Shown one piece after another: positions 1-64,000 of a stretch of 64,000 bases of DNA. This DNA comes from a phage. The number at the start of each line of letters is the position of its first letter. Positions within the stretch are counted from its first letter, which is position 1. The notes beneath the pieces were generated by a model that had not been told where the DNA came from, ran no database searches, and worked only from the letters and a program-made list of their open reading frames with translations. The DNA is taken from the NCBI GenBank assembly GCA_024449565.1, contig GCA_024449565.1_4810.1. One strand, 5' to 3'. A program made the translations under genes and the position numbers.

Positions 1-55
1 AAAAAAAATAAAATTAAATTAGATATATAATTTTAAATTAATTTATTTGAATTCC
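1..55. other. AT-rich tract preceding repeat element A (possible DNA-unwinding element)
   Basis: Positions 1-55 are almost entirely A/T; a similar AT-rich tract precedes the second copy of the element near 14900-14960. Confidence 0.35.
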
Positions 56-150
56 TATAAAGTATCGCGGCAACGCGTATCATCCGTATCATCCGTAAGA
101 TTCTTTTGAAAACAACTACTTACTTGATACGGATGATACGTCATTATACG
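56..150. repeat. Iteron-like repeat element A
   Basis: TATAAAGTATCGCGGCAACGCGTATCATCCGTATCATCCGTAAGA (tandem CGTATCATC) followed by inverted copy TACGGATGATACG and CGTCATTATACG; near-identical element at about 14962-15090. Confidence 0.6.
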
Positions 151-184
151 CGTGAAATCCTGCGGCAATCCATTGCCAGGCGAT

Positions 185-322
185 TCAGTGAATATTAAAA
201 AGCACTCCAGCAACTAAAACGCCAATCAGCATTGAGTCATAAACAGCCCATTTCCAAGAAAGCAAAGAGTTGCAATTAATATTTCGCACTTTAACATAAC
301 GTGACTGAATAATCTTTTGCAT
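185..322 (-). CDS. small hydrophobic protein (45 aa, below the ORF-track cutoff)
   Basis: ATG at 322 preceded by AAAGAGGAAG Shine-Dalgarno; translation MQKIIQSRYVKVRNINCNSLLSWKWAVYDSMLIGVLVAGVLFNIH with hydrophobic C-terminus. Confidence 0.35.
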   Translation of the reverse strand: MQKIIQSRYVKVRNINCNSLLSWKWAVYDSMLIGVLVAGVLFNIH

Positions 323-394
323 AACTTCCTCTTTAGTTCATATCAAATTAATAATTGCACAGTTTAAATTGCGCTTATTTACAACTATCTTAAT

Positions 395-1246
395 TCAGAT
401 AATTGGTATTTTCCTGCACTTGCAGTGTATTGCCCATCCAGGAGGACCGATGTCACCCTTTTTGAACTTAAGTTCTCCACCTACTTCCCATAAGCGTTTG
501 TCATCAAGCTTGAATCTCATGCCGTCGACGTGCTCATGTGATATTCGCGGCTCTTTGCCTGCTCCTGAATGCGCCCACTCAAATTCCTCAACGCCATTCT
601 GTCGCATTCTTTCATCACTTAATACGCAATAAAGTTTGCTCGTTTGGTCTTTGGCGATAAGGTCTACGCGTTTTGCAGAGAAGTGTTTTACATTCCTTAA
701 TGCCGCCTGAATGCCGGACGTGCCTTGCTGGGCTGGGTCAGGCGAAGTCAGCGAAAGCATGACTGCTTCGTACACTCTGTTGTGAATATCCTCGCCGACC
801 TTAGTAACTAGAGTCGTGTTAAACGTCTCGCTTGTTCTAAGAGTGTTCTCAACGAATTTGTTATATGTGGCCTTTGGCGCTTCTATGCCTGCGGACTTAA
901 GGCTTGCGAATGTAGCAGAAGTCGCACCCTTTTCAACTGACTTGATGAAATCTGCGGCGATCTTTGACCCGACACGTGCGAATGCCTTTGCCCATTTCAG
1001 TTGAAGTCGCTTCATCAAGGTCTGAAAAGTTGAATCAGCAGAGTCTTGCGCAAAGAACTTTTTCACCTGCTTCTTTTCAAGCCATTCTGCAATTCCTTCT
1101 TGATAATCATCAATCATCGCATAGCAAAGACCTTTCATCTCACGACGATAGGCCATCGCAATAGCGTTGGATGGGATTATCGGACTGCCGCGCCCGATTC
1201 TATCGGGTGAGCGGCGTTCACGTTTTTTCGAAGCTTTAAAAGCCAT
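395..1246 (-). CDS. head morphogenesis protein (Mu F / SPP1 gp7-like)
   Basis: Immediately downstream of portal; C-terminal HCKC motif resembling the NCRC signature of the Mu F family; start trimmed to ATG MAFKASKK at 1246. Confidence 0.65.
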   Translation of the reverse strand: MAFKASKKRERRSPDRIGRGSPIIPSNAIAMAYRREMKGLCYAMIDDYQEGIAEWLEKKQVKKFFAQDSADSTFQTLMKRLQLKWAKAFARVGSKIAADFIKSVEKGATSATFASLKSAGIEAPKATYNKFVENTLRTSETFNTTLVTKVGEDIHNRVYEAVMLSLTSPDPAQQGTSGIQAALRNVKHFSAKRVDLIAKDQTSKLYCVLSDERMRQNGVEEFEWAHSGAGKEPRISHEHVDGMRFKLDDKRLWEVGGELKFKKGDIGPPGWAIHCKCRKIPII

Positions 1247-1247
1247 A

Positions 1248-3623
1248 TCAACCTTGCTTCGGTGAATTAGTAGGATTATTGAGTGCTCCATATGCTTGAG
1301 AGCAATCACCTTTCAACCACTCCTTGAATGAGTTTACATCTAATTCATGGATTGAATCGAATCCGTTCCAACCGTTACCAAATGATGCCTGATAAGCTTC
1401 TTTCGCTTCTTCTGCTGAATCGAATCCAAGCATACACTTGTGCTCATCAAATTCACCAGAATAATTATCATTTTGGTTAACGATGAATACTTTAGGAGAC
1501 TTCATATTTGGGCCAACAAAACAGTCGACTTCATCACCATCAGCACCCTTGGTGCCTTTGATGAATCCGTAGTGGTGCGGCATTTTGACTGCCCATTCAC
1601 CATCAAGGCTGTTACCCCTACGAATGCTGTTGCGAGGATTCTCGATGCCAAGGATCATCCCGTGCAACTTCATCTTAGGCAGCGACGCGGCATCCATCTT
1701 CCCTACGTTGTGGCGTAAGTTGATGACGTGTCCTTTAACGCTTGGAAGGGTAGACGGTTGCACCGACCGTGAATCTTTTTGAGGGTCAAAATCCACATCC
1801 TGACCCTCTTTCAGGTAGTAATCCGCAATACCCTCCAGACCTTCTTTCAACTGCGTTAGGACATCAACCTGATGGCTTGATTCATCATCGGTATCGTCCA
1901 TGTTGATTTCGACAGGCGCTTTGTCAGGGTTTTCCGCCAACTCACCACGCGCGGCACCCTCTGGCATAATACCTGTTTCGCTATAGAACTGGCCGCCCAT
2001 CTTAACGACATCAGCTTTCGCCTGTTCAATAGCGGCCTTACCTTGCAGGACTTCACCAGCAGACTTGCCAAGCAATGCCATATTCTCTGGAGACATCCCT
2101 GGGGTTTCTTCTGCTGCGTCTTCCGGCAGACGGTTGTAGCCGCTGTTTTTGTCGTCTTTGATGCGGTCGCGCTCTTCATCAGGAGAAATGACGCCAGCAT
2201 CAATAAGAGTTTTGCCAGTGTTGGCTCGCTTATCATTGATTTCTGCAAGTTGAGTAGCAGTAAGTGAGCCAACTGGTTCCCATGCAACCTTAACATCGAC
2301 GTCCACCCCTTCTGATTTGAGAAGGATTTTGTAATGGCGGTCGAGAATTTTTGTCAGGTCATGCTGCTGGCACGTTTCCAACTCTTCGTGATAGCTGACC
2401 ATCTCGAATTCACCAGTGGCGTTAAAGCCTTTTGGCGAAGTCCCAAGCAGTTTGGTCGACGGAACTTTTGCGATTGCGGCCACAAGCTGGTACTGGTTCA
2501 TGATGATACTGTCGAAGTCTGACAAGTTGATGTCAAACTGGTCCATCTCTTCTTTTTGGCCAAGCACTTTGACTGCATAGTTGTCGCGGTACTTGATCCA
2601 CATCATCAGACGTTCTGCAAAAGACCGCTCATTGGCAATAGCCTTGTCAACGTCGGTCCGCAGCGTCGTTGTACGCTTGGACATCGCCAGCAATGGCGCT
2701 TCGTTAGCGGTACGTTCAGCGGCATAGATGCGTTCATAAATCTGCTGAGTCAGAGGAATGCCGCCGTAAATATAAGTCGGCTTGAGAATATCAGCTGGCT
2801 CATCATTGCGCAAGATGATGAGGTGACTTCGATGATAACGTTGTCCGCTGATCACCCAGTATTCTGGATCATAGAAGTGCTGTGATGCAGGGTCTGCGGT
2901 ATTTTCAGACGTCAAAAATGGCATCATCCAATAAGGGTCAACCTGAATGATTCCCTTATAAGACCCCTTTGTCACACCATCAATGTTAAAAGGCTTGCTG
3001 TAATATTCTGGGTCATCGCTACGCACATCAAATATGATGACGCGGATACCAAAAATATTTTTGAATCGTTCGGCTTCAACTAAGTGCTCTTTGATATTAA
3101 ATTCTTTATCAATTTGCTTTAGGCGTTCGCTTGCCTGCACTGACAATTCTGACTCAGAACTGGATTTGACTTCCCAACCTTTACGGACCGCATCGCGGCC
3201 TACCATGGAACACGCCTTGTTCACCAGCCAATGCTGTGCGATGATGGCACAAGCTTGATAGCCGATGAATGACTGTGACAAATACCAGTTTTGAAGTTGA
3301 ATAGGTACTGTGTATGGGTTGACCTGCCCTTCTGAACTAATGTTCTTTAAGGCATTGTCCATAACTTTTTTGGATACTGTTGCGGAATCGACTGAACGGC
3401 CTTTTATGATAGCAACACCGTCGCCATTAATATCAGGCTCATATAAAGGGAAGTCATCAACCGTTTTAAAGGTCGGTCGATTGCTTTCAGTCTTTTCCCA
3501 GCGTTGACCGCTGCCGCGCCTTTCAAGGCGTTCAAACGGTGCCAATGGGTCGCCTGGCGGCATCTCCGCTGGTTCGGCTTCTGGTTGCGTCTTCTCCCAG
3601 AGTTTTATGCCAAGAATTTTCAT
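1248..3623 (-). CDS. portal protein with C-terminal inorganic-pyrophosphatase-like domain
   Basis: Large ORF between terminase and Mu F-like gene; ATG at 3623 with AGGTGG SD (track ORF begins at an upstream TTG); C-terminal about 190 aa contain MPHHYGFIKGTKGADGDEVDCFV and AEEAKEAYQASF, matching the family I pyrophosphatase core. Confidence 0.6.
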   Translation of the reverse strand: MKILGIKLWEKTQPEAEPAEMPPGDPLAPFERLERRGSGQRWEKTESNRPTFKTVDDFPLYEPDINGDGVAIIKGRSVDSATVSKKVMDNALKNISSEGQVNPYTVPIQLQNWYLSQSFIGYQACAIIAQHWLVNKACSMVGRDAVRKGWEVKSSSESELSVQASERLKQIDKEFNIKEHLVEAERFKNIFGIRVIIFDVRSDDPEYYSKPFNIDGVTKGSYKGIIQVDPYWMMPFLTSENTADPASQHFYDPEYWVISGQRYHRSHLIILRNDEPADILKPTYIYGGIPLTQQIYERIYAAERTANEAPLLAMSKRTTTLRTDVDKAIANERSFAERLMMWIKYRDNYAVKVLGQKEEMDQFDINLSDFDSIIMNQYQLVAAIAKVPSTKLLGTSPKGFNATGEFEMVSYHEELETCQQHDLTKILDRHYKILLKSEGVDVDVKVAWEPVGSLTATQLAEINDKRANTGKTLIDAGVISPDEERDRIKDDKNSGYNRLPEDAAEETPGMSPENMALLGKSAGEVLQGKAAIEQAKADVVKMGGQFYSETGIMPEGAARGELAENPDKAPVEINMDDTDDESSHQVDVLTQLKEGLEGIADYYLKEGQDVDFDPQKDSRSVQPSTLPSVKGHVINLRHNVGKMDAASLPKMKLHGMILGIENPRNSIRRGNSLDGEWAVKMPHHYGFIKGTKGADGDEVDCFVGPNMKSPKVFIVNQNDNYSGEFDEHKCMLGFDSAEEAKEAYQASFGNGWNGFDSIHELDVNSFKEWLKGDCSQAYGALNNPTNSPKQG

Positions 3624-3728
3624 TGTTAACGCCACCTGACAGTGAAAGGGAATCAATCTATATTATAAATATTCATGTGTTTGTAAGCAAATGATATGTA
3701 TGGTGATCATAAATAGTTCATAAAATAT

Positions 3729-3757
3729 TTTGCTTTTGTATCATTTTGAGTTATATT
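3729..3757 (+). promoter_or_regulatory. sigma70-like promoter TTTGCT-17-TATATT
   Basis: Hexamers with 17-bp spacer about 30 nt upstream of the 3786 ATG. Confidence 0.4.
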
Positions 3758-3785
3758 TTAGTTAACCAAACGAAAGGAGATTGAA

Positions 3786-4202
3786 ATGAGCACAACAATT
3801 GTATTTGTCGTCCTACACAACGGCGAAGTCGTTAACGTATGCGAATATGAAGAACTGGCAAAGGCCACTGCTGCGAGATACGAAGGTGCTACTATTGACC
3901 CGTGGATTTTAGATGCGCGCAGCGTCTTGCAGGCGACTTTAGATGAGTGGTTGTTGGGTCGCAAGGTCTATCCAGTAGACAACATCGACTCAATTCAAGG
4001 CGAAACAGTATACTTTGAAGATGAATGCGTTCGCGGCATCGGCAAATTTATGGGATTGTGCCCATCTTCATCCAAAAATAAATTCTATCGTATTCAAGTT
4101 GAAGAAAACGATATGTTTGATAAAGTCACGCGCTCGATTGTTCCTGGCGGCGGAACTCCAATCTTTATGGCAGAATCAGACATCAAGGGGATTATCAAAT
4201 GA
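3786..4202 (+). CDS. hypothetical protein
   Basis: AAAGGAG SD 7 nt upstream of ATG; plus-strand gene inserted between minus-strand terL and portal. Confidence 0.5.
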   Translation: MSTTIVFVVLHNGEVVNVCEYEELAKATAARYEGATIDPWILDARSVLQATLDEWLLGRKVYPVDNIDSIQGETVYFEDECVRGIGKFMGLCPSSSKNKFYRIQVEENDMFDKVTRSIVPGGGTPIFMAESDIKGIIK

Positions 4203-4438
4203 GAACTTTAACCGAACTCGATGTTTTGAAAGACGTTGCAGCGGCGCTGGGCGTTGAAGTCTCTGAAAAGTCGACACTGGGTGCTCTGCGTCGTGATTTA
4301 CTCGAAGCCGTCGACCGCAACGATTTTGATCGTAAGTGTTTGCAAAAGAAGATTCGACAGGCAGTAAGGGCGGGTAAGCGATTCCGTGCCAGGTCGTTTG
4401 CCGCAAGAAAGCTCGACCTTCAGCACGGAATGCTTTAA
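4199..4438 (+). CDS. hypothetical protein
   Basis: ATGA overlap with upstream gene; basic C-terminus; a 9-bp stem (4381-4389 / 4423-4431) lies in its 3' end. Confidence 0.4.
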   Translation: MRTLTELDVLKDVAAALGVEVSEKSTLGALRRDLLEAVDRNDFDRKCLQKKIRQAVRAGKRFRARSFAARKLDLQHGML

Positions 4439-4441
4439 TTG

Positions 4442-5902
4442 TTAAAGGTTAGAGAAGAAGCCGGATGCTGCAACAATTGGTTTCATCAACGCCATGATTG
4501 CTGCGTCCGCTTTGTTAGGCGATTTGACTCCACGCTTTGCCATATCCTTTTTCGATTCAACTTTAAACTTACCAAGCACAGACGTGTCTTTGCGCGGCGC
4601 TGACATCTCAAAAAGAAATGTCTCAATTTCTTCCGCAGACCAAGCAGGAATCCCAAGTTCTGGAATGCCGTCTGTGTCGATGGAAATCAGCTCATCAGTC
4701 GGGTATACGGCCTGCCCTGTTGCATACTCATATGTCTTCCTGAATCGTTCGGCAATCTCAGTCCATTTTTGCGCTTTTATGTTTGCGAAATGGTCTTTAT
4801 TGAGTATTTCAACGTGTGGTAACTCAAGGAAGACGTCATCAGGATCATCAACAGCACCTTGCGCGTTGAACGCATTAAATTCGATTCTTGGGAATGTTGG
4901 ATTTTCATGGATTGCATACTCATTAAGCTCATCAAATTTTGAACCAGCAAATGCACCAACACCGATGGCGTCATAGGTAATTGATGCGCCGAATGTTAAT
5001 GCATCTTTCCAAACTCCGCTTGCGGACTTAAGCAATTCATCTTCCAGACCTTCCCATGTCTTGATGCCGCGCAATACGTTGCCCGTGACAAATGCTGTGG
5101 CGTTTAAGTCGTCGCCGTCGTCCGCCACGTCGAAGCCTATACGGTTAGACCCTGACAAGCTCCATCCCAGCGTAGGGTGTTTGTGGAGGTTTAGCGCGGC
5201 TTTGACGAATGCACGGTTGATTACAGATTTGTCGCCGCCAGTCTTCGGAACGCCGCCATAAACGTGCTCTGCCTTTTTTGGGTCGCGCTCGTACATGCCT
5301 GCGATAACGTCCAGCATTGTTTGCGACAAGAATGGATTATCTTGCCAGTTTATCTTTTTAACAATGGCATTCTTCGGCGGTCGCATAACAAAGTTCTGGT
5401 AGACAAAATCGGCCTCTTCATCAGGGTTAAAGATGATCCATATTTCTGACCCTTCTTTACGGATTGTTGGCTCAATAATGTCCCACTGTTCTTCAGTAAG
5501 CGCGTGCGCTTCTTCCAGCCAAAGTACGTCAACACCTTCCGTTGATTTGATTTCATCAACATTACGTGCGATACCATAAAATAGAAATTCAGATTTAGTT
5601 CTTTTATGTTCGATAGAGTTCTTTAATAAATTGAACTCATCTTTGAAATCAGAAATTTCTATTTTGTCTTTTAATAGAGTATATACAGATTCAGAAATCT
5701 TGTTCTGGAATTGTCGAACGCAAAGGAATTTTAATTTGAAGTTTGCCGCCAAATAAATAGCAAAACCAGCGGCATCATGCGATTTGGAAGATGCACGACC
5801 GCCGTATATTACTTTGTATCGCGCTTTCGTCTTCCAGACTTCTTTTAAAGCAGGATTCAACTGGTACATGACTTTCCAATTATGTGTTAGTATTTTATTC
5901 AT
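4442..5902 (-). CDS. terL: terminase large subunit
   Basis: Walker A GGRASSKS near N-terminus, ATPase plus nuclease two-domain length (486 aa), position upstream of portal. Confidence 0.9.
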   Translation of the reverse strand: MNKILTHNWKVMYQLNPALKEVWKTKARYKVIYGGRASSKSHDAAGFAIYLAANFKLKFLCVRQFQNKISESVYTLLKDKIEISDFKDEFNLLKNSIEHKRTKSEFLFYGIARNVDEIKSTEGVDVLWLEEAHALTEEQWDIIEPTIRKEGSEIWIIFNPDEEADFVYQNFVMRPPKNAIVKKINWQDNPFLSQTMLDVIAGMYERDPKKAEHVYGGVPKTGGDKSVINRAFVKAALNLHKHPTLGWSLSGSNRIGFDVADDGDDLNATAFVTGNVLRGIKTWEGLEDELLKSASGVWKDALTFGASITYDAIGVGAFAGSKFDELNEYAIHENPTFPRIEFNAFNAQGAVDDPDDVFLELPHVEILNKDHFANIKAQKWTEIAERFRKTYEYATGQAVYPTDELISIDTDGIPELGIPAWSAEEIETFLFEMSAPRKDTSVLGKFKVESKKDMAKRGVKSPNKADAAIMALMKPIVAASGFFSNL

Positions 5903-5910
5903 ATTATAGT

Positions 5911-5939
5911 TTGCTTGTACAATCTATATCAAGTAAAAT
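5911..5939 (+). promoter_or_regulatory. sigma70-like promoter TTGCTT-17-TAAAAT
   Basis: Hexamers with 17-bp spacer; about 40 nt upstream of an intrinsic terminator. Confidence 0.35.
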
Positions 5940-5978
5940 TATGATTCCAGCTTAGTAGTGGATAAAGGGTGATCTTTC

Positions 5979-6006
5979 GGCCAGATTCTTTCTGGCCATT
6001 TTTTTT
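5979..6006 (+). terminator. rho-independent terminator
   Basis: GGCCAG-ATTCTTT-CTGGCC hairpin followed by an 8-T run. Confidence 0.55.
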
Positions 6007-6026
6007 GATTAAAATTCACAAAAAGT

Positions 6027-6054
6027 TTGCCTTTCTGAAATTCTGCATTATAAT
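6027..6054 (+). promoter_or_regulatory. sigma70-like promoter TTGCCT-16-TATAAT
   Basis: Near-consensus hexamers about 27 nt upstream of the 6081 ATG. Confidence 0.5.
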
Positions 6055-6080
6055 CATATTAACTCAAAACCGGAGGTAAT

Positions 6081-6296
6081 ATGAAACTCATCGACCGCGC
6101 CATCAAAGCCATTGATAATCACTCCACAGCGATTGCTTTCGTAATGGGATTTTGTTTCACTGCTGCGTTTGGCGACGTTCACACATTCAAGTCTGTCATC
6201 TTGTGTTGGTCCATTTGGTCACTTATTTCTCTGGTTTTGATTCTTCCGATGACGTGGCTTGTTCTTACTTGTCTTGAATCTCAAGGTGAAGACTGA
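6081..6296 (+). CDS. small membrane protein, two predicted TM helices (holin-like topology)
   Basis: GGAGGT SD; two hydrophobic segments in 71 aa. Confidence 0.45.
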   Translation: MKLIDRAIKAIDNHSTAIAFVMGFCFTAAFGDVHTFKSVILCWSIWSLISLVLILPMTWLVLTCLESQGED

Positions 6297-6517
6297 TGAG
6301 ACTATCAATCAAAGAGCGGGCAAAGCGGCCCAAAAGGAGTGAGCCAAAGGCCAAATACACATGCGTTGGCGGACCGTTCGACGGTCAAGTGGTGTGGCTT
6401 TCAAAATCTAATCCATCGACGGTTGAGTTCAGCCTTCGTGGAATGCGCGGCAGATACCTGCTAAATAGAGAAACAAGTGGCAGCACATTTGTGGAGTGGA
6501 AAGAAAATGGCAAATGA
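6296..6517 (+). CDS. hypothetical protein
   Basis: Start overlaps upstream stop; AGGTGAAG SD. Confidence 0.4.
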   Translation: MRLSIKERAKRPKRSEPKAKYTCVGGPFDGQVVWLSKSNPSTVEFSLRGMRGRYLLNRETSGSTFVEWKENGK

Positions 6518-6740
6518 ATTAACCTTAACGGTGCCAAAAGAAGTGCTAGACAAGGCATATGCAGATTCTGTAAAAGAATTAGCCGTAGTGCTTGGAATTG
6601 AAAGTGAATTCAACGTTCAGCTTCAATTCCTAAAAGATACTCTTCAAATCAAAGAGAATAGAGAGGCTGGCGGCGGTGCGCCTTTAGCTTTGGCAATAAT
6701 CTATGCGGGATTAATTTTGAAGTCTGGAGATGAACTGTGA
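6507..6740 (+). CDS. hypothetical protein
   Basis: Start trimmed to ATG MANELTL with GGAGTGGA SD. Confidence 0.4.
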   Translation: MANELTLTVPKEVLDKAYADSVKELAVVLGIESEFNVQLQFLKDTLQIKENREAGGGAPLALAIIYAGLILKSGDEL

Positions 6741-6936
6741 ATCGTTGGTGCAGTTGGAAGTTGAAACGTCTTGCCTGGGCCAATGCCGCCAATTCTGCTG
6801 GTGTCATCACCGCTGGCGTTGGGTCGGTATGGGATGGCGAAGGCCGTTGGGACTCGCTGTGTGGCACGCGCCTATTCTTTCGCGTAAAATAATTATCGCC
6901 CTTCCCGAAATGGGAAGGGAATTTAAAGAGGTTATC

Positions 6937-7278
6937 ATGAACAACACTTTGTCACAACTGTTAATCTGGACTATCGCTGCTATCATCGGCACCGTTATTA
7001 TGATGTCAAGTGCAAAGGCTGAAACGGATATTTGCGGCAGACTTATTTCTGAAAACGGCGAAATTTATTATGGCAACTCAAAAGGTGATTATATATCGCC
7101 TGAAGTTTGCGCTCAGAAGAAAGCAGAAATGCAAAAGCAGTATCATGAAGATCAATCTATATCTCAAGCCGCGCTGATTGAATTAAGTATATCAGCCATC
7201 ATCTTTCTAATCGTTTTTATGCTCATTATTAAACCAAATAATGGCAGCCACCGTCATATTCCTCTCAAAAGAAATTAA
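6937..7278 (+). CDS. small membrane or secreted protein
   Basis: Start trimmed to ATG MNNTLSQ with AAAGAGG SD; N-terminal hydrophobic signal-like segment and C-terminal TM segment. Confidence 0.45.
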   Translation: MNNTLSQLLIWTIAAIIGTVIMMSSAKAETDICGRLISENGEIYYGNSKGDYISPEVCAQKKAEMQKQYHEDQSISQAALIELSISAIIFLIVFMLIIKPNNGSHRHIPLKRN

Positions 7279-7316
7279 GGTTATAATACGGTTGTCGACA
7301 AAACGAGGACCGTAAA

Positions 7317-9227
7317 ATGCCAAGGCTAATATTCAAAAACAACTTTGAGGTCGCGCTCGCTCAGCCAGCGACGACTTCAGACACCACAATCACAATCCGC
7401 TCAGGGTCGGGCTTTCCGACCTTGGGCGCAAACGAGCGTGTAGTGGCGACAGTCGTCGACGCTGCAACAGGCCTCCAATTCGAAATCATCACTGTAACAG
7501 CCGTGGTTGGAAACGTGCTAACCGTGCAGCGTGCACAGGAAGGGACTGCAGCGCGTGCATGGAGCGTCGGAGATTTTTTATCCATAAGGGTGACGGCTGC
7601 CATATTGACAAGCACAGTAAGGAATTTTGGAGAATTACCTTCTGGAATAAACTTAAATGCCCTTACTGGTTCTTGGTTCGGTCAATACCAGCAGTCTTCT
7701 AATTCTGCGGCTTCGCAAGTTCTGAATTATCCTGTAGCCCAATCAGGCAGCCTTGAGGTTATTTGCTCGGCAAACAACTCTGGTGACCAATCTTGCACGC
7801 AAATATACAGCACGAATCCTGACAACAAGCAGTACAAAAGAACTTATAATTCAGAAACAAGCACATGGTCTACTTGGGCTAAAATATATAACTCTTCCGA
7901 CGTGATTCCAGTCTCCAATGGAGGGACTGGTGTTTCAGACATAGGATCAATAAGAAGAGCAATATTGGTGCAAGGACTTGAATGTAATGATCAAACTGGT
8001 CCCCAATCATACAACAGCTATCGTTCACCAAATTCAGCATACACATGGAAAATAGATAACTCAGGACTTGTGCAAGTCATAAAGACTTCTGATGGTTCTG
8101 CAGTGCCAATACCTATTGAATCAGGAGGGACTGGTGGAATAACTGCTTATAGTGCAAGGGTTAATCTCTCTTTGGATAGGCTGCGCCAAGAAGGTGCTTA
8201 TACAGAACTGAATTCTGCGAACGGAAGATATAGATTTCTTGTAAATGATTCAGGAGATTGGGGAGGTTTTGATGGTTCCACAAACGGCTGGAAGCCATTG
8301 GCAATAGCGCAGGGAGGGACTGGATCAACCACGTTGGAAGGAGCAAGAACGAATCTGAAAATTGACAGGTTCTTGCAAGGTGATATTGATACAAAAATAT
8401 CAACGCCTGATTCGCAATACAACTTTTTCATCACTGACGCTGATTGGGGTCTTTATGATGTAACATCACTAAATAGAGTTGCACTCCCAATTGTCAGCGG
8501 CGGCACAGGCGGAGTAACTGCTGTTGAATCTTGCAAGTCTCTCGCAGCGATGCATTATAAATACCCAGCGCAAACATCATTTGGGCAGCAATACATGGAG
8601 ACTGGGGTTGGATATTACAGCACTGATCAGTCACCAAGTCCAGGTGGAAGCGGTTCTCCATATAACTATGCCGAGATACTTACTATATCTGAATTTGGTA
8701 ATGGAGCTAACTATTCTCAAATCGCATTTTCAGTGTTGACGGAACAACCGCCGCGATACAGACAAAGGTTTGACTCTAATCCAAGGTTGACTAATTGGCG
8801 AGATTTCCTTATTCGCGATTTGAATACCAGCGTAGACAGCAACGGATTCATAAAAATTGCTTCACCAATAGTCAAAATAAGATTTGATGGATCATTTGAG
8901 CTGAACAGCGAGTCAGAAGGCTGCACAGTGTCAAGAGAAGGAAAGGGGCACTATTTGATAAGCGGTTGCCTCGGATTAAATAGTGATGCCGCCTGGGGAG
9001 GCGTTAACGGCGGCTTTGAAATTCCAGTTGATGTGAATAAACAGCCTAGAATTTGGCTTGACTATAAAGTGAATGAAGATGGATCAGTTGACGTATTCAC
9101 ATATCACAGGGTGCACAATGATGCCCCAGTTTTTGCAAGGAATAACCTTGAAGGTTATGCAGACGGAGACCCAATAGACATACCAAAGGATGCATTTATC
9201 TCTGTGAGGGTGCAAATGCCAAAATAA
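7317..9227 (+). CDS. tail fiber protein (GGTG-repeat type)
   Basis: Four repeats of the (S/E/A/V)-GGTG-x-(S/T) motif (SNGGTGVSD, ESGGTGGIT, AQGGTGSTT, VSGGTGGVT) typical of phage tail fibers; GAGGA SD. Confidence 0.7.
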   Translation: MPRLIFKNNFEVALAQPATTSDTTITIRSGSGFPTLGANERVVATVVDAATGLQFEIITVTAVVGNVLTVQRAQEGTAARAWSVGDFLSIRVTAAILTSTVRNFGELPSGINLNALTGSWFGQYQQSSNSAASQVLNYPVAQSGSLEVICSANNSGDQSCTQIYSTNPDNKQYKRTYNSETSTWSTWAKIYNSSDVIPVSNGGTGVSDIGSIRRAILVQGLECNDQTGPQSYNSYRSPNSAYTWKIDNSGLVQVIKTSDGSAVPIPIESGGTGGITAYSARVNLSLDRLRQEGAYTELNSANGRYRFLVNDSGDWGGFDGSTNGWKPLAIAQGGTGSTTLEGARTNLKIDRFLQGDIDTKISTPDSQYNFFITDADWGLYDVTSLNRVALPIVSGGTGGVTAVESCKSLAAMHYKYPAQTSFGQQYMETGVGYYSTDQSPSPGGSGSPYNYAEILTISEFGNGANYSQIAFSVLTEQPPRYRQRFDSNPRLTNWRDFLIRDLNTSVDSNGFIKIASPIVKIRFDGSFELNSESEGCTVSREGKGHYLISGCLGLNSDAAWGGVNGGFEIPVDVNKQPRIWLDYKVNEDGSVDVFTYHRVHNDAPVFARNNLEGYADGDPIDIPKDAFISVRVQMPK

Positions 9228-9235
9228 TTCACTCA

Positions 9236-9260
9236 AGGCGCTGAAAAGCGCCTTTACTTT
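9236..9260 (+). terminator. putative intrinsic terminator
   Basis: AGGCGC-TGAAAA-GCGCCT hairpin followed by a T-rich tract after the tail fiber stop. Confidence 0.4.
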
Positions 9261-9310
9261 ATGCGCTATTAAGTTATACTCATTATACGTTAACAAGTGA
9301 GGTGAATGAA

Positions 9311-9592
9311 ATGAAATTTGAAGACATCGACAAGGCCCAAAAAGCAAAGGCGCTGCCTAAATATGTCATCTGTGGTATTGACCCTGAAGATAACCGCTTG
9401 GTTTTCTTAAAGCAAGTTGATAGCAATGAATCTGGCGACGCAGCTAATTGGTGCACCCCTTTGTTTGAGACAGCAGAAGAAGCCCAGAAGGTATTGTCAG
9501 AAAGCAATTTACCTAAACACTACAGTGTCGTTTCACAAGATGACATGGCAAAATTAGTGTTTAATTTTTATGGATATGGGAGAAGATTCTAA
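9311..9592 (+). CDS. hypothetical protein
   Basis: Start trimmed to ATG at 9311, 6 nt after GAGGTG SD. Confidence 0.45.
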   Translation: MKFEDIDKAQKAKALPKYVICGIDPEDNRLVFLKQVDSNESGDAANWCTPLFETAEEAQKVLSESNLPKHYSVVSQDDMAKLVFNFYGYGRRF

Positions 9593-9801
9593 TGGAAATT
9601 AAATTATTGTCTGATTTCGTAAAAAGTATTGAAGCCAAAGGCATGACAATCAAGGCTAAGAAAGGCGGCCTTGTTTGCATCGATAAGCAACAAAGTGATC
9701 AGAGTATATCTCTTGATGATATCAAGACAATGCAAAAGCTCAATAAGAAAGGTGATTTACACAAGTTCTTAACGGATATTGGAGCGGTGGACAATGGATA
9801 A
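9592..9801 (+). CDS. hypothetical protein
   Basis: Start overlaps upstream stop; GGGAGAAG SD. Confidence 0.45.
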   Translation: MEIKLLSDFVKSIEAKGMTIKAKKGGLVCIDKQQSDQSISLDDIKTMQKLNKKGDLHKFLTDIGAVDNG

Positions 9802-9892
9802 AGAGGCACGGCGCTTTGCATTTTGGGGCACGGTTTGTGTTGTCGCGCTGTTTGGAATTGCTTATGCAATTGTTTACGCTGCAGCGGCATAG
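9794..9892 (+). CDS. small membrane peptide (32 aa, below track cutoff)
   Basis: GGAGCGGTGG SD then ATG; MDKEARRFAFWGTVCVVALFGIAYAIVYAAAA with one TM segment; its stop abuts the next ATG. Confidence 0.3.
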   Translation: MDKEARRFAFWGTVCVVALFGIAYAIVYAAAA

Positions 9893-9894
9893 TT

Positions 9895-10290
9895 ATGATC
9901 ATCGATATTGAAAAGGCACTCAAGCGTGAATTGACGCCAGGTGCGACCCCTGGCGAAGAAGCCTACTACCGACCGAAAGCGCAGCGCACCAATGAGATTC
10001 CGGTTGTTAAGCGGACAGTGAATAAGAACGGTCAGAGGTCGCGACCGCGCTCTATCCGGTCCGGTGAAAGGCTGAAAACGATTCGCCAGTGTCTACAACG
10101 ACTCGAAATCATGGGTTGCCGCGCTTATATCGACCCTGATGGAAAGGTTCTGGTGAGAATTGGCAATAGTACACAACTACAAGACGGATTGCCCTGTGGC
10201 GAATCCAGACCCATAGCAAAGACCGACCGTGTGGCTACTGGCCGCGAGATTGAGGAAAGTTGGTTGGGTGCTTTCTTATTAAAATATTGA
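9895..10290 (+). CDS. hypothetical protein
   Basis: Start trimmed to in-frame ATG MIIDIEK adjacent to upstream stop. Confidence 0.4.
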   Translation: MIIDIEKALKRELTPGATPGEEAYYRPKAQRTNEIPVVKRTVNKNGQRSRPRSIRSGERLKTIRQCLQRLEIMGCRAYIDPDGKVLVRIGNSTQLQDGLPCGESRPIAKTDRVATGREIEESWLGAFLLKY

Positions 10291-10297
10291 GGATTAT

Positions 10298-10546
10298 ATG
10301 AATCAAAATGAATCAGTAGCGTTCTTACAATGGCTGGAAGGTGTTGTGGAGTATTACGCTCCAAAAGACCGTTTCATCTTTCAAGGCAAAAGTTATAAGC
10401 GCAAAGGACAGGCCCAGAAAGCTGCGCGCAAGTACTGGAAAGAAGTTTATTCAGAGTTCTTTCAGCAGATGGGCATCATCGGCTCGACCGTATCCGGCGA
10501 CCCAGCACAGTTGGTATCGATTGATGAATCCAATCGTCACAATTAA
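10298..10546 (+). CDS. hypothetical protein
   Basis: GAGGAT SD 5 nt upstream of ATG. Confidence 0.45.
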   Translation: MNQNESVAFLQWLEGVVEYYAPKDRFIFQGKSYKRKGQAQKAARKYWKEVYSEFFQQMGIIGSTVSGDPAQLVSIDESNRHN

Positions 10547-10621
10547 TAAATCGATTTGAATGCCGCGCTATGCGGCTTTATTATAGTTATTGTTAATCAC
10601 CCAAATATTGAAGGTAATGAT

Positions 10622-11002
10622 ATGTCAAATAAAAATGATTCTGTGAGTCACACATATACTAAAGGCAGCGGCATTGCTTTTGGTTCCAGCATCAAAATTG
10701 ACGCTCCACCTTGCTATTCTGATGGATTGGAAGTTGGCAACCGCGACTTAACATGGGTTTTACGTCGCCAATCCGATTTAGAAGAGAAGCTGGAAAATAT
10801 TGAGCGTTCTCTTGAAAGTCTTCGCGACCAGCTTTTTGGTTGTCCTGAAGATGAGTCAAAACCTGAATCATATGCAGCCAATCGCGGTTTGATTGATAAT
10901 ATGCTTGCTATTACCGCTCGATCAATTGGTAAAACTGTGTCCATTGAATCATTGATCAGCCAGATTGCGGATGGCTTTGGTGATGCCCATAAGAGCGAAT
11001 AG
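10622..11002 (+). CDS. hypothetical protein
   Basis: Start trimmed to ATG MSNKND with GAAGGTAA SD. Confidence 0.45.
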   Translation: MSNKNDSVSHTYTKGSGIAFGSSIKIDAPPCYSDGLEVGNRDLTWVLRRQSDLEEKLENIERSLESLRDQLFGCPEDESKPESYAANRGLIDNMLAITARSIGKTVSIESLISQIADGFGDAHKSE

Positions 11003-11032
11003 TGGGTGGATGTTGCTTTAACCGTGAATCGT

Positions 11033-11059
11033 GGGTCGCTTAGTGCGGCCCTTTATTTT
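11033..11059 (+). terminator. putative intrinsic terminator
   Basis: GGGTCGC-TTAGT-GCGGCCC hairpin followed by TTTATTTT. Confidence 0.45.
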
Positions 11060-11062
11060 GCC

Positions 11063-11134
11063 TGCCGCGCAGGAGTGTACTGCCGCGCAGGAGTGTACTG
11101 CCGCGCAGGAGTGTACTGCCGCGCAGGAGTGTAC
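11063..11134. repeat. perfect tandem repeat, 4 x 18 bp (TGCCGCGCAGGAGTGTAC)
   Basis: Four identical head-to-tail units read directly from the sequence; a partial fifth unit follows. Confidence 0.9.
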
Positions 11135-11755
11135 TGCAAATTTCCTGTGGGTACAAAATAGTACGGTACTGTCTAGGACTTTTTCTTTGAAAAGTTAGTG
11201 GACCAAATGTGTCGTATTTTGATTAGTGTACCGCAAATTCCATCAAGTAGCAAAACGCACCAAAAGACCCATGCCCTAAAAACCACACGAACGCAATAAT
11301 CAATCGCCGTTACAGTTTCCAGCGTTACAATTAGAAAGCGAATGATTCGATGCATAATAATATGAAGCATAATGATTCGAAAGCTAATGGTTGCGCGTAG
11401 GATGATATCGGGAGGGATTATTCGAGATGCGTGTAATTTCGCATGCGTACTATTTTCGGGCGAAGGGTCGGCATATTCTTCGTTTTAGCTCGGAACGAAG
11501 GGAAAGTTTTGCGCCTTTATAAAACAACGACTTACGCGACCCGCCTTAACGGTCCGATATAGGTGTCTATATAAAACAAGGACTTACGCGATGTTCTCCA
11601 TTTAACGTAATACCTGTTATGCGAACTAAGGCGCATCTCGACGAAGATTGTGCGACGACGAAGGGAAGGATAAAGGAGTTTTCGCGTAGGAGCTCATCGA
11701 GATAGGGACGAAGAAAAGCCGCGACTAAGCGCGGCCTATTAGTAACGGAAGGGTA

Positions 11756-12046
11756 TTATAAGGAGACGATTTTAAAGAAAGAGTAACGGCCTTCGCCTTC
11801 GGATACCGCGATATATTCGCCGCCGAACTCCGTAGCAAAATAAACCTTGCCTTCGATAGTAACGCGGAAGGTAGAAATATCTTCCTCTTCGAGTTCCGTA
11901 AATTCGCTAAAATCGATAGGACTATGAAGCTCCTCGATAGTCGCATCTACGTTAAAGAGATAAACGTTTTTAAGTTTTTCGCCAAATACGTTAGAGTTTT
12001 CGGAAGTTTCGACGCGAGCGGAACGGATAGCGGCCAAAGTAATCAT
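11756..12046 (-). CDS. small acidic protein, paralog family member 1
   Basis: AGGAGA SD; 96 aa, acidic; N-terminus MITLAAIRSARVE and NVDATIEE resemble those of the 12682 and 12154 genes. Confidence 0.5.
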   Translation of the reverse strand: MITLAAIRSARVETSENSNVFGEKLKNVYLFNVDATIEELHSPIDFSEFTELEEEDISTFRVTIEGKVYFATEFGGEYIAVSEGEGRYSFFKIVSL

Positions 12047-12153
12047 AATATTCTCCTAGTTAGTCGGGAGGGTAGCGACCTATTCGCTACCTCATCCCCT
12101 CTCGATATAAAACATTATAGTCTTAGTGTACGAAGAAGTAAAGCACTTTTTCG

Positions 12154-12456
12154 TTATTCTGCGATAAAATATTTATAAGCTTTATCGCCTTCTACGTCGA
12201 TATACTCGACGATAATTAACGCTTCGCCGCGCGGCGTAACCGTCTCGATAAGGGTAACGGCTTCGTCGTCGGTCTTCGCGAAGCGGATTGCGCTACGTTC
12301 GGCGTACTTAATATCATCGAAGGAAAGGCCGACGAAAGCGACCGCGCGGACCTTAATAATGGTAGATTCTAGTTCCGCGTTAACGGCAGCGATAAGAGAG
12401 CGAACGGTTAAACGGTCTTCGTCGTAAGTAAGGATAGAAGAGATTAAAGTAGTCAT
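12154..12456 (-). CDS. small acidic protein, paralog family member 2
   Basis: Start trimmed to ATG MTTLISS with GGGAG SD; same N-terminal pattern as neighbours. Confidence 0.45.
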   Translation of the reverse strand: MTTLISSILTYDEDRLTVRSLIAAVNAELESTIIKVRAVAFVGLSFDDIKYAERSAIRFAKTDDEAVTLIETVTPRGEALIIVEYIDVEGDKAYKYFIAE

Positions 12457-12681
12457 AATAAAACTCCCGATGCTAGTAGAAGGAAGGGCCATCACCCGTC
12501 TCGATACAAACAAGTATACGCGAGTGTACGAAGAAGTAAAGAAAAAAGATAAAATAATTTATCTCATTTTTATCGAAAAAGTGCTTTACTTTTTTCTACA
12601 CTATATTATAATGTACTCATATCGGGACGGGATGAGTTAACGAATAGGTCGTTAACGCCCGTCGAGAACTAGGAGTTTAAA

Positions 12682-12966
12682 ATGGCTATTCTTAACGTTT
12701 CTTCCATCCGTAACGCTATCGTCGAGAACTACGGCGTAAAACAAATTTTATCCGAAGTTTACGCCGCGAACGTAGACCAAACTATCGAGGCGGGTGGGGT
12801 AACGGTCGCCGAGGCTTTTAAACTTTACGCGGCGCTACCGGAATCGGACCGCGAAGCCTTCGAAGTAAACGTTAACGGATACTTCTTCGAAGCGGTCGAA
12901 ATCGGTAACATCTTACTCGTTATGGGCGAAGAAGAATTTGATACCTTCTCCCTCGTCGAAGCGTAA
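12682..12966 (+). CDS. small acidic protein, paralog family member 3
   Basis: AGGAG SD; MAILNVSSIRNAIVE and NVDQTIEA shared with the 11756 gene. Confidence 0.5.
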   Translation: MAILNVSSIRNAIVENYGVKQILSEVYAANVDQTIEAGGVTVAEAFKLYAALPESDREAFEVNVNGYFFEAVEIGNILLVMGEEEFDTFSLVEA

Positions 12967-13046
12967 GAGAGGATTTTTAGAGCGTCGTGCGCGGCGCTTT
13001 AATAAAATTCTTTCGCGCCTAGCGCCCTAACAAATAGGAGTTCATT

Positions 13047-13673
13047 ATGGTTAGCTTAAATCGTTTCTCGACTAGCGGCGACGTTATCGCAACTAAGACC
13101 GCCGACCTCGTTGCATTTTATAATGCAAATTCAGGTTCGAAGCCGATTAAAAAATTTGCGGACCGCCGGACCGCCGAGACTCGCGTAATCGCGCTAATCG
13201 AGTCCTTAAACGCGCTCGATGAGCCGTCCAACGAATCGCCAATCCCCGACGCGAAGCCGCGCGAGGAAGTGTCCAGCGATGTAAAAACGCATAAGGCGCG
13301 TGCGGTCGTTAAAAAGGCAGAGCCGACGCAGGAAGAACTCGACGCGATGAGCGATGAAGAGTATGAAGCCTTCGTTAAGAGCGGCTTAAACGATAGTGCA
13401 AATTGCGTAGTGCAAAATGGAACTCCTTCCCATCGCCGTTCGAATAGCGAAGGTATTGCAAAAAGTTGGGACAATAAGGAAGTGGCGCAAAAGCGTCTCA
13501 CCCGTAACGGCGTTATGGTCGAGGGTGTAGGAGAGTTCAAATCGGTCCGCGCAGCTTTCGCCGCGCTGGGATTACCGGATAGCAAGCACATTCGCTTCCG
13601 TATGAAGCTTAAGGAAGCTGGGCGCTTGAACTTCGAGTTCGGCAACAAGTCCTTTACCTTCCAGATTATCTAA
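13047..13673 (+). CDS. hypothetical protein
   Basis: AGGAG SD; 208 aa; contains two in-frame copies of the TAGTGCAAA(A)T motif. Confidence 0.5.
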   Translation: MVSLNRFSTSGDVIATKTADLVAFYNANSGSKPIKKFADRRTAETRVIALIESLNALDEPSNESPIPDAKPREEVSSDVKTHKARAVVKKAEPTQEELDAMSDEEYEAFVKSGLNDSANCVVQNGTPSHRRSNSEGIAKSWDNKEVAQKRLTRNGVMVEGVGEFKSVRAAFAALGLPDSKHIRFRMKLKEAGRLNFEFGNKSFTFQII

Positions 13674-13723
13674 TCGAATGGCGGCCCTTCGGGGTCGCTT
13701 TTCATAGTGCAAATTGGTGGCTT

Positions 13724-13987
13724 ATGAATACGCTTATTCTCATCGCTACGTTGTCCATCGGAAGTGGTCGCACCTTATCCCTTTATGACCATAGTGCAAA
13801 TTGCGCCTATCCTACGCGCGTTGCGGCGATAGTTAATAGTGCAAATAAGATGCTATTCGAGACTTGCTGGAGGGTCGATAACGAGAAAGGTCGGGTAGTC
13901 TTAGGCTATAGTGCAAATCTGCTGGTGGAGTCGTTCGATTGGACGGTTGAAGGTCGTAAATTGTTACGTAAAGTGACTAAAAGATGA
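13724..13987 (+). CDS. hypothetical protein (questionable; ORF spans three motif copies)
   Basis: ORF with GGTGG upstream, but three ATAGTGCAAAT copies fall in-frame inside it, so coding status is uncertain. Confidence 0.3.
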   Translation: MNTLILIATLSIGSGRTLSLYDHSANCAYPTRVAAIVNSANKMLFETCWRVDNEKGRVVLGYSANLLVESFDWTVEGRKLLRKVTKR

Positions 13988-14101
13988 CTTATAATAATAC
14001 ACTTTCTAACGCGTTTATGGTTACAACCTTCCCCGTCGTATTACCGATGGCCCTAGAAGTGGAGAAAATGTGTTCTAGGGCCGTTTTATAGTGCAAATTG
14101 G

Positions 14102-14575
14102 CTAGTGGCGGGAGAATTGCTCTCCTTCTTTGGCCGCCTCTCCAAAATCCTTGTAGAAATCATCCATGGAACGGCCCATTTTACTATTGCCATTTTCATC
14201 AATCATCGTGATGCCGTAGATGATATTCAGTTCACGAATGGCATTAAGTTTGGCTGATGCCGCGACTTCTGGATCACGCACAAGCTTCACTAGATTGTGG
14301 ATGGAACTCTTTACGCTCCACAATTCCTTCAATGGCATCTCTTCCATACGCTTTTTGTAGCGCATCTTGTAGTACGGATTGCGCTGAGTGCACAGGATTC
14401 GCTGGCCAGTGTAGTTATCGGTCGCAACCTCCATGCCAAATACTAGTGCAAAAGCTGCGCGCATGTCATGGCCTTGAATAACAAGGTCAATGAACTCATC
14501 GAATAATGCCTGATTATGCTCTGCAAATCGCGGGTCTTCAAAGTCTTCAGGCATTGCTACATAATCTTGACTCAT
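14102..14575 (-). CDS. hypothetical protein (possible HTH DNA-binding; small-terminase-like is speculative)
   Basis: Start trimmed to ATG MSQDYVA; the start codon lies inside a motif copy; helix-rich N-terminal segment FIDLVIQGHDMRAAFALVFG. Confidence 0.4.
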   Translation of the reverse strand: MSQDYVAMPEDFEDPRFAEHNQALFDEFIDLVIQGHDMRAAFALVFGMEVATDNYTGQRILCTQRNPYYKMRYKKRMEEMPLKELWSVKSSIHNLVKLVRDPEVAASAKLNAIRELNIIYGITMIDENGNSKMGRSMDDFYKDFGEAAKEGEQFSRH

Positions 14576-14802
14576 AGTGCAAATCCCATAGTGCAAATTA
14601 ATAGTGTGAATTATACAATGAATGAACATTATATTCAAGTGCAGATTGATGTTCAAATTGGCTGTAAACGTACATAAATCATAGTGCTAAATGAATAGCG
14701 GACCGTGATGCGTGGTGTACTGTTTGATACGTATAAAAGAAATCCATCCCTTTCGCCGCTTGCTATGCAAATCAATGACTTAGCCGCTGCTGGCTGGTTG
14801 AA

Positions 14803-15090
14803 GCGTATCATGACGTATCATCCGTATTGCCGCAAGTCTTTGTTTTTACTTATATCTTACGGATAATACGTATAAATATAAGTTCAGTATAAGTATGAGG
14901 ATGTAGAAAAAAATTAATTTAAATTAATTCAAAATGGAGTTAATTGTTTTTTTCAAAGTTGTATAAAGTATAGCGGCGACGCGTATCATCCGTATCATCC
15001 GTAAGATGTACCATTGAACCCAGTCGCGGCGCACCATAGAAGTGTGTGGAGTGAACTACGGATAGGTCCAAATCTTACGTCATTATACGT
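14803..15090. repeat. Iteron-like repeat region B (homolog of element A)
   Basis: GCGTATCATGACGTATCATCCGTATTGCCGCAAG, inverted TTACGGATAATACG, then TATAAAGTATAGCGGCGACGCGTATCATCCGTATCATCCGTAAGATG (near-identical to 56-100) and CGTCATTATACG; AT-rich tract at about 14897-14961. Confidence 0.6.
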
Positions 15091-15374
15091 TTAAATTCTA
15101 TGCGTAAGGTTAGCCAGCTAACTATATCTCCTTTTTAATTTCAAGCGGCAATCCCAGAGACGGCGCACCATGTACACAAACACACCACGGTACACGCTCC
15201 AATTCCTAGTGATTTCCTCTCCAATCCCACAACACCACAGTACAATAATCTTCCAAAACCGCACACATATTCAAGACGCAAAATTCACGTCACAATCCTC
15301 ACTACCAACGACACTCTAATAGATTTACACAAATCAATCGATTTATCCGATAATAAAGACTCACATTCCACAGG

Positions 15375-15399
15375 CAAATAAAAAGGGCCAATCGGCCCT
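15375..15399 (-). terminator. rho-independent terminator (minus strand)
   Basis: GGGCC-AATC-GGCCC hairpin with T-run on the minus strand, directly after the stop of the 15417 gene. Confidence 0.55.
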
Positions 15400-15416
15400 C
15401 TTAACATTAATCATAA

Positions 15417-15869
15417 TTAAAATATAAAATTCTTCACTCCAAGCCTTTTAAATTCTTTCCTTAACATCATATTAAACTTCTTCAATTTAGTTTTATTCAT
15501 CCTTAGCGGATTGTAGGTGAACACCTTTTCTATTACTTCCTCACTCATTTTTGAGCGCATATTAGTTGCGTAATAGTTCTTGAACGTATAAATAAGGTAA
15601 TTTGCTTCAAGCTTAAGTTCAATTACTTCCTCCGATTCATCAAGCTCAAGCAATCCTCTTTGCGTAAGAATATCTCTTAATATATCCTGACATTTCTTGC
15701 AATCACCTTTGCCTAAAAGCGAGTCGATGTAATCGCCGCTGACGCGCTCATCACCGAAGTATGTTGCGCGACCACAAAGGCTTTGCACTTCTCCTTCGTC
15801 AAAGTAGTGCGCGCGATGAGCCCACTTCGGTATGGCCCAACCAGCGGCGATAAGCTTATTACCCATCAC
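15417..15869 (-). CDS. hypothetical early protein
   Basis: Last gene of a tightly tiled minus-strand array; followed by terminator. Confidence 0.45.
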   Translation of the reverse strand: MMGNKLIAAGWAIPKWAHRAHYFDEGEVQSLCGRATYFGDERVSGDYIDSLLGKGDCKKCQDILRDILTQRGLLELDESEEVIELKLEANYLIYTFKNYYATNMRSKMSEEVIEKVFTYNPLRMNKTKLKKFNMMLRKEFKRLGVKNFIF

Positions 15870-16465
15870 CCCTCCTTAACGACCCGATAAGCGATGATGT
15901 CTGAACCATAGCCAAGCAACGTTCTGTTCCAACCGATGCAGTCAGAAAAGACATCGTTAGCGACAATGCCGTCTCTGTATTTGACGTCTACCCGTTTCCC
16001 AGGCACCGGATTCTCACCGCCATGCCACGCTGTCCAAGCATCACCATCATTGCTCTTGACAACACGATAAGCAGCAATGTCGCTGCCATTTAACGCTCCT
16101 ATATGGCCCCAGTGAAGATGGTCAGAAAGTCTTGATAAAACTTTATCAGCCCCATCACGCAGCTTGTATTCAACAATCTCGCCAGGCACCGGATTCAAGC
16201 CACCAAACCACACATTCCACGCTTCTTCCTTCGGCGCATCCTCATCCACGCCTATAGTAGCAACGACGTCGTGCAACTGCTTAACAAGCGCCGACGCATC
16301 ACGGACCTGTGAGCGTAATGCAACCAACTCGCGTTGCGCTTCACTGTATTTCGCTTCCAGCGCGGCATAGTCCTCATATTCAACATAGCCGCCTTCATCA
16401 TCCTTTACAACTTCGCAGGTGCAAGCGTGCTGCGTGCAATAATCAACATCGTAACGTTGTATCAT
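15866..16465 (-). CDS. hypothetical protein with two copies of a W-GG-NPVPG ... DIIAYRVV repeat
   Basis: Internal duplication of a roughly 50-aa module; a third copy is in the 17943 gene. Confidence 0.5.
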   Translation of the reverse strand: MIQRYDVDYCTQHACTCEVVKDDEGGYVEYEDYAALEAKYSEAQRELVALRSQVRDASALVKQLHDVVATIGVDEDAPKEEAWNVWFGGLNPVPGEIVEYKLRDGADKVLSRLSDHLHWGHIGALNGSDIAAYRVVKSNDGDAWTAWHGGENPVPGKRVDVKYRDGIVANDVFSDCIGWNRTLLGYGSDIIAYRVVKEG

Positions 16466-16956
16466 TTTAACTTCTCCAAAATTCCAATAGCGATTTGCGT
16501 CTGTTTCTCAAGCGCAAGACGCAGTATGTCAATTTGCAAGTCACGATGGGCCAGTTCAGCGGCGATGTCAGACTTGCTGTAAAGTCCTTCATGAGTCATG
16601 GCATAGATGTGGCGTGTATAATAGCCGCCCTCGTCGAGTTGCTCGATGTCACGTTGCCCGACTGCGTATTGGTCATCGGTCGATGGCGCTTGGTCCTGAA
16701 TTTTAATTGCCGTCACTTCCTTTAATGAATCGCGTGATGCTGGCCTGTTCTCTTCGAACATCTTTCCATCACCAATTTGCTTGCACCAAAGCGAATCGCC
16801 GATTGCGTATCCCCACTGGCCGCAACAATCGTTCCATGCAGGCTTCCCCTCATACGCCCAGATGGTTCCGTTAGAGTCACGTGCAACGAATTTTGCACGA
16901 GCGTCTATTTCGTATTCTTTGCCTTCAAAATTGATGCGTTGCGTTTTGTTAGTCAT
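16462..16956 (-). CDS. hypothetical early protein
   Basis: Tiled minus-strand ORF, ATGA overlap with neighbour. Confidence 0.45.
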   Translation of the reverse strand: MTNKTQRINFEGKEYEIDARAKFVARDSNGTIWAYEGKPAWNDCCGQWGYAIGDSLWCKQIGDGKMFEENRPASRDSLKEVTAIKIQDQAPSTDDQYAVGQRDIEQLDEGGYYTRHIYAMTHEGLYSKSDIAAELAHRDLQIDILRLALEKQTQIAIGILEKLK

Positions 16957-17285
16957 GATGCATCCTTAGTTGGATAGAATTTAGGGTTTTTCTTATAGAA
17001 CGCCTTGAGCCATGCCTTTGCTTCGGCAATGCTGCTGAACTCTTCCTTGGAGAGTCCGGTGCGGTCCTCGCCTGCGACCTTGAAATGGATGCGCACCTTG
17101 AGCCGAAGGTTGGTTGCTCTCGCGTAGTGGCCTTCATAGCCGTCATGATTAAGACTTACTATCGCGGCGAGCATCTCGCAGTCTTCTTTATCGGGATTGC
17201 CGCTGTAACAAATCGGCCAGCCGCGACGTTGGAATGACCTGTATTGGCCTGTCGGCTCAGGGTCCACGTACCATTTCAATTTCAT
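16953..17285 (-). CDS. hypothetical early protein
   Basis: Tiled minus-strand ORF with 4-nt overlap. Confidence 0.45.
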   Translation of the reverse strand: MKLKWYVDPEPTGQYRSFQRRGWPICYSGNPDKEDCEMLAAIVSLNHDGYEGHYARATNLRLKVRIHFKVAGEDRTGLSKEEFSSIAEAKAWLKAFYKKNPKFYPTKDAS

Positions 17286-17605
17286 TCAAATTTCTCCGTC
17301 TCTTTAATGCACTGTAATACCTCTTCGATGCCCACTTCAACTTGCACATCGCTTTGACGCATCTCATCGATGAATTCATCTTCACAGCGTATCGGGTTAT
17401 GCATCGTTGATATTTCAAACACCTCAACGTGACTGACCAGCGGCAAAAGGTGCTTCCTTACTAATTTGATTAAAACGTCGTGCGAGTCCTTGTCTTTTAT
17501 TTCTGATTCAATATTATTTTCTTCACAGAAAAGTGACACTGTGTCACCATCCATGAATCCGAACTTAGATGCAAGCGATTGCGCGCGCAAGTTAAGAGTT
17601 TTCAT
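17282..17605 (-). CDS. hypothetical early protein
   Basis: Tiled minus-strand ORF with 4-nt overlap. Confidence 0.45.
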   Translation of the reverse strand: MKTLNLRAQSLASKFGFMDGDTVSLFCEENNIESEIKDKDSHDVLIKLVRKHLLPLVSHVEVFEISTMHNPIRCEDEFIDEMRQSDVQVEVGIEEVLQCIKETEKFE

Positions 17606-17943
17606 TTGACCTTCTCCAATTGGAATCTTGTTTCTGGAAAGCCTGCGACAAACATGTCACGGCCCTCGACATCACGCTTCACGAACCAACGCATTCCGCT
17701 TACTACCGTGAAGACAATTTGCCTTCCATCAATAATAAGTCCTTTTGCTTCATAAAGCAAATAGGTCTGACCGACTTTGAAGCTGGACAGCTCTTTGCTT
17801 GCGCTGGTGCACTTGAGCCGCCACTGGGTGAGATTGGATTCGCTCGCCTCGATGTCAACAACCTTACCGCGCAGCGGCGATGTGCGCTGAAGTTCGGCCA
17901 TTTGTTCATCAAATGTCAGCTCACGGCCTTCTTGCTCTTCCAT
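17602..17943 (-). CDS. hypothetical early protein
   Basis: Tiled minus-strand ORF; FKVGQTY motif shared with the 19138 gene. Confidence 0.45.
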   Translation of the reverse strand: MEEQEGRELTFDEQMAELQRTSPLRGKVVDIEASESNLTQWRLKCTSASKELSSFKVGQTYLLYEAKGLIIDGRQIVFTVVSGMRWFVKRDVEGRDMFVAGFPETRFQLEKVK

Positions 17944-18443
17944 TATTCCTCCACGACGCGATAAGCAATGATGTCATACCCCGATTCTTTATGACTCCAA
18001 CGGCATTTTTCGGATTCTGAAGGAAAAATCGTCTTTGTGCCTTGCCTTATTGCCACGCGGACTAATTTACCAGGCACAGGATTGCAGCCGCCAGCCCATT
18101 CAATCCAGCCGTCACTCGCCATCGGTTTATCCTTCAAGCACTCATGCTTCTCACCGATGTGGGCGACAGGTTGACGGCTTCCGTGATAGAATGCAAGCGC
18201 AACATCATGGCTTGGGTGAGTATTAGAAAGGCAAATGTCATCACACCAAAGCTCCATGGTGCGCGACTTAAGGGTCATGATATTGATATACCACTCGATG
18301 GTGTAGTGGTCATTAAGGTTGCCAACGATATAGAAGTTGCGACAAAACACCTTATCGCTATCTGACTTCTCGCGACGATAGCTTTTGATTGCGCCTGCCT
18401 TTACGGCCATTTCCAGTACTGCTTCGAGTTGTTCGATTTTCAT
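17943..18443 (-). CDS. hypothetical protein with one W-GG-NPVPG ... DIIAYRVV module
   Basis: C-terminal WAGGCNPVPGKLVRV ... YDIIAYRVVEE matches the repeat in the 15866 gene. Confidence 0.5.
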   Translation of the reverse strand: MKIEQLEAVLEMAVKAGAIKSYRREKSDSDKVFCRNFYIVGNLNDHYTIEWYINIMTLKSRTMELWCDDICLSNTHPSHDVALAFYHGSRQPVAHIGEKHECLKDKPMASDGWIEWAGGCNPVPGKLVRVAIRQGTKTIFPSESEKCRWSHKESGYDIIAYRVVEE

Positions 18444-18676
18444 TTCTTTACTCCGAGTTCAATTTGATAGCCGATTAACAATTCATTTTCGCCGATGGTA
18501 AATGCATCGACTGGCTGCGACATCACCGCTTTTAAATATACCTTCTTGCGCCGCTTTGCCTTGTACAAACAACGGTCGCCGCTGCGGTTGTAAATATTAA
18601 GCCAGGTGCGTTTACTAATCTTATGAGGCACATGCGGCTTGATGAATAATAAACGGGCTTTAAGATTTGATGTCAT
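18440..18676 (-). CDS. hypothetical early protein
   Basis: Tiled minus-strand ORF. Confidence 0.4.
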   Translation of the reverse strand: MTSNLKARLLFIKPHVPHKISKRTWLNIYNRSGDRCLYKAKRRKKVYLKAVMSQPVDAFTIGENELLIGYQIELGVKK

Positions 18677-18968
18677 AATATTTCCCTCCAGCCATATTCT
18701 CTTTAATTTCTTTTAATGCTGCACGACCTTTCTTTGTCATCACGACTGATGAATATCGGGTGGGGTCTTTCTCTCCTGGCACTTTCCAGTCAACAAGGCC
18801 CAGCCGGAATAAGACAGGAATTGATGGCGCGTTAACGTCGTGAAACAGTGAAGGCCGTTTCTCATAAGCCTTCTTGCAGTCGCCGCGCAACATGTATGAT
18901 GTGCTGTCTTCCATGCGATATAAGGTCTGAATCTGGGCTAGGCTTAATCTCATTGCTGTCTTCTCCAA
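18660..18968 (-). CDS. hypothetical early protein
   Basis: Tiled minus-strand ORF. Confidence 0.4.
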   Translation of the reverse strand: MEKTAMRLSLAQIQTLYRMEDSTSYMLRGDCKKAYEKRPSLFHDVNAPSIPVLFRLGLVDWKVPGEKDPTRYSSVVMTKKGRAALKEIKENMAGGKYYDIKS

Positions 18969-19135
18969 ACTGCGTGTAATGTTTTCTGGTCGAACTTGGA
19001 CAACGTTTCACGCTCCGAAGCCTTAAGGAATCGCGTGCCAAAGAACAGCATGCCTTGCGGCGTTTTAACGAGAGACACGCCTTTGTTACGGTAAAAGCTT
19101 ACCATTGCTGAAGCGTTATGGACTTCGGTACTCAT
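18950..19135 (-). CDS. hypothetical early protein
   Basis: Tiled minus-strand ORF. Confidence 0.35.
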   Translation of the reverse strand: MSTEVHNASAMVSFYRNKGVSLVKTPQGMLFFGTRFLKASERETLSKFDQKTLHAVWRRQQ

Positions 19136-19137
19136 AA

Positions 19138-19440
19138 TTAAATCCCCTTAAAAACAAAGCCGCTGATAACAGATTGATAGTAGGTCACGCCGCGCACCTC
19201 TACAACCTTGCAGCGATGGGCCTGGCCCTTATATTCTATCCACCAGACTTCCATATCAGGCAAGTTGTTGCGACGCGTCAACCAGCCGTGAAACAGCTTG
19301 TATGTTTCGCCGACCTTAAAAGGTTTCAGCGTACCGTAAGAATCAACCTTGAATGCGCAGACAACATCTTTGCTGTCTTTGTGTACAGCGTCATGAAATA
19401 ATCCGCTTCTGCCAAACCTTTCGTCGTAACTCATAATCAT
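19138..19440 (-). CDS. hypothetical early protein
   Basis: AAGGAGA SD; FKVGETY motif shared with the 17602 gene. Confidence 0.45.
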   Translation of the reverse strand: MIMSYDERFGRSGLFHDAVHKDSKDVVCAFKVDSYGTLKPFKVGETYKLFHGWLTRRNNLPDMEVWWIEYKGQAHRCKVVEVRGVTYYQSVISGFVFKGI

Positions 19441-19479
19441 TCTCCTTTGCTTGATGAACTAAGTATAATACAGGCAAAT

Positions 19480-19508
19480 AAAAAGGCAAGCATTTAGCTC
19501 ACCTTTTT
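19480..19508 (-). terminator. terminator-promoter unit (minus strand)
   Basis: Hairpin AGGUGAGC-UAAAU-GCUUGCCU (two G-U pairs) plus T-run on minus strand; TTGCCT then 16 nt then TATACT follows; 30-bp identical copy at 20733. Confidence 0.5.
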
Positions 19509-19511
19509 GAA

Positions 19512-19772
19512 TTAAATATTCTTCGCCTCTTCGTGAAGTCCGACCGACCTTAGTTTGCGCCGCAAGTAAGCTTTCTTTTCGCTCTCCCGCCCTTTCGGAG
19601 TAACGCGCCAGCGTAATGTGTTCTCCAGATTCTTGCGTCGGTTGTGCTCGTCGAGTAGCTCTACCAGTGCCTTTGCGTCGTCGAGTGTTAACACCACGGG
19701 CCGCGACCCATTAACGGCTTGTCGAAGCTTCCGCGCGGCAACGGCCAACTTGGTCATCGGACCCTTGTTCAC
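19512..19772 (-). CDS. hypothetical early protein
   Basis: Tiled minus-strand ORF followed by terminator. Confidence 0.45.
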   Translation of the reverse strand: MNKGPMTKLAVAARKLRQAVNGSRPVVLTLDDAKALVELLDEHNRRKNLENTLRWRVTPKGRESEKKAYLRRKLRSVGLHEEAKNI

Positions 19773-20152
19773 GGCAACTCCTTATTCATAGGCGTGATAG
19801 ACAACACCTTCACTTCAGTGATGTCACGGTTGTATTGGCGCTTGATTTGTAGAATCTGAGATTGGATGCGCGCAATAAAGTGCGACGTGATTCCTTCCTT
19901 AACGTTAATCAAGGCCGCAAGCTGAATTGAGTCGATGTCGCTTCTCAATGTTGTTGGACAGTAAATCGTACTTGGTGCGCCGTAAGCCCGTTGCACTTCA
20001 TAAGCAGAAGCTTTGAATGACACAAGAAACATTCTTTCTTCAAGTTGGCTTTCGCTTCTTGGATTCTTATCGCAACCAGACATGTGTTTCACAAACTCTT
20101 CATGCGGAAGGTGCATGACGTCGTGGCAATAAGGGCAGCGTTTCATTCTCAT
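19769..20152 (-). CDS. hypothetical protein with N-terminal Cys/His cluster (zinc-finger-like)
   Basis: CPYCH ... H ... C pattern in first 30 aa. Confidence 0.4.
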   Translation of the reverse strand: MRMKRCPYCHDVMHLPHEEFVKHMSGCDKNPRSESQLEERMFLVSFKASAYEVQRAYGAPSTIYCPTTLRSDIDSIQLAALINVKEGITSHFIARIQSQILQIKRQYNRDITEVKVLSITPMNKELP

Positions 20153-20385
20153 TTTGCATACTCCATAGCATATTGCTGCAGCTTAAATGCAGCCTTGTTC
20201 AATTGTTTGTGCCTTGCGTACAAGCGCTCACGTTCTTCTTCAGGGCAATCGGCACGAAGAATAGTCATGGCAATACTTGACATCGCATTAAGGGTGCGCT
20301 GAAAAGCCGACACCATGCGCAGCTCATTACGCTTGTTGAAAGACAACTTACCCAGCGCGACATTCATAATTGCACCTCGACACAC
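20149..20385 (-). CDS. hypothetical early protein
   Basis: Tiled minus-strand ORF. Confidence 0.4.
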   Translation of the reverse strand: MCRGAIMNVALGKLSFNKRNELRMVSAFQRTLNAMSSIAMTILRADCPEEERERLYARHKQLNKAAFKLQQYAMEYAK

Positions 20386-20681
20386 GATTCACTAGCCTTG
20401 AAGCTCCATCCTTCCAGACCGACTTCGCCGCAACAGCGCACCTTTGCCCATCCAGTCATGAGCCATTGGTGATACTTTTCGAAGTAGGTCGGCTTTTCTG
20501 AATAACAATGTATGAGGCCGTCATTGTCAATGGCCACGTAACGCGTCCAAGGCGCAACGGGTACAACTACGTCGCCGTGGTCCTCTGGCCAAGGCTTGAT
20601 GTGTACAGCTGTGTTCAAGTCTACGTTTAACACGCTTCCTAACCGCTCGTCTTGTTCCTGGTCGATGCCTAAGTAAATCAT
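20364..20681 (-). CDS. hypothetical early protein
   Basis: Start trimmed to ATG MIYLGID with GAGGTGA SD (track ORF begins at a TTG inside the terminator). Confidence 0.4.
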   Translation of the reverse strand: MIYLGIDQEQDERLGSVLNVDLNTAVHIKPWPEDHGDVVVPVAPWTRYVAIDNDGLIHCYSEKPTYFEKYHQWLMTGWAKVRCCGEVGLEGWSFKASESCVEVQL

Positions 20682-20731
20682 AATCACCTCACTTGTTCGT
20701 CTTGATGAAAAGAGTATAATTATTGATAAAA

Positions 20732-20760
20732 GAAAAGGCAAGCATTTAGCTCACCTTTTT
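20732..20760 (-). terminator. terminator-promoter unit (minus strand), copy 2
   Basis: Same hairpin as at 19480; on minus strand TTGCCT then 17 nt then TATACT follows. Confidence 0.5.
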
Positions 20761-20765
20761 GATAT

Positions 20766-21098
20766 TCATTTTACATAGTGGAGTAGGTCAATCTCTATCT
20801 GTTCACGTGTCCTTGTTATCTTTGTATCACCCGTCCGGTGAGAGAATCGATAGATGGTCAACTCTCCGTCATTTCCTCTGTCAAACTTCATGCTGGCTAG
20901 TCTACAAGCATATATTGCATTAAGCCTTTCGCCATAAGACAGAAGATTGAAGGTCAATACTGTGTTGCCCATTCTTGCATTTTCTTTTATGCACTTCTTT
21001 AAGAAGTAATAAGAATCAGCAAATGCATTGGCCTTCTTCCACACTTCCTTTATCAATCCACGCTCATGCGCGGCGAGTATTTGATCACGGGTCATCAC
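20766..21098 (-). CDS. hypothetical early protein
   Basis: Tiled minus-strand ORF followed by terminator. Confidence 0.45.
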   Translation of the reverse strand: MMTRDQILAAHERGLIKEVWKKANAFADSYYFLKKCIKENARMGNTVLTFNLLSYGERLNAIYACRLASMKFDRGNDGELTIYRFSHRTGDTKITRTREQIEIDLLHYVK

Positions 21099-21331
21099 TG
21101 CACCTCTGTTATTCCGGTGATACGAACGATTACGGTGTCATCTAAATTGAACTGCTGCCGCGCGACGCGCTTGATGTCGTCCTTAAGGTCCGCAATCAAC
21201 TCCCTTGTTAACACTGTACGCTCTGAAACGTCATATTGAACGTCAAAGGTATACTCGCCATAAAATACCGCGCCATTGGGAAGTTGCACGACATAGAATG
21301 CCATATACATGGCGTTAATATAATCTTCCAT
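21095..21331 (-). CDS. hypothetical early protein
   Basis: Start trimmed to ATG MEDYINA, TAATG overlap with upstream stop. Confidence 0.35.
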   Translation of the reverse strand: MEDYINAMYMAFYVVQLPNGAVFYGEYTFDVQYDVSERTVLTRELIADLKDDIKRVARQQFNLDDTVIVRITGITEVQ

Positions 21332-21678
21332 TACACATTCTCCACGGGTCGACGGATGAGTTTGCGTAATCCTTCGGGCCAGACCTTCTTGATGACGGCT
21401 TTTGCTGGGCTGGATGAAAGCTTCTTCAGCTTCAATAGGACACACCCTTCATCATCGTTCGGTTGCACCTGGATAACGACTCGCGCTTGTCGGTCGATGA
21501 CCATGACATCCCCAACGCGGATGTCTTTCACCAACACGCCCATCTCTTTCGTACCGGATATGCCAATCACGTGGTCGCAACGGACTCGCGACGGTATCAA
21601 CGTACCGCCTTCAGCCATCTCACGCACGCGCTTCTTAATCTCTGCGCCATACAACGTTTCATCTTTAACATGAGCCAT
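21331..21678 (-). CDS. hypothetical early protein
   Basis: Tiled minus-strand ORF. Confidence 0.4.
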   Translation of the reverse strand: MAHVKDETLYGAEIKKRVREMAEGGTLIPSRVRCDHVIGISGTKEMGVLVKDIRVGDVMVIDRQARVVIQVQPNDDEGCVLLKLKKLSSSPAKAVIKKVWPEGLRKLIRRPVENV

Positions 21679-22159
21679 GGTCGAGTACCTTATAAAGAGT
21701 GCAAGAAGGACTGCTGAATTCCCTTAATGCATAAGCCACGTTCAAGCTGCCAGGTTCTTTCTTTGCGTTTGTCACTTCCATGCATTGGCAGCCGTTTATG
21801 CTGTATCGTCTTACTACAACAGCATTGAAAATCTGACTGCCGTAATAGACGCAGACGATAACATCACCGACTTCTATTTTATCAGCCGGAACAGGCTTAA
21901 GGCGCGGCTTTTTATCAACATAAGTCTTGATAGGAACTTGTACGCAACGAGATTGATGGTAAATAGGTCTTGTTGCACCCTTGACGTTGCGCTTCAGCAA
22001 TTCATCAATGGCATAGTCAACATCATCACTTTCAAACTCCTTCATGATGAAGTCTCTTACCCTTACACGAAGGTTAACATCTGCTTCTGCACGTCTCAAT
22101 GCGTGTAAAATTTCTTCAGCTTCTTCTTTGTTCAACATTAAAGGGCGATGTATGATCAT
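21665..22159 (-). CDS. hypothetical early protein
   Basis: Tiled minus-strand ORF. Confidence 0.45.
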   Translation of the reverse strand: MIIHRPLMLNKEEAEEILHALRRAEADVNLRVRVRDFIMKEFESDDVDYAIDELLKRNVKGATRPIYHQSRCVQVPIKTYVDKKPRLKPVPADKIEVGDVIVCVYYGSQIFNAVVVRRYSINGCQCMEVTNAKKEPGSLNVAYALREFSSPSCTLYKVLDHGSC

Positions 22160-22161
22160 AA

Positions 22162-22425
22162 TTAACCTCTGATTTGTGACACAAAACGTTTATAATGTTC
22201 TTTGGCCAGGACGCGTGCGCGCTCTTTCGTATGGCCGCTGGCTTCAAGTACGCGGCGAAGCTGCTTGATTGCGTCTGCCTTGCTGATTTTATTATTGCTA
22301 AATTGATATTTATTCATTTCTTCATCTTCTCTCAATTCTGATTCAAAATCCAAACAATCTTCTTCGCCACTTCTCGTTTCGAGAAATAATTTGCACTTGC
22401 CTTTTATCATAAGTTTGTTATTCAT
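22162..22425 (-). CDS. hypothetical early protein
   Basis: Tiled minus-strand ORF. Confidence 0.4.
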   Translation of the reverse strand: MNNKLMIKGKCKLFLETRSGEEDCLDFESELREDEEMNKYQFSNNKISKADAIKQLRRVLEASGHTKERARVLAKEHYKRFVSQIRG

Positions 22426-22643
22426 GCTTCACAAGCCGCCTTAATTTGACGTGGAGTAACGATGACCACTTCACCAACCAGTGACTTGTCATCTTCTTTT
22501 ACCGTATCGATTCGAACGCGATAGTGATTGCGACCGCGCGAATCAGTAAGGTGTTGATCCAGCTCAAGGATGGTTCCTGCACGCATGTGATGTCCTGATA
22601 TCCAACGGATACGGTCGCCAGCCTTAAGGGTTTTCTTGCTCAT
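22422..22643 (-). CDS. hypothetical early protein
   Basis: Start trimmed to ATG MSKKTLK to remove overlap with the 22651 gene. Confidence 0.35.
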   Translation of the reverse strand: MSKKTLKAGDRIRWISGHHMRAGTILELDQHLTDSRGRNHYRVRIDTVKEDDKSLVGEVVIVTPRQIKAACEA

Positions 22644-22650
22644 CTTCAAC

Positions 22651-22929
22651 TCACTTATAATATTTAAACATAGCCGCGCAAAAGTCTTGCATGGCATTCT
22701 TAATTTGCTTCTTAAACAACGGGTCATGCATCGTTTCAACATTCGTCTTAATCCGAACGTGACCGATAACATCAAACGCAGTCGCTGGCATCGGCTCATA
22801 GATTTCATGATCGTTCAAGATTATATCTAGCTTTGACTCAGAAATCACGGGATAATTCTTGCCAGCAGTAAATTGGTCATCAATAGGTGATGTGCACTTG
22901 ACAAAGAATACTTTGTATGTAGTAATCAT
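22651..22929 (-). CDS. hypothetical early protein
   Basis: Tiled minus-strand ORF. Confidence 0.4.
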   Translation of the reverse strand: MITTYKVFFVKCTSPIDDQFTAGKNYPVISESKLDIILNDHEIYEPMPATAFDVIGHVRIKTNVETMHDPLFKKQIKNAMQDFCAAMFKYYK

Positions 22930-23135
22930 AGAGAATCCTTCGGGCCGCAGTAGCGCCCGTCCAGGTAGCGGTCATATTGGATTAAAGCGAATGTTTTCAG
23001 CGAAAGGTTACGGCGCTTAAACAGATGACCAGTTGCTGGATTCTGCTCGTGCGCCGTTGGATAAAGGCGTGACAGGTAGTGGATGAGGACTTGCAAAGCC
23101 CTACGTTGATTTGTTATTCTCCCCTGTGTATTCAT
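22926..23135 (-). CDS. hypothetical early protein
   Basis: Tiled minus-strand ORF. Confidence 0.35.
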   Translation of the reverse strand: MNTQGRITNQRRALQVLIHYLSRLYPTAHEQNPATGHLFKRRNLSLKTFALIQYDRYLDGRYCGPKDSL

Positions 23136-23325
23136 GGCTGAATCTACCCTCTGTCAATATCCGGTCATGGATGACTATACCAGTACAGCGCAGGCGGTTG
23201 GCATTGCTTCGCGCCTTTGCTGCTTGATGAGGATTGAACAAGCCAAACAAACTAGCCTTAAAAGCAAACTGGTAATATTTGATTAAGGTACTAAGTGCTA
23301 ACTCAATCCTGTCTAAATTAATCAT
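23101..23325 (-). CDS. hypothetical early protein
   Basis: Tiled minus-strand ORF. Confidence 0.35.
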   Translation of the reverse strand: MINLDRIELALSTLIKYYQFAFKASLFGLFNPHQAAKARSNANRLRCTGIVIHDRILTEGRFSHEYTGENNKST

Positions 23326-23364
23326 AATATCACCTCGTCAGAAAAGCAAATATTTTGATGATAA

Positions 23365-24012
23365 TTATCCTGTGGCCTGCATATTGCGTACATACTTCTG
23401 CTCTAATGAATAGATGAAGTCGGCGACAGTCAATCCCTTCGTGTGCCATTCATACATGGTGAAGCCTGTATTCAGGAAATAGCCGCGCACTTTATCCATT
23501 GCTTCAGCTTCCTCCATTGAAGCCATCAGCGCGGCGACGTTGTCATAAGAAGGCACAAATCCCTTCTTGCGTAGCGCATTGCGCAAATCTTTAGTTCTGA
23601 ATCCAATCTTGCAAGGGTCATCACGACCAGTAGATGATGCAACCTTTGGTAGCGCAAGGAACTCTTTAAGGAACATTGCAATGTTCAAGTCGCCTGCGTC
23701 ATCAAGCTTCTGGATTCGGTTGCGACCGCGACCCTTGAATTCACTTGCGCGAGGGTGAGTGCCAAAACAGTGCGCACCTTCCAGTTTAGGGTCGATGATC
23801 ATTACATCTTTACCAATGCGCAGCTCTACGTAGTAAAGATAAGACTCATCGACAAGCTTTGTACGCTTGCAAGTGATTGAGTCCTTATCATAACCAAAGC
23901 CACGCAACACGGTTGAAATCATCCGGTTCATTTCTTCGCCGTGAACATCACTTTCTTTGTTCAGTTCACCAAGATGTTGAAAGAATTTAGCGATGTTGAT
24001 TGCTTTATTCAT
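23365..24012 (-). CDS. hypothetical protein
   Basis: 215-aa ORF adjacent to the VirE-like gene. Confidence 0.45.
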   Translation of the reverse strand: MNKAINIAKFFQHLGELNKESDVHGEEMNRMISTVLRGFGYDKDSITCKRTKLVDESYLYYVELRIGKDVMIIDPKLEGAHCFGTHPRASEFKGRGRNRIQKLDDAGDLNIAMFLKEFLALPKVASSTGRDDPCKIGFRTKDLRNALRKKGFVPSYDNVAALMASMEEAEAMDKVRGYFLNTGFTMYEWHTKGLTVADFIYSLEQKYVRNMQATG

Positions 24013-25682
24013 CAGAATTCATCCTTATCTCTTCCCAAAGAACGTTTACGTTCAATAACCTTCTTCAAGAACTCAATATCTTCAGGGTCAGACTCATCGC
24101 GGATAAGATACGCTAAGATGGTCATCAAGTCAGAAATGTATTCCCCTGCTTCATTCTTAATCAGCGGCGTAAAGTAACCGCGCTGGTTGCGATAGGTCGC
24201 AGGTTCAAAGCCAAGCTTTGACATGTGCGGCGCAAGGGTACGAGAGAAAGGCGACTTGCCGCACTTCGCTCTGAATCCCATAGCGATAGCACCACTGGTA
24301 ATGTGCCAGCGTCCGCTGTGATGTCGGTCATAAGGCGCGGTGATGACGACTTCAACAAGGTCGTTGTCAACCATCTCATCACGGATAACGCCTCGCGCAC
24401 GTTCCATTTCATTCTTGCTGAACTCAGTAAGCATGCGAGATGTTTCACCAACAAACGCGTTATAGCCTGCTTCGCCGTGCTTCTCCATCCACGCAGCACA
24501 CTCAGCCATCAACTGCCAAACGTCTTCTTTCAAAGTAGAAAGGTCAGCTTGGAAGTCTTTCGACCAGTTCGGTTGCCCGTCCTTATCAGCGAGTTGGCCA
24601 ACAAAGATAGGATACACACGACGGTTGCCTGTGTCATCACGTTGCATGCCTGCGTATTCGTTGCCGTCCATGATAGCAATCCACTGGCGTGGTTTCACCT
24701 GCGTATCTTCAAATTTGAAGTCCAGGTCGTCTTCCGTCTTAGTCAGGAATGCTTTCATGTTTTCGATGTCGGCCTTTTTAAAGCCTGTCATCTCGCCGAC
24801 GTTCGCGATAATTGAGCGACCCGTAATAGCTCGCAAGAACGGGTTGAAGTTCTGCGCGGCTAAGTTCAACGGAATCGGTGTTGCGTGGCGGTCGTTCATA
24901 ATAGCTTCGCAAAGCAGCTTGCTAAAATAACTCTTGCCTGCGTTCTGGCCGCCGATGAGCGCGATGGAGATTGGCGCTTGACAGCCAGGGTTGGTCAGGC
25001 GGTTGTAGAGCGATAGCCAAAAATACACACCGATTTGTCGGTTTAACTCTGTATCGAACGGTCGGAATAGCTCGATAAGGTATTTCTCGATGCGCGCAGT
25101 ACCGTCCCATTCAGGCAGCTTCTTGTAGAAGAAGTCCATCAGGTCGTCACGCTGATAACGCATGGCCCATTCCTTATAGGATTGAGCGACCTGACGTGAG
25201 TTTGGGTTGGACAGTCCTGCTGCGTCGACAGCGGCAACTATCTCTGTGACTTCTAAGGTACGGTCAGTGAATGTTTCGCCGCGATGGTCGACTAAGCGCC
25301 CACGAAAAGTATCTTTGTGAGGGAATGGAACAACGCCACTTCCCTTATCAAACAACGCGTCGAAAACCGCATAACGGTTCATGTCACTTGTCCGGTCTGC
25401 CTGTAGAACGAAGTCATCTTTGGTCGGCTTGTAGTGAGGGAACTTGATTACCTGAAGTGAGGCGAGCAAGCGTGCTCTTTCAACCAAGTCTTCTTCACCG
25501 TAGCATTCCATGCGCTCTGAATCTTTTTCAACGGCTTTATGTTGAAGGCTGATTTTAGCTCTGGTGCCTTGCTGCTCTGCTGCCTGCATTTCTTCCGAAA
25601 CGCCTGCATCTTGAATTTCGTCAAAGATTGCACCAAATTCATCACCTGTATCCTCTGGAAGATTGTCATTATTAATTGACAT
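24012..25682 (-). CDS. VirE-like / P4-type primase-associated P-loop ATPase (putative replicative helicase)
   Basis: Walker A IGGQNAGKSYFSKLL; 556 aa; adjacent to primase-polymerase-like gene. Confidence 0.55.
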   Translation of the reverse strand: MSINNDNLPEDTGDEFGAIFDEIQDAGVSEEMQAAEQQGTRAKISLQHKAVEKDSERMECYGEEDLVERARLLASLQVIKFPHYKPTKDDFVLQADRTSDMNRYAVFDALFDKGSGVVPFPHKDTFRGRLVDHRGETFTDRTLEVTEIVAAVDAAGLSNPNSRQVAQSYKEWAMRYQRDDLMDFFYKKLPEWDGTARIEKYLIELFRPFDTELNRQIGVYFWLSLYNRLTNPGCQAPISIALIGGQNAGKSYFSKLLCEAIMNDRHATPIPLNLAAQNFNPFLRAITGRSIIANVGEMTGFKKADIENMKAFLTKTEDDLDFKFEDTQVKPRQWIAIMDGNEYAGMQRDDTGNRRVYPIFVGQLADKDGQPNWSKDFQADLSTLKEDVWQLMAECAAWMEKHGEAGYNAFVGETSRMLTEFSKNEMERARGVIRDEMVDNDLVEVVITAPYDRHHSGRWHITSGAIAMGFRAKCGKSPFSRTLAPHMSKLGFEPATYRNQRGYFTPLIKNEAGEYISDLMTILAYLIRDESDPEDIEFLKKVIERKRSLGRDKDEF

Positions 25683-25818
25683 TTAATCCTCCTGATACGG
25701 CTTTGTTATATTGTTGCATGGATATATCCTTTCAGGGTGCGGTAAATAAACGCCAGAAATCTGGCGTTGTATATTAATATAGTAAAACTCAATTTAAAGC
25801 AATATAACTGGTGAACTA

Positions 25819-26109
25819 TCAGCAAGGAAATTGGTCAGCGTATGCCTTTCTCAATTTGTTTACTGATTGAACAGCATGAAGGTATTGGCAATCGGTGAAG
25901 ATGCGGCGCAAATGATCCATAGAAGACAGGTCATCGTTAGTAACCACCAGAATCTCTTCCGAAGGGCAGCCAGCTTCTTTGACAATCTCATTAAGATTTT
26001 CGCCACTAATTTCTTCAACACGTTTCACCTCATCGATACCGTAAACATCAACGGCAACTTCGATGTCGTCATCGCTGATATTTTCACCATAAAGAATTAC
26101 AATATTCAT
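25819..26109 (-). CDS. hypothetical protein
   Basis: 96-aa ORF; start overlaps the stop of a small downstream peptide gene (ATGA). Confidence 0.4.
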   Translation of the reverse strand: MNIVILYGENISDDDIEVAVDVYGIDEVKRVEEISGENLNEIVKEAGCPSEEILVVTNDDLSSMDHLRRIFTDCQYLHAVQSVNKLRKAYADQFPC

Positions 26110-26210
26110 TTACTCACCCCTGCCAAATAATATGCCATATCCAATACATATAATAGCCCCAGGATGATAACAAGGGAAATGATTAATGTGTATTTCTTTA
26201 CGGCTTTCAT
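26106..26210 (-). CDS. small hydrophobic peptide (34 aa, below track cutoff)
   Basis: MKAVKKYTLIISLVIILGLLYVLDMAYYLAGVSK; stop overlaps the next start codon. Confidence 0.3.
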   Translation of the reverse strand: MKAVKKYTLIISLVIILGLLYVLDMAYYLAGVSK

Positions 26211-26228
26211 AAGTATCTATACCTAAAT

Positions 26229-26492
26229 TTACTGTTGAGGATCACCAATGGAGTCTGTCGCATCCCATTCAACGCGTGCTGTGCGTTCTGCTGGTGGGCA
26301 ACCTTCGCCAGCTTGAAGCTCAACAACACCTTCATGAGAGCAGCACTGGCACTCTACAAGGTCGCCATCTTCCCAGGCACCTTCCTCCGCGTTGCGATGC
26401 TGCCGCACCTTGATAACATCGCTTGCACAGTTAGGACAAGTCGAGAGATTGCTGGTAACGTTCCAGGTGAACTCGTTACGGAAAGCACCCAT
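26229..26492 (-). CDS. Cys-rich small protein (zinc-ribbon-like)
   Basis: Start trimmed to ATG MGAFRNE; CPNC ... CQCC pairs. Confidence 0.4.
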   Translation of the reverse strand: MGAFRNEFTWNVTSNLSTCPNCASDVIKVRQHRNAEEGAWEDGDLVECQCCSHEGVVELQAGEGCPPAERTARVEWDATDSIGDPQQ

Positions 26493-26493
26493 G

Positions 26494-26784
26494 CTACACC
26501 TCTTGATCTCTTTGCTGTTGAATCGCGGCTGAAGCTTCGTCAAAATTGACTGGCTCAACGGTGAACGTTGCACTGACCGTAAGGTTTTTAATAGTCAGCA
26601 GCGTATTGAATCGTTCGGCCTGAAGATTCATAGCGACATGCGTGGATACGTTAAGGATTGCCCCAACAACTTCCTCCACTGCGTAGCCTGCAAACAAAGG
26701 AAGAATCTGGTTGACAAGCTTAAGCTCGTTTTCAACACGAAGATTTTGTGCTTCTTCAACGGTCATCATTTTTGGTTCGTTCAT
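26494..26784 (-). CDS. hypothetical protein
   Basis: Tiled minus-strand ORF. Confidence 0.4.
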   Translation of the reverse strand: MNEPKMMTVEEAQNLRVENELKLVNQILPLFAGYAVEEVVGAILNVSTHVAMNLQAERFNTLLTIKNLTVSATFTVEPVNFDEASAAIQQQRDQEV

Positions 26785-26786
26785 TT

Positions 26787-26933
26787 TTATTCCTTAACAA
26801 ATTCAGAGTAGTGTTGGGCCGCAGCCGCTTGATGGTGAGCCATGACTCCTTGAAGGGTCGGAAGCTCTGCTGGTTTAGGTTCTAACGACTTTAACAGACA
26901 TTCAACCTCGATGTTCAATTCTTCGCTTTGCAT
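26787..26933 (-). CDS. small protein (48 aa, below track cutoff)
   Basis: ATG at 26933 preceded by GAGGTGA SD; stop abuts the start of the 26494 gene. Confidence 0.4.
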   Translation of the reverse strand: MQSEELNIEVECLLKSLEPKPAELPTLQGVMAHHQAAAAQHYSEFVKE

Positions 26934-26991
26934 GAATCACCTCTGCTTCAGTTCATAAAATGATTATAGTTGCTATGAAAATAAAAGCAAA

Positions 26992-28074
26992 CTATTTTAT
27001 GCCACCTGCACGACGATTTATCATGTCAAGTTGATTCTCAATATAAGGCATGACGATTGCTTCAACAAAAGCAGTCCAACCTTTCTTGCCTTCCCCTTTC
27101 CGGTGACAGTCGTGGGCGCAACCGAACACAAACTCATGTTCTGCACCAGGAATAGGGCCGCGAAAGTAAGCGCCATACGGGTCGCCGTTGGTGTGTTCTT
27201 CACCCCAAGGACAGATTATGCGGCACTTGCCTGACATGTTCTCGATGACGTCGCCATCAGACCCTTCACCCATTTTGTTGCGCGATAGAATCTGCTGGGC
27301 TATTTTATACCAAACAGCATCATACTTGTATTCATCGACGTCAATTTGAATCTCACGCTTTTGCGGCATGACGACGTGAAAGCCAAATGCCTGACAAATG
27401 TCTTCGATGGTGTAGCGCAATGAGTAGTCTGCATGGACAAGTCGGCAGCGGAACGGGTCGCCGTTCTCATCGACATATTTATAGGGGCCGTCGTGAGTCA
27501 CACGCTTGTTGTTGATGCACCCAGGAACACGGCCCACGCGCGTTACGTCTTTAATCGTGTTGTCGCCGCCCTTCTTGAGTACCATGTTAACGAAAGACCC
27601 AAGGAACGCTTTGAACTGAATAAGATGGTCAATCGGTTCTTTAAAGAAGTACCAAAGCTGGTGGTTGTTCGGTGAAGTCTCGACGATGACAGTCGGCTTC
27701 AGTCGCTCAAAAAAGAATTCCAAATCTAAATCGCCTTTGGACCCTTTACCGTGACCGATGTCGTCGACCATCATCGCCATGCCATGGCCAAAGGCCGACT
27801 CTGTACGCCAGTATCGCATCTCACCCGTCTTTGGGTTGGGAGACTTACGCATTGAACTTATGCAGGCGTAACCGTTCTGATGTTGCATCAGCGGCTTTCC
27901 CAACTTCCAAGGCTTAGGCCAGAAGCTACTGTTAATCTTCTTGCCGCGCTCGTCAGTCTGCACCGTTGCTTCAGGCGCAAACACCGTCATGACGCGCTCA
28001 TCTTCTGGAATGCCTCTTTGGAGTTCTGTTAAAAACTCTTCGATTATTTTTGCTTCTTCTCTTAAACTAGCCAT
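26992..28074 (-). CDS. primase-polymerase-like protein with C-terminal Cys/His cluster
   Basis: 360 aa; acidic MMVDDIGHG segment and CRIICPWGEEH ... FGCAHDCH cluster; sits beside the VirE-like ATPase. Confidence 0.45.
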   Translation of the reverse strand: MASLREEAKIIEEFLTELQRGIPEDERVMTVFAPEATVQTDERGKKINSSFWPKPWKLGKPLMQHQNGYACISSMRKSPNPKTGEMRYWRTESAFGHGMAMMVDDIGHGKGSKGDLDLEFFFERLKPTVIVETSPNNHQLWYFFKEPIDHLIQFKAFLGSFVNMVLKKGGDNTIKDVTRVGRVPGCINNKRVTHDGPYKYVDENGDPFRCRLVHADYSLRYTIEDICQAFGFHVVMPQKREIQIDVDEYKYDAVWYKIAQQILSRNKMGEGSDGDVIENMSGKCRIICPWGEEHTNGDPYGAYFRGPIPGAEHEFVFGCAHDCHRKGEGKKGWTAFVEAIVMPYIENQLDMINRRAGGIK

Positions 28075-28105
28075 CTTTCTTTCCTTCGGTGATCAATACC
28101 TGCAG

Positions 28106-28131
28106 TATAATATTGAGTGATACAAAGTCAA
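28106..28131 (-). promoter_or_regulatory. sigma70-like promoter TTGACT-16-TATACT (minus strand)
   Basis: Read on the minus strand upstream of the 28074 start; divergent from the plus-strand promoter at 28168. Confidence 0.45.
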
Positions 28132-28167
28132 CAATATTTACCATTTAGTTCACAATTTCGATTTACT

Positions 28168-28196
28168 TTGCTTTATACTATATCTGCAATTATACT
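28168..28196 (+). promoter_or_regulatory. sigma70-like promoter TTGCTT-17-TATACT
   Basis: Hexamers with 17-bp spacer upstream of the 28235 gene. Confidence 0.45.
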
Positions 28197-28234
28197 ATCA
28201 GAAAATATTTCCGCACTAACAAAGGTCGCCTGAA

Positions 28235-28561
28235 ATGAACGAAAAAGAGACGAAGCAACGCGAACGTGCAACACACGTCGGAATCGTTGAGTCCTTCCTT
28301 AATACAAGATTGAATTCAAGCCTAACAATCATGCGATTCCTGGGTCAACCAGACAGAATCAAATTTATTTTTGCCGCAAATCCGGTATCGCTGTACATCC
28401 CTGTTGAATCCATGGCGTACTTAGTGCGCGACGAGAAAGGATGGAAGATACCAAACACAACTGTTTTCTTCAGTCATGTTGATGGTGAGATGTTTGAACG
28501 AAAAGAAGATTGCCATTTTATTCCAGTATATCTGGACCTTGACAGCGTAGTGGAGTTATAA
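28235..28561 (+). CDS. hypothetical protein
   Basis: First gene of the plus-strand replication operon. Confidence 0.45.
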   Translation: MNEKETKQRERATHVGIVESFLNTRLNSSLTIMRFLGQPDRIKFIFAANPVSLYIPVESMAYLVRDEKGWKIPNTTVFFSHVDGEMFERKEDCHFIPVYLDLDSVVEL

Positions 28562-29745
28562 TGAACATTCCAGAATTTAATGATGAGCCAGTGATTCAGT
28601 TTAACGCGCAACAAATCGATGCCATCGAGAAGGCCGTTGCATGGTACAAGCGGTTGCAGGACGGTAAAACGACGAAGCGTGTGTTTTTCATTGCTGGCTA
28701 TGCAGGGACTGGTAAAACCTCTATTGCTCGCGAGATTGTGCGTCGCTGTGTCGGTGAGTACGGCGCTATCTATATTGCGCCGACCGGAAAGGCTGCAAGC
28801 CGATTAAAGCAAAAAGGCTGTCGTGGCGCTAAGACCCTTCACCAGTTCATCTATAACGTGCGCGGCGTAAATGACGACAATGAGCCAATCTTTTCGAGAA
28901 AGTCAAAGCTGGATGAAAGGCCGCACCTTGTTGTACTCGATGAAGCGTCGATGGTTGGCGAGTGGGACACAGAGCGCCTTCTTGATCACCGCATCCCTGT
29001 CCTGGCATTAGGCGACATTGGACAAGTCCCTCCGGTAAAAGCCGCTGCCTACTTTACTGAAGATGCCGTTGACGTGCTGTTAACAGAAATCATGCGGCAA
29101 GGGAAAGAGTCCAATATAATCCGCGCCTCCTTCTTCGTGCGCCAAGGCAACCGCCTTCCTCCGCGTGAATACGATGACGTCAAAGTATTGGCAGAATCGC
29201 CGCGCGTTACTGCATTGAAGAAATTCATGGGCGAAGATGATCAAATTATTTGCTCCTATAATAGCACCAAAGATAAATGGAATTCGTTATTACGGCAAGT
29301 GAGCGGACGTATAACGCCAATGCCAGGAATCGGCGAGAAGGTTATTTGCACCTTCAACCAACACGGTCCAGGATTCTGTAATGGCGAGCAGGGGATTGTT
29401 ATTAGCTATGAGCCAGTGCCGGACTTTGAAAGGGATGAAGACGAGTCGAATGAAATGATGTATGTCAACTTGCGCTCATTGACTGATGGTAAAGATATAA
29501 AGGTAAAGATTAATCCTCTTTCCTTCTCTACTGATCAGGAAGTGCGCAAAGAAGCGCAACGTGCTGTTGGAGGCATGGACTATGGATATGTCATCACGGT
29601 GCACAAATCGCAAGGCAGCGAGTGGGACAATGTGTGCGTGCTGGAAGAAATCTTGCGCGGCGTTCCGTACTCCAAGATGATGTACACCGCAATCACCCGT
29701 GCCAAGAAGAATCTGACCGTGTACCGTGATTTGAAAGCGCGTTAA
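28561..29745 (+). CDS. dda: Dda/RecD-like superfamily 1 DNA helicase
   Basis: Walker A GYAGTGKT, Walker B VVLDEASMV, C-terminal VHKSQGSEWDNV and AITRAKKNLTV motifs. Confidence 0.8.
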   Translation: MNIPEFNDEPVIQFNAQQIDAIEKAVAWYKRLQDGKTTKRVFFIAGYAGTGKTSIAREIVRRCVGEYGAIYIAPTGKAASRLKQKGCRGAKTLHQFIYNVRGVNDDNEPIFSRKSKLDERPHLVVLDEASMVGEWDTERLLDHRIPVLALGDIGQVPPVKAAAYFTEDAVDVLLTEIMRQGKESNIIRASFFVRQGNRLPPREYDDVKVLAESPRVTALKKFMGEDDQIICSYNSTKDKWNSLLRQVSGRITPMPGIGEKVICTFNQHGPGFCNGEQGIVISYEPVPDFERDEDESNEMMYVNLRSLTDGKDIKVKINPLSFSTDQEVRKEAQRAVGGMDYGYVITVHKSQGSEWDNVCVLEEILRGVPYSKMMYTAITRAKKNLTVYRDLKAR

Positions 29746-29903
29746 TGTTGACGTAAATTTACGAAAAATAAAACTGAAAATCAGTTTAATTAAAGTGGCA
29801 TTGCCGCCATAGTTTTTAGTTGCTACTGGCGGCGACTGAAGGCATAATTAAGTTATCCCAAACGGGGAATATAAAATAAACTAATTTATTTAAGGACTGT
29901 CAA

Positions 29904-30743
29904 ATGGCCGAAGCAATCAAAGTATTATCTAAAGAAGAAAAACAAGCCGCTGCAGCAGAACGTCGTCGCGTAGCTGAAGAAAAACGTTTGGCTAAAAAGA
30001 AAGAAGCCGAAGAAAAGCGCCAGAAGCGCGAACAGGAAAAACAAGCCAAGCGTGAAGAAGCCGCGCTGAAACGCAAGCAGGCTGCTGACGAGAAGGCTCA
30101 GAAGCGTGCTGAAGAAGCAGCTAAGAAAGCTAAAGAGCGTGCAGAAAAGGCCGCTGCTAAGAAAGCAGAGCGTGAAGCCGCTAAAGCAGCAAAAGAAATC
30201 GAAAAGGCAAAGGCTAAAGAAGAAGCCAAGCGCCTGAAAGCCGAGCAGGCTGCGGCCAAGAAAGCAGAGCGTGATCAAGCCCGTGCTGCAGCGAAGGCCG
30301 AAAAAGAGAAGGCCAAAGAAGAAGCTAAAGCGAAACGCAAGGCAGAGCGTGAAGCTGCTAAGATTGCGGCGAAAGAAGCTGCAGAACAGCAGAAAGAACA
30401 GCGTAAGAAAGAAGCTGAAGAACGTCGCAAAGCCATCGCAGAACGTAAGGCTGCTAAAAAGGCAAACGGTCAGCGTCGTGCAAAAGCCACTCACTTCATC
30501 TACACTGGCAATGGCCTGAGCCAGCCGCAAGAGCATTCCACCCGTGGACGCGTTCTGGCGGCGATCAAAGAAGGCGAAGTTGGCGTGGCACAGTCTATCG
30601 ATGAGCTGGGCGAAAAAGTTAAAGATCAACTGTTTGGCGCTTCCGTTCGCTCCTACCTGAGCAAGCTGGAAGAGATGGGACACATCGAGTTTGTCGATGT
30701 TGAATCCAACGACGATGCTGAAGACGGTGATCAAGCGGAATAA
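29904..30743 (+). CDS. Lys/Ala/Glu-rich low-complexity protein with structured C-terminal domain
   Basis: About 190 aa of KAE-rich sequence then an 85-aa C-terminal domain; preferred-codon usage unlike neighbours; own terminator. Confidence 0.55.
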   Translation: MAEAIKVLSKEEKQAAAAERRRVAEEKRLAKKKEAEEKRQKREQEKQAKREEAALKRKQAADEKAQKRAEEAAKKAKERAEKAAAKKAEREAAKAAKEIEKAKAKEEAKRLKAEQAAAKKAERDQARAAAKAEKEKAKEEAKAKRKAEREAAKIAAKEAAEQQKEQRKKEAEERRKAIAERKAAKKANGQRRAKATHFIYTGNGLSQPQEHSTRGRVLAAIKEGEVGVAQSIDELGEKVKDQLFGASVRSYLSKLEEMGHIEFVDVESNDDAEDGDQAE

Positions 30744-30771
30744 CCTGTAGGACGGTTATATAGCGGTAATT

Positions 30772-30798
30772 GACCCACACTTGATGTGGGTCTTTTTT
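30772..30798 (+). terminator. rho-independent terminator
   Basis: GACCCACAC-TTGA-TGTGGGTC hairpin followed by TTTTTT. Confidence 0.7.
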
Positions 30799-30824
30799 CG
30801 TCTGTACTAAATAGAAATGACTTG

Positions 30825-30853
30825 TTGCTGTAAATTAATTTAGCTATTATACT
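30825..30853 (+). promoter_or_regulatory. sigma70-like promoter TTGCTG-17-TATACT
   Basis: Hexamers upstream of the 30878 gene. Confidence 0.4.
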
Positions 30854-30877
30854 TCTCATATCACCCACAAAGGAAAA

Positions 30878-31873
30878 ATGAACATGAAACAACCTGTAAT
30901 GATTATCGGCGGCGGCTTGGCAGGACTTATTACCGCGTGTCACTTCCCGAACTCCATTGTGTACGAAGCAGGGGAACGAGCGCCACAGCACAAGGCGCTG
31001 CTACGCTTTCGCGGCGAAGAAGTAAGCCGTATTACCGGAATCCCTTTTAAGGCCGTGACAGTTGACAAGGCTGTGTATTTTCGCGGTAACTACTATAACG
31101 ACCATTGCCCAATCAACCTTGCCAATATGTATTCGATGAAGGTCACCAATCAGTTTGGTAGCCGTTCAATCATGAAGCTTAAAACTGCAACGCGTTATAT
31201 TGCGCCGGACGACTTCTATGATCAGCTTGTCGATAAACTGGGTGATCGCATATTCTTCAATACTCCGGTTGACACGCTTTGCGGCTATAGCGAGACGCCA
31301 ATCATCAATACATCGCCGCTGCCAGTCATGATGAAGCTGGCAGGAATTGATCAAAATATTGACTTTTCATTCGATAAAGCAAACATTCGCGTTTACCGCT
31401 TTAAGATTAAACGTAAGTGTGAACTGTATCAAACCATTTACTTTCCTGATTGCTCCGTCAGAACTTACCGTGCATCAATCACTGGCGACACATTGATCAT
31501 TGAAACAATTCCTTTGGTTAGCGTAAGTGAAGCCGCAGTTGAAGCCGCTGGCGGCATTACTCGTTACCGTGACATTAAGTTGCGTGCAGAAGTTGACGAA
31601 GTGTTGACGGCCTTTGGTCTTTCATGGAGTGACATTTCTCTCGAAGAAGTTGAAAAGGTCGACCAGAAGTATGGCAAGATTGTCGACATTCCGAAAGACT
31701 TGCGACACGCTCTACTCCTACAGCTGACCATGGATTTGAACGTATTCAGTGTCGGTCGATTCGCTACTTGGCGAAACATTTTGCTTGATGACGTTGCTCA
31801 TGACCTTGTTGAAGTTGAAAAACTCATCAAAGCAAATAACTATCAAAAATTTGCTTATATTGCTAATAAATAA
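30878..31873 (+). CDS. FAD/NAD(P)-binding Rossmann-fold oxidoreductase
   Basis: N-terminal dinucleotide-binding motif VMIIGGGLAGL; 331 aa. Confidence 0.45.
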   Translation: MNMKQPVMIIGGGLAGLITACHFPNSIVYEAGERAPQHKALLRFRGEEVSRITGIPFKAVTVDKAVYFRGNYYNDHCPINLANMYSMKVTNQFGSRSIMKLKTATRYIAPDDFYDQLVDKLGDRIFFNTPVDTLCGYSETPIINTSPLPVMMKLAGIDQNIDFSFDKANIRVYRFKIKRKCELYQTIYFPDCSVRTYRASITGDTLIIETIPLVSVSEAAVEAAGGITRYRDIKLRAEVDEVLTAFGLSWSDISLEEVEKVDQKYGKIVDIPKDLRHALLLQLTMDLNVFSVGRFATWRNILLDDVAHDLVEVEKLIKANNYQKFAYIANK

Positions 31874-31874
31874 T

Positions 31875-31919
31875 TTGCTTTCTGCTTCAATGGGCGTATA
31901 CTTTAATCATTGAAGCAGA
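31875..31919 (+). promoter_or_regulatory. promoter TTTGCT-16-TATACT inside a 12-bp inverted repeat (operator-like)
   Basis: TCTGCTTCAATG (31881-31892) and CATTGAAGCAGA (31908-31919) flank the -10; no T-run, so not a typical terminator. Confidence 0.4.
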
Positions 31920-31939
31920 ACTCATAAGAGGAAACGAAA

Positions 31940-32386
31940 ATGAAACGCATCACTGGAATCGCGCTTGCCGCAACTGCTATTCTCGGAACCATGTATATGG
32001 AAGCGACTGAAGCTGCCATCCGTACTTCCGATTCAATCGCTGTTTACGATTGCGAAGCGATGGACGGCAAGACCGCAGCGACGACTGGCGCAACAATTAC
32101 CACTTACATCGGTGTGAACGAGCAGGAAGGTCTGAATATTCAGATTCAGGGATTCACCGGAAAAGGCGCCAACCGGACTCCGTGGATGCAGCGTTTCACT
32201 TTCGTTCAGCCTCGTTCGACTGGCGACTTTATTAACCTGATTGGTGAAAACCGTTCTGGTGCAGAAATCTTTACCTCAATGAGTTCTAATAATGAACCAA
32301 AGAAAAGTTTTCAGTTGCTTTATAACGCACAATTCGTTTATCATTGCACCTTCTCTGGTGATCAGCAACTAGTGAATTACCGTTAA
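31940..32386 (+). CDS. secreted or periplasmic protein
   Basis: N-terminal signal-peptide-like segment MKRITGIALAATAILGT; AGAGGA SD. Confidence 0.45.
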   Translation: MKRITGIALAATAILGTMYMEATEAAIRTSDSIAVYDCEAMDGKTAATTGATITTYIGVNEQEGLNIQIQGFTGKGANRTPWMQRFTFVQPRSTGDFINLIGENRSGAEIFTSMSSNNEPKKSFQLLYNAQFVYHCTFSGDQQLVNYR

Positions 32387-32399
32387 TAGGATAATTAAA

Positions 32400-33209
32400 A
32401 TGAAAGTTGAATTAATTCGATACACCCAAGATGCACTTGACCTTTTGCTGGAAACAAAGAACACGCGCATGACTGGTAAGCCAGTCTCTGAGATGACAGA
32501 ATCAGAGAAGCAAGAGCACTGGCGCTACATGCTTGATACAATCAAGTCTCCTTTTGACTTTGTGGACTATATCTTTGATATCACAGCTGTATCAAAGAAC
32601 ATGACCCATCAGATGGTACGCACACGCACAGGCGCATATCAAGAACGCACCAGCCGCGCTCAGGAGTCGTCTGCATTTGATGCGATTCGTCCGAAGGCAT
32701 TCGAGCACCCTTCTGACTGCAATGATGAAAATGCATTTGATGATGTGCACATAAGAAATCACTCATTGGCAGAGAAGTGGGATGATGCGATGGCCACGAT
32801 TGACGCTCTATACCAAGAGCTTCGCGCGGCTGGCGCAGAGATTCAAGATGCACGTGCCGTGTTGCCTTCTAATATGCAAACGCATATCATGGCAAAGTTC
32901 AACTTGCGCACTCTACAACAAATGGCCTCTAACCGCTTGTGCACGCGTACTCAAGGCGAGTATCAAGAAGTATTCCGTGCAATGGTTGCGGAAGTCCTTA
33001 AGGTGCACCCGTGGGCCAATCCTTTACTACAGCCGCAGTGCATCGGTATGGGTAAGTGTGCATTTCCTCGTCACGGTAAGGCCCATTGCCCATGGTATCG
33101 TGATTGGATGGATACGACTGCACAGCAAGAAGAATTGCGCATTCAGTTTTGGGATGCCGCGCCAATCACCAACAATCCAGTTGCTAAAGATGGAGTATCA
33201 AAAGGATGA
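32400..33209 (+). CDS. ThyX-like flavin-dependent thymidylate synthase homolog with non-canonical motif
   Basis: SPFDFVDYIFDI ... THQMVRTRTGAYQERTSR aligns with the ThyX core, but the RHR-X7-S signature reads RTR-X7-TS. Confidence 0.5.
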   Translation: MKVELIRYTQDALDLLLETKNTRMTGKPVSEMTESEKQEHWRYMLDTIKSPFDFVDYIFDITAVSKNMTHQMVRTRTGAYQERTSRAQESSAFDAIRPKAFEHPSDCNDENAFDDVHIRNHSLAEKWDDAMATIDALYQELRAAGAEIQDARAVLPSNMQTHIMAKFNLRTLQQMASNRLCTRTQGEYQEVFRAMVAEVLKVHPWANPLLQPQCIGMGKCAFPRHGKAHCPWYRDWMDTTAQQEELRIQFWDAAPITNNPVAKDGVSKG

Positions 33210-34078
33210 GCATTAAAAACAGCGAAATCTTAAATGTATTCGACCTTGACGGAACGCTGTTTGATGACCGTTGGCGCTTAGACCGCATTAAGGTGGCAGG
33301 TCCGTTGTCAGACTATGATGATTATCACAGCGGTATTGGTTATGATCAGTTCTATCCTCACATTGCATCAGCAGTAGAGTCGGCATCTCTTCGCGGTGAG
33401 GCGGTTGAATATTGGACTGCAAGGCCAGAAAAATACAGACAAGTGACTTTTGAACGTCTGGACAATGTTTTTCCTTTTGATGAATTTACAATCAAGATGA
33501 GAGACTATGGCGACAAACGTCCATCAACTATTATGAAATCTGCATGGCTATCGCACGCATTGCGGCACGGCGATTATCGAATCATCAACGTATTCGACGA
33601 CCGACAAGACGTACTCGCGCGGATGCAAGATGAAGCATTGTATTATAATTCCGTTGCTCAAAATAAAATCGCTTTTACATTTAATCTTTGCAAGGCAGGT
33701 GAAGTGGTGCAACAATTAGCAATTGATCCAAGCGCAACAGGGCAAGAAGAGACTAAGGCTGTGGAAGTTGAACAATCTCCGGCAACTGCCGCCGATATTC
33801 TTGATGCAATGGCAGCAACCTTCCGTGAGCGCAACGCTGTCTATGGCGATAACGCTGTGATGGTAGGTCAGGTTATGCAAGTGCTTTTCCCTAATGGCGT
33901 GACGTTGAAAACGCCGGAAGACTACCACATGTGGCATCTGTTCGAGCTTAAGATTGTCAAGCTTACACGCTTCGCAATCAGCGGCCTGAAGCACGAAGAC
34001 TCTATACACGATGATGGTGTTTACAGCGCCATGTGTGAACGTCTTGTTAACACCCATAATATTAATTTCAATAAATAG
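33206..34078 (+). CDS. HAD-superfamily phosphatase with C-terminal domain of unknown function
   Basis: HAD motif I VFDLDGTLFDD near N-terminus; ATGA overlap with the ThyX-like gene. Confidence 0.55.
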   Translation: MSIKNSEILNVFDLDGTLFDDRWRLDRIKVAGPLSDYDDYHSGIGYDQFYPHIASAVESASLRGEAVEYWTARPEKYRQVTFERLDNVFPFDEFTIKMRDYGDKRPSTIMKSAWLSHALRHGDYRIINVFDDRQDVLARMQDEALYYNSVAQNKIAFTFNLCKAGEVVQQLAIDPSATGQEETKAVEVEQSPATAADILDAMAATFRERNAVYGDNAVMVGQVMQVLFPNGVTLKTPEDYHMWHLFELKIVKLTRFAISGLKHEDSIHDDGVYSAMCERLVNTHNINFNK

Positions 34079-34125
34079 TTTACTTGTGCGTTTCGATGAG
34101 TTATATTTATCTCATCGAAACGAAG
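34079..34125 (+). promoter_or_regulatory. promoter TTTACT-17-TATATT with perfect 12-bp inverted-repeat operator
   Basis: CGTTTCGATGAG (34089-34100) and CTCATCGAAACG (34111-34122) flank the -10; related element at 41010-41055. Confidence 0.5.
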
Positions 34126-34143
34126 TCCAAAAAGGATAAATAA

Positions 34144-34827
34144 ATGAAAAAAGTAATTGTTGTAACTGGCTGCAATTCCGGTCTTGGTAAGTCCATTTTT
34201 GACACCCTTGGCGCTTACGGTCATGAAGTTGTCGGTATTGATTTGGAGAACGGCTATGACATCCGTAACGCGAAACAGATGAAAGAGCTTCTCTCTCAAT
34301 ACGACGTAGAAGGCTTGATCAACTGCGCTGGCGTCAACTCCAACAACTGGTTCGAAGATGTTAACTACGAAGAGTTCAATCGCGTTATGCACACCAACGC
34401 CTTCTCTTTCGTCAACACGACTCAGGCCGCGCTGAAAAGTCTTATTGACAACAAAGGTTTTGTGATCAACATCGTTTCCAACGCTGCGCATATTCCTATG
34501 ACGTCCAGCTTGTGTTATAATGCTTCCAAGGCTGCTGCGCTCATGATTAGCAAGCAGATGGCTCACGAGCTTACGCCTAAATACGGGATCACGGTATTCT
34601 CTATTAGTCCTAACAAGCTACGTGGTACTGGCATGTCCAAACAGATTGAAGATGCTGTTTGCGCGACTCGCGGCTGGACTCCTGAATACGCTGCTGAATA
34701 CCAGAAAAAGGCACTGATGAATGGATTGGAGACTGAGCCGCAAGTAATTGCTGACTTCATTCGCCATATCTTAATTACGGGCGCATGGCGCTTTATGTCT
34801 GGTACTGATATTCCATTTGGGAAATAA
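34144..34827 (+). CDS. short-chain dehydrogenase/reductase (classical SDR)
   Basis: TGCNSGLG cofactor motif, NCAG, and YNASK catalytic Tyr/Lys. Confidence 0.7.
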   Translation: MKKVIVVTGCNSGLGKSIFDTLGAYGHEVVGIDLENGYDIRNAKQMKELLSQYDVEGLINCAGVNSNNWFEDVNYEEFNRVMHTNAFSFVNTTQAALKSLIDNKGFVINIVSNAAHIPMTSSLCYNASKAAALMISKQMAHELTPKYGITVFSISPNKLRGTGMSKQIEDAVCATRGWTPEYAAEYQKKALMNGLETEPQVIADFIRHILITGAWRFMSGTDIPFGK

Positions 34828-34830
34828 ATC

Positions 34831-35001
34831 ATGACTATCAAAGTTGTTGTAGAAGTGATTGGCGACGTAGCAGAAGTGAAGATTGATCAAGAAGGTGTTG
34901 GATTTGAAGTAATAAGAATCGAAAACGCAAAGATTAACCACGAGCGCGTCGGTTCCATTGAGACTTATTCCATCGAAGGCAACACAGTAATTAATCAATA
35001 A
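34831..35001 (+). CDS. small protein (56 aa, below track cutoff)
   Basis: ATG 3 nt after the SDR stop; MTIKVVVEVIGDVAEVKIDQEG ... Confidence 0.3.
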   Translation: MTIKVVVEVIGDVAEVKIDQEGVGFEVIRIENAKINHERVGSIETYSIEGNTVINQ

Positions 35002-35021
35002 TATTTAATTAAGGAAACAAA

Positions 35022-35573
35022 ATGCCACATTTTAAAATTGAACAAATCGCCCTGTCAATCCCAGATGCTCAACGCGCTCAGGACTTCCTGGCTAAAATAG
35101 GCCTGACAGAATGGTTCCATGATCACGTTGTTGCTACTGGTCGCGTATTTGAAGCTGATTACTTTAAAGGTCAGCGCGGCGATTGCACCAATGAAGCTAA
35201 CTTGCGCTTCAACTATCAGGCTGGCAACGGTACTGATGGCGGCGCTGGTAAGCCTCTTGAGCTTGAAATCCTTGACTATACAAAAGGTTGCAACTGGATT
35301 CGCGAAAACATCGAATACATCGATGCGCACGACAATCAGGTTAGCCATCTTGGTATGCACGTGACTGCCGCTGAACTTGCTGAATGGCGCAAGTTCTTTA
35401 AAGAAGAAGGCATTCAGGTTGCGCAGGAAGTTGTGACCGACTCTCACACCAACCCAAACATTGCTGGTCAGCGTCGTTACAACTATGTAATCTTTGATAC
35501 GCGTGAAATCATCGGCGTTGATTTGAAGTTTATCGTGCGGTTGAATCAAGACGGTACTCCGTACACTGCATAA
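35022..35573 (+). CDS. VOC-family (glyoxalase/dioxygenase-like) protein
   Basis: Two beta-alpha-beta-beta-beta-like modules (KIEQIALSIPDAQRAQDFLAKIGL and HLGMHVTAAELAEWRKFF); AAGGAAA SD. Confidence 0.5.
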   Translation: MPHFKIEQIALSIPDAQRAQDFLAKIGLTEWFHDHVVATGRVFEADYFKGQRGDCTNEANLRFNYQAGNGTDGGAGKPLELEILDYTKGCNWIRENIEYIDAHDNQVSHLGMHVTAAELAEWRKFFKEEGIQVAQEVVTDSHTNPNIAGQRRYNYVIFDTREIIGVDLKFIVRLNQDGTPYTA

Positions 35574-35589
35574 CGAATCTTGAATCTGT

Positions 35590-35615
35590 GGCCGTCCTAA
35601 TGGGCGGCCTTTTTG
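35590..35615 (+). terminator. putative intrinsic terminator
   Basis: GGCCGTCC-TAAT-GGGCGGCC hairpin followed by TTTTT. Confidence 0.5.
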
Positions 35616-35627
35616 TAGGAGGCCAAT

Positions 35628-36170
35628 GTGTTATTTCTCCCTTATGACTTCGAAACAACAGGATTAACCGTGCACCCGAAAGCGCCGCTTGGAATGCAGC
35701 CGCGCCCTATTGAATTTGCAGGGTTGTTGACGGACGGCAAAGAGATTCTTGAAACGTTCGAGTTCATAATTAATCCTGAAATTGTGATTGAAGAAATCAT
35801 CACAAAGATTACCGGATTGACAAATGAAGACCTTGAGTGCAATCCACCATTCATCAATTTTGTCCCGCAGCTAAAAGAAATCTTCAAGAAGACGGATGCC
35901 ACTATCGCGCACAACCATGCGTTCGATAAAAACATTCTTGATTATGCACTACAGCGCGAAGGACTTACGCTTGATGATGTTAATTTTCCAGAAATAAACA
36001 TTTGTACAGTTGAGCAAACCTTGCCTATTTTTGGCCGAAGAGTTAAGCTTCAAGAGCTGTATGAATTATATTTCGGAAAATATGAACAGAAACACCGTGC
36101 ATTAGACGACGTAATATTACTGCACAAAGTCTGCCAACAAATTGGCGTATATGACATCTGGAGTAAATAA
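35628..36170 (+). CDS. DnaQ-like 3'-5' exonuclease (DEDDh)
   Basis: Exo I DFETTG, Exo II AHNHAFD, Exo III HRALDD; GGAGG SD; GTG start. Confidence 0.75.
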   Translation: MLFLPYDFETTGLTVHPKAPLGMQPRPIEFAGLLTDGKEILETFEFIINPEIVIEEIITKITGLTNEDLECNPPFINFVPQLKEIFKKTDATIAHNHAFDKNILDYALQREGLTLDDVNFPEINICTVEQTLPIFGRRVKLQELYELYFGKYEQKHRALDDVILLHKVCQQIGVYDIWSK

Positions 36171-39067
36171 TGTTTCCACAATTGAGAGTTCGCAGCGGTT
36201 ACACGTTCAAAGAAGTTTATGGACGGCATCCTGAAATTATAGCACGGCTCAAAGAGTTGGGCTGCGAAGTCGCGGCATTAGTTGATAACAACACATGGGG
36301 TCACGTTCGCTGGGAAAAGGAATGCCAGAAAAATGATATTAAGCCTATGTTTGGAATGGAGATTCCAATCATCGACCCTGATGCGGACCCGAAAAAGGGA
36401 TTCAAACCGAAGGCTTGGATATTGGCCCTTGACTTAAAATCTTTTTACAACGCTACAACACTTGCAACGCAGCGCGGTGGACTTACCCGTGCAGAGTTCG
36501 GTGCGCTTGATGGCGTCGTTAAATTCTGTGGCGGTGCCGTGGAGTTGCTGCGGCCAGAGGACTACGACTATATAGACGTCAACCCATCATCGTTCCTTTT
36601 GGCAAAGCGCCAGGCATTGGCTCATCGTAGCAGTGGAAGGCCGCTGGTTTTAACCGGATACAACCACATGCCTTCACCTGAGCACGTTGACTTTGCTTAT
36701 GCGTGGGAAGTGCGCGACACGGTCAAGCCGCACTGCATCGTTGACGCGGAAGACTTGCGAAAACAGCTTAAAGGCATCTTGACTGAAGATGAACTTGATC
36801 AGGCAACGGCCAATGCTGTTGACATAGCAAACGGCATAGTCGGACTTGACCTGAAATTACGCAAGGCACCGATTATTCACCTTGCTGGTGACATGGTAAA
36901 GCTTGCTCGCGAGGGTATGGAGTACCGTCTAAAAGCAGGTCACATCAAAGAATGGACTCAGGAATACGAGGACCGCTTCAACGAAGAAATTCACCAGATT
37001 CAGCTGAAAGATTTCGACTCATACTTTCTGGTGGTAGCGGACCTTGTACGATTCGCAAAAACAAAAATGCTCGTCGGTCCTGCGCGCGGCTCATCGGCTG
37101 GTTCACTTGTTTGCTATTGCCTCGGCATCACGGAAGTGGACCCAATCCCGTATAAGCTGCTGTTTGCCCGATTCATCGACGTAAGCCGCGCCGACCTTCC
37201 TGACATCGACATCGACTTTGAAGATACCAAACGCTATATGGTGTTTGATTATCTTAAAGAGAAATATGGCGAAATGAACGTTGCAAAGCTTGGCAACATC
37301 AACACGCTTAAGGCCAACTCAGTAATGGCTCAGGTTGGTAAGAAGTTCAACATTGGATATCACGAAACAGCCAACATCAAAAACGCATTGCTTGAATACT
37401 CATCCGGTGACGCCCGTTATGGTCACGGTCTGGAGGATACCTTTGCAACAACGACCACGGGCCAAGAGTTCGTGGCGAAATATCCTGACGCCGCGCGATG
37501 CATGGGTGACCTTGAGATTCACCCTTCCCACACTGGCGTTCACGCAGCGGGAATCATTGTGTGTAATGACCCAATCTCTGATTACTGTACTGTAACTGCA
37601 GAAGGGATTGCGCAAATCGATAAGCCTGACAGCGAATACCTCAACCTTTTGAAGCTTGATGCGCTGGGCCTTCGTACTCTCGGTATTATTTCTGATACAG
37701 GCGTTATTGATGCTGAAACGCTCTACGGAATCAAGCTTGATGATCAAAGCGTCCTTGACATTCTTAACGAAAACAAGATGTCAGGCATCTTCCAGTTTGA
37801 AGGTGATGCTGTACGCTCAGTAACAAACTTTGTTCATGTCGATAACTTTAACAAAATCGACAACCTGACAGCTTTGGGTCGACCTGGCCCGTTGTCATCC
37901 GGTATGGCCCAGAAATACATTGAACGCGCGGCAGGGCGTGCGCCGATTGAATACGACGTGCCGCAGCTTGAGCCGTACTTAAAAGAGACTTACGGCGTGT
38001 TTCTTTACCAAGAGCAAATCATGGCCGTGGTTAAAGAGATTGGTTCATTTGACTGGGCGAAAACGTCCGCTGTGCGTAAGGCGATGTCAGGCCGTAAGGG
38101 TGAAGAATACTTTAACAAGCTTGGCGAGGACTTTGTTGCAGGCGCAATCAATAACGGCGTACCGGAAGCGGATGCAAGAAAGCTTTGGCAAGCAATGGCT
38201 ACGTTCGGGTCATGGGGCTTTAACAAGTCGCACTCCGTGTCATACGCGGTCGTGACCTACTGGACATTGTGGCTTAAGCGACACTACCCGTTGGAATTTG
38301 CCGCTGCCTGCTTACGCGCTGCTAAGGACGAAGACCAGACGATTGCGATATTACGTGAACTTGCGAAGGAAGGCGTGGATTACGTTCCAATCGACCCTGA
38401 TCACTCTTCGATGAACTGGACCATCGCGAACGGAAAGCTAATCGGCGGCATTATGAACGCGAAAGGGTACGGAATGGTGAAGGCGATGAAGTACATCGAA
38501 GCGCGTGAAGCCGGAACCTTAACGCAGAAGCAAAAGGACGCATTGGCCAATGCTGAAGTAAAATATGGCGACCTTACAGAGATGCACACAAAGTTCGGCT
38601 GGGCGTATAATGACCCGTATCTGATTGGCGTGACGTCCGGCGCTTCAATACGCCAGATGAAGGAAGTCGGTGATGACGAGCGCGCAATAGTAATCGGCAA
38701 GTTGACAAAGAAAGTGCTTGCGGACGAGAACGAAGCAACACGCATCCGTAAACGACTTGAGCGCGGCATCTATACAAAGCAAGGCAAGCTTAAAAAGGGT
38801 CTTCAAGCTGATGGCCGCTACGCAGAGTTTGACCAGTACGGGAACAAGCTTGAGACTCAGTTCATCGACCTTATGTGCAAAGACGACTCGACCGACTCGC
38901 CAATGCGCTTCAGGATTCGTCCAGAGAAGTTCCAGAAGTACGGGAAGTACATCGCTGAAAACGTCGGGAACGGCGCATTCTTCCTGATGAAAGGTCGTAA
39001 GCTTGAAGGCATTGACATGTTCATCGTTGACGTGATCAAACAGGTGTATCCAGATGGCAACAAATAA
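36170..39067 (+). CDS. dnaE: DNA polymerase III alpha-type (DnaE family) replicative polymerase
   Basis: N-terminal PHP-like region; GPARGSSAGSLVCYCLGITEVDP ... DIDIDF matches the DnaE catalytic core. Confidence 0.9.
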   Translation: MFPQLRVRSGYTFKEVYGRHPEIIARLKELGCEVAALVDNNTWGHVRWEKECQKNDIKPMFGMEIPIIDPDADPKKGFKPKAWILALDLKSFYNATTLATQRGGLTRAEFGALDGVVKFCGGAVELLRPEDYDYIDVNPSSFLLAKRQALAHRSSGRPLVLTGYNHMPSPEHVDFAYAWEVRDTVKPHCIVDAEDLRKQLKGILTEDELDQATANAVDIANGIVGLDLKLRKAPIIHLAGDMVKLAREGMEYRLKAGHIKEWTQEYEDRFNEEIHQIQLKDFDSYFLVVADLVRFAKTKMLVGPARGSSAGSLVCYCLGITEVDPIPYKLLFARFIDVSRADLPDIDIDFEDTKRYMVFDYLKEKYGEMNVAKLGNINTLKANSVMAQVGKKFNIGYHETANIKNALLEYSSGDARYGHGLEDTFATTTTGQEFVAKYPDAARCMGDLEIHPSHTGVHAAGIIVCNDPISDYCTVTAEGIAQIDKPDSEYLNLLKLDALGLRTLGIISDTGVIDAETLYGIKLDDQSVLDILNENKMSGIFQFEGDAVRSVTNFVHVDNFNKIDNLTALGRPGPLSSGMAQKYIERAAGRAPIEYDVPQLEPYLKETYGVFLYQEQIMAVVKEIGSFDWAKTSAVRKAMSGRKGEEYFNKLGEDFVAGAINNGVPEADARKLWQAMATFGSWGFNKSHSVSYAVVTYWTLWLKRHYPLEFAAACLRAAKDEDQTIAILRELAKEGVDYVPIDPDHSSMNWTIANGKLIGGIMNAKGYGMVKAMKYIEAREAGTLTQKQKDALANAEVKYGDLTEMHTKFGWAYNDPYLIGVTSGASIRQMKEVGDDERAIVIGKLTKKVLADENEATRIRKRLERGIYTKQGKLKKGLQADGRYAEFDQYGNKLETQFIDLMCKDDSTDSPMRFRIRPEKFQKYGKYIAENVGNGAFFLMKGRKLEGIDMFIVDVIKQVYPDGNK

Positions 39068-39476
39068 CCGTGAGCAGAAATACATATTCGTGCCTTTGAA
39101 GAAGCATTCAGAATCGGTATTGAAGCTTCAACGAATCGAGTCGATGACTGGTGATGGCGTGCCGGACGTAATCGGCACCAACCGGAAAGGGCGCGGCTTT
39201 TGGCTTGAAATGAAGTTCTTTGAATCGTGGCCTGCAAGGGCCACCACTGCACCTTTTAGAAATGCATTTGAGAAAGGCCAATGCAGCTTTCTTTCTTCGT
39301 GGAATGATTGGAAATACCCATCATTTGTTCTGCTTAAGGTTGATTCTGAGAAGATGTTTTATTTAGTCCACCCTTCTATTGAATTAAAGCGTTATAATAT
39401 TGCAGACGTTCAACGTGAGATAATCGTGAAGGGAACTATTCATCACATCATCAAGTATTTAGAGGAATTGTCATGA
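39054..39476 (+). CDS. VRR-NUC / PD-(D/E)xK-like nuclease
   Basis: GVPDVIG ... FWLEMKF resembles the PD ... E-x-K motif; upstream partner of the SNF2 helicase. Confidence 0.5.
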   Translation: MATNNREQKYIFVPLKKHSESVLKLQRIESMTGDGVPDVIGTNRKGRGFWLEMKFFESWPARATTAPFRNAFEKGQCSFLSSWNDWKYPSFVLLKVDSEKMFYLVHPSIELKRYNIADVQREIIVKGTIHHIIKYLEELS

Positions 39477-40996
39477 AAACACAAGGGATGCGCCACCAAT
39501 TATTGGCGCTTGATAAAGCAGGTCGCAGAAAATACTTTGCTTATTTTATGGAGCAGGGTCTTGGCAAAACCTGGACTGCTTTGGCAGAGTTTGAAAAACA
39601 CTTCGCCGCTGGCGCATTTGATGCCATGGTTATCATCGCTCCTAACGGTGTACACTCAAACTGGATTCGCCGTGAAGCACCAGAGCACCTTTCCATCAAA
39701 TGGATTGGTCATTACTGGCGCGGCAATGACAAGATGAAAACTAAAAAGGGCAAAGCAATTTGGGAGAAGATGTTTGCTGATCACTATCCTGAAGGTGAAG
39801 TGCCTGCGCGCATCTTCTCATTCAACATTGACACGGTGAATACGCCAGTCGGTTATCAACACATCGAATCGGTCCTGAAGAAGTATCGCTGTTTGATGAT
39901 CATTGATGAATCGACGCGTATCAAAAATAACACAGCCAAACGCTCCATCAAGGTTGTAGAATTGGGACGGCTGGCAAAGGCCCGTCGAATCCTTTCTGGC
40001 ACGCCGCTGCCACGCTCGCCTGCTGATATTTACATGCAGTATCACTTCCTTGAAGCTGGCTTGCTTGGCACCAAATCGTTCCGTGCATTCAACTCTGAAT
40101 TCACAGTACTGCTTGAAGCGCACGACCCAGAGATGCAGGCCATTCTCAAGAAAATCGGCGGCAACGGTTATGGCATTCCGCAAGTGCCGCGCAAAGACCA
40201 GTTTGGTCGACCGATGTACAAAAACCTTGACAAGCTTATCCGGCTGATGGAGCCGCACTATTTCCGCGCGACAAAAGCGGAATACTTGCCGGACCTTCCA
40301 GAGAAGGTGTACAAGTTTATCGACTTCGAGTTGTCGCCTAAGCAGCGCGATGTCTACGATGAACTCAAGAATGAGTACAACTATCTGATGGAGTACAAAG
40401 GGGAAGAAGAAAACGTTAAGTTTGAGATGATCGCATCTCGCACTAAGATGAAGCAGGTGACATCAGGCTTTGTTAAGGTATATGATGAGATGGTCTACAT
40501 GGAAGACAACCCACGATTCACAGCCTTTAAGGATTATGTGGAAGGGGTGCTGGAAGACGACCCAGAGCGCAAATTCATTGTTTGGGCCATCTTTAAGGAA
40601 GAGATGAACCAGATTAAGGACTGGCTTGAGTCTGAAGGCGTGGTCACTGGTGTGTATAACGGTGAGACATCAAAAGAGCAGCGTGAGTTCTTGATTGATG
40701 ATTTCCAGAAGAACACAGTCGAGAACGGTGGGACGCAAGTGTTGGTTTGTCACGCTGCAGCGGCAGGCATCGGGATCACGCTTACCGCCGCCGACTTGGC
40801 AATCTATTATTCTTGCAACTATGACAACGAGTTGCGCAAACAATCCGAAGACCGAAATCACCGCATCGGCACCAAATCAAGCGTGTTGTATGTTGATTTT
40901 ATTGGGGTTGATACCATCGACGAAGAAATTCAGCGTTCATTAAGTATGAAGTCTATGCTTGCTGATCACATCCTCGACGGCAAAAAGATGAATTAA
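39473..40996 (+). CDS. SNF2-family helicase/ATPase
   Basis: Motif I QGLGKT, motif II IIDESTRIKN, C-terminal motif VI QSEDRNHRIGT. Confidence 0.75.
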   Translation: MKTQGMRHQLLALDKAGRRKYFAYFMEQGLGKTWTALAEFEKHFAAGAFDAMVIIAPNGVHSNWIRREAPEHLSIKWIGHYWRGNDKMKTKKGKAIWEKMFADHYPEGEVPARIFSFNIDTVNTPVGYQHIESVLKKYRCLMIIDESTRIKNNTAKRSIKVVELGRLAKARRILSGTPLPRSPADIYMQYHFLEAGLLGTKSFRAFNSEFTVLLEAHDPEMQAILKKIGGNGYGIPQVPRKDQFGRPMYKNLDKLIRLMEPHYFRATKAEYLPDLPEKVYKFIDFELSPKQRDVYDELKNEYNYLMEYKGEEENVKFEMIASRTKMKQVTSGFVKVYDEMVYMEDNPRFTAFKDYVEGVLEDDPERKFIVWAIFKEEMNQIKDWLESEGVVTGVYNGETSKEQREFLIDDFQKNTVENGGTQVLVCHAAAAGIGITLTAADLAIYYSCNYDNELRKQSEDRNHRIGTKSSVLYVDFIGVDTIDEEIQRSLSMKSMLADHILDGKKMN

Positions 40997-41009
40997 TATC
41001 AAAAATAAT

Positions 41010-41055
41010 TTGACTTGTCACGGAAGATGAGTCATAATTACTTCATCGAAACGAA
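41010..41055 (+). promoter_or_regulatory. promoter TTGACT-17-CATAAT with operator-like element
   Basis: Shares GATGAGT ... TCATCGAAACGAA with the 34079 element. Confidence 0.45.
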
Positions 41056-41070
41056 ACAGAGGAATACAAA

Positions 41071-41334
41071 ATGGTACGCATCCTTGAACGTTACAAAAAT
41101 GAATCTACTGGCGCAATCGCTTTCAAACGTCTTTTGGTCAAAGAAATTGACGGTATGTTCCGCGTTGTTAAAGAGTTTGATTATGGCAACGGTGCTGGGG
41201 TGAATACCGTTATTATGCCTGGTATCAAGGCATATAAAACATTAAAAGGCGCTGAGAAGGCTTTGGCGGCTTGGAAGTCTGAACGTTATCAAATGACCCG
41301 TGTTGAAGGTCTAATGCAAGAAGGTAAAATATGA
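41071..41334 (+). CDS. hypothetical protein
   Basis: 87-aa ORF after promoter; AGAGGAA SD. Confidence 0.45.
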   Translation: MVRILERYKNESTGAIAFKRLLVKEIDGMFRVVKEFDYGNGAGVNTVIMPGIKAYKTLKGAEKALAAWKSERYQMTRVEGLMQEGKI

Positions 41335-41582
41335 GCAACAAAGTATTGTTAATTGGTCCGCCAGCTTGCGGCAAAACGACTAGCGCAAAGAATATTGCTG
41401 AAGTCATGGGATTGAATAACATTTACGACATAGGAAAGGGTGGAGAAGACAATTTTAAGTCCGCACTCAAAGATGACAAGGAAGGTCTTTATGTCACTGT
41501 GAAATTACCGCGCGGCATTCGCCGTGAACAATTTGATATTGTAATTGAAGTCAACAGAGGATTTATCGATGTCAGATATTAA
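41331..41582 (+). CDS. small P-loop NTPase-like protein
   Basis: Walker A GPPACGKTT near N-terminus; only 83 aa. Confidence 0.35.
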   Translation: MSNKVLLIGPPACGKTTSAKNIAEVMGLNNIYDIGKGGEDNFKSALKDDKEGLYVTVKLPRGIRREQFDIVIEVNRGFIDVRY

Positions 41583-42126
41583 TTGGGAAGATGATTTGCC
41601 GCAGGTTGCTCCTGAGAGCATTCAAGAGCGCCTTGCGCGCTTAGTATCGGAATTGGCAGAACGCCAAGAAGCTTTGACAGAGCTTGAAGATGAAGCTGAT
41701 ATGCAAAAGCAGCGCATCAGTGAAATCAAAACTGTTCTGCTTCCTGGTGTTATGGATGAGCTTGGCGTGTCCGAAATCAAGCTTGAAGACAAGACCAAAA
41801 TCAAGGTCGAGTCAAAAGTGAATGCTTCAATCAAGAAAGAAAACGAATTAAAAGTTTTCGATTGGCTTGTCAACAACGGTTACGGCGGCCTGATCAAGTC
41901 CAGCGTCACGGCTGAGTTCGGTCGCGAAGAAATCGAACAGGCGCAAGAGATTGTTGCCGCACTGCGTGAAGATGGTGTTGAAGCCACATTGAAACAAGGC
42001 GTTCATTCTGCTACACTGAAGTCGTTTGTAAAAGAACAGCTGGAAGCAGGCAATCCAGTTAGTGAAGATATTAGCGTTTTTGAATACAAAGAAGCTAAAA
42101 TAACCTTGCCTAAAAGCAAAAAGTAA
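41569..42126 (+). CDS. hypothetical coiled-coil protein
   Basis: Start trimmed to ATG MSDINWEDD with AGAGGA SD. Confidence 0.4.
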   Translation: MSDINWEDDLPQVAPESIQERLARLVSELAERQEALTELEDEADMQKQRISEIKTVLLPGVMDELGVSEIKLEDKTKIKVESKVNASIKKENELKVFDWLVNNGYGGLIKSSVTAEFGREEIEQAQEIVAALREDGVEATLKQGVHSATLKSFVKEQLEAGNPVSEDISVFEYKEAKITLPKSKK

Positions 42127-42185
42127 TTTAACCTTTATCTTGAAATCAGGTTGCCACGAAACTTGATACTATAGGAAAATATCAA

Positions 42186-43046
42186 ATGTCTAAGAAAGAA
42201 ACTACCGAAGTTGCAGCGAAAAACACCCAGATGTCCGCTATGGCTGATTTTGTCGACATGACCGATTTTGGCGCTGGTTTTGAAGGTGCCGATGCCGATG
42301 CGTATGCCATTCCTTTTATCGTCGTACTGCAAAAGATGTCTCCGATGGTCGACGAAGATGATCCAAAACACGTGCCTGGCGCAAAAGCTGGTATGCTGTA
42401 CAACACCGTTACTGGTGAGTTGTATGACGGCAAGAAAGGCGTGCAGATCATCCCTTGTGCATTCAAACGCACCTTCATCCTTTGGGGCGGTCGCGAGTCC
42501 GACGATAAAGGCTTTAAAGGTGAATTCACCAAAGAGCACGTTGATGCAGAAGTCGCGGCAGGCCGCGCTGTTGAAATCAACGGTAAGGTGTTTGTTCCAG
42601 ACGAAAACGGCAAAGTGCACGAGAAAAAATCTCCTTACTATGCAGATACACGTAACCACTTCGTCATTCTGTTGAATGAAGAAACGGGTGAATTTGGCAG
42701 CGCCATGTTGTCTTTGACTTCTTCAATGATCAAGCCGTCTCGAATGCTGATGACCGCGCTACAGCAGAAGAAAGTTCAGACTCCGCAAGGTCTGAAAACG
42801 CCGCCGACCTTTATGAACATCGTTCGCATGGGTGCTGCATCCCAGTCCAAAGACGGCAACACCTGGTCCGTTCTGAAGTTTGAGCTGGAAGGTCTGGTGC
42901 AGGACAAAGGTCTGTACGAAGTCGCCAAAGCATTCCACAACGACGTGGTTGGCGGCAACGTTAACATTGACCGCAGCAAGCAGGAAGAAGCAAGCGGTGC
43001 CGCTGGTCCTGTCAATGAAACTCCGACCGACGCAGAAGAGTTTTAA
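42186..43046 (+). CDS. putative ssDNA-binding protein (acidic C-terminal tail ending in Phe)
   Basis: C-terminus ...NETPTDAEEF resembles the acidic F-terminated tails of T7 gp2.5, T4 gp32 and bacterial SSB; weak evidence. Confidence 0.3.
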   Translation: MSKKETTEVAAKNTQMSAMADFVDMTDFGAGFEGADADAYAIPFIVVLQKMSPMVDEDDPKHVPGAKAGMLYNTVTGELYDGKKGVQIIPCAFKRTFILWGGRESDDKGFKGEFTKEHVDAEVAAGRAVEINGKVFVPDENGKVHEKKSPYYADTRNHFVILLNEETGEFGSAMLSLTSSMIKPSRMLMTALQQKKVQTPQGLKTPPTFMNIVRMGAASQSKDGNTWSVLKFELEGLVQDKGLYEVAKAFHNDVVGGNVNIDRSKQEEASGAAGPVNETPTDAEEF

Positions 43047-43103
43047 TCGACAATCAAATCAACAAGGCTGCCGATTGGCGGCCTTTTATTTATCTGGTGC
43101 ATC

Positions 43104-43622
43104 ATGATAGAAAGAATTGTACCGCTCCTGAAGATTCTGGCCCTTGTCGGCGCGTTTGCCGCTGGATCATACGTTGAAGACCTTAAGCAAACCAACGCAT
43201 CACTGGCCAAGGATAATCAATATCTGACATCGCTTAATGAGCGTAAGGACAAGATAAATGCACTCGAAGAGCAAATTGCAACTTTACAGGTTGAATCGGC
43301 ATCGGCATATGAGAAGGGTCGCCAGGAAGCGCAACTGGTTGCTGATGACACTATTGCTCGTTACAAGTCTGGGAATATCAAGCTGCGCGAGCAACTCAGC
43401 TGCTCCCGTGAGTTACTCAGGAGTGTGCCCGACTCTGCGACCACTGGACGCCTCTCTATCCCAGAAGGAAACTGTGGACTATCAGAAGAAGATGTCAGAT
43501 TTCTTGTTCAGTTCGCCGCAGAAACAAATCGATTAAAAGAGAAAGTTAATAGCTTGATTGATACTTATAATCAGGCTAAAATAAAAATCGATCAATTCAA
43601 TGCATCAAAGGAAAATAAATGA
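43104..43622 (+). CDS. Rz-like inner-membrane spanin (i-spanin)
   Basis: N-terminal TM segment IVPLLKILALVGAFAAGSYV then coiled-coil periplasmic domain; contains an embedded +1-frame lipoprotein ORF. Confidence 0.5.
   Translation: MIERIVPLLKILALVGAFAAGSYVEDLKQTNASLAKDNQYLTSLNERKDKINALEEQIATLQVESASAYEKGRQEAQLVADDTIARYKSGNIKLREQLSCSRELLRSVPDSATTGRLSIPEGNCGLSEEDVRFLVQFAAETNRLKEKVNSLIDTYNQAKIKIDQFNASKENK
43309..43536 (+). CDS. Rz1-like outer-membrane lipoprotein spanin (o-spanin), embedded
   Basis: +1 frame inside the i-spanin gene: basic n-region, hydrophobic core, lipobox-like ISSC, Pro-containing mature peptide; start uncertain (43258, 43309 or 43345). Confidence 0.4.
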   Translation: MRRVARKRNWLLMTLLLVTSLGISSCASNSAAPVSYSGVCPTLRPLDASLSQKETVDYQKKMSDFLFSSPQKQID

Positions 43623-44242
43623 AACAGATTTATGCAAACATTCGCCATTGGGCTTCTGACCGTAACATCATCCAAGGTTGCGACCTTAAGGACCAATACC
43701 CGAAGCTTATCAGCGAGTTTGGGGAGTTAACCGACCACGTTGATCAACTCCATGACCTTGTGTTCTTCGACCCTGAAATTGGCTATACAGAGCAGGCCAT
43801 CTGTGACTTGCAGGCCGCAATTAAGGACGACATTGGCGATTGCCTTGTTGTGTTGACCATCCTGGCAGCGCAAAACGGTACTGAAATCGAAAACATTAAT
43901 GGCGGCGGTTGCGCTGATAAAGGTGCTCACCCTCATTCATTTATCCTTCGCCTGGCAAAGACCCTTGGACGACTTGGTGATGCTATTGCCAAGAATCAGA
44001 CCATGGATATTGACGTCACCATCATGGCCGCAGTCGATTACCTTTCCGGCGTAGCTCATGATTATGGCCTTCGCTTATCCGACTGTGCGCAAGCGGCCTA
44101 CGAAGACATCAAGGACCGCAAAGGTGTCATGTACAACGGAACGTTCATCAAATCTACTGATCCAGCTTATGAGCACTCCTGCAAAATGGTAAAGAAGCTG
44201 GAACTTGAAGACCGTGTGATCAGAGAAGTTACAGGACAATAA
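43619..44242 (+). CDS. MazG-like nucleoside triphosphate pyrophosphohydrolase
   Basis: EFGEL ... DIGDCLVVLTILAAQNG resembles the MazG E-x-x-E and helix motifs. Confidence 0.5.
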   Translation: MKQIYANIRHWASDRNIIQGCDLKDQYPKLISEFGELTDHVDQLHDLVFFDPEIGYTEQAICDLQAAIKDDIGDCLVVLTILAAQNGTEIENINGGGCADKGAHPHSFILRLAKTLGRLGDAIAKNQTMDIDVTIMAAVDYLSGVAHDYGLRLSDCAQAAYEDIKDRKGVMYNGTFIKSTDPAYEHSCKMVKKLELEDRVIREVTGQ

Positions 44243-44244
44243 TT

Positions 44245-45207
44245 ATGACAGCATTAAAACCAATGAAGGGTTGCCAACGTAAGCAGATTATCGAGCGCGG
44301 CGAAGATGTGCCGCTGCCTTGCGGACTTTCATTCAAGGTCGATGGCATACGCGCAATGGCGTATGACAACTTGCCAATGGGCACATCCGGCATGGCGCTG
44401 AGAAACGTTCAAATCAAAAAAGAGTTCCTCTTTTTGGGTGAACTAATTCACGGACTTGATGGAGAGCTAATCGACGGCAATCCAAATGACAAGAACGTCA
44501 TGCAACAGGCCTATACTGCATGCATGAATACTGATGCAATCACTAACTTTACATGGTGGGTGTTTGATGACTTCAGCGACCCTGATTTGCCTTTTGAAAA
44601 GCGTTATGCAAACTATCGAGCTAGAGTTGCTGAAGTTAATCAACATCTCATCAACCATGGTCGACGCCCATTCCTTCGCGCTCTCGAATATCGCAACATC
44701 GAAAATATGGAGCAGTACGCGGCAATGCAAATCGAAGCAGACCAGCTTGGCTATGAAGGCTTGTATGGCAAGTCTTGGACGGGCAAATACAAGCATGGCC
44801 GCGCAACGCCAAAGTCACGTGATGTGTGGAAGGACAAGCCGTGGACAGATGAAGAAGGGTTGATCATAGACTTCGTTGAGATGATGGAGAACAACAACGA
44901 AGCATTCATTGACGAATTGGGTCGCACCAAGCGTTCAAAAGAGGCTGAAGGCTTAGTTGCAAAAGGATACCTTGGATCATTTGTAGTTGTCAATCCAAAA
45001 TATGTTGATGAGAAAGGTGAAATGATTCCTTTCCGCGTCTCCGCTGGTTCAATGCCTATGGCAGAGAGAAAAATGCTTTGGGAGAATCGCGAGAATTATC
45101 GAAACAAGTATTTGACATATAAATTCTTTAACTTTGGCATAGTTGACGTGCCGCGCTCTGCCTTGTATAAGTGCTTCCGTGATATTACCGATATGGAGTA
45201 TTTTTAA
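44245..45207 (+). CDS. ATP-dependent DNA ligase
   Basis: Motif I KVDGIR (adenylation Lys), later EGLIID and EGLVAKG motifs; 320 aa. Confidence 0.75.
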   Translation: MTALKPMKGCQRKQIIERGEDVPLPCGLSFKVDGIRAMAYDNLPMGTSGMALRNVQIKKEFLFLGELIHGLDGELIDGNPNDKNVMQQAYTACMNTDAITNFTWWVFDDFSDPDLPFEKRYANYRARVAEVNQHLINHGRRPFLRALEYRNIENMEQYAAMQIEADQLGYEGLYGKSWTGKYKHGRATPKSRDVWKDKPWTDEEGLIIDFVEMMENNNEAFIDELGRTKRSKEAEGLVAKGYLGSFVVVNPKYVDEKGEMIPFRVSAGSMPMAERKMLWENRENYRNKYLTYKFFNFGIVDVPRSALYKCFRDITDMEYF

Positions 45208-45281
45208 CACACTGGATAAATAATTGTTGCGTATAATCTATCGCGCCGTTTTCTAGAATTTAATATACAGTGTATACATAA

Positions 45282-45309
45282 AGCCGGAAATTTCCGGCTT
45301 TTCTTTTAT
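45282..45309 (+). terminator. rho-independent terminator
   Basis: AGCCGGA-AATT-TCCGGCT hairpin followed by a T-run. Confidence 0.65.
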
Positions 45310-45338
45310 TTACTTTCGGCGTATTTACTTTCAAAACC

Positions 45339-45367
45339 TTGAGCCTATACTATTAATATTCATAATC
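45339..45367 (+). promoter_or_regulatory. sigma70-like promoter TTGAGC-17-ATAATC
   Basis: Hexamers upstream of the 45383 gene. Confidence 0.35.
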
Positions 45368-45382
45368 AAAAGGTGAATTATA

Positions 45383-45925
45383 ATGAAAGCGAACAAATTA
45401 AAGATTGTTTTGATCATCATCATGGCTATGCTGACAGTTATATTCTTCACCAAGACTGCATCGGCTGAAAATATGTTTACGCCGCCGAATGGAAGTGCAA
45501 AAGTTTTGACAAGATATTTCAACAATGGGCAGTCATTTGAGTTTTGCTGGAATAAATACGACGTAATAAAAGAAAGATTTGACAAAGAAAAGATGTGCGT
45601 AATGAATGATCGCGGTCGGCAGGTCGTGTCGTTTGTGTTCGGAATGTCAATGGCAAAAGTTGATGCCCCTGAAATCGTTGTCAGGTATAATACATTGGAC
45701 AGCGGCCTTGTCGACAAGACATACCCTGTTGCAGTAGACAGCAGGACAGGCGGCGCACTAATACTCACTCCAGAAGATAAATCAGATGTCGTTAACATGC
45801 TCATCAACAGCAAAGACGTAATCGTGTTTTATCACATTGAAGGCGTATCAGACTACCAAATGGCCTACTATCCACTGCCCTTGAGAGATGCTTCAGGTAA
45901 TGTTAAGACACAGGAAGTGCGTTGA
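45383..45925 (+). CDS. secreted protein
   Basis: Signal peptide MKANKLKIVLIIIMAMLTVIFFTKTASA; AAAAGGTGA SD. Confidence 0.5.
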   Translation: MKANKLKIVLIIIMAMLTVIFFTKTASAENMFTPPNGSAKVLTRYFNNGQSFEFCWNKYDVIKERFDKEKMCVMNDRGRQVVSFVFGMSMAKVDAPEIVVRYNTLDSGLVDKTYPVAVDSRTGGALILTPEDKSDVVNMLINSKDVIVFYHIEGVSDYQMAYYPLPLRDASGNVKTQEVR

Positions 45926-46152
45926 CATGGGTGGTAGTTATGCAGAAAGATTTGGAAGAAAACAAAAGGCTGAAAAAGGCTTTGACGTCTCAAATCTTAT
46001 CCCTGTTGGTAAAGCTTATTGGGGAGTCAATTAGCAACAAGGTGGCACGGGCCGCGATTGTGGGTGCAATTGGTATGGCGGGGTATTATTTCGACTTACC
46101 AGACATTGATACAAGTTCCGCTCCGCCCGTCCAAGTTGAAGCCGTAAAATAA
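45922..46152 (+). CDS. hypothetical small protein
   Basis: ATGA overlap with upstream gene; one weakly hydrophobic segment. Confidence 0.4.
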   Translation: MTWVVVMQKDLEENKRLKKALTSQILSLLVKLIGESISNKVARAAIVGAIGMAGYYFDLPDIDTSSAPPVQVEAVK

Positions 46153-46154
46153 AC

Positions 46155-46177
46155 AAAGGCCCATATGGGCCTTTTTC
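46155..46177. terminator. bidirectional intrinsic terminator
   Basis: A-run, GGCCC-ATAT-GGGCC hairpin, T-run between convergent genes. Confidence 0.65.
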
Positions 46178-46822
46178 TTACATAACTGCTAGTGCATCTT
46201 TGTAACGCTTTCTTCGCAACTCACCGTGGTTTGCTGCGTTCGGCGCGGCCCCGTTAATCCGCTTAACGGTTGAATCAAAATTTCCTGCATCCGCAAGAGG
46301 AATACAGCCGCTATTCTTAAAGAACCATGCCGCGCTGTCAGCAATGTATTTTGGTTCAGTCAGAATATCAGGATTGTTCAATGCATCATAGCCTGATTGA
46401 CGCGTATATTCCGCATAGTTGGCCTTTCCAGTCAGCTGAATGGCACCACGGCCACGGTACTTCCAACCGTCGCCAGATGCTACTGAACCGTTGCCCATGC
46501 GGTTTGCATATGTATTATTGGCGATTTCCACAGGTTTACGGGCAATCGACAGTGCCAATGAGTTCGGGGCACTTCCAGAGCGACCGTTGACGCTGTAACG
46601 ACTAGGCCATGTATTGGCAAGACCTTGAGCGGAATAATTCAGATTTTCCACAAAGGTCTTCAGACTGCCTGTTTCCACTCCTACGTTTGCAAGCAGCGCC
46701 GCGACGGCATTCTTGCTTTTGATTCCGTAGTGCTCACAAGCCTGCTTGAAGGGGTCGACCCATTTTTCAGCAACATCCATGCTGCATCCGGTCCCTTTAG
46801 ATATTACGTTTGCATTAATCAT
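46178..46822 (-). CDS. endolysin, glycoside hydrolase family 19-like
   Basis: GRGAIQLTGKANY signature and upstream GVETGS segment. Confidence 0.7.
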   Translation of the reverse strand: MINANVISKGTGCSMDVAEKWVDPFKQACEHYGIKSKNAVAALLANVGVETGSLKTFVENLNYSAQGLANTWPSRYSVNGRSGSAPNSLALSIARKPVEIANNTYANRMGNGSVASGDGWKYRGRGAIQLTGKANYAEYTRQSGYDALNNPDILTEPKYIADSAAWFFKNSGCIPLADAGNFDSTVKRINGAAPNAANHGELRRKRYKDALAVM

Positions 46823-46830
46823 AAATCACC

Positions 46831-48615
46831 TTATGCGCTTCTGTACCAGCCGTTCAAGACGACATATCGCGGCAGAGTTGAAACAGCCGTCGGCACGGAC
46901 TGTCCTGCATCGCCAGTGTTACCGACCACATCGTGAGTGTGAGCGGGAAGTGTATAGCTGTGGCTGTGATTTCCGGAAAATTGAATATTCAAGCCATGGG
47001 TGTGTGAACCAGAAGATTGAATATTGTGGACATGGTTGCCGTTAGTTGAAGTGTTGAATTTGTAGTTATCATAATCCGTCTTTCTGCTTCCAATGTTGTT
47101 GTTTGTTCCATCATAAACTCCGTATCGAGCTTGGTCGGCAAACGCCTCGCCCCATCCGCTGTCGTGATGGTGGTTACCAGCTGCATCCATACCGTGAGAG
47201 TGAGCACCGTTTTGGCTTGTATCACCTATGTGGTTATGGTTGCCTGCGTCTCCAGTGGTATTTGACCATGGACCACTTTGTCGCGTGGTAATGTTCACGC
47301 TGTGATTGTGGAGTGGAAGCATTGCAGCGGTAAGGGTAACAGAGTCTGCACCGCCTGTATCAAGACCGTTTCGCGCCGTGCCAGACGTGCGAATCACCAT
47401 GTTATCAGGCAACCTTGTCCATACCTGACCGTAAGCGCCCAGTTTAGTATTTGGGTTAGTCCCGTTGGTAAGGAATCGAGTCTCACCAACTTCGAATACG
47501 TCGCCCATGGTAATCAACTTCGCGGCAAGCGCGTCAAGTTGCCTTTTGGTAACAAATTGCTGCGGCTCCGTAGCATCAACGCCGATTTGCGCCGCGCCGA
47601 ATGCCTGAAGAAGACGCCAAACAGTGCCGTCATAGATGATGGTGAATGGCAACAGGCCTACGATAGCGCCAGCTGGCAACTCGCTGCCGTCGAATCCAAG
47701 AACGGCAACTTTGTTTACACCAATGGTCACGGTGACAGGTCCGGTAGTCGTCACATCATTGACGATTGTCAGGCGACTACCTGCTGACGGAGGCCATGAA
47801 TACCCTGCTGGAACGGTAAGGATTATGTCTTGCGCTCCTTTACCTGATGCAAGATTCGGCGTTCCAATTTGCACGTCTTGAACAGTGGCATTTTGAATCC
47901 AAGCACTCCAAGCACCAGAAGTATAAGAGCGAGTAAACAAATAGCCATTCATTGATGTATATTGCTGCAAGGCAAAGGTTTGCGCATCGACCTGCCAAGC
48001 GCAGACCTGCAGCCGACCTGCAACCTTCGTTGCGCCAACTGCATTCGGGATGTTAGAGCACAGAGCGGCGACGGAATCGGATTGAATCACGATAGTTGTG
48101 GAAGTCGTGATATTATCGAAGTCCACAAAACTTGAAATCAATCCACGAACAAAGTACGGGTTTTGCGCATCGCCGCCAGCAGGCATCGGAATGTATTTTC
48201 GCGCTTCGCTGGGCAGCGTTAATTCCTGCCAAGATTCCGTTTCTCCGTTGGCTGGCACGGCGCTTGTGTTGCCGTCGACCACGCTTTGAAAGATGCGCCA
48301 CTCAGGCGCTGAAGGCGTTCCAGAGTTGCTTACTACGATGGCGTTTTTCGGGTATCCATCCGGCTTCAAGTCAGAAGAGAAATATTGTTGAGCGCCATGA
48401 TCTTGAATAAACATAAGGTTGTCTGTAATCAAATTCAGCAACCAGTTCATGGATTCGCGCTCAACAGCTTTCGCGGCGACGTTTCCAGCCTCCAGGGCAA
48501 GCGCATAGTCAGGGGTGTAGCCGCGCTGGAAGTTCACATAACCACTTGGGCTTGCATCCGGCACCACGGATACATCACCGCTTTGCGCGAAAGGTCTGTT
48601 AATAAGTGTTGGCAT
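46831..48615 (-). CDS. tail fiber protein with C-terminal HxH repeats
   Basis: Start trimmed to ATG MPTLINR with AGAGGA SD; NHNH, AHSHG, NHHHD, HVHN, HTHG, HSHS, HTHD runs near C-terminus. Confidence 0.65.
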   Translation of the reverse strand: MPTLINRPFAQSGDVSVVPDASPSGYVNFQRGYTPDYALALEAGNVAAKAVERESMNWLLNLITDNLMFIQDHGAQQYFSSDLKPDGYPKNAIVVSNSGTPSAPEWRIFQSVVDGNTSAVPANGETESWQELTLPSEARKYIPMPAGGDAQNPYFVRGLISSFVDFDNITTSTTIVIQSDSVAALCSNIPNAVGATKVAGRLQVCAWQVDAQTFALQQYTSMNGYLFTRSYTSGAWSAWIQNATVQDVQIGTPNLASGKGAQDIILTVPAGYSWPPSAGSRLTIVNDVTTTGPVTVTIGVNKVAVLGFDGSELPAGAIVGLLPFTIIYDGTVWRLLQAFGAAQIGVDATEPQQFVTKRQLDALAAKLITMGDVFEVGETRFLTNGTNPNTKLGAYGQVWTRLPDNMVIRTSGTARNGLDTGGADSVTLTAAMLPLHNHSVNITTRQSGPWSNTTGDAGNHNHIGDTSQNGAHSHGMDAAGNHHHDSGWGEAFADQARYGVYDGTNNNIGSRKTDYDNYKFNTSTNGNHVHNIQSSGSHTHGLNIQFSGNHSHSYTLPAHTHDVVGNTGDAGQSVPTAVSTLPRYVVLNGWYRSA

Positions 48616-48625
48616 TGCCGTTCCT

Positions 48626-51364
48626 CTACACGATGTATTTAATTTTTGATAAAAGGGTTGATGCCCAATCACCAGTTAAGTCAGTTATGTTCATGCTTGA
48701 AACATAACCGCCAGCAGCACTTCTTGGAAAGTTTACTGTCGCTACAACATCCCCATTCGAAGCTATCAATTGAACTCCAGTCGCCAGTGACCCTGGGTTT
48801 TTGATGTATATAGAAGTTGCAGTTTTCTTTGCAAAGTCTTCGCTTGTTGAAATCGCAAGCGCATTCATCGTATTACCAGAAACAAGCATCAAGCTTAAAA
48901 TATCAAGTTCAAGAGTCGTACCAACTTCGGTCGGCAAGTCTTTCCCTGATATCAAGCCAATGCTTATTCCACCTGTCGAACCATCCCAAGTCGTTCCTGC
49001 AACAATCTCAGCGGCAAGGTCAACTTCGATACGTTGCAAATCACCTGCGCCTATGCTGTAGAATTTAGGGATATAGCCGCCCATACCATCCGGTACGGTT
49101 ACGAAAAGTTTTTGACCGTTTACCGTGTTGTTTTTAACTATTGCGATAAATGACAAAGGACCAGTCAGGCTGCCAGTGTATTTAGTAGCAAGTACAGCGC
49201 GTGCATAACCGGACGCTGGCACAGTTCCTATTGTAGCGGAAAGCTTGAATGATGGGAACTGGTTGGGCGCACCGCTGATTGGCGTCGCCGTTACCGTGTT
49301 ATCTCCGTCCTTGACGATATTGCCAAAAGATGTGCCGTCATTGGGCTGTGTGTATCGCCAGTAGTTTGTGATCGCGGCACGTGGGATTTCACGACCAAAG
49401 TCATCTCTTGATGCTTTTGAGATTGAATAGTCGTTGACAAGTGCGCCGTCGATAACTTGGTTCACACCTTTCAGAGATTCAAGCTGTCGTATTACGCCTT
49501 TAAAGTTGTTCAGCGGCCACTCGTTTATGCCGCCAACTCTGATGATGCCGTCAGTGTTAATCCATGCGACACCTTCCGTTTCGAATCCTACTCGCGTGTC
49601 TGTTATGTTGCTGACAGTCAAATCAATATCAGATAAGTCTGCGACTTCTTGGTAAAGCTGCCAACGTATTCCGGCATTTGCTGGCAAGAATCCTTCATTC
49701 CTGTCGCCAACTAGCGTCTTAAAGTTGTCGGATAAGTTGTTGGCGAAATAAGGCCCGATGACATATTCCATGTAATAGTCAGCGGTCGGCGGCGGCGGTA
49801 CGCCGTCCAATCGGCTAACGTTCCATGAGCGTCTGATGCCGTCAGTCTCTGCAATCAATGTTGCGTTTCCTGGGTACGGGTAGCCGCCGATTGAACCAGA
49901 GTATGCAAGCGATGAACCAGGCTGCATGAATGATTCACCTACCACGCCATCCCTTGTTGTCAACGGACCGTTTGCGCAAGATATGTTGTTGAGCGTTCCT
50001 GCCGTAACAGACAGGATTGCCGTTCCATCTGCAGGAGGATTTTGAGTCCCATAGAAATAAGGCTCAGGCCCATTAGGATTTTGAACAGGGTCGCAAACAC
50101 AAATGGAGTATCCAAAAAGAAGCGCATCAGACCCTTCAGGCAATTCGCGAGTCTGGGTTGATCCAGCGGCAGTTGCTTTCAACTCAATTGAAAAGCTTGT
50201 TTTCACCCCAGCCGTCGCGTTTGCAGTTTGCTCTACAATCCAGATTCTGTACCAATCGCCGCCGATTGCCTTGATGCCACCACGATTTGATTCCCTTCTC
50301 ACACCGTCGAACTTGCCTGTGATGAAATAACTCAAAGAAGAGTCAAGGTTGAACTGCCCAGTCACTGGGTCGAAAAGTTTTCCATTACTCGATGCATCAC
50401 TGTTCTCTGTTACGGAAACAGAAGCCACGTTTTCAGAAAGCACTTTTATGTAGAAGCTATAGCAAACGTTGACACCAGCCTGAGAAGGAAGCGCAATAGA
50501 TTGGGCGCTTGGATTATTGGCCAAAGAATACACAGGCTCGCCGCTGGAAGCGGTCTTGATGACCCGTACTGCGTTGGCGAAATTCTCTATGGCCTCTCCT
50601 GGGTAGTCACCGCACAGTTGTCCGTAATAGTCAGGGCCGCCATATTGTCGTGTATCGCCGCCGACAATACCAGCGCCGGAACCATTGCCCCATGAATACC
50701 AGTCTGGGTGCGCCATCCGTGACACGGTGCCTGACACTCCGCTGATGGTAAGTCCTGCGTTGTTGCCATGGCTTAAAAGTATCTGCTTATAATCGTGCTG
50801 AATCTCAGTTGACCCTTGCCAGTCGTACAGAAGGAATGAGCCATTGGTTGATTCAGACGAAGACACCGCGCCTTGAGTATTGTCGGTCACATATGCGTAG
50901 CGTGATGAAGAATAATCCCAAGCCTCTCCACGGTTGAAAATCCACTTAAGCATGCGGTTGATACTTTCGATGCGGCCATCACTTGTAAGCGTCAGATAAC
51001 GAAGCTTAAGAAGTATGCGTGCTTCTTCGATATTCTTTACAACCTTCCCGCCAGCACCAAAGAAGTTGCCGCCGATGTTGTCCGCACCTTCAAAGTTGTC
51101 GCGCGTCGGTCCAAACGCCCAGTTGTGCTCATAATTGCTTAAGTCCACAAAGTCTCTTGGTATGCAAAGAATGTCGCACCAAATATAAATGCCCATTGCA
51201 TCACAAGTATCAATGTTGAATATGTTCTTGTACCAGTCAATCCAAAACTGATCTTGATATCGCTCGTACCAGTCACTTTTCTTTTGCACCAAAGATGTGA
51301 TGTTTGGCGCATTGTTCTGCATCCACTTAAGGTTTTGCAACAGGTTTGTGTCAAACTTTTGCAT
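48626..51364 (-). CDS. large baseplate/tail protein (912 aa)
   Basis: Position between baseplate J-like gene and tail fiber; Gly/Ser/Thr-rich C-terminal half. Confidence 0.45.
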   Translation of the reverse strand: MQKFDTNLLQNLKWMQNNAPNITSLVQKKSDWYERYQDQFWIDWYKNIFNIDTCDAMGIYIWCDILCIPRDFVDLSNYEHNWAFGPTRDNFEGADNIGGNFFGAGGKVVKNIEEARILLKLRYLTLTSDGRIESINRMLKWIFNRGEAWDYSSSRYAYVTDNTQGAVSSSESTNGSFLLYDWQGSTEIQHDYKQILLSHGNNAGLTISGVSGTVSRMAHPDWYSWGNGSGAGIVGGDTRQYGGPDYYGQLCGDYPGEAIENFANAVRVIKTASSGEPVYSLANNPSAQSIALPSQAGVNVCYSFYIKVLSENVASVSVTENSDASSNGKLFDPVTGQFNLDSSLSYFITGKFDGVRRESNRGGIKAIGGDWYRIWIVEQTANATAGVKTSFSIELKATAAGSTQTRELPEGSDALLFGYSICVCDPVQNPNGPEPYFYGTQNPPADGTAILSVTAGTLNNISCANGPLTTRDGVVGESFMQPGSSLAYSGSIGGYPYPGNATLIAETDGIRRSWNVSRLDGVPPPPTADYYMEYVIGPYFANNLSDNFKTLVGDRNEGFLPANAGIRWQLYQEVADLSDIDLTVSNITDTRVGFETEGVAWINTDGIIRVGGINEWPLNNFKGVIRQLESLKGVNQVIDGALVNDYSISKASRDDFGREIPRAAITNYWRYTQPNDGTSFGNIVKDGDNTVTATPISGAPNQFPSFKLSATIGTVPASGYARAVLATKYTGSLTGPLSFIAIVKNNTVNGQKLFVTVPDGMGGYIPKFYSIGAGDLQRIEVDLAAEIVAGTTWDGSTGGISIGLISGKDLPTEVGTTLELDILSLMLVSGNTMNALAISTSEDFAKKTATSIYIKNPGSLATGVQLIASNGDVVATVNFPRSAAGGYVSSMNITDLTGDWASTLLSKIKYIV

Positions 51365-51370
51365 AGTTCC

Positions 51371-52642
51371 TCACACAAATTTAACGTTGATGAAGCCGCG
51401 CATAGTATTCGCCTTATCCCAAGGGTTGGCAATCCACTCGCTGCCGTAATCGGATGGATAATTTGGCGCTGCCTGTCCGCTTTTTACTGCTGCAATTTTG
51501 CAATCTTTGATATAAAGTCCTGGATATTCGCAGGATACTGCTGAAGCAATTTCAAAAGAAGATTGAGATTGACCCACTGCATATCCTTGCTCGCCGTTAA
51601 AATTGCCATTGCCGTAATTCAGTACAGCGGCAATAATAGACTCTGCATCAGCGGTCGCCGTTCCTCTTGAAACGGTTATGTCAACATACAAGTCATATAT
51701 CACTGCAGTATTAAATTTGACAAAATAAGACAGTTGCGATTCTTCGTCGACAACTTCTATTCCATCAGGCGAGTTGACTGGATCACCTTGATTAGCAGCG
51801 CCAAAGTCCCAAGGTTGACCGCCCATCTTCGCCTTGAATATCGTCTCCGCAAACACTTGCTTGTCAAATGTTCCGCTTGCGCACACCCAAACACCGTTAG
51901 GCGTTGAGAAGGTGATGCCGCGCACCGTTCCAGGCGCTCCTGTGTCGTTCTCAACGACCATCACAGATTCTACACCGTCGACCGACATGGCGCGAGCGCG
52001 AATGGCACCAAGCGATGCAATGCCCTGCTGGTAAAGACGCTTAACACGAGCGGCCTTTAATGCTCCGTCGCTCATGTATTGTGTTCCTGGCACGGTCGTT
52101 GTTGCCGACGTTGAATAAGTTCTTGACCATCCGATGACATCATAACCTTGCACCACTGTAAACTCTTCATCAGGCGCAACAGTGAATGATCCATAATCTT
52201 TTGACGCAAGAGTCATATTGCTTGTCTTGCCAGTCGAAGTGATTTGAACGTCTTCCAGAACATACCAGTATGTACCATTTGAATCAGTAAGAAGACTTCC
52301 AGCAGGAATTTCCAGCAGCGGCGTTCCCTCTGCAGTCACACCTTTCAACATCGTGCTTACGTTCTTTGTGCGCTCGATACCAAGAAGCGCCGCGATTGCA
52401 TCAAGATATACTCCATATGAGTAGTTAGGGTTGATGAGACTTCCCAATTCGGCATTGTTCTTCATCACTGAAGTTCTTGCCAACGTTTCTGTTGCGATTA
52501 GAGTGCCTTGCGGCGTCGAAGCATCAACATCAAGCCCGACCCCTAAAGACTCAATCCATTCACCTTGAACATCAGCCAATAAATCTGCCGTGTCAATGGT
52601 GATCACACCAGTGCTTACTATGTAAGAATATTGTGCACTCAT
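51371..52642 (-). CDS. baseplate J-like protein
   Basis: 423 aa; position and size fit the gpJ/gp47 family; recognised by gene order and general sequence character. Confidence 0.55.
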   Translation of the reverse strand: MSAQYSYIVSTGVITIDTADLLADVQGEWIESLGVGLDVDASTPQGTLIATETLARTSVMKNNAELGSLINPNYSYGVYLDAIAALLGIERTKNVSTMLKGVTAEGTPLLEIPAGSLLTDSNGTYWYVLEDVQITSTGKTSNMTLASKDYGSFTVAPDEEFTVVQGYDVIGWSRTYSTSATTTVPGTQYMSDGALKAARVKRLYQQGIASLGAIRARAMSVDGVESVMVVENDTGAPGTVRGITFSTPNGVWVCASGTFDKQVFAETIFKAKMGGQPWDFGAANQGDPVNSPDGIEVVDEESQLSYFVKFNTAVIYDLYVDITVSRGTATADAESIIAAVLNYGNGNFNGEQGYAVGQSQSSFEIASAVSCEYPGLYIKDCKIAAVKSGQAAPNYPSDYGSEWIANPWDKANTMRGFINVKFV

Positions 52643-53367
52643 TCTATCATATTCCCAGTTCTGTTTCCAGGCCCGTTACCGATATGCCCGTGAGTGGATA
52701 CATCAATGCCGCCGACCGTTGTGCCAGTCGGAAGCGTTGCCGTCGTTCCTTCTTTGCCTTCTATCCCACCATTGAATGTTGCCTTTCCATTTACTATCAA
52801 TTGTTGATCGATAGTGGTTATCGGGGTCTTGACGTTTACTCCAGCAGACGCAGTTATGTTTATTGAGTCATCGCTTAGTGCAATTCTCACAGCGCCGCTG
52901 AGGGATTGAATTACCATTGACCCTGCATCCTCTCCGCTTATGGTGTATTTTCGGAATACATCCGGTATGAACAGTCCATCAGCGAAAGTTTTTACACGGC
53001 CATTGGTAGGCGCGGTCGGCTTCAATTCTTCAAGGAATGTCGACAACTCGCGGTCGCCAGCGAATATCCAGCCCAAGTCGCCTTCCTTCAAAGGGAAGTT
53101 GATCACGAATCCGCCGCCGCCGATTGCCAGTACCGGAATTGACACCAAAGGTTGACGCTCCACTGGCTTATCATCAAGACTTACGAAATGAATAACAGGT
53201 TTTATGACTGCTAAATTTTTCTTGCGGTCATAAGATATTACTTGCGCAGGAATCATACCATCAGTGGTATACTTGCCACGGTCCAGCATTCCCTGAAGCG
53301 CGGCAAACATACTTGATTTGTCAGTTTGGTTGGGGCTTGTAAGTTGGGTTAACTTTTCTGCCATCAT
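52639..53367 (-). CDS. baseplate protein (spike/gpV-like, tentative)
   Basis: Start trimmed to ATG MMAEKL with AAGGAG SD; Gly-rich C-terminus; position upstream of J-like gene. Confidence 0.4.
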   Translation of the reverse strand: MMAEKLTQLTSPNQTDKSSMFAALQGMLDRGKYTTDGMIPAQVISYDRKKNLAVIKPVIHFVSLDDKPVERQPLVSIPVLAIGGGGFVINFPLKEGDLGWIFAGDRELSTFLEELKPTAPTNGRVKTFADGLFIPDVFRKYTISGEDAGSMVIQSLSGAVRIALSDDSINITASAGVNVKTPITTIDQQLIVNGKATFNGGIEGKEGTTATLPTGTTVGGIDVSTHGHIGNGPGNRTGNMIE

Positions 53368-53414
53368 AGACTCCTTATATCTGATCAACAAATTATAATC
53401 TATAAGGAGTCTAT
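53366..53414 (-). promoter_or_regulatory. 14-bp perfect inverted repeat sequestering the RBS and start codon
   Basis: ATAGACTCCTTATA (53366-53379) and TATAAGGAGTCTAT (53401-53414), 21-nt loop; the 3' arm on the mRNA contains the AAGGAG SD and the first two bases of the ATG. Confidence 0.5.
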
Positions 53415-53424
53415 AAGCAATATT

Positions 53425-53946
53425 TTAGCGATTTGACTTTGATTCTTTAATGGCAGCTTCGTTTGAGTAGGCTTCATTAAGTGATTTTGCTATTAAACCA
53501 TCAAACATGGCAAATGCATCACGCAGTGAATAGTATTCTTCCAACTCCTTTAAAGATGCAAGGCCGTTATTTATTAGACTTGCAACCATTGGCTCAAGAT
53601 AATTAGGCTCTACTGTCGGTGCATCCGCCAAGAATCTATTTGGAATTTTGGTGCTTTTCCAATCGCTAAGGAATCCAAAGTTGTGCTTTTTAACGGCTTC
53701 CATCAATACTTTCAACACAAGATTAGGCGGCAAGTGATTAGGAATACTTTTCACTTCCTCACTAATTACTTTTTCAGAATTAAGCCTTACTTTGGACCCG
53801 TCGTATTTGATTACATAACATTCACTCAATAATTCAAGTGGGGTTAATATACTTATGTCATCGACCATTTCAAATGCATCTATTGCGCTGAATTGATGAA
53901 TTTCATAAGTTACGCCAAACAAGTCGATTATTTTATTCTTTCTCAT
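53425..53946 (-). CDS. hypothetical tail/baseplate protein
   Basis: Tiled ORF within the tail module. Confidence 0.45.
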   Translation of the reverse strand: MRKNKIIDLFGVTYEIHQFSAIDAFEMVDDISILTPLELLSECYVIKYDGSKVRLNSEKVISEEVKSIPNHLPPNLVLKVLMEAVKKHNFGFLSDWKSTKIPNRFLADAPTVEPNYLEPMVASLINNGLASLKELEEYYSLRDAFAMFDGLIAKSLNEAYSNEAAIKESKSNR

Positions 53947-53948
53947 AT

Positions 53949-54821
53949 TTATGCCGATGGTGCAACGCCGCCCGTCACCGTAAATATATCATCACGACTC
54001 GCTAAATCATATTCAAGTTGCATGATGACAAATGTGGTGTCGTTCAAGCTTGGGTTTAAGACTGATTTGAATTTAACACCTTGTGCAAGCTTCAAATCTG
54101 CGTTATACATACAAGTGAAGTCTGCACCCCACTCGTTCCACATCGGTATTCCGACAAATTCCTCAATGACTGTAATCTGGTCTGGATTTAGAATTTTGTC
54201 TTTATCCTTAACAATTAACGTATCGTCATCAATGTATGCCGCGATTGAGTTGCGTTGATAGTTCTGGATCTCAAGCAGCAGCGCAGCAGCAACATATGTT
54301 GTTCTTCCTGGGTTCACAAGTCGCTGATTGTTAATCGACGTGTCACAAATAACAGTATCGATGCCCATTTGTTTTGCAGACCATTCCACAAACTCTTTGA
54401 AAGTCGGGTTGGATGGCGCGGCTTGAGTTATGAACTTCGTTCTGTTTATTTGGTTGGTGTAACAAGTGATTCTGATGACAATATTCGGCGGCGGTGCTGT
54501 GATCTCAACTGTCGTCACCTGTCCCTTGTATACCAAGTTGCTGCTGATTACGCTCCCTTCTCTGTATCCAGCTTCAATAGTCACGTTAACATAGTTCGCC
54601 GCCAACTGACCTTGATCACGCAGACGTTTGTTGAATGCCGTGAAGTTGGAAAGCAGGTACTCTCTCAAGTACCCTGTCAATCCTGCGACTTCAATCGTGG
54701 CCTTATTCTGAACGGAAAGTGCTGCCTTTTTGATTCGGCATCTAAGCATCAATCCTTCATCAAGCACTTGGCTTGTGCCATCCGGCATAGATAAGGTGAC
54801 TTTAAGGATTCTCTTTTTCAA
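53949..54821 (-). CDS. tail/baseplate protein (hub-like, tentative)
   Basis: 290-aa ORF immediately downstream of the tape measure gene. Confidence 0.4.
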   Translation of the reverse strand: MKKRILKVTLSMPDGTSQVLDEGLMLRCRIKKAALSVQNKATIEVAGLTGYLREYLLSNFTAFNKRLRDQGQLAANYVNVTIEAGYREGSVISSNLVYKGQVTTVEITAPPPNIVIRITCYTNQINRTKFITQAAPSNPTFKEFVEWSAKQMGIDTVICDTSINNQRLVNPGRTTYVAAALLLEIQNYQRNSIAAYIDDDTLIVKDKDKILNPDQITVIEEFVGIPMWNEWGADFTCMYNADLKLAQGVKFKSVLNPSLNDTTFVIMQLEYDLASRDDIFTVTGGVAPSA

Positions 54822-54825
54822 ATTA

Positions 54826-57006
54826 TCACCACTTCAAAGGTGTAGCAGTAAGGTTGTTTATGTCATTGATATCATCTTGTTCAAGCACTCGTTTCGTTTC
54901 GAATGCCGTGCTGCGTGGGTCTTGAGCGCCGTTGACGTTGATGACAACGTTTTTCTGACCCATAGTAATATCACGCCCACCAGGTCGACTATTCGCGGAA
55001 AGGTCGCCGCCGTATTTCTGGAATGCCTCAAGTTGGAATGCAGCAAGACGAGCATTCTTCATCGCTTCGGCTTGAATGTTCGGTCTTACACCTGGAGTTG
55101 AAGCCAGTTGCATGTTTTTAATATAATCCCTTTGCGTTCCAAGTTTAAGGTAAGTTTGAGCAAAGTCAATATCGCCTTTGTTAACTTGCCCTTGCATCAA
55201 CTGCTCAACTGGCACGTTTAGGTATCCTGCAACGGCTTCTTGCAACTGTCTGTATTGCACCGTTTGGCGGGATTGGCCTTGTACTGGTGCATAACGGCCC
55301 TTTGGTGCTTCCGCTCCGCTACCGCTAAGTACTGGAGTAACTGGTGCACCTTGCGGCGCTCCTGTGGCGTATTCTCCATTCGCCTGTCGGTCGAGAGCGG
55401 CCATTACCTTGCCAGGGTATGCACGGGTGTTCTTTCCCCATCCGCTTCGGTCATATCCACCGTGATACATAGTCAGCGCAAGATTCCAATCGCCATTGGC
55501 AGCTGTTAAATATTCCTTGAGAAGTTGAGCGCCGCCCATAATGTTTTGTCTTGGGTCGTTACCGTCTGTGATACCAAGTCCCTTGAAGTTGGAAGGCATT
55601 ATTTGCATCAATCCGGTCGCGCCTGCTCCGCTCACAGCGTTAGGGTTGAATCCAGATTCGACTTCTGTGACGGCCTTCATCATCGCAACAGGGATTCCAT
55701 AACGCTTGGAAGCTTCCTCATAGATTGAGTCATATGCAGTCGGATTTCCTGACCCCAAGTTGTTGCCTACGGTCGCACCAGTGCTTAGTGCTGGTGTGCC
55801 AGGCATTGCGGATTGGCCTGCGCTTCGTCCTATCTCACCAGCCCATGCAGCCCACGCTTGTCGCTCATCAATAACACCAGCAAAGGTTGAAACGGCGCTT
55901 GAAAACAGGTTGATGTCGCGAGTGAAAAGTGCTTGCGCAGAGCGTTGTTCAGCCGCGTTTTGCTCCTGGTTCCTCTGGCGCTTCACATCGCCGTCAGCCA
56001 TCTGAGTTATCCATCTATCAACGGCACGCTCGTGACGCTCGTTAACAGCCGCCTGTTTATCGAACGGGTGTTTCAAATCAGCGATGAAATTGTCGACAAA
56101 TTCAGACCATCCATCAGACATCCTTTGGAACATCATCTGGAATCCTTCGACTGTATCGGCAGTCTTGCTGACAAGCGTCGAGAATGCTGGCATCACGTTC
56201 TCGCCGATTACCAGTTCAATGCGTCGCCAGTCTTCTTGAATTTGGCCCATGCTGTTTCGTATCGTTTCAAGCGCAGCCTGCTGTCTTTGCAGCTTCGCCG
56301 TTTCTTCGTCGCTTATACGGGTGCTTTCTTTGACTGATTGATTTCGCTCACGAAGCGCACGGACTTCATCGGCGGTAAAACCTGCCAGAGCACCAATAGC
56401 ACGAGCGGTTTGCTCATTCACACTTCTCAGCTTTGTGCCAATTTCATCAAGCAGCTGGTTTGTGTCTTTGATGCCGCCGTTACTGTTGAAAGGACTGGTC
56501 CCCATCTTGTTCAGCAGCAAGTTATCCTTGTTCATCACATCTGGGTTGGTGTATGCGTTGAATGCGAGATTAGAAGCCTTGCTGATTAAATCCCTTGACC
56601 CTTGCGCACCAAGAACTCCGCCTGAACTTTCATTCAATTGTCGCTGTAATTGCTCTACGCCAATTGGTGAAAGACCTGCTTCAAATCCAAGCTTCCTTTG
56701 CGCTTCGTATTCTTTTCGAACATCAACGATAGATTTGACTACGACAGCCAATCCTGCGACAACAGGGACGAGCGCGGCAAAGCGATAAGTAAGCCGCGCA
56801 AGGATTCCGTCAATAGACCCCAGTTCAGCTGTGAGAGGCTTCAACTCACCAAACACATCCTTGAATGCTCCAGTGAAGTCTTTGCCAGCGGACTTTGCCT
56901 TTTTGTTTGTCTGATCAACCTTATCTTGCAATTGCTCAAGACGATTGATGGACTCTTTCAAGTCCACCGTATATTGAAGAACAAATTTTTCTAATGAGTC
57001 AGACAC
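54826..57006 (-). CDS. tail tape measure protein with lytic transglycosylase (SLT) domain
   Basis: Coiled-coil-rich N-terminal two-thirds; C-terminal EVESGFNPNAVSGAGATGLMQIM SLT motif; GTG start with AAGGGG SD. Confidence 0.65.
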   Translation of the reverse strand: MSDSLEKFVLQYTVDLKESINRLEQLQDKVDQTNKKAKSAGKDFTGAFKDVFGELKPLTAELGSIDGILARLTYRFAALVPVVAGLAVVVKSIVDVRKEYEAQRKLGFEAGLSPIGVEQLQRQLNESSGGVLGAQGSRDLISKASNLAFNAYTNPDVMNKDNLLLNKMGTSPFNSNGGIKDTNQLLDEIGTKLRSVNEQTARAIGALAGFTADEVRALRERNQSVKESTRISDEETAKLQRQQAALETIRNSMGQIQEDWRRIELVIGENVMPAFSTLVSKTADTVEGFQMMFQRMSDGWSEFVDNFIADLKHPFDKQAAVNERHERAVDRWITQMADGDVKRQRNQEQNAAEQRSAQALFTRDINLFSSAVSTFAGVIDERQAWAAWAGEIGRSAGQSAMPGTPALSTGATVGNNLGSGNPTAYDSIYEEASKRYGIPVAMMKAVTEVESGFNPNAVSGAGATGLMQIMPSNFKGLGITDGNDPRQNIMGGAQLLKEYLTAANGDWNLALTMYHGGYDRSGWGKNTRAYPGKVMAALDRQANGEYATGAPQGAPVTPVLSGSGAEAPKGRYAPVQGQSRQTVQYRQLQEAVAGYLNVPVEQLMQGQVNKGDIDFAQTYLKLGTQRDYIKNMQLASTPGVRPNIQAEAMKNARLAAFQLEAFQKYGGDLSANSRPGGRDITMGQKNVVINVNGAQDPRSTAFETKRVLEQDDINDINNLTATPLKW

Positions 57007-57009
57007 AGT

Positions 57010-57426
57010 TTACCCCTTGTTTGGAGTCTCGCCGCTGAGGAATGGCGCGATTAATCGCATCGATTCGCCAATAAATGCTGCAGCCATTTCGCCGCCAACC
57101 TGTTCCCAGTATCCTTCACGTTCAGCGTGAGTCTCTGGGTTGATTCCGTTTTCCATCAACACCGCTTCGAAAACCAATTTTAAGTTTTCCCAGTCGCCAA
57201 GATGGTTGTCAATAAGTGCGCCAGTGCTCAGAGGAATTTCTTGCCCGACATCAAGTTCAACCTTCGCAAAGCTTAATACTTCCATTGTGTATTCTGAACG
57301 AAAGGCGGGGTCTTTTGACATCGCAAATTCGATGAATCGGCGCTGTATGTTCCAACCTTCCATCGCAGTCATTTTGCTGATTTTAATTTCTACTTTGCGA
57401 CCAGTTTGTTTATTGGTGATCTTCAT
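57010..57426 (-). CDS. tail assembly chaperone (tentative)
   Basis: Small gene immediately upstream of tape measure; AGGAATAT SD. Confidence 0.4.
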   Translation of the reverse strand: MKITNKQTGRKVEIKISKMTAMEGWNIQRRFIEFAMSKDPAFRSEYTMEVLSFAKVELDVGQEIPLSTGALIDNHLGDWENLKLVFEAVLMENGINPETHAEREGYWEQVGGEMAAAFIGESMRLIAPFLSGETPNKG

Positions 57427-57427
57427 T

Positions 57428-57988
57428 TTATATTCCTACTGTTGATTTTATTTTATTATATAACGAACTCACAGTTGTAGTCAAACTGACTGGCTCTTTA
57501 ATAGCCACGCCATTTGACGATTCATCTGCGGACTGTTTAGGGTCAAAGCTTCCTTGAATACTAAATGACGTCTGTTCAAATGTTATTACAATTGAGACTC
57601 CATTCAGGTTTTCTTCTGACTGAGTTATTTCGACATCAGACATCGACATTTTGCTTGCAATTATGCTTCGAGAAGTTATTGAAAATGTAACTTCATCATT
57701 GTCGAATGTATTAATTATGTTTTCAATAGTCGATTGGTCATTGCAAATTACGTTTAGCGCCATGTGCGCTGGCATTATTACTTTTGCCGCCTGTAGATTG
57801 CTTACTGAGGATATGCTTGATACTTCCACCACCTGCATTGCCGTTCCAGCAAGTGGAAATTGAGTGGTTTCTGCTGGTGATGTTATTTCTGCAGATACTG
57901 GAGAAAGCTTTGTCCATACAGGAATCCCTGTTGACTCATTCGTTATGGTCAAAGATTGACCAGAGAGCAGAATCGAAACAAAGTCCAT
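57428..57988 (-). CDS. hypothetical tail protein
   Basis: Tiled ORF within the tail module. Confidence 0.4.
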   Translation of the reverse strand: MDFVSILLSGQSLTITNESTGIPVWTKLSPVSAEITSPAETTQFPLAGTAMQVVEVSSISSVSNLQAAKVIMPAHMALNVICNDQSTIENIINTFDNDEVTFSITSRSIIASKMSMSDVEITQSEENLNGVSIVITFEQTSFSIQGSFDPKQSADESSNGVAIKEPVSLTTTVSSLYNKIKSTVGI

Positions 57989-58521
57989 CAGAACATCCCC
58001 TTGATGCCATTCATCACCTTTGTTGCAACGCCAGTGACGCTGGCAGTGGTTTCTTTTATATAAGCTATGCCGCGCTCGATGACAGTTGAGTCGGCTGCTT
58101 GCGCTGTTTGAATAGACACATCCTGCTGTGTTAATATTTCGTGGAATACCAGTTGTATGGGTTGTGAAGTTATATTGTCAGCATCTTGGCTGAAATTGTT
58201 ATTTTGCAGCACCATACGTTCAAATATTAGCCCACGAGAATTTATTGTGTATATCGTGGACCTGTTTTGCAACATCTTTGCGATTGCGTCGGACGCGCTT
58301 TTTGTCTGTGCTATTACAGTCACAGTCAATATTCTAGGCATTTTGACTCTGCCATCGACGATATAGCTTCCGTCTTCCCTTTGGTTTTTGAATATCTTTG
58401 CTTGGAGTCTTATTTTAACGTTAACAATCGCCCAACCAAGCGTTGACACTTCCCCAAGGTTGAAGCTTCTTATTGTGAAGCTTCTGTTGGAAAGACTATA
58501 TGACAATAAATCGATAGCCAT
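57988..58521 (-). CDS. hypothetical tail protein
   Basis: Tiled ORF within the tail module. Confidence 0.4.
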   Translation of the reverse strand: MAIDLLSYSLSNRSFTIRSFNLGEVSTLGWAIVNVKIRLQAKIFKNQREDGSYIVDGRVKMPRILTVTVIAQTKSASDAIAKMLQNRSTIYTINSRGLIFERMVLQNNNFSQDADNITSQPIQLVFHEILTQQDVSIQTAQAADSTVIERGIAYIKETTASVTGVATKVMNGIKGMF

Positions 58522-59018
58522 TAAATTGACCCCAATATGCTCTGCACCACGCCTTTTGCAATTTGCGATGTGCTCTGTGCGCCGCCGTAGCTGGCAAACA
58601 CGAATGTGTATCTGTTTGTCTTACGACGACCGGACTGCTCAATGGAGTCGCCAAGCGGACCGCTGATGATGGTCCCGTTCGAAAACGCCACTCTGCCGCC
58701 ATCAGGATATGTAATAAGCATTGATGTGACATCCTGGATAGGAAGCCACTTGAATCCGCCTTTACGAGCGGAAAGCAAAAGCTTTAGGTTTATGTCGTCT
58801 TCAGTGTTTGGGATCACTGCAATGGATACGCGAACGACGGCGGCCTTGTCATAAATACAAATGCCGCCGTCATAAGTAAGTTGATAGCCTACTGATTCAA
58901 CTTCCTCAATAATTAGCGAATCCTGGTCATCAGACAAAGAACTGATATTCAGCCCAACAGGAAAAGATTGGAGAGCGACAATTCTAATGCTTGTGCCAAA
59001 TCCACTAATATTGACCAT
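58521..59018 (-). CDS. tail tube-like paralog
   Basis: N-terminus MVNISGFGTSIRIVA nearly matches MINVSGFGASIRLVA of the 59969 tube gene; similar length. Confidence 0.6.
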   Translation of the reverse strand: MVNISGFGTSIRIVALQSFPVGLNISSLSDDQDSLIIEEVESVGYQLTYDGGICIYDKAAVVRVSIAVIPNTEDDINLKLLLSARKGGFKWLPIQDVTSMLITYPDGGRVAFSNGTIISGPLGDSIEQSGRRKTNRYTFVFASYGGAQSTSQIAKGVVQSILGSI

Positions 59019-59020
59019 GT

Positions 59021-59287
59021 TTACTCCGCAGATGCAGATTTAACTGCTGCAAGAATTTCATCCTTATAAGAAAGACCTTTGATGTCAATCTCATGTTCCT
59101 TTGCATAAGCCTTCAATTCAGAGACGCTCATTGAATCAAAATCAACTTTCGATTCTACTGCCTTCTCTTCAACCTGTTCTTTCTTCTCCGCAACAGGGTT
59201 TGAAGTCTTTTTGAATAATTCCGATGCGTCTTCAAATTTTTCTCCAAATTTCATGACGCCATTAGCAAAATGAATTACTTGTGCCAT
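59021..59287 (-). CDS. hypothetical protein
   Basis: 88-aa ORF between the two tube paralogs; Lys/Glu-rich with short helical C-terminus. Confidence 0.4.
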   Translation of the reverse strand: MAQVIHFANGVMKFGEKFEDASELFKKTSNPVAEKKEQVEEKAVESKVDFDSMSVSELKAYAKEHEIDIKGLSYKDEILAAVKSASAE

Positions 59288-59643
59288 TATTGATTACTCA
59301 CCTTTATACGTTCGCCATAAATAGTCACCACTTCAGCGGTGAATCCAAGAATACCGTTTTGGATGGTGACAGTCAATGAGTCGATTCCGGCAACGTCTGC
59401 TTTCTTCAGAATAGCATCTGCAATCGACTTTCTCGCACCGTCTTCATCAACGGGCGATTTGAAAACAGTGCCCAAATAATCGACTCCGTTTTCAACATCG
59501 TACAAGTCTTCACCAAGTCGCATTTGATGCGCCGCCTTGATAACTTGTACCATGGCCTTTTCTCCTGACAGAATATTCAAATTTCTTCCATCAGGCAGAA
59601 ACAGGTCATTGTTATCATTAACTTCAATCGTTAGAGTTGTCAA
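59287..59643 (-). CDS. hypothetical tail protein
   Basis: Tiled ORF within the tail module. Confidence 0.4.
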   Translation of the reverse strand: MTTLTIEVNDNNDLFLPDGRNLNILSGEKAMVQVIKAAHQMRLGEDLYDVENGVDYLGTVFKSPVDEDGARKSIADAILKKADVAGIDSLTVTIQNGILGFTAEVVTIYGERIKVSNQ

Positions 59644-59969
59644 ATTGCAAACTCCGCTTCAGCAGTTTTCTGGAATTCAGCCAACTCAGATTCTGACATG
59701 TAATATAAATTACAGCCGCCAGAGTTAAAATGCTCATAATCGGGTACGCTGTCAAAAATAAAGTTGCCGTACCCAATCATGAGATATTTATAAGGCACCA
59801 TTGGTATACCACCAAAACAACGTACCCCCTGAATCAACAATTCGCCATTGCGGTAAACATCTGCGCACATGTGCTCAATTGCGGCGAATATGTGCAGCTG
59901 CCAATAAGCACCGTCAACGTTAAAGCTGATATTCTGGTTAGGTACACTGTCAAGTGGTATTTGATACAT
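59640..59969 (-). CDS. hypothetical tail protein
   Basis: Tiled ORF with 4-nt overlap. Confidence 0.4.
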   Translation of the reverse strand: MYQIPLDSVPNQNISFNVDGAYWQLHIFAAIEHMCADVYRNGELLIQGVRCFGGIPMVPYKYLMIGYGNFIFDSVPDYEHFNSGGCNLYYMSESELAEFQKTAEAEFAI

Positions 59970-60436
59970 TATAAAATCTCTTGGTTGCTCACGCCAGTTT
60001 TGACTACGTTCTCAAACTTAAAGCGATATTGACGTGTTTTTACACGACCCTGAGACTGGATGCCAGGAATCACTGAACCAGTCGTCAAAGTTCCCTTGTT
60101 CAGTGTGATGACCATGCCAGAAGGGTAGGTCAGAATAAGGGTGATCACGTCTTTCGCAGAGTTCTTGCGCTTGCCTACACGGTTAGCCGCTGCCAGAACA
60201 TCTAAGTTTACATCGCTTTCAGAAGTAGGGATGATGTTGACGCCTACTTCAAGAGGGTTGGCACGGTTCCAGACTACCAAGTCACCGTTCAATCCCATTG
60301 CCGCTTCAGAGATTTGAAGATCAGGCGCGTCAATCGGATCAGCATCATCTGCGAAATCAGAAAGAGTTACACCATTTGGAAAAGTGTTTGATGCCACTAA
60401 ACGAATCGAAGCGCCAAAACCGGAAACGTTAATCAT
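59969..60436 (-). CDS. tail tube protein
   Basis: 155-aa gene immediately downstream of sheath. Confidence 0.65.
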   Translation of the reverse strand: MINVSGFGASIRLVASNTFPNGVTLSDFADDADPIDAPDLQISEAAMGLNGDLVVWNRANPLEVGVNIIPTSESDVNLDVLAAANRVGKRKNSAKDVITLILTYPSGMVITLNKGTLTTGSVIPGIQSQGRVKTRQYRFKFENVVKTGVSNQEIL

Positions 60437-60483
60437 TACAGATTCCTCTCAGAGAGATGGCCGCCAGTTACGGCGGCAATTAT

Positions 60484-62022
60484 TTAGATAAGAACGTCAC
60501 GACCTTCAACGCGACGCACAGCATCATCTTTAGAGTAGATTAGCGTGTATGTTGCATAGTATTCGGTGCGCCCATCGGAGGTGGTTTCAGTATCAAAGTC
60601 TACAGTCAGCCAGTAACCGATAGTTTCAACCTGCCGCCAAGCAGTGTTGTCACCGGAAGTTTGCGTGATGTATTGTTTCTGAATCTCAGTCAGCGCCTTG
60701 CCAACAGAGATGGTGCCGTTAACCTTTGCATTGTCAACAGCAACTTGAATCATGGCTTGTACAGTCGCTTTACCTTCTTCGTTTGCAGGCACGCGACCAA
60801 GATTCAAGAACATGCTGAACAGCTGAGAAGTGATAGCAGATTTAAGCCACATCTCGTTGGCATAAGTATTCATGTCAACTGCTGCGGTAGACCCGCCCAT
60901 CAATACGCCGCGCTGGAAGAATGCCAAGGTTTGTCCGGCCTGCTGAGTTGCACCGATGTAGTTAGCACGGTTTTGATCAGCAGTATCTGCGCGAGAGTCA
61001 GTTGAAACAGTCACATTGCGAGTATCAAACTGATAATACATGTAGTTTTGAGTTGCATTCACAGTATTATAGTTTGTTGCCGCGAGGATTTCAGCAGGTG
61101 CTTGGTCGATGTAATCGTTTGCAAGGTTAGTTGCACGAATCATCATGCCAACGCCTGAGTACCCTTTCAGAGCGGTATAGTATGACCCGATATTAGCGAA
61201 CGAAGTCGAGAATAAATACATGTACATATTATTCTGCGAATGAGTCCACGCTGCCACAGCGGTAATCTCTTCCAGAGTTCGGTCTGCTCCAGCGAAAAGG
61301 AATGAGCCGAAGTTGTTGGAGATTTCCACAGATGCTGCGATTGCTTCTACCGGACTTGAAACGCCCTGGCCTGCAACGGTTACGGTGCCAGTGGTGGTCC
61401 AACCCAATGCTTGAGACGGGTCTGTCGGTTGGCCTGTGACGTTGATAGACAGATTGCCTGCACCAGCAGTCGACGGCGCTGCTTCCAGCGTGAACTGCTG
61501 AGTATTAGCGTTCCAATACACTTCTGCATCAGCAAGTGCAGGCACCGACGTACCGCCTTCTGCTGCAAATTTAGTATTGATTGCCGTTTCCAGAAGTTCA
61601 GCCACATTCGCCAGACTTGTTGCCGCTGAAAGGTTAATTGCGTCAGTCAGGTAGTCTGTGCCATCATAAGTAATGCTTAAGATAGCGCCAGTGAATGCTT
61701 GAAAAGTAGCAAGCACTTTAGGCTCAGTATCACCGATTACCATTGCTGGAATCGCAGTTGAAACAATTCGCGAGAAGCTGATTGAATCAGGCGAGTTAAT
61801 TTGCTTGCTGATGAATCCAAAATATGATGCTGCGCGCTTATATTCTTCGGAAGAATAACCGAAATATGATCCAACAGCATCAGCCGTTGAAAATTCTGCT
61901 ACAATGCCTGGCGGCAGAACTGTATTAGAAGTCATGACGCGAAGCGACAGTTTGCGAACTGCAACAGCCGCGCCTGCTCCGACCCCTGATACAATTTTAA
62001 TATAACGAGATTGACTGATCAC
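60484..62022 (-). CDS. tail sheath protein
   Basis: 512 aa; position upstream of tube; GTG start with AAGAGGA SD. Confidence 0.75.
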   Translation of the reverse strand: MISQSRYIKIVSGVGAGAAVAVRKLSLRVMTSNTVLPPGIVAEFSTADAVGSYFGYSSEEYKRAASYFGFISKQINSPDSISFSRIVSTAIPAMVIGDTEPKVLATFQAFTGAILSITYDGTDYLTDAINLSAATSLANVAELLETAINTKFAAEGGTSVPALADAEVYWNANTQQFTLEAAPSTAGAGNLSINVTGQPTDPSQALGWTTTGTVTVAGQGVSSPVEAIAASVEISNNFGSFLFAGADRTLEEITAVAAWTHSQNNMYMYLFSTSFANIGSYYTALKGYSGVGMMIRATNLANDYIDQAPAEILAATNYNTVNATQNYMYYQFDTRNVTVSTDSRADTADQNRANYIGATQQAGQTLAFFQRGVLMGGSTAAVDMNTYANEMWLKSAITSQLFSMFLNLGRVPANEEGKATVQAMIQVAVDNAKVNGTISVGKALTEIQKQYITQTSGDNTAWRQVETIGYWLTVDFDTETTSDGRTEYYATYTLIYSKDDAVRRVEGRDVLI

Positions 62023-62034
62023 GTCGGTGTCCTC

Positions 62035-62520
62035 TTATTTAATGACTTGGCTGCTGACAGATTGCCACATGAGGCTAGTGTGAATCAAAGGCTTGTCGAA
62101 TCCCTTCACACGTACAGTATATCTGGCGTTTGGTTGCCACGGTCCGTTTTTAATTGATTCGACAATCTTTGCTTCCATCGCAAGCCCAATTTGACCCAAT
62201 GCCTGTCTAGCGTCTATTTTACCGGAAAAAATCTTTTTAGCAATTTTATTCTCTATTTCACTGCGCTCACTAACGAATAATTCATAGGCATATCTCATGA
62301 ATGGTCTGGGTGGCACTTCTACCCTGACTGGGCCTTGTCCAAAGTTCAAAACGGCTATGTGACCAAACTCGTTAAGCCGCGCGACTTCTGACACCAGTAT
62401 GCCTTCTCCACCAGTTTCTGAAGGGTATCTGGTAGAATCAAACCATCCTGCCTCAACAGTAAGACCCTTCATAGATTGAAGTGCCTTAATCTGTTTTTCT
62501 ATCATTTTTGATTTTGTCAT
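62035..62520 (-). CDS. hypothetical neck/tail completion protein
   Basis: Start trimmed to ATG MTKSKM; upstream of sheath. Confidence 0.4.
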   Translation of the reverse strand: MTKSKMIEKQIKALQSMKGLTVEAGWFDSTRYPSETGGEGILVSEVARLNEFGHIAVLNFGQGPVRVEVPPRPFMRYAYELFVSERSEIENKIAKKIFSGKIDARQALGQIGLAMEAKIVESIKNGPWQPNARYTVRVKGFDKPLIHTSLMWQSVSSQVIK

Positions 62521-62521
62521 A

Positions 62522-63103
62522 TTACACCGGAACGTCACCCAAATCATTATTAACAGCTCTTGCCACTGCAGGAGTATCAATTGAAATTGCGTTTCTGTGA
62601 AGTATTACCAAATCAAAAGAAGGGAATGATTCAAACTGCGACATGTCATCATAAAACTTTTCATTATTATTCATGTCGATTCGATATACTGATGCTTGAT
62701 GCTTTTTGAACCAATCTCTCAGATTGGCTTTATGAGTTATGAATCTTGCTAAATAAGTCAAAACATCATTAGCTGTAGGCTTTTCTGGATTGCCAGGGAC
62801 TTCTGGAAATAAGCCGCTAATTTGAAAACGTGTTGCGTATATTTGATCTTCAATATCTTTAAATTTGCCATTGACGAATTGAGATTCATCATTGACAAAT
62901 TCATTCTTTCTCATCGACCAACCGAATGGAACTGAGAATAAAAGGTTAAACCAAATCTGATCACCAGTCGGAATGCCCTGTTGAGTCGGTTGATACTTTT
63001 TCTGGACCGGAACAGCAGAAAGGTCTGCACGACTATACGCCGCCAGACCTTCTTCAATTCGCGTCGCCAGCATGTCAATCAGGTCGACATCTGTCATATA
63101 CAC
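62522..63103 (-). CDS. hypothetical virion protein
   Basis: Tiled ORF upstream of sheath. Confidence 0.4.
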   Translation of the reverse strand: MYMTDVDLIDMLATRIEEGLAAYSRADLSAVPVQKKYQPTQQGIPTGDQIWFNLLFSVPFGWSMRKNEFVNDESQFVNGKFKDIEDQIYATRFQISGLFPEVPGNPEKPTANDVLTYLARFITHKANLRDWFKKHQASVYRIDMNNNEKFYDDMSQFESFPSFDLVILHRNAISIDTPAVARAVNNDLGDVPV

Positions 63104-63104
63104 C

Positions 63105-63491
63105 TCAAGTAGACACTGGAAAGCTTTGTTTTACTTCCACGGCAAGGCAAGACGTCCAACCATCTTGGTCAAACCATGTCGTTTCATCTTCCATCTTGTA
63201 CGTTTTGCCACCAAACACAAAATAGTCGCCGGAAGCGTCGCGGTCAAGGTCAACAATGTCTTTGTCCACCCAGATTTTGACATAGTTCTTTTGAAGCTCT
63301 AATCCAAGCTCAACGTATTGGTTTCGAAGAACAGCCTGCACCGAAGCAAGTAGGGTGATTGGTTCTTCATATGTAGTGACATAGTTGCGCATCTTATCAA
63401 GGGTGCGCCCCTTGTACATGTAATATTGAATCGGTTGGCGACCGATGACCTTTGTCGCAACTCGATATAAGTTTACGCCAGGAATCCTCAC
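63105..63491 (-). CDS. hypothetical virion protein
   Basis: Tiled ORF. Confidence 0.4.
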   Translation of the reverse strand: MRIPGVNLYRVATKVIGRQPIQYYMYKGRTLDKMRNYVTTYEEPITLLASVQAVLRNQYVELGLELQKNYVKIWVDKDIVDLDRDASGDYFVFGGKTYKMEDETTWFDQDGWTSCLAVEVKQSFPVST

Positions 63492-63943
63492 CAGAATACC
63501 CCACCAATTTTACGAAAGCCTTCGCGCTCTGGAAGCCCACCGAATGACAAGCCGCCAACGGCCAGTGCTTGCAGAAGCGCCCAAAGCGCCATGCCATAAG
63601 GAGTGCTTGAAAGCCAGTATTCCCAACCATCACTCGCAGGCGGCGCTACCTTATTCACGGTGATGTCACCGATTGTTGCACCAGTCACGAAGCCGCCTTG
63701 TTCAACTCCGTCACCAGAAGACACAGACACCTGTTGGTCTGCGGCTATGCATAAAAGATGAGCCGTCATATATTCCAATGCCAGCTCCAATTTACTGCCA
63801 TTTAAAACACGACAAGGACTGTCTTGTGATTCAATAAATTCACATGCCATGTCATAGAATACTTGAAGCGTTGTGTCAGGGAATTTGACCTGATCAGCAA
63901 ACTGTGGAAATTTTATTCTGAACTTTTCGTAATCTAATGACAT
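63488..63943 (-). CDS. hypothetical virion protein
   Basis: Start trimmed to ATG MSLDYEKF with AAGGTG SD. Confidence 0.4.
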   Translation of the reverse strand: MSLDYEKFRIKFPQFADQVKFPDTTLQVFYDMACEFIESQDSPCRVLNGSKLELALEYMTAHLLCIAADQQVSVSSGDGVEQGGFVTGATIGDITVNKVAPPASDGWEYWLSSTPYGMALWALLQALAVGGLSFGGLPEREGFRKIGGVFW

Positions 63944-63957
63944 GGCATTCACCTTAT

Positions 63958-64000
63958 TTAAACGCGGAACAAATCATCTTCTTGTTCGCCGCTCAATTTA
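63958..64000 (-). CDS. C-terminal fragment of a gene continuing beyond the window
   Basis: Open frame reading ...KLSGEQEDDLFRV then stop at 63958-63960; start lies outside the window. Confidence 0.3.
   Translation of the reverse strand, partial: KLSGEQEDDLFRV

What the first reader, a model, noticed from the sequence alone, without database searches (positions are those of the whole stretch)
11140..14100. Compositionally distinct island with three paralogous small acidic proteins in alternating orientation
This 3-kb block has CG-rich codon usage and uniformly strong AGGAG ribosome-binding sites, unlike flanking genes. It encodes three related ~95-aa acidic proteins (shared M-x-x-L ... NVD-x-TIE N-termini), two on the minus and one on the plus strand. 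The intergenic regions carry palindromes built around GTGTACGAAGAAGTAAAG and AAAAAGTGCTTTAC. Small acidic paralogs are reminiscent of DNA-mimic anti-restriction proteins, but that is speculation.
Basis: partly seen in the sequence, partly recalled or inferred. Interest (0 to 1): 0.75.

Follow-up and report, generated by a model that had tools for sequence, protein, structure and literature searches.

The report
CA/TG-purged early module in terminal repeat
About 2 kb of a coliphage's terminal repeat, carrying strong host-type promoters and small acidic proteins, has been almost stripped of the dinucleotide CA/TG, probably so that the first DNA to enter the cell escapes host nucleases, and this would explain a published puzzle about which restriction systems stop these phages.

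Summary
The window is a Wifcevirus-type E. coli myophage. The finding lies inside its ~3.75-kb direct terminal repeat (window 11182-14935).

The compositional anomaly is real, but G+C is normal. The signal is a 3- to 5-fold depletion of CA/TG across 11400-13700. CAG/CTG is hit hardest and GATC is also missing. CpG and TpA rise as the synonymous replacements. Proteins A, B and C almost lack His, Gln, Cys, Trp and internal Met.

The depletion is present in every relative checked, in every gene allele, and in a divergent metagenomic relative where it reaches about 10-fold. It is absent from Pbunavirus-type cousins. It is therefore maintained in place, not imported.

The "palindromes" are three copies of one sigma-70-type promoter. 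A and C are paralogues; B is not detectably related.

Published plating data show these phages resist five restriction systems and are sensitive only to EcoP1_I. EcoP1_I is the only one of the six with a cleavable site arrangement inside the repeat. Phage T5's first-step-transfer DNA behaves the same way.

Best reading: a T5-like pre-early, leading-end module kept free of nuclease target motifs. DNA mimicry by the acidic proteins is untested. Why the purge works at dinucleotide level is unresolved.

The parts
11182..14935 (.). Direct terminal repeat (DTR) of the phage genome. 11182 is the side of the right physical terminus and 14935 the side of the left terminus.
   Evidence: In phage WFC the first 3784 bp of the record equal the last 3784 bp exactly, and the inner end maps to window 11182. 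The junction sequence places the other end at 14935/14936. PhageTerm annotation in phage Mansfield gives 3673 bp. Korf 2019 reports about 3.7 kb.
11400..13700 (.). CA/TG-purged segment. The core is 11700-13200; depletion is weaker in non-coding 11400-11715 and fades across gene D.
   Evidence: Conserved in relatives and in the divergent locus L017.
11182..11715 (.). Non-coding right-terminal region with short repeats: AATGATTCGA, CTTTATAAAACAAsGACTTACGCGA x2, and leader-like remnants.
   Evidence: No convincing ORF. Repeats D8, D9 and I3. A similar repeat-rich non-coding stretch follows the island in L017.
11716..11737 (-). Terminator-like hairpin ending the A/B transcripts.
   Evidence: Annotated as a terminator in Mansfield and WFC.
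11756..12046 (-). Gene A: 96-aa acidic protein found only in this phage group (pI 4.4), paralogue of C. Two allele classes exist, 64% identical.
12047..12142 (-). Promoter P_A (TTTACT-17-TATAAT, 12142..12114) with a 5' leader hairpin and TAGGAG.
   Evidence: Leader fold -21.3 kcal/mol, z = -2.9. Alignment of the three cassettes.
12154..12456 (-). Gene B: 100-aa acidic protein found only in this phage group (pI 4.55), starting at the ATG.
   Evidence: A 27%-identical homologue is present in L017.
12457..12681 (.). Divergent promoter block. P_B is on the minus strand (12540..12513, TTTACT-16-TATACT). P_C is on the plus strand (12585..12612, TTTACT-16-TATAAT). It also holds the leaders and ribosome-binding sites.
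   Evidence: The block is 97% conserved across six genomes and drives C1, C2 or D directly. The core CTTTACTTCTTCGTACACT is identical in L017.
12682..12966 (+). Gene C: 94-aa acidic protein (pI 4.05), paralogue of A. It sits in a variable slot: other genomes carry an unrelated 104-aa acidic protein there, or nothing.
12967..13046 (+). C-D intergenic stem-loops (a partial terminator or processing site) followed by TAGGAG.
   Evidence: Fold -31.6 kcal/mol, z = -4.3.
13047..13673 (+). Gene D: 208 aa, basic, phrog_4730. It is conserved in Pbunavirus, Myosmarvirus and related phages. It is partly CA/TG-depleted, most strongly at its 5' end.
   Evidence: The same gradient is seen in L017.
13724..13987 (+). 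Gene E: 87 aa, basic, with a hydrophobic N-terminus. Its composition is nearly normal.
13394..14693 (+). Cluster of ten or more same-orientation copies of (A)TAGTGCAAA(T). It flanks and overlaps D(3'), E and the TerS start. It is confined to this half of the DTR.
   Evidence: Ten exact TAGTGCAAA copies, none elsewhere in the 64-kb window. Family D1. Seven to ten copies in the same orientation in eight genomes. Seven copies next to TerS in L017.
14102..14575 (-). Terminase small subunit gene. It lies inside the DTR and has normal composition.
   Evidence: Annotated in Mansfield by HHpred. phrog_4783. CA/TG count normal.

Best explanation
This is the pre-early, leading-end expression module of a Wifcevirus, carried in its ~3.75-kb direct terminal repeat. 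It works like the first-step-transfer (FST) region of phage T5.

SHOWN:
- Three near-identical host-type (sigma-70) promoters with A-rich upstream tracts are present, together with conserved 5' leaders and strong Shine-Dalgarno sites.
- They drive small acidic proteins A, B and C, which occur only in this phage group. C occupies a swappable slot. The conserved gene D follows.
- The DNA of these transcription units is under ongoing selection against CA/TG. CAG/CTG is hit hardest, and GATC and CCWGG are also missing.
- The selection is strong enough to have removed His, Gln, Cys, Trp and internal Met from the proteins.

INFERRED:
- Whichever end enters first, one copy of the module lies within the first 3.75 kb. 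I favour the right end, because the purge ends where the repeat cluster next to TerS begins.
- The module is exposed to host nucleases before the phage has established protection for the rest of its genome. Its templates are therefore kept free of short nuclease and methylase target motifs.
- One or more of A, B, C or D then provide a broad protective or host-takeover function.

Why the avoidance operates at the level of a whole dinucleotide, rather than of specific sites, is not explained.
For: - LOCATION IN THE REPEAT.
- PROMOTERS, LEADERS, RIBOSOME-BINDING SITES. The block is 97% conserved and drives different downstream genes. Its core is identical in a relative whose DNA similarity is otherwise lost.
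- SIZE OF THE PURGE.
- MAINTAINED BY SELECTION: every allele of A and C is depleted. Polymorphisms create CA/TG 37 times against 72 expected and destroy it 36 times against 13 expected, P = 5e-8. In the divergent relative L017 (proteins 27-51% identical) the depletion is about 10-fold, relative abundance 0.12 against 1.14.
- AROSE IN PLACE: gene D is shared with Pbunavirus-type phages, where the locus has normal composition.
- MOTIF-SPECIFIC LAYERS: GATC is 0 observed against 10.3 expected from the island's own dinucleotides (P = 3e-5), and 1 against 15.7 in the whole DTR. CAG/CTG is the most under-represented trinucleotide after dinucleotide correction.
[quoted passage not shown] I inferred the EcoCFT_II site as CACAG from the published site counts. 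In the Bas99 DTR there are 0 of 92 CACAG, 0 of 19 EcoRI, 0 of 4 EcoRV, 0 EcoCFT_I, 1 EcoKI, and 6 of 89 AGACC in both orientations. The pattern holds in eight genomes. Genome-wide strand bias does not explain it.
- THE SAME RULE IS PUBLISHED ELSEWHERE: for T5/BF23 (PMC10644984) and for a leading region in Autographiviridae (PMC12455610).
- T5 PARALLEL: the T5 terminal repeat is also a compositional island of the same magnitude (dinucleotide-signature distance, Karlin's delta*, 0.17-0.245 against 0.02-0.07), with a step at the FST boundary.
Against: - No expression or DNA-entry data exist for these phages. Two-step or slow entry is unknown for this contractile-tailed group.
- Only the EcoCFT_II versus EcoP1_I contrast is statistically informative (Fisher p = 0.013). 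The other four systems would have about one site or fewer in the repeat by chance.
- Removing one dinucleotide barely lowers the chance of carrying a random restriction motif. The island covers only about 10% fewer Type-I-like motifs and no fewer 6-bp palindromes. It still carries an EcoKI site and, in this window, an EcoRV site.
- The TerS half of the repeat is not CA/TG-depleted.
- A, B and C have no recognisable fold or family.
- There are no homologues of the T5 genes A1, A2 or dmp.
Confidence: 0.5

Rival explanations
1. Foreign origin. The block was acquired horizontally from a donor with a CA/TG-poor 'dialect', and its composition is a leftover rather than a function.
For: The compositional boundary is sharp. 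A, B and C have no homologues outside this phage group. The C slot is variable.
Against: - Gene D is inherited vertically: it has homologues in Pbunavirus, Myosmarvirus and others with normal composition. Yet it is partly depleted here, with a gradient towards the promoters.
- All alternative alleles are equally depleted.
- Polymorphisms are at equilibrium instead of drifting back.
- The purge is stronger, not weaker, in a relative whose synonymous sites are saturated.
- No donor is known.
Confidence: 0.08
2. Local mutational bias. A process tied to the terminal repeat (single-stranded exposure during end processing, repeat duplication at packaging, or very high transcription) converts CA/TG to CG or TA.
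For: - The losses of CA/TG are made up by the transition products CG and TA.
- The depletion is roughly centred on the divergent promoters and fades with distance.
- The region is terminal.
Against: - Two different transitions on both strands would be needed.
- The other half of the same repeat, including the part next to the left terminus, is normal.
- Coding DNA is more depleted than the adjacent non-coding DNA.
- Amino-acid content is reshaped, which needs non-synonymous change against protein constraint.
- GATC, which contains no CA/TG, is separately purged.
- CG and TA are the expected synonymous replacements under the genetic code.
Confidence: 0.07
3. Self-immunity or a single short-motif reader. 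The segment avoids one nuclease or nucleic-acid-modifying enzyme with a very short specificity around CA/TG (CAG/CTG). This could be a widespread host defence, or the phage's own early host-DNA-degrading activity. The leading DNA survives while CA/TG-rich DNA is attacked.
For: - The depletion is at dinucleotide level and affects all codon phases and both strands.
- It is near-total in L017, with 22 CA/TG in 1570 nt. Avoidance of a set of 5-7-bp sites does not require that.
- CAG/CTG is the epicentre.
- T5 FST DNA also has a private composition.
- From my own knowledge, not checked here: T5 degrades host DNA while only FST DNA is in the cell.
Against: - No nuclease-like gene is recognisable in the repeat.
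- No enzyme with CA/TG specificity is known to me.
- Conserved CA/TG remain in the promoters.
- The T5 signature is different: AG/GA-poor and GCGC-rich, with no CA/TG depletion.
Confidence: 0.2
4. A, B and C are DNA-mimic anti-restriction proteins of the Ocr/ArdA type, and the composition is incidental.
For: They are small and acidic: pI 4.0-4.6, net charge -7 to -12. They have strong early-type expression signals. Their alleles diverge fast and the slot is swappable. The phages resist Type I systems.
Against: - No match to any family, including known mimics.
- The models are low-confidence and beta-rich and have no structural neighbour.
- The only remote similarity is to beta-strand repeats of Ig-like domains.
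- From my own knowledge: Ocr-type mimics do not block Type II enzymes such as EcoRI or EcoRV, which these phages also resist.
Confidence: 0.15

Closest known systems
First-step-transfer (FST) pre-early region in the terminal repeats of T5-like phages (Tequintavirus: T5, BF23)
   Same: - It lies in a long direct terminal repeat.
- It has strong host-RNA-polymerase promoters and small proteins of unknown function.
- Restriction systems act only if an active site arrangement lies in the repeat (PMC10644984; the Wifcevirus data fit).
- A repeat-rich non-coding stretch adjoins the genes.
- The repeat is a compositional island of similar magnitude.
   Different: - An unrelated phage lineage: a contractile-tailed cousin of Pbunavirus.
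- The repeat is 3.75 kb instead of ~10 kb.
- There are no A1, A2 or dmp homologues.
- The terminase small subunit is inside the repeat.
- Two-step entry has not been shown.
- The compositional signature is different: a CA/TG purge here, AG/GA-poor and GCGC-rich in T5.
- Wifceviruses are sensitive to EcoP1_I, whereas Tequintaviruses are not.
Leading (first-injected) region of T7-like phages: Ocr at gene 0.3, and Murciavirus leading-region motif avoidance
   Same: - Early promoters and an anti-restriction function sit at the entering end.
- Absence of the recognition motif in the leading region decides sensitivity even when sites exist elsewhere in the genome (PMC12455610).
   Different: - No homology to Ocr.
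- The first 2 kb of T7 shows no special dinucleotide signature.
- Avoidance there is of specific sites, not of a dinucleotide.
Host-takeover module in the terminal redundancy of Bacillus phage SPO1 (from my own knowledge, not checked here)
   Same: Many small genes with strong early promoters and strong ribosome-binding sites are packed into a terminal repeat.
   Different: The host and lineage differ. No compositional purge is known to me. SPO1 was not examined here.
Classical restriction-site and GATC avoidance in enterobacterial phages
   Same: GATC, CCWGG and Type III motifs are under-represented beyond what composition predicts.
   Different: - It is confined to about 2-3.7 kb rather than genome-wide.
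- It extends to a whole dinucleotide.
- It is strong enough to change the amino-acid alphabet of the encoded proteins.

Membership tests
T5-type FST / pre-early terminal-repeat region | Located within a long direct terminal repeat | tested here: met
   3784-bp exact repeat in WFC, mapped to window 11182-14935. PhageTerm annotation. Korf 2019.
T5-type FST / pre-early terminal-repeat region | Enters the cell first, with a pause before the rest of the genome | not testable with these tools
   No entry data exist. The only support is the inference from where the purge ends and where the repeat cluster begins.
T5-type FST / pre-early terminal-repeat region | Genes expressed immediately by unmodified host RNA polymerase | tested here: inconclusive
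   Three 9-10 of 12 sigma-70 consensus matches with conserved leaders. There are no transcript data.
T5-type FST / pre-early terminal-repeat region | Restriction sensitivity depends on active sites inside the repeat, not elsewhere | tested here: met
   Correlative only. Published plating data were compared with site maps in eight genomes. Fisher p = 0.013 for CACAG against AGACC.
T5-type FST / pre-early terminal-repeat region | Homologues of T5 pre-early proteins (A1, A2, dmp) | tested here: not met
   There are no Pfam, PHROG or NCBIfam matches for A, B, C or E, and D matches only phrog_4730 of unknown function. The resemblance is therefore in how it works, not in ancestry.
DNA-mimic anti-restriction proteins (Ocr, ArdA and similar) | Small and strongly acidic | tested here: met
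   pI 4.0-4.6, net charge -7.5 to -12.5.
DNA-mimic anti-restriction proteins (Ocr, ArdA and similar) | Sequence membership of a known mimic family | tested here: not met
   No family hit. A profile search of 1.8 billion proteins found only close relatives and weak Ig-like repeat hits.
DNA-mimic anti-restriction proteins (Ocr, ArdA and similar) | Fold that displays carboxylates in a DNA-like array | tested here: inconclusive
   AlphaFold pLDDT is 61 and 62, too low to judge. Foldseek found nothing with E below 0.001.
Horizontally acquired compositional island | Atypical composition relative to the host genome | tested here: met
   Dinucleotide-signature distance (delta*) is 0.20-0.22 against a median of 0.045.
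Horizontally acquired compositional island | Patchy presence among close relatives, or homologues in a plausible donor | tested here: not met
   The island is present in all 29 matching phage records and in the divergent relative L017. Only gene C varies. No donor was found.
Restriction-motif avoidance | Specific known target motifs are rarer than composition predicts | tested here: met
   GATC 0 against 10.3 expected. CAG/CTG ratio 0.29 after dinucleotide correction. CACAG 0-1 against about 5 expected, and CCWGG 0-2 against about 4 expected.
Restriction-motif avoidance | The purge meaningfully lowers exposure to arbitrary restriction specificities | tested here: not met
   Only about 10% fewer Type-I-like motifs and no fewer 6-bp palindromes than in control windows.

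The most novel reading that the evidence does not exclude
The leading DNA of long-terminal-repeat phages is written in a private 'stealth dialect'. In Wifcevirus-type phages the coding sequence is kept almost free of one dinucleotide (CA/TG). As a result its proteins use a 15-letter amino-acid alphabet. The cause would be something in the infected cell that reads a motif as short as CA/TG or CAG: either an unrecognised host defence or the phage's own host-DNA-destroying activity. T5 would have solved the same problem with a different dialect (AG/GA-poor, GCGC-rich). The same-orientation TAGTGCAAA cluster would mark where exposure of the leading DNA stops, or where packaging starts.
Probability: 0.25. 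Interest if true: 0.9.

Novelty: new variant of a known kind. Interest (0 to 1): 0.8.

Why it matters
- It offers a concrete, testable explanation for a puzzle stated in the BASEL phage collection paper. Wifceviruses resist nearly all tested restriction systems without any known protection, yet are killed by EcoP1_I and not by EcoCFT_II, although both have about 90 sites in the genome.
- It extends the T5 rule ("only sites in the terminal repeat count") to an unrelated phage lineage. The T5 protective factor is still unidentified. Here the candidate list is short: A, B, the variable C, D and E.
- A coding region kept nearly free of one dinucleotide across deep divergence is, as far as I know, undescribed in phages. 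It is strong enough to remove five amino acids from its proteins. It points to a selective agent that reads very short motifs.
- For phage therapy and phage engineering, it predicts that host range against restriction systems can be read from, and edited in, a 2-4 kb terminal segment.

Tried and rejected
- G+C ISLAND: rejected. G+C is normal.
- CODON OPTIMISATION: rejected. The island avoids CTG, which (from my own knowledge) is the preferred E. coli Leu codon, and the depletion is equal in all three codon phases, including across codon boundaries.
- RNA-LEVEL TARGET (for example MazF cutting ACA, or RelE): rejected. Both CA and UG are depleted on the sense strand, non-coding DNA is also depleted, and UAG is enriched.
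- DNA HYPERMODIFICATION: no support from gene content. The thymidylate synthase is ThyX, and the 'kinase' matches a PNKP phosphatase domain.
- GENERIC REDUCTION OF RESTRICTION-MOTIF SPACE: weak, only about 10%.
- GENOME-WIDE STRAND BIAS OF CACAG as the reason for EcoCFT_II resistance: rejected. The split is 51/41 with 47 orientation switches.
- Rfam scan of 10500-15500: nothing.
- Pfam, PHROG and NCBIfam on A-E: no function.
- Sequence search of D against solved structures: nothing.
- AlphaFold models of A and B: too poor to use. Foldseek search of the A model against the PDB: no match.
- Synthetic vB_Eco4M-7 paper: no information on genome termini.
- T7 leading 2 kb: no comparable signature.
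- Pbunavirus, Myosmarvirus and Luteibacter-phage loci around the D homologue: no depletion.


Full report
WHAT THE WINDOW IS

The 2961-base finding matches 29 phage records at 90-96% identity. All are Wifcevirus myophages of E. coli and Shigella, such as WFC, Mansfield and BASEL Bas98-101. In Mansfield the region is annotated as part of a direct terminal repeat predicted by PhageTerm. Korf et al. report a terminal repeat of about 3.7 kb for WFC and WFH (PMC6563267). In the WFC record the first 3784 bases equal the last 3784 exactly. The inner end of that repeat maps to window 11182, and the junction sequence puts the other end at 14935/14936. The finding therefore lies inside the terminal repeat, next to the right physical end of the genome.

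CHECKING THE OBSERVATION

G+C is unremarkable. CpG observed/expected is about 2 in 11501-13500, against about 1.1 elsewhere, so "CG-rich" is correct. The full dinucleotide table shows what drives this:

- CA/TG falls to a relative abundance of 0.38, against 1.18 in the rest of the window.
- CG rises to 1.96 and TA to 1.15.
- Every other dinucleotide is essentially unchanged.

Counts of CA+TG per 100 nt are 0-6 across 11401-13200, against a window mean of 14.1 (sd 3.3). They rise across gene D and are normal from about 13700. All eight CA/TG-containing trinucleotides are depleted. CAG/CTG is the lowest, with 4 observed against 59 expected from the rest of the window.

I re-encoded each protein with the phage's own codon usage to get expected CA+TG counts:

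| Gene | Observed | Expected | z |
|---|---|---|---|
| A | 7 | 30.5 | -6.1 |
| B | 6 | 35.9 | -7.3 |
| C | 8 | 34.6 | -7.1 |
| D | 49 | 77.0 | -5.0 |
| E | 27 | 35.5 | -2.4 |
| TerS | 77 | 65.2 | +2.6 |

The deficit is equal for CA and TG on the sense strand. It is present within codons and across codon boundaries. The constraint therefore acts on double-stranded DNA, not on codons or tRNAs. CG and TA are the products of the synonymous transitions that remove CA/TG (NCA to NCG, YTG to YTA, NNT|G to NNC|G, NNC|A to NNT|A). This explains their rise without any separate preference. The amino acids whose codons must contain CA or TG (His, Gln, Cys, Trp, Met) make up 2, 1 and 4 residues of A, B and C. 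In other genes of the phage they make up 10.6% of residues.

GENES AND SIGNALS

- A and C are paralogues (32% identity, E = 2e-7). B aligns with neither. All three are acidic.
P_A and P_B are on the minus strand and share 19 identical bases. P_C is on the plus strand. Each scores 9-10 of 12 against the sigma-70 consensus.
- The A and C cassettes are inverted duplicates that include the promoter, the leader hairpin and the ribosome-binding site. The two leader stems differ by paired changes.
- The P_B/P_C block is 97% conserved across six genomes. It drives the 94-aa C, an unrelated 104-aa acidic protein, or gene D directly. C is therefore a swappable slot behind a fixed expression platform.
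- A exists in two allele classes that are 64% identical.

IS THE DEPLETION IMPORTED OR MAINTAINED?

Four lines of evidence point to maintenance in place.

1. Gene D has homologues in more than 300 Pbunavirus, Myosmarvirus and related genomes. The loci there have normal CA/TG. D has therefore been reshaped within this lineage.
2. Every allele of A and C, and every genome checked, is equally depleted.
3. Across six genomes I counted 215 polymorphisms in the A-B region. They create CA/TG 37 times against 72 expected, and destroy it 36 times against 13 expected (P = 5e-8). That is a balance, not a drift back to normal. Assigning the ancestral state by majority rule is rough, but errors of that kind would not produce this result from neutral decay.
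4. This is the decisive line. A profile search of 1.8 billion proteins found one divergent A homologue. Its metagenomic contig (L017) encodes TerS, D, E, A and B homologues at 51, 50, 37, 33 and 27% identity, with DNA similarity otherwise lost.
   - CA/TG there is down to 0.12 against 1.14, with only 22 occurrences in 1570 nt.
   - The same gradient runs into the D homologue.
   - The promoter core CTTTACTTCTTCGTACACT is identical.

Horizontal origin and local mutational bias are therefore poor explanations. Mutational bias also fails because the other half of the same repeat is normal, coding DNA is more depleted than adjacent non-coding DNA, and GATC is purged independently.

FURTHER LAYERS OF MOTIF LOSS

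I used the island's own dinucleotide frequencies as the null model.

- GATC is the most under-represented tetranucleotide. It is 0 observed against 10.3 expected in the island, and 1 against 15.7 in the whole repeat.
- CAG/CTG is the most under-represented trinucleotide. The ratio is 0.29 in the core and 0.57 in the whole repeat (P = 2e-4), against 1.09 in the rest of the genome.
- CCWGG is absent from the repeat in this window, which has 66 sites overall.
- L017 has no GATC for 3.8 kb around its island.

LINK TO PUBLISHED PHENOTYPES

[quoted passage not shown] The exception is EcoP1_I. They note this is odd, because EcoCFT_II has a similar number of sites (PMC11990801).

The EcoCFT_II site is shown only in a figure of the earlier BASEL paper. 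I recovered it from the published site counts. CACAG is the only pentamer with 92 sites in Bas99 and 115 in Bas97, and the same method reproduces the AGACC and GAATTC counts exactly.

Sites in the Bas99 terminal repeat, against the whole genome:

| System (site) | In the repeat | In the genome |
|---|---|---|
| EcoCFT_II (CACAG) | 0 | 92 |
| EcoRI | 0 | 19 |
| EcoRV | 0 | 4 |
| EcoCFT_I (GAG-N7-GTCA, inferred from its near-identity to EcoAI) | 0 | 3 |
| EcoKI | 1 | 5 |
| EcoP1_I (AGACC) | 6, in both orientations | 89 |

The same holds in eight genomes. EcoP15I sites, where present, are all in one orientation. CACAG sites genome-wide are in mixed orientation, so strand bias does not explain the resistance.

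The one system with a cleavable arrangement inside the repeat is therefore the one that restricts these phages. [quoted passage not shown] It also holds for the leading region of Murciavirus (PMC12455610). The statistics are modest, because only the CACAG/AGACC contrast is informative (Fisher p = 0.013).

COMPARISON WITH T5

The T5 terminal repeat (FST DNA) turns out to be a compositional island of the same size of effect. The dinucleotide-signature distance (Karlin's delta*, the mean absolute difference in relative abundance) is 0.17-0.245 for 2-kb windows up to about 9.5 kb. Beyond that it is 0.02-0.07. Its content differs from the Wifcevirus island: AG/CT and GA/TC are depleted, GCGC is 9.6-fold enriched, and CA/TG is normal. 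The first 2 kb of T7 is not distinct.

HOW IT MOST LIKELY WORKS

Shown:
- The module lies in the terminal repeat.
- It has three conserved host-type promoters, with leaders and strong ribosome-binding sites.
- It carries small acidic proteins found only in this phage group, plus a swappable slot.
- It is under ongoing selection against CA/TG, CAG/CTG and GATC.
- The restriction phenotypes track the sites in the repeat.

Inferred:
- The module is the first part of the genome to be exposed and expressed.
- Its products establish protection or host takeover for the rest of the genome.
- Its own DNA must survive unaided, hence the motif purge.
- The purge is strongest over the promoters and A/B/C, weaker in D, and weaker in the non-coding end. 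This fits selection for an intact template for the protective genes.
- The purge ends where a cluster of same-orientation TAGTGCAAA repeats begins. That cluster lies beside TerS near the left end. If the repeats are the packaging start, the right end is packaged last and ejected first. The purged segment would then be the leading 2.5 kb.

Unexplained:
- Why avoidance operates on a whole dinucleotide. Removing CA/TG lowers exposure to arbitrary restriction motifs by only about 10%.
- It does remove CAG. As far as I recall, CAG is shared by the enterobacterial Type III sites CAGCAG (EcoP15I) and CAGAG (StyLTI), as well as by CACAG.
- A reader of a very short motif, from the host or from the phage itself, remains a live alternative.

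WHAT THE PROTEINS ARE

No family, solved structure or confident model was obtained. The only remote signal is a weak, repeat-summed similarity between the C-terminal half of A/C and beta-strands of Big_13 Ig-like repeats. This agrees with the beta-rich models, but says nothing about function. DNA mimicry is neither supported nor excluded.

VERDICT

The region works like a T5 FST module but is not homologous to it. I file it as a new variant of a known kind. It contains a feature I cannot match to anything published: near-total loss of one dinucleotide from coding DNA, conserved across deep divergence.

Noticed in passing
window 13394-14693 (also L001, L002, L008-L010, L014, L015; L017 4211-5165): The 9-mer TAGTGCAAA, usually within ATAGTGCAAAT, occurs 10 times in the window. 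All copies have the same orientation, all lie in the TerS-side half of the terminal repeat, and there are none elsewhere in 64 kb. Seven to ten copies are conserved in eight genomes. The exact 9-mer also occurs in the divergent relative L017. The cluster could be a terminase recognition (pac-like) site or an injection-stop-like element.
   Followed up: partly
window 13391-13419 (gene D), 13789-13848 and 13907-13917 (gene E): Inside D and E the repeat is always read in the same frame, as x-Ser-Ala-Asn (for example DSANCVVQNG and HSANC). In RCIP0319 and vB_Eco4M-7 the two copies in D are replaced by an unrelated peptide (DTPVGADKIA). A DNA element therefore seems to be imposed on the coding sequence.
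   Followed up: partly
window 11062-11133: A perfect 4-copy tandem array of an 18-mer (CTGCCGCGCAGGAGTGTA) lies about 50 bp outside the inner boundary of the terminal repeat. Relatives have one copy or none.
   Followed up: partly
window 13921-13928: One of only three E. coli Chi sites (GCTGGTGG) in the window lies in gene E, directly after a TAGTGCAAAT copy. Its orientation would act on RecBCD entering from the left genome end, and so shield the island genes. This could be chance (about 0.1 expected).
   Followed up: no
L011 (phage T5, AY543070) 1-10219: The T5 terminal repeat (FST DNA) has its own dinucleotide signature, with a sharp step at the repeat boundary: delta* 0.17-0.245 against 0.02-0.07. 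AG/CT is 0.79 against 1.10, GA/TC 0.76 against 1.0, CG 1.34 against 0.79, and GCGC is 9.6-fold enriched. I do not know whether this has been described.
   Followed up: partly
window 29000-31000: This is the second-largest compositional outlier in the window: delta* 0.12-0.13, AT skew 0.35, GpC observed/expected 2.19. It covers an ORF of 279 aa (29904-30743, plus strand) with no Pfam match.
   Followed up: no
window 11263-11715 and L017 7170-7500: The non-coding stretch between the island and the right genome end is full of short repeats (AATGATTCGA, CGAATTATTCG-like units, a 25-mer present twice). It also holds degenerate copies of the leader motif ATATCGRGASGGG. This suggests decayed cassettes or end-processing signals.
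   Followed up: no
window 12143 and 11404: The island still carries one EcoKI site, which overlaps promoter P_A, and one EcoRV site in this particular phage. None of the eight relatives checked has the EcoRV site, and only three of them carry an EcoKI site.
   Followed up: yes
window 12470-12640 (+): A 56-aa ORF annotated in some BASEL records (for example Bas98_0101) lies entirely within the divergent promoter block. It is probably not a gene.
   Followed up: no

What the first reader, a model, noticed from the sequence alone, without database searches (positions are those of the whole stretch)
13393..14692. Array of at least 11 same-orientation ATAGTGCAAAT motifs spanning coding and non-coding DNA
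Eleven-plus copies of a 11-bp motif occur in 1.3 kb, all on the plus strand, some as tandem doublets or triplets. They fall in-frame (AGT GCA AAT, Ser-Ala-Asn) inside two ORFs and overlap the start codon of the minus-strand gene at 14575. That density and orientation bias is far beyond chance and fits none of the promoter or terminator types seen elsewhere here. Possibilities are an iteron-type origin, a partition or packaging-site array, or binding sites for an island-encoded protein.
Basis: seen in the sequence. Interest (0 to 1): 0.7.

Follow-up and report, generated by a model that had tools for sequence, protein, structure and literature searches.

The report
One-way motif array around small-terminase gene
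An 11-base motif is repeated 10 to 13 times, always on the same strand, around the small-terminase gene near one physical end of this E. coli phage genome; it is most likely a protein-binding platform for DNA packaging and for control of that gene, but no binding has been tested.

Summary
ATAGTGCAAAT occurs 8 times exactly between 13393 and 14598. The 9-base core occurs 10 times, and there are 13 copies at two or fewer mismatches. All are on the + strand, and there are none elsewhere in the 64 kb window.

The window is a Wifcevirus, an E. coli myovirus of about 68 kb. The "island" is the left half of its ~3.7 kb direct terminal repeat (about 11263-14935). The minus-strand gene at 14102-14575 is the small terminase, TerS (E 9e-33 to the E217 TerS structure 7UXE).

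Read in terS sense the motif is ATTTGCACTAT. Copies start 244 bp inside the mapped genome end. They cover the terS promoter -10/start region, ribosome-binding site and ATG, then run through terS and two convergent genes.

In the complete Mansfield genome all 9 near-exact copies lie 338-1807 bp from the left end. The array, with this strand and placement, persists in four metagenomic relatives (TerS 45-70% identical). Individual copies have turned over.

Best explanation (about 0.4, inferred): a cosB/pac-like TerS recognition platform that also represses terS. Iteron origin, partition site and promoter class are poorly supported. I rate it a new variant of a known kind, of moderate interest.

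The parts
13393..13403 (+). Exact motif copy. It lies in the poorly conserved acidic linker of the 208-aa ORF and is read as D-S-A-N.
13407..13417 (+). Degenerate copy GTAGTGCAAAA (9-base core exact). It is the doublet partner 14 bp after 13393.
13704..13714 (+). Exact copy directly after the terminator hairpin of the 208-aa ORF and 9 nt before the ATG of the 87-aa ORF.
13791..13801 (+). Exact copy inside the 87-aa ORF (H-S-A-N). The same position is kept in L003.
13836..13846 (+). Exact copy inside the 87-aa ORF. It encodes the N-S-A(-N) residues; N-S-A is invariant in the four aligned relatives and also present in the L004 ORF.
13908..13918 (+). Exact copy inside the 87-aa ORF (Y-S-A-N). An E. 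coli Chi site (GCTGGTGG, 13921-13928) follows it.
14088..14098 (+). Exact copy between the terminator of the 87-aa ORF and the terS stop codon.
14443..14453 (+). Copy CTAGTGCAAAA (core exact) inside terS, at codons A-F-A-L-V. The same position is kept in L003.
14574..14584 (+). Exact copy. Its last bases on the minus strand form the terS ATG.
14588..14598 (+). Exact copy in the terS 5' leader. The GGG between it and the previous copy is the annotated ribosome-binding site.
14601..14611 (+). Degenerate copy (ATTCACACTAT in terS sense) fused to the -10 hexamer TATAAT of the terS promoter. It covers the expected transcription start.
14681..14691 (+). Degenerate copy ATAGTGCTAAA, the copy nearest the genome end (244 bp).
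13120..13130 (+). Outlying 1-mismatch copy ATAATGCAAAT inside a small palindrome in the 208-aa ORF. Its membership of the array is weakest.
14102..14575 (-). terS, the small terminase subunit (157 aa).
   Evidence: E 9e-33 to PDB 7UXE, the E217 small terminase. Annotated as TerS in Mansfield. The AF2 model shows an N-terminal helical/HTH domain, oligomerisation helices and C-terminal strands.
14610..14656 (-). Two overlapping sigma-70-like promoters for terS (TTGAAC-17-TATAAT and TTGAAT-17-TATAAT).
   Evidence: The -10 hexamer is fused to a motif copy in the window, L003, L004 and L009.
14770..14782 (+). IHF consensus match AATCAATGACTTA, between the array and the genome end.
   Evidence: It is the only match in 11000-15300. 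The consensus is kept in all 12 aligned Wifcevirus sequences, and the same position and orientation occur upstream of terS in L003 and L008.
14905..14935 (.). AT-rich stretch ending at the mapped physical genome end (left end of virion DNA and outer edge of the direct terminal repeat).
   Evidence: Position 1 of both the Mansfield record (PhageTerm) and the WFC contig maps to window 14935. A similar AAATTAAT-N-AAATTAAT element lies near the putative pac site of Pbunavirus JG024.
11263..14935 (.). Direct terminal repeat (about 3.67 kb). It is present once in this window, and the array fills its end-proximal half.
13724..13987 (+). 87-aa ORF. It is a real conserved small protein with a signal-peptide-like N-terminus. 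It carries 3 copies and is found only in the motif-bearing lineages examined.
13047..13673 (+). 208-aa ORF (phrog_4730), a two-domain protein of unknown function, convergent with terS.

Best explanation
The array is a set of DNA-binding sites that marks the end-proximal part of the terminal repeat for the packaging machinery. I infer that the binding protein is the ring-shaped small terminase (TerS), encoded in the middle of the array.

**Proposed mechanism.**
1. TerS oligomers, possibly helped by IHF bending at 14770-14782, load cooperatively on the 10 to 13 same-orientation ATTTGCACTAT sites (terS sense).
2. These sites begin 244 bp inside the cut position at about 14935 and extend about 1.3 kb inward.
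3. This nucleoprotein complex identifies phage concatemer DNA and positions the large terminase for the cut at the AT-rich end region. It would work like lambda cosB next to cosN, or SPP1 pacL/pacR around pacC.
4. The three end-proximal sites lie on the terS -10/start region, ribosome-binding site and ATG. The same binding would therefore shut off terS once enough protein is made.

**Shown here.**
- The array, its strand bias and its uniqueness in the genome.
- The identity of terS.
- Its position relative to the mapped end, the promoter, the ribosome-binding site and the ATG.
- Its conservation in distant relatives, with turnover of individual copies.

**Inferred.**
- That a protein binds the sites.
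- That this protein is TerS.
- That binding serves packaging and autoregulation.
For: **1. Non-random and unique.** There are 8 exact and 10 core copies, all + strand and all within 1.3 kb, with none elsewhere in the 64 kb window or in the whole 68 kb Mansfield genome.

**2. Centred on terS.** The gene matches the E217 small terminase 7UXE at E 9e-33.

**3. Close to the physical end.**
- Position 1 of the Mansfield record (PhageTerm) and of the WFC contig both map to window 14935.
- A terminal repeat of about 3.7 kb was reported independently.
- The array lies 244-1532 bp inside that end.

**4. Conserved in relatives.** Four metagenomic relatives with TerS only 45-70% identical keep A-T-[T/C]-T-G-C-A-C-T-A-T arrays.
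- They are always on the terS sense strand. Counts by strand are 7/0, 8/0, 8/0 and 2/0, against 0.1 or fewer expected.
- Between L004 and L009, motif columns are 84% identical against 64% elsewhere (20 of 2000 random placements reach this).
- Between the window and L003, only about half of the copies keep their position. This suggests selection on number and orientation rather than on exact positions.

**5. Conserved micro-architecture at terS.** The pattern is TATAAT fused to a copy, then copy-GG(G)-copy, with the last copy supplying the ATG. It is seen in the window, L003 and (degenerate) L008. The -10 fusion is also seen in L004 and L009.

**6. IHF site.** A conserved IHF consensus site lies between the array and the end, as in lambda cosB.

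**7. Related phage.** In Pbunavirus JG024, which packages by a headful mechanism, the experimentally suggested pac site (59,376) lies in the homologous non-coding region upstream of terS (59977). It has its own same-strand short repeats and a similar AT-rich element.

**8. Dose sensitivity of TerS.** The TerS review states that TerS dose is critical and that E217 TerS overexpression lowers infectivity (PMC9611059). This fits autoregulation.

**9. Weak extra.** An unrelated phage contig (L071) carries 7 tandem copies of the same core inside the 5' part of its own terS.
Against: - No binding data exist.
- The homologous E217 TerS showed no appreciable DNA binding in vitro (PMC9611059).
- The second helix of the predicted TerS HTH (residues 38-46) varies among relatives that keep the same motif core. 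A classical recognition-helix read-out by TerS is therefore not obvious.
- More distant TerS homologues lack this motif: Pbunavirus, MyoSmar, Burkholderia WTB, L021 and L022. Co-variation could only be hinted at, not shown.
- Chi sites in relatives point towards the terS-proximal end. That end is therefore at some stage free for RecBCD entry rather than protein-capped.
- A spread of 1.3 kb through three genes is far larger than any characterised cosB or pac site.
- The physical ends were mapped in relatives (94-96% identical), not in this phage itself.
Confidence: 0.4

Rival explanations
1. The sites form an operator array for a different DNA-binding protein, either phage-encoded elsewhere in the genome or from the host. 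This protein would silence or time expression of the terS / 87-aa / 208-aa module, with no direct role in packaging.
For: - Copies sit on the terS -10/start region, ribosome-binding site and ATG, and just upstream of the ribosome-binding site of the 87-aa ORF.
- The putative TerS recognition helix is not conserved while the motif is.
- E217 TerS did not bind DNA in vitro.
- The motif-bearing lineages form one clade, which could share an unidentified regulator.
Against: - Most copies lie inside coding sequence or downstream of genes, where an operator has no obvious use.
- The strict single orientation and the maintenance of about 8 to 13 copies over 1.3 kb go beyond what promoter control needs.
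- No candidate regulator was found in the terminal repeat; Pfam and PHROG give no DNA-binding hits.
- The neighbouring 208-aa protein is nearly invariant in its C-terminal domain in Pbunavirus, which lacks the motif. It also occurs far from any terS in other phages.
- The 87-aa protein looks secreted.
Confidence: 0.25
2. The array is a replication origin in which short iterons are bound by a phage initiator, with unwinding in the nearby AT-rich region.
For: - The sites are direct repeats with one orientation.
- An AT-rich stretch at 14905-14960 and an IHF site lie nearby.
- The cumulative GC skew turns at about 14.9-15.1 kb.
- In relatives such as Pbunavirus, MyoSmar and L021, the primase gene lies directly upstream of terS, with repeat-rich non-coding DNA between them.
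- Short-octamer origins exist, for example P4 ori/crr (from my own knowledge).
Against: - Spacing is irregular (13 to 355 bp) and not phased.
- Most copies are within three coding sequences spread over 1.3 kb.
- There is no exact DnaA box in the terminal repeat.
- In Wifcevirus the primase genes are about 10-12 kb away across the genome end (Mansfield 55893-58148).
- The skew turn coincides with the switch in gene orientation.
- Repeats in the primase-terS spacer of relatives belong to a different family (TATCCGTA / TTATCCGATA).
Confidence: 0.1
3. The motif is an orientation-dependent signal read by a DNA translocase or nuclease entering from the nearby genome end. It would be a Chi-like protective or pausing signal rather than a stable binding platform.
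For: - Orientation is strictly unidirectional relative to the end.
- In relatives the same zone is packed with E. coli Chi sites in the orientation active for RecBCD entering from the terS-proximal end: L004 has 7, L009 has 5, and MyoSmar has 4 within 340 bp.
- The window has one Chi site inside the array.
Against: - The E. coli Chi sequence is known and different.
- No E. coli enzyme is known to read this sequence (from my own knowledge).
- The tight fit of copies to the terS -10, ribosome-binding site and ATG is not explained by this reading.
Confidence: 0.05
4. The motif acts in RNA. AUUUGCACUAU repeats in a long terS transcript would be bound by a translational repressor or another RNA-binding factor.
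For: - All copies from 14601 down to 13393 would lie on one minus-strand transcript. It would start at the terS promoter and run to a terminator-like hairpin at 13301-13287.
- Two copies flank the ribosome-binding site and one covers the AUG.
Against: - Copies downstream of the terS stop would lie in untranslated antisense RNA, with no obvious target.
- One copy overlaps the -10 hexamer, which is a DNA-level position.
- There was no Rfam match at or above any family's gathering score and no structured element.
- No transcript data exist.
Confidence: 0.05

Closest known systems
Lambda cosB (R3-I1-R2-R1 sites for gpNu1, next to cosN and just before the Nu1 gene)
   Same: - Several short TerS-binding sites lie on one side of the cut site.
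- An IHF site lies in between.
- The small-terminase gene follows immediately.
- The site is unique in the genome.
   Different: - Lambda has 3 sites of 16 bp within about 120 bp of non-coding DNA, and it makes cohesive ends.
- Here there are 10 to 13 sites of 11 bp, all in one orientation, spread over 1.3 kb through three genes, in a phage with a 3.7 kb direct terminal repeat.
- TerS binding is unproven here.
SPP1/SF6 pac (pacL-pacC-pacR, bound by the TerS G1P)
   Same: - There are multiple short contact boxes.
- They extend from upstream of the TerS gene into it.
- TerS is a ring oligomer. HHpred in the Mansfield record links this TerS to SF6 TerS.
   Different: - SPP1 packages by the headful mechanism, with boxes flanking the cut on both sides within about 300 bp.
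- Here the array is on one side only, and the phage has fixed ends with a long repeat.
P1 pac (4 + 3 copies of the hexamer TGATCA/G inside pacA, with an IHF site)
   Same: A many-copy short motif lies inside the small-terminase gene region, with a host bending-protein site nearby.
   Different: - The P1 hexamers are Dam-methylation sites within 162 bp and flank the cut.
- The present motif has no GATC and is dispersed.
Plasmid R1 parC (10 direct 11-bp repeats around the parMR promoter, bound by ParR)
   Same: - There are about ten direct 11-bp repeats.
- They overlap the promoter of the adjacent operon.
- Binding would build a higher-order complex and also autorepress.
   Different: - parC repeats are contiguous (one per helical turn), in two blocks of five.
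- This is a virulent phage, and the annotated relative has no ParM/ParR or ParA/ParB genes.
Iteron origins (plasmid Rep iterons; P4 ori/crr octamers)
   Same: Same-orientation short repeats lie near AT-rich DNA and an IHF site.
   Different: - Spacing is irregular.
- The location is mostly coding.
- No adjacent initiator gene or DnaA box was found.

Membership tests
Terminase recognition site (cosB / pac type) | Lies at or next to the small-terminase gene | tested here: met
   The array spans terS (14102-14575) and both of its flanks. terS matches 7UXE at E 9e-33.
Terminase recognition site (cosB / pac type) | Lies close to the site where packaging cuts the DNA | tested here: met
   The ends of two relatives (Mansfield by PhageTerm, and the WFC contig) map to window 14935, and the nearest copy is 244 bp inside. 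The end was not measured for this phage itself.
Terminase recognition site (cosB / pac type) | Unique in the genome | tested here: met
   There are no copies at one or fewer mismatches outside the array in the 64 kb window or in the full Mansfield genome.
Terminase recognition site (cosB / pac type) | Bound specifically by TerS | not testable with these tools
   This needs EMSA, footprinting or ChIP. The indirect signs are mixed. E217 TerS did not bind DNA in vitro, and the predicted HTH helix 38-46 is variable.
Terminase recognition site (cosB / pac type) | Required in cis for packaging | not testable with these tools
   This needs plasmid-packaging or transduction assays, or recoded phage.
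Iteron-type replication origin | Regularly spaced direct repeats (typically 17-22 bp) clustered in a short non-coding region | tested here: not met
   The units are 11 bp, spacing is 13 to 355 bp, and the array covers 1.3 kb, mostly inside three ORFs.
Iteron-type replication origin | Adjacent initiator gene and DnaA boxes / AT-rich unwinding element | tested here: inconclusive
   AT-rich DNA at 14905-14960 and an IHF site are present. There is no exact DnaA box in 11000-15300. No initiator gene was recognised nearby, and the primase genes are about 10-12 kb away in Mansfield.
Partition centromere (parS / parC) | Partner ParA/ParB or ParM/ParR genes in the same genome | tested here: not met
   None is annotated in the complete Mansfield genome. 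The local ORFs have no Pfam hits.
Promoter class (sigma-70 or phage-specific) | Occurs upstream of many genes, oriented with them | tested here: not met
   The motif is confined to one 1.3-1.8 kb zone. It has the same orientation regardless of gene direction, and most copies are intragenic.
Chi (RecBCD recognition) | Sequence GCTGGTGG in E. coli | tested here: not met
   The motif is a different sequence. A true Chi site is present separately at 13921.
Known RNA family | Match to an Rfam model | tested here: not met
   There is only one sub-threshold chance hit in 10500-16000.

The most novel reading that the evidence does not exclude
The array is the device by which a long-terminal-repeat phage recognises its repeat. 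A decameric TerS ring, or a filament of rings, would load directionally on about ten one-way 11-bp sites spread over more than 1 kb inside the repeat. IHF would bend the DNA towards the AT-rich cut region. This single complex would define the left cut, set the packaging direction and throttle terS expression.

If true, this would be the first defined cis-recognition element for a myovirus with kilobase-long direct terminal repeats. It would also explain why E217-type TerS shows no binding to short DNA probes.
Probability: 0.25. Interest if true: 0.7.

Novelty: new variant of a known kind. Interest (0 to 1): 0.5.

Why it matters
- **Open question.** How phages with long direct terminal repeats choose their cut sites and duplicate the repeat is poorly understood. 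For the Wifcevirus/Pbunavirus TerS family the only structural study found no DNA binding.
- **What this offers.** A conserved, genome-unique, one-way array wrapped around terS gives a concrete DNA substrate to test.
- **Practical uses.** The motif marks the genome end in assemblies of this phage group. It also shows where engineering, such as synthetic rebooting or insertions, is likely to disturb packaging.
- **If it is only an operator.** It would still be an unusual gene-spanning regulatory array in a phage group of therapeutic interest.

Tried and rejected
- **Pfam on six local ORFs:** no hits.
- **PHROGs:** only families of unknown function for TerS and the 208-aa ORF.
- **Rfam:** nothing relevant.
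- **The 208-aa protein as candidate binder:**
  - The PDB profile search and Pfam at relaxed thresholds gave only a weak NUMOD-like hint in one member.
  - The AF2 model is good in the C-terminal domain, but Foldseek against PDB found nothing significant, only weak winged-helix look-alikes.
  - Its conservation in motif-less Pbunavirus, and its occurrence away from terS in other phages, argue against it.
- **The 87-aa ORF:** I first thought it might be spurious, because relative L004 had no gene call there. This was rejected. A conserved ORF exists in L004 too.
- **Within-genus conservation test:** uninformative, because the 12 genomes are about 95% identical everywhere.
- **Simple k-mer searches for arrays in MyoSmar, Pbunavirus, WTB and L022:** only borderline or different repeats.
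- **Literature search for the motif sequence:** only unrelated primer-type hits.
- **The primary E217 terminase paper:** not available in the library.
- **The 'transcriptional regulator' annotated near this region in phage F13:** absent from the window.
- **DnaA-box reading:** by eye, the motif differs from TTWTNCACA at positions 1 and 9. There are no exact boxes in the repeat.
- **IMG/VR scan for motif doublets:** mostly chance single hits. The four non-Wifcevirus arrays are tight tandem repeats and cannot be tied to a common protein.
Full report
**What is in the sequence**

- The motif ATAGTGCAAAT occurs exactly 8 times, at 13393, 13704, 13791, 13836, 13908, 14088, 14574 and 14588. There is one more copy with one mismatch at 13120. 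All are on the + strand. Shuffled sequence gives about 2.3 such matches in 64 kb on both strands and never reached 9.
- The 9-base core TAGTGCAAA occurs 10 times, all + strand and all within 13394-14597.
- Allowing two mismatches adds 13407, 14443, 14601 and 14681.
- There is a doublet at 13393/13407 and a triplet at 14574/14588/14601 (spacings 14, 14 and 13 bp).
- Four exact copies are read as Ser-Ala-Asn in the 208-aa and 87-aa ORFs. The copy at 14574 overlaps the ATG of the minus-strand gene.
"Eleven or more" is true only with degenerate copies included.

**What the region is**

- The window is a Wifcevirus, an E. coli myovirus of about 68 kb. The best hits are 94-96.5% identical.
- The minus-strand gene at 14102-14575 is the small terminase. 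It matches the solved TerS of Pseudomonas phage E217 (7UXE, a decamer) at E 9e-33. It is annotated as TerS in phage Mansfield. Its AF2 model has the expected helical N-terminal domain, oligomerisation helices and C-terminal strands.
- WFC and WFH were reported with terminal repeats of about 3.7 kb.
- Position 1 of both the Mansfield record and the WFC contig maps to window 14935. The inner edge of the repeat maps to about 11263.
The array lies 244 to 1532 bp inside the left physical end, or 1805 bp counting the weak copy at 13120.

**Genome-wide and cross-species tests**

- In the complete Mansfield genome, all 9 copies at one or fewer mismatches lie at 338-1807 on the terS sense strand. There are none in the other 66 kb.
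- Metagenomic relatives found through TerS carry the same motif: L003 (TerS 70% identical), L009 (53%), L004 (50%) and L008 (45%).
  - In terS sense it reads A-T-[T/C]-T-G-C-A-C-T-A-T.
  - It is always on the terS strand.
  - It runs from roughly 100 bp upstream of terS to several hundred bp downstream.
  - Counts of T[CT]TGCACTA by strand are 7/0, 8/0, 8/0 and 2/0, against 0.1 or fewer expected.
- L004 and L009 are 64% identical overall in nucleotides. Their motif columns are 84% identical, and only 20 of 2000 random placements reach that value.
- Between the window and L003, about half of the copies keep their position and the rest have moved.
- What is maintained is therefore the number, the orientation and the zone. 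This pattern fits a cooperative binding platform.
- More distant TerS-bearing phages lack this motif: Pbunavirus phiKT28 and JG024, Serratia MyoSmar, Burkholderia WTB, L021 and L022. MyoSmar also has terS inside a PhageTerm-predicted terminal repeat.

**Fine structure at terS**

- Two overlapping sigma-70-like promoters (TTGAAC-17-TATAAT and TTGAAT-17-TATAAT) lie at 14656-14610 on the minus strand.
- The downstream TATAAT is fused to a degenerate motif copy that covers the expected start site.
- Two exact copies then fill the leader of about 27 nt.
  - The GGG between them is the annotated ribosome-binding site.
  - The last copy supplies the ATG.
- The same layout (TATAAT-copy, then copy-GG-copy with the ATG) is present in L003 and, in degenerate form, in L008. 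The -10 fusion is also present in L004 and L009.
- Any protein occupying these sites would block terS expression.
- Elsewhere, two copies follow directly after the terminator hairpins of the 208-aa and 87-aa ORFs. One lies in the non-conserved linker of the 208-aa protein.

**Between the array and the end**

- The only IHF consensus match in 11000-15300 is at 14770-14782.
- Its consensus positions are unchanged in all 12 aligned Wifcevirus sequences; the only substitution, in F13, falls at an unspecified position.
- It recurs at the same distance and orientation upstream of terS in L003 and L008.
- The end itself lies in an AT-rich stretch at the centre of an imperfect inverted repeat.
- In Pbunavirus JG024, which packages by a headful mechanism, restriction and long-read data suggested a pac site at 59,376. 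This is in the homologous non-coding region about 600 bp upstream of terS.
  - That region carries its own same-strand GGTAATTTG repeats.
  - It also has an AAATTAAT-N-AAATTAAT element like the one at the Wifcevirus end.

**Who binds?**

- TerS is the obvious candidate by position and by analogy.
  - Lambda cosB lies next to cosN and Nu1.
  - SPP1 pacL/pacR makes multiple TerS contacts around the cut.
  - The P22 pac site lies inside the TerS gene (review PMC9611059).
  - The P1 pac hexamer clusters lie inside pacA (from my own knowledge).
- The same review notes that the TerS level is critical and that E217 TerS overexpression lowers infectivity. This fits an autoregulatory site.
- Three points count against TerS.
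  - E217 TerS showed no appreciable DNA binding in vitro.
  - The second helix of the predicted HTH (residues 38-46) varies among relatives that keep the same motif.
  - Conserved basic residues lie instead in helices 56-79.
- The neighbouring 208-aa protein is a poor candidate.
  - Its C-terminal domain is almost unchanged in Pbunavirus, which lacks the motif.
  - Homologues occur in nucleotide-metabolism operons far from any terS.
  - Its model has no significant fold match.
- The 87-aa ORF is a real conserved protein found only in the motif-bearing lineages. It has a signal-peptide-like N-terminus and does not look like a DNA binder.

**Verdict**

- Best explanation (confidence about 0.4): a one-sided, cosB/pac-like recognition platform for the terminase inside the terminal repeat, whose end-proximal sites also repress terS.
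- Rivals:
  - an operator array for another regulator (0.25);
  - a short-iteron origin (0.1);
  - a Chi-like directional signal (0.05);
  - an RNA-level element (0.05).
- A partition site and a promoter class fail their defining features.
- No literature hit describes the motif, and no Wifcevirus packaging study was found.
- I rate it a new variant of a known kind, with moderate interest (0.5).
- It would be more interesting if the array proves to be how long-repeat phages define their ends.

Noticed in passing
window 13921-13928; L004 323-4348; L009 411-1836; L005 (MyoSmar) 5653-5993: E. coli Chi sites cluster near terS in relatives, all in one orientation: 7 in L004, 5 in 2 kb of L009, and 4 within 340 bp in MyoSmar. 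That orientation is the one active for RecBCD entering from the terS-proximal genome end. The window has one such Chi inside the array and only three in 64 kb. This suggests end protection against RecBCD in this phage group.
   Followed up: partly
window 40-200 (+), 14945-15110 (+), 14780-14900 (-): There are three copies of an element of about 110 bp. It contains the 9-bp tandem CGTATCATC CGTATCATC CGTAAG and its inverted partner. Two copies form an imperfect inverted repeat centred on the physical end (about 14935). In Mansfield the same family also clusters at 16081-16328, upstream of the head protease gene. It is probably a regulatory or promoter element, and it is not unique to the end.
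   Followed up: partly
window 11062-11151 and 11126-11239: An 18-bp tandem repeat (CTGCCGCGCAGGAGTGTA, about 4 copies here and one in Mansfield) lies about 110-200 bp outside the inner edge of the terminal repeat. A pair of AGTGTACYGCAAATT sequences 97 bp apart lies beside that edge. The pair is present in 6 of 10 Wifceviruses checked and loosely resembles the main motif.
   Followed up: partly
L071 3898-3981 (IMG/VR contig 3300000557_000058): An unrelated phage carries 7 tandem 12-bp units CTTTTGCACTAT, with the same core as the motif. They lie inside the 5' part of its own small-terminase gene (phrog_24579, E 3e-21), directly upstream of its large terminase. They encode DSAK repeats and are in the opposite orientation relative to terS. 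This may be coincidence or a parallel solution.
   Followed up: partly
L020 (JG024) 1614-2146; L006 (phiKT28) 4129-4654: Pbunaviruses have about 5 same-strand GGTAATTTG repeats and an AT-rich AAATTAAT-N-AAATTAAT element around the published putative pac position, upstream of terS. The repeat count is only borderline above shuffled controls.
   Followed up: partly
L021 5943-6406: A Pbunavirus-like metagenomic phage (TerS 41% identical) has 8-9 copies of TTATCCGATA between its primase and terS. These resemble the TATCCGTA family near the Wifcevirus end.
   Followed up: no
window 11756-12046 (-), 12154-12513 (-), 12682-12966 (+): Three small acidic ORFs in the terminal repeat have no family hits. 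Their sequences look related, and long inverted repeats lie between their upstream regions (12073-12156 and 12571-12654). They may be early host-takeover or anti-restriction genes.
   Followed up: no
window 13047-13673: The 208-aa protein (phrog_4730) has two confidently folded domains joined by a disordered acidic linker. Homologues reach Pbunavirus and phages in which the gene sits among thymidylate synthase, DUF932 and primase genes. It has no significant structural match, and its function is unknown.
   Followed up: partly
window 14850-15150: The cumulative GC skew peaks here. The peak coincides with the physical end and with the switch in gene orientation.
   Followed up: no

What the first reader, a model, noticed from the sequence alone, without database searches (positions are those of the whole stretch)
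15866..18443. Repeated ~50-aa module in two early proteins
The 15866 protein holds two copies and the 17943 protein one copy of a conserved module (W-x-GG-x-NPVPG-x-V-x-V-K-x-R-D/Q-G ... DIIAYRVV). I cannot assign it to a known domain from memory. Duplication and spread within the early region suggest a host-interaction module.
Basis: seen in the sequence. Interest (0 to 1): 0.5.

Follow-up and report, generated by a model that had tools for sequence, protein, structure and literature searches.

The report
Swappable small domain in phage proteins
Two neighbouring small proteins of this E. coli Wifcevirus phage carry three copies of a real, unnamed ~58-residue domain that is common in phages, and its middle part is exchanged like a cassette between near-identical phages, which suggests, but does not prove, a partner-recognition role.

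Summary
gpA (15866-16465, minus strand) holds two tandem copies and gpB (17943-18443, minus strand) one C-terminal copy of a ~58-aa module. Pairwise BLASTP gives E 1e-13 to 1e-15, and there is no fourth copy in the window.

Comparison among Wifceviruses adds a new point. The framework (W..W.GG.NPVPGK and DIIAYRVV) is fixed, while the ~30-aa centre is hypervariable (28 distinct centres in 48 gpB homologues). Synonymous sites in the centre are saturated, so old alleles are being swapped by recombination, including between gpA and gpB. The gpA tandem joins two allele classes and is not a recent duplication.

Function is inferred only. The most likely role is an acidic, scaffolded partner-recognition module. 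Host interaction is plausible but untested.

The parts
15866..16465 (-). gpA CDS (199 aa). It has a short N-terminal motif, a coiled coil and two tandem modules.
   Evidence: ORF. PHROG hits are phrog_11995, 9174, 26870 and 16943 on the modules, and phrog_23083 plus a weak phrog_3592 hit on aa 1-49. A DivIC-like coiled-coil hit covers aa 29-66 at E 0.026.
16229..16465 (-). gpA N-terminal part (aa 1-79): the MIQRYD...GGYVEYEDYAALEAKY motif plus a coiled coil.
   Evidence: The first ~30 aa occur as two alleles among Wifceviruses. The same kind of N-terminus precedes the module in P0030 and P0102.
16055..16228 (-). Module copy A1 (gpA aa 80-137).
   Evidence: It is 84-90% identical to the single gpA module of FEC19 and Bas101 and to copy 1 of ECO71P1.
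16082..16177 (-). Variable centre of copy A1 (aa 97-128, between NPVPGE and DIAAYR).
   Evidence: Boundaries come from the sequence. The same centre type is found grafted onto a gpB N-domain in P0235.
15869..16054 (-). Module copy A2 (gpA aa 138-199), at the C-terminus.
   Evidence: It is 82% identical to copy 2 of ECO71P1 and 67% to the single gpA module of RCIP0319. The AF2 model has pLDDT 84.
15902..15994 (-). Variable centre of copy A2 (aa 158-188).
17943..18443 (-). gpB CDS (166 aa): a conserved N-domain, a disordered linker and one C-terminal module.
   Evidence: phrog_21861 covers aa 1-103 at E 6e-53. The AF2 model has pLDDT 83 with residues 103-108 disordered.
18132..18443 (-). gpB N-terminal domain (aa 1-104). 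It was found almost only on ~68-kb (Wifcevirus-sized) contigs and is highly conserved.
17946..18125 (-). Module copy B (gpB aa 107-166), at the C-terminus.
   Evidence: The profile score is 80 bits.
17973..18062 (-). Hypervariable centre of copy B (aa 128-157).
   Evidence: Entropy is 1.72 bits against 0.29 for the N-domain, with 28 distinct centres among 48 homologues. For most pairs pN is 0.41-0.64 and pS 0.66-1.0, against pS of about 0.3 in the N-domain. Pairs that share an allele are low (window/RCIP0319 pN 0.07, FEC19/WFH pN 0.01).
15417..18676 (-). Run of eight genes whose starts and stops overlap or abut (ends 15869/15866, 16465/16462, 16956/16953, 17285/17282, 17605/17602, 17943, 18443/18440). 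The two module genes are embedded in it.
   Evidence: ORF coordinates. The layout is the same in relatives. In WFH a terminator is annotated just downstream of the orthologue of 15417-15869.

Best explanation
The three copies belong to a large, unnamed family of small (~58 aa) beta-rich phage domains.

Shown here:
- The domain has an invariant framework: W-x-x-W-x-G-G-x-x-P at the start, an R-(D/N)-G turn, one central Trp, and D-I-I-A-Y-R-V-V at the end.
- It usually forms the extreme C-terminus of a protein.
- It occurs alone, in tandem arrays, or attached to unrelated N-terminal parts.
- In Wifceviruses the ~30 residues between the framework ends are exchanged as cassettes by recombination. 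The exchange occurs between phages and between the gpA and gpB loci. The rest of gpB stays nearly constant.

Inferred:
- The module is a scaffolded recognition domain. The framework folds, and the variable hairpin and loop contact a partner that differs between hosts or competitors, most probably a protein.
- In gpA a coiled coil would present four or more modules of two specificities.
- In gpB the module would target or regulate the conserved N-domain.
- In other phages it would do the same for MazG-like dNTP pyrophosphohydrolases.
- Allele turnover would then reflect an arms race, for example evasion or inhibition of host defence.

The confidence value below refers to this inferred mechanism. 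Confidence that the domain family and the cassette exchange are real is about 0.95.
For: Reality of the module and family size:
- The three copies are significantly similar and there are no further copies in the window.
- 9,199 representative proteins match at E<=1e-3 and 2,666 at E<=1e-10. Between 2 and 9 matched stretches per protein is common.

Position and architecture:
- The median number of residues after the last module is 1, and linkers within arrays have a median of 3 aa.
- Partners are heterogeneous. There are 164 non-module segments, mostly singletons. The recurrent ones are DUF6378, DUF3310 and dGTP_diPhyd_N.

Fixed framework with a variable centre:
- In gpB the entropy is 0.29 bits for the N-domain, 1.72 bits for the centre and 0.19 bits for the 3' frame, with 28 centres in 48 sequences.
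- In the centre pN is 0.41-0.64 and pS 0.66-1.0 for most pairs. The N-domain has pN 0.02-0.11 and pS about 0.3, and the 3' frame has pS 0-0.3 in most pairs.

Independent reassortment of alleles:
- The window shares its gpB allele with RCIP0319 and its gpA arrangement with ECO71P1.
- P0235 carries a gpA-type module, including the VVKEG tail, on a gpB N-domain.

Other observations:
- The module is dispensable. Module-less or frameshifted gpB variants exist.
- Modules are acidic. The median pI is 5.1 overall and 4.8 for stand-alone proteins, 89% of which are below pI 6. This fits protein binding better than backbone binding of nucleic acid.
- Stand-alone relatives lie in blocks of small accessory or early-type phage genes.
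- Wifceviruses are strongly restricted by the K-12 cryptic prophages (10.1101/2024.09.12.612763, read), so host-specific pressure on accessory genes is plausible.
Against: - No partner is known and no experiment exists.
- Variation in the centre affects both faces of the hairpin, including core-like positions, and synonymous sites are saturated. The data therefore show exchange of old alleles, not site-specific positive selection. Neutral mosaicism in a general accessory-gene hotspot cannot be excluded, because the surrounding 3.3 kb is itself patchy among relatives (46-91% coverage).
- The conserved Trp/Tyr/Arg/Asp/Gly-Gly framework could be a ligand pocket rather than a mere scaffold.
- The recurrent fusion to nucleotide-pool enzymes points as much to a nucleotide-related role.
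Confidence: 0.4

Rival explanations
1. Nucleotide or small-ligand binding domain. The invariant aromatic/Arg/Asp/Gly-Gly framework forms a pocket for a nucleotide, such as a dNTP or a signalling nucleotide. Stand-alone copies would act as sensors or sponges, and fused copies would regulate dNTP pyrophosphohydrolases. The centre would vary only because it is weakly constrained.
For: - Recurrent fusions to dGTP_diPhyd_N (6), DUF6378 (6), DUF3310 (6), dATP-dGTP_PPHyd (1) and HD (1) occur among 138 multi-copy representatives (confirmed on cluster representatives).
- PF18909 and DUF550 are nucleotide-pool enzyme domains of Z-genome phages (PMC12884076).
- The framework is highly conserved across the whole family.
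Against: - No Pfam or PDB sequence similarity to any nucleotide-binding family was found.
- Most family members have no enzyme partner.
- This reading does not explain why so many centre alleles are maintained among near-identical phages.
Confidence: 0.2
2. Self-association or structural module. The small sheet pairs with a second copy, in trans for stand-alone proteins and in cis for tandem arrays. It would serve only to oligomerise or stabilise whatever it is attached to, with no specific external partner.
For: - Two-copy proteins are the commonest class among the best-scoring representatives, with very short linkers of median 3 aa.
- The single-domain model has only 3-4 strands, which is small for an autonomous fold.
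- gpA combines the module with a coiled coil.
Against: - The monomer is modelled with good confidence (pLDDT 84, pTM 0.69).
- A pure oligomerisation role gives no reason for allele diversity.
- It gives no reason for stand-alone 60-aa genes to be kept in thousands of phages.
- Module-less gpB variants persist.
Confidence: 0.15
3. Chance similarity or low-complexity artefact: there is no real domain.
For: None found.
Against: Pairwise E values are 1e-13 to 1e-15. There are thousands of profile matches. The AF2 fold is confident and is recovered in other phage proteins by Foldseek.
Confidence: 0.01

Closest known systems
PHROG families phrog_11995, phrog_9174, phrog_26870 and phrog_16943 (all 'unknown function')
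   Same: These profiles match the module itself in gpA and gpB, with E 3e-18 to 2e-5. The sequences are therefore already catalogued as phage protein clusters.
   Different: They are whole-protein clusters, not a domain definition. They split one domain family over several clusters according to the N-terminal partner.
DUF551 (PF04448), e.g. E. coli K-12 CPS-53 protein YfdS
   Same: This is a resemblance of style, recalled from memory as a lead. DUF551 is a small C-terminal module of prophage accessory proteins that begins with an aromatic/Pro motif and ends with a conserved aromatic strand. It is often preceded by a coiled coil, and its neighbour family DUF550 is a MazG-like dATP/dGTP pyrophosphohydrolase.
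   Different: Homology was tested and not found. There is no Pfam hit. hhalign of the module profile gives probability 0.1% against YfdS and 1.3% against a 19-sequence YfdS-type DUF551 profile.
Mosaic accessory proteins of phage early regions and Lar-like proteins (phrog_3592)
   Same: The N-terminus of gpA (aa 3-49) weakly matches the first 50 positions of phrog_3592 at E 2e-3. Like those proteins (established knowledge), gpA is a patchwork of short exchangeable segments: an N-motif, a coiled coil and a C-terminal module.
   Different: There is no Pfam Lar_restr_allev or Ead_Ea22 hit. The weak PHROG match does not cover the module. No restriction-alleviation function can be inferred.
Cassette exchange of receptor-binding domains in phage tail fibres
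   Same: The evolutionary pattern is the same: a conserved N-terminal part, a sharply bounded hypervariable C-terminal part, and alleles scattered across the phylogeny. This is described for Wifcevirus T-shaped fibres in 10.1101/2024.09.12.612763.
   Different: gpA and gpB are small, acidic proteins encoded in a block of small non-structural genes, with no fibre features. The unit exchanged is only about 30 aa inside a 58-aa domain.
Small phage sponge proteins such as Tad2 (DUF2829) and Acb2 (comparison from memory; functional analogy only)
   Same: They are small proteins encoded among phage accessory genes.
   Different: No sequence or fold similarity was detected. Ligand binding was not tested.

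Membership tests
Unnamed W..W.GG..P / DIIAYRVV module family (the family defined here by profile A2) | Significant match to the family profile over the full ~58-63 positions | tested here: met
   All three window copies score 62-80 bits (E 4e-18 to 5e-24) against the 58-sequence profile. The profile recovers 9,199 representatives.
Unnamed W..W.GG..P / DIIAYRVV module family | Invariant framework residues (W, W, GG, P, R, central W, D-I-I-A-Y-R-V) | tested here: met
   All are present in A1, A2 and B, except that A1 has DIAAYR.
Unnamed W..W.GG..P / DIIAYRVV module family | Position at the extreme C-terminus of the protein, or in a tandem array with linkers of a few residues | tested here: met
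   A2 and B end 2-3 residues before the stop codon, and A1 and A2 abut directly. For the family, the median C-terminal remainder is 1 aa and the median linker 3 aa.
DUF551 (PF04448) | Pfam HMM match at or above the gathering score | tested here: not met
   No hit for gpA or gpB at E<=0.1, nor for any of 58 family members at E<=10. The positive control YfdS scores 22.2 bits against a cut-off of 22.
DUF551 (PF04448) | Profile-profile similarity to DUF551 sequences | tested here: not met
   hhalign probability is 0.1% against YfdS alone and 1.3% against a 19-sequence YfdS-type profile. Caveat: only the YfdS branch of DUF551 was sampled.
Tudor / SH3-like barrels (e.g. Tudor_Coilin PF23086) | Pfam match, or fold match to solved Tudor or SH3 barrels | tested here: inconclusive
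ATP-grasp nucleotide-binding subdomain | Significant structural superposition on the ATP-grasp sheet | tested here: inconclusive
Lar-like restriction alleviation / Ead-Ea22-like proteins (for gpA as a whole) | Match to Pfam Lar_restr_allev (PF14354) or Ead_Ea22 (PF13935) | tested here: not met
   No such hit at E<=0.1. There is only a weak PHROG match, phrog_3592 at E 2e-3, restricted to aa 3-49.
MazG-like dNTP pyrophosphohydrolase fusion proteins carrying this module | Presence of a dGTP_diPhyd_N, DUF6378, DUF3310 or DUF550 domain in the same protein | tested here: not met
   gpA and gpB have none. Such fusions exist only in relatives.
Diversity-generating retroelement (DGR) variable region | A near-identical template/variable repeat pair that differs essentially at adenines | tested here: not met
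   The DNA alignment of the module copies has a mean column identity of 69%, with differences spread along its length. Only 15-44-nt imperfect repeats are present. Divergence between alleles is saturated at synonymous sites.
Diversity-generating retroelement (DGR) variable region | A reverse transcriptase gene nearby | not tested
   The window's large ORFs were not scanned against Pfam for RVT domains.
Known anti-phage defence or candidate defence proteins (PADLOC-DB) | Match to a PADLOC model | tested here: not met
   No hit at E<=0.1 for gpA, gpB or five neighbours.

The most novel reading that the evidence does not exclude
The module is a natural, minimal 'binder scaffold' of phages. It would be a 58-aa framework whose ~30-aa insert is swapped between phages and between paralogous loci to retarget attached effectors, or to act alone as an inhibitor or decoy, against variable host immunity proteins. 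This would make it a widespread, previously undescribed class of specificity cassette. A variant of this reading is that the conserved framework binds an immune signalling nucleotide, so that the stand-alone proteins are a new sponge family.
Probability: 0.2. Interest if true: 0.75.

Novelty: new variant of a known kind. Interest (0 to 1): 0.5.

Why it matters
If the inference holds, thousands of tiny 'hypothetical' phage genes and C-terminal extensions could be annotated as one recognition domain. The allele pattern in Wifceviruses would then give a tractable system for mapping phage-host specificity determinants that act after adsorption, because the phages are about 90% identical and differ in 30-aa cassettes. 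Wifceviruses are blocked by the K-12 cryptic prophages (10.1101/2024.09.12.612763), so testable host factors exist. Even without a known function, a domain family with more than 9,000 sequence clusters that is absent from Pfam deserves a definition. Its recurrent fusion to dNTP-pool enzymes may bear on how those enzymes are targeted or regulated.

Tried and rejected
1. Named-domain assignment. Pfam on gpA, gpB and neighbours, on 58 family members at E<=10 and on 158 multi-domain relatives gave no family covering the module. NCBIfam and PADLOC gave nothing.
3. DUF551 homology, a lead from memory, was rejected by hhalign. A viral-contig scan for diverse DUF551 returned only near-identical YfdS copies and was of no use.
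4. Recent tandem duplication was rejected. A1 and A2 are 46-51% identical in protein, diverged at the DNA level, and belong to different allele classes.
5. A DGR-type mutagenesis pattern was rejected.
6. Generic nucleic-acid binding is disfavoured by the acidic pI.
7. Conserved gene neighbours were sought around four stand-alone homologues and a Sphingomonas prophage copy. No recurrent neighbour was found, only generic early or accessory phage contexts.
8. Promoter and terminator scans were not above chance.
9. Literature. The motif strings returned no paper. Searches on DUF3310/SaV and on DUF6378/PF18909 did not turn up a paper describing the module. The Wifcevirus papers do not discuss these genes.
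Full report
**Source of the window.** The 3.3-kb region around the finding is 88-93% identical in DNA to Escherichia/Shigella phages of the genus Wifcevirus (ECO71P1, FEC19, WFH, Bas98-101 and others). These are ~68-kb myoviruses. The two genes lie in a minus-strand block that runs from about 28074 down to about 14100. The block includes the orthologue of the annotated DNA primase (24012-25682) and then some 25 small genes. From 18676 to 15417, eight genes overlap or abut at their stop and start codons. In phage WFH a terminator is annotated just downstream of the orthologue of 15417-15869. Early expression is therefore inferred from position only. The consensus promoter scan is not above chance: 29 sites were found against 24.6 expected.

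**Check of the observation.**
- gpA (15866-16465, minus strand, 199 aa) contains the motif W..W.GG.NPVPG at residues 83 and 144. gpB (17943-18443, minus strand, 166 aa) contains it at residue 113. Each is followed by DI(A/I)AYRVV.
- The three copies are 40-51% identical, with pairwise BLASTP E values of 1e-13 to 2e-15.
- An HMM of the three copies finds no other copy in any of the window's 1,165 six-frame ORFs.
- The module is about 58-60 aa long, not about 50.
- At the DNA level the alignment of the copies has a mean column identity of 69%, with differences spread along it. They are old paralogues, not a recent duplication.

**What the module is.**
- No Pfam, NCBIfam or PADLOC model matches gpA or gpB. 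Even at E<=10, none of 58 family members hits a common Pfam family.
- Four PHROGs of unknown function match the module: 11995, 9174, 26870 and 16943.
- A profile of the three copies retrieved 65 proteins from the 5.8-billion-sequence collection. Almost all are 57-105-aa stand-alone proteins with the consensus WIEWAGGECPV...V.V..RDG...W.H...DIIAYRVV, and none has a Pfam domain.
- An exhaustive HMMER search with the 58-sequence profile against 1.84 billion representatives found 9,199 proteins at E<=1e-3 and 2,666 at E<=1e-10. Two to nine matched stretches per protein were common.
- tblastn against deposited phages finds the module in phages of Escherichia (Wifcevirus and Vequintavirinae), Klebsiella, Sinorhizobium, Caulobacter, Aeromonas, Pantoea, Salmonella and Thiohalocapsa. 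Foldseek against BFVD adds Xanthomonas, Erwinia, Edwardsiella, Rhizobium and Iodobacter phages.
- Among the 214 relatives fetched by then, the module is typically the very end of the protein, with a median of 1 residue after it. Array linkers have a median of 3 aa.

**Predicted structure.**
- AlphaFold2 with the 58-sequence alignment gives a confident small beta-rich model for copy A2: pLDDT 84, pTM 0.69, with strands at residues 21-26, 31-36 and 53-58 and a short one at 8-9.

**Fusion partners.**
- Of 138 high-scoring multi-copy representatives, six carry dGTP_diPhyd_N (PF18909), six DUF3310, six DUF6378, one dATP-dGTP_PPHyd (PF04447) and one HD.
- Clustering of the 164 non-module segments shows that these are the only sizeable partner clusters (7, 6, 5, 4, 4 and 4 members). 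The rest are pairs or singletons. Pfam names three of the clusters, and the module lies on either side of the enzyme domain.
- PF18909 (formerly DUF5664) and DUF550 are nucleotide-pool enzyme domains of Z-genome phages (PMC12884076).
- gpA and gpB themselves have no such domain.

**Comparison among Wifceviruses (the new result).**
- All seven phages compared have the module at the end of both gpA and gpB. Only this window and ECO71P1 have two copies in gpA.
- Copy A1 is 84-90% identical to the single gpA module of FEC19 and Bas101 and to copy 1 of ECO71P1. Copy A2 is nearest to ECO71P1 copy 2 (82%) and to the RCIP0319 gpA module (67%). Other gpA and gpB modules are only 34-67% identical to one another.
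- The tandem therefore joins two allele classes.
- In gpB, residues 1-100 are nearly constant (pN 0.02-0.11, pS about 0.3). The ~30 residues between NPVPGK and DIIAYRVV reach pN 0.41-0.64 and pS 0.66-1.0 in most pairs. The 3' framework has pS 0-0.3 in most pairs.
- Over 53 gpB homologues, almost all on ~68-kb contigs, mean column entropy is 0.29 bits in the N-domain and 1.72 bits in the centre. There are 28 distinct centres among 48 sequences.
- Saturated synonymous divergence means that old alleles are being exchanged by recombination within the conserved framework. It is not in-place hypermutation.
- Alleles reassort independently. The window shares its gpB allele with RCIP0319 and its gpA arrangement with ECO71P1.
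- One gpB (P0235) carries a gpA-type A1 module including the gpA tail VVKEG, so exchange also occurs between the two loci.
- Some gpB variants lack the module (108 aa, e.g. phage AV128) or are frameshifted at the GG motif. The module is therefore dispensable for the N-domain.

**Further properties.**
- Modules are acidic. The median pI is 5.08 over 401 modules. Stand-alone proteins have a median pI of 4.83, and 89% are below pI 6. This argues against generic nucleic-acid binding.
- Stand-alone homologues sit in blocks of small unannotated genes. Nearby genes include integrase and Lar_restr_allev; an S24 repressor, HNH and Rad52; DUF932 and NinX; and a primase-polymerase. One copy lies in a Sphingomonas prophage. 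No neighbour recurs.

**Interpretation.**
- Shown: the domain family is real, large and unnamed; it has a C-terminal, modular architecture; its framework is fixed and its centre is exchanged as a cassette.
- Inferred, at about 0.4: it is a scaffolded recognition module whose variable hairpin and loop bind a variable macromolecular partner. It would be presented multivalently by the gpA coiled coil, and it would target or regulate the N-domain of gpB or the enzymes it is fused to elsewhere.
- The strong restriction of Wifceviruses by the K-12 cryptic prophages (10.1101/2024.09.12.612763) shows that host-specific intracellular barriers exist for these phages.
- Rivals are a nucleotide or small-ligand binding domain (about 0.2; supported by the enzyme fusions and the conserved aromatic/Arg/GG framework) and a self-association module (about 0.15).
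- Neutral mosaicism cannot be excluded, because the surrounding region is itself a patchwork (46-91% coverage; mosaic gpA N-terminus and neighbouring genes).

**Comparison with known families.**
- The best recalled analogue, DUF551, was tested and rejected as a homologue.
- Tudor/SH3-like and ATP-grasp resemblances are inconclusive.
- Lar/Ea22-type assignment of gpA fails at the Pfam level.
- A DGR mechanism does not fit the DNA pattern.
- No paper in the library contains the motif strings.

**Verdict.** Its statement that the domain is unassigned is correct. 'Duplication and spread' should be replaced by cassette exchange of old alleles. 'Host interaction' remains a reasonable but untested inference. 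I rate the finding as moderately interesting (0.5). It is an uncharacterised but very common phage domain with an unusually clean intragenic hypervariable cassette. It is best filed as a new variant of a known kind, namely exchangeable specificity modules of phage accessory proteins.

Noticed in passing
window 16375-16465 (gpA aa 1-30); loci L088, L089, L091 (FEC19, RCIP0319, WFH) and L090 (kaset): The first ~30 residues of gpA occur as two unrelated alleles among Wifceviruses: MIQRYDVDYCTQHACTCEVVKDDEGGYVEY and MIQRYDLTYDVATEDFDITPVPESHEGRFVAY. Phage kaset has an ~80-aa insertion after this segment. Bas101 has a different coiled-coil segment. gpA is thus mosaic in at least three places.
   Followed up: partly
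proteins P0260-P0264 (homologues of window 17943-18443): Some gpB homologues end right after the N-domain (108 aa, e.g. phage AV128). Others are frameshifted inside the GG motif of the module. This matches the single module hit in AV128, ECML-117 and Mansfield.
   Followed up: partly
protein P0235 (170 aa, named as a Salmonella enterica protein, on a 66-kb contig): This is a hybrid. It has the gpB N-domain followed by a gpA-type (A1-class) module with the gpA C-terminal tail VVKEG. It is direct evidence for exchange between the two loci.
   Followed up: yes
window 16462-16956 (-), 164-aa gene between the two module genes: This gene matches different PHROGs in different halves: phrog_1972 and phrog_11307 on aa 4-83, and phrog_34533 on aa 100-151. 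At the corresponding position FEC19, WFH and kaset annotate a 234-bp (77-aa) gene. The whole stretch is an accessory-gene hotspot.
   Followed up: no
window 20733-20759 (-) and 28104-28131 (-): The strongest terminator-like hairpin on the minus strand has 11 pairs and lies at 20759-20733, with promoter-like sites just downstream. The best minus-strand promoter-like site (TTGACT-16-TATACT) lies at 28131-28104, ahead of the first gene of the leftward block. Neither class of site is above chance overall.
   Followed up: no
proteins P0078 (1031 aa) and P0079 (915 aa): These are large proteins with no Pfam match. Each carries three matched module stretches in its C-terminal part after a ~700-aa region. 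That region contains a sequence reminiscent, from memory, of amidoligase-type enzymes (GVELEVY...ERDGSL..GFEVVT).
   Followed up: no
protein P0120 (707 aa): This protein consists almost entirely of degenerate copies of the module, with 9 matched stretches. It shows that the unit can form long arrays.
   Followed up: no
whole window: ARAGORN found no tRNA or tmRNA genes.
   Followed up: yes
L006:9512-9874 (E. coli K-12 yfdS): YfdS of cryptic prophage CPS-53 only just reaches the Pfam DUF551 gathering score (22.2 against 22 bits). In the protein collection most of its close homologues carry no precomputed Pfam domain.
   Followed up: no
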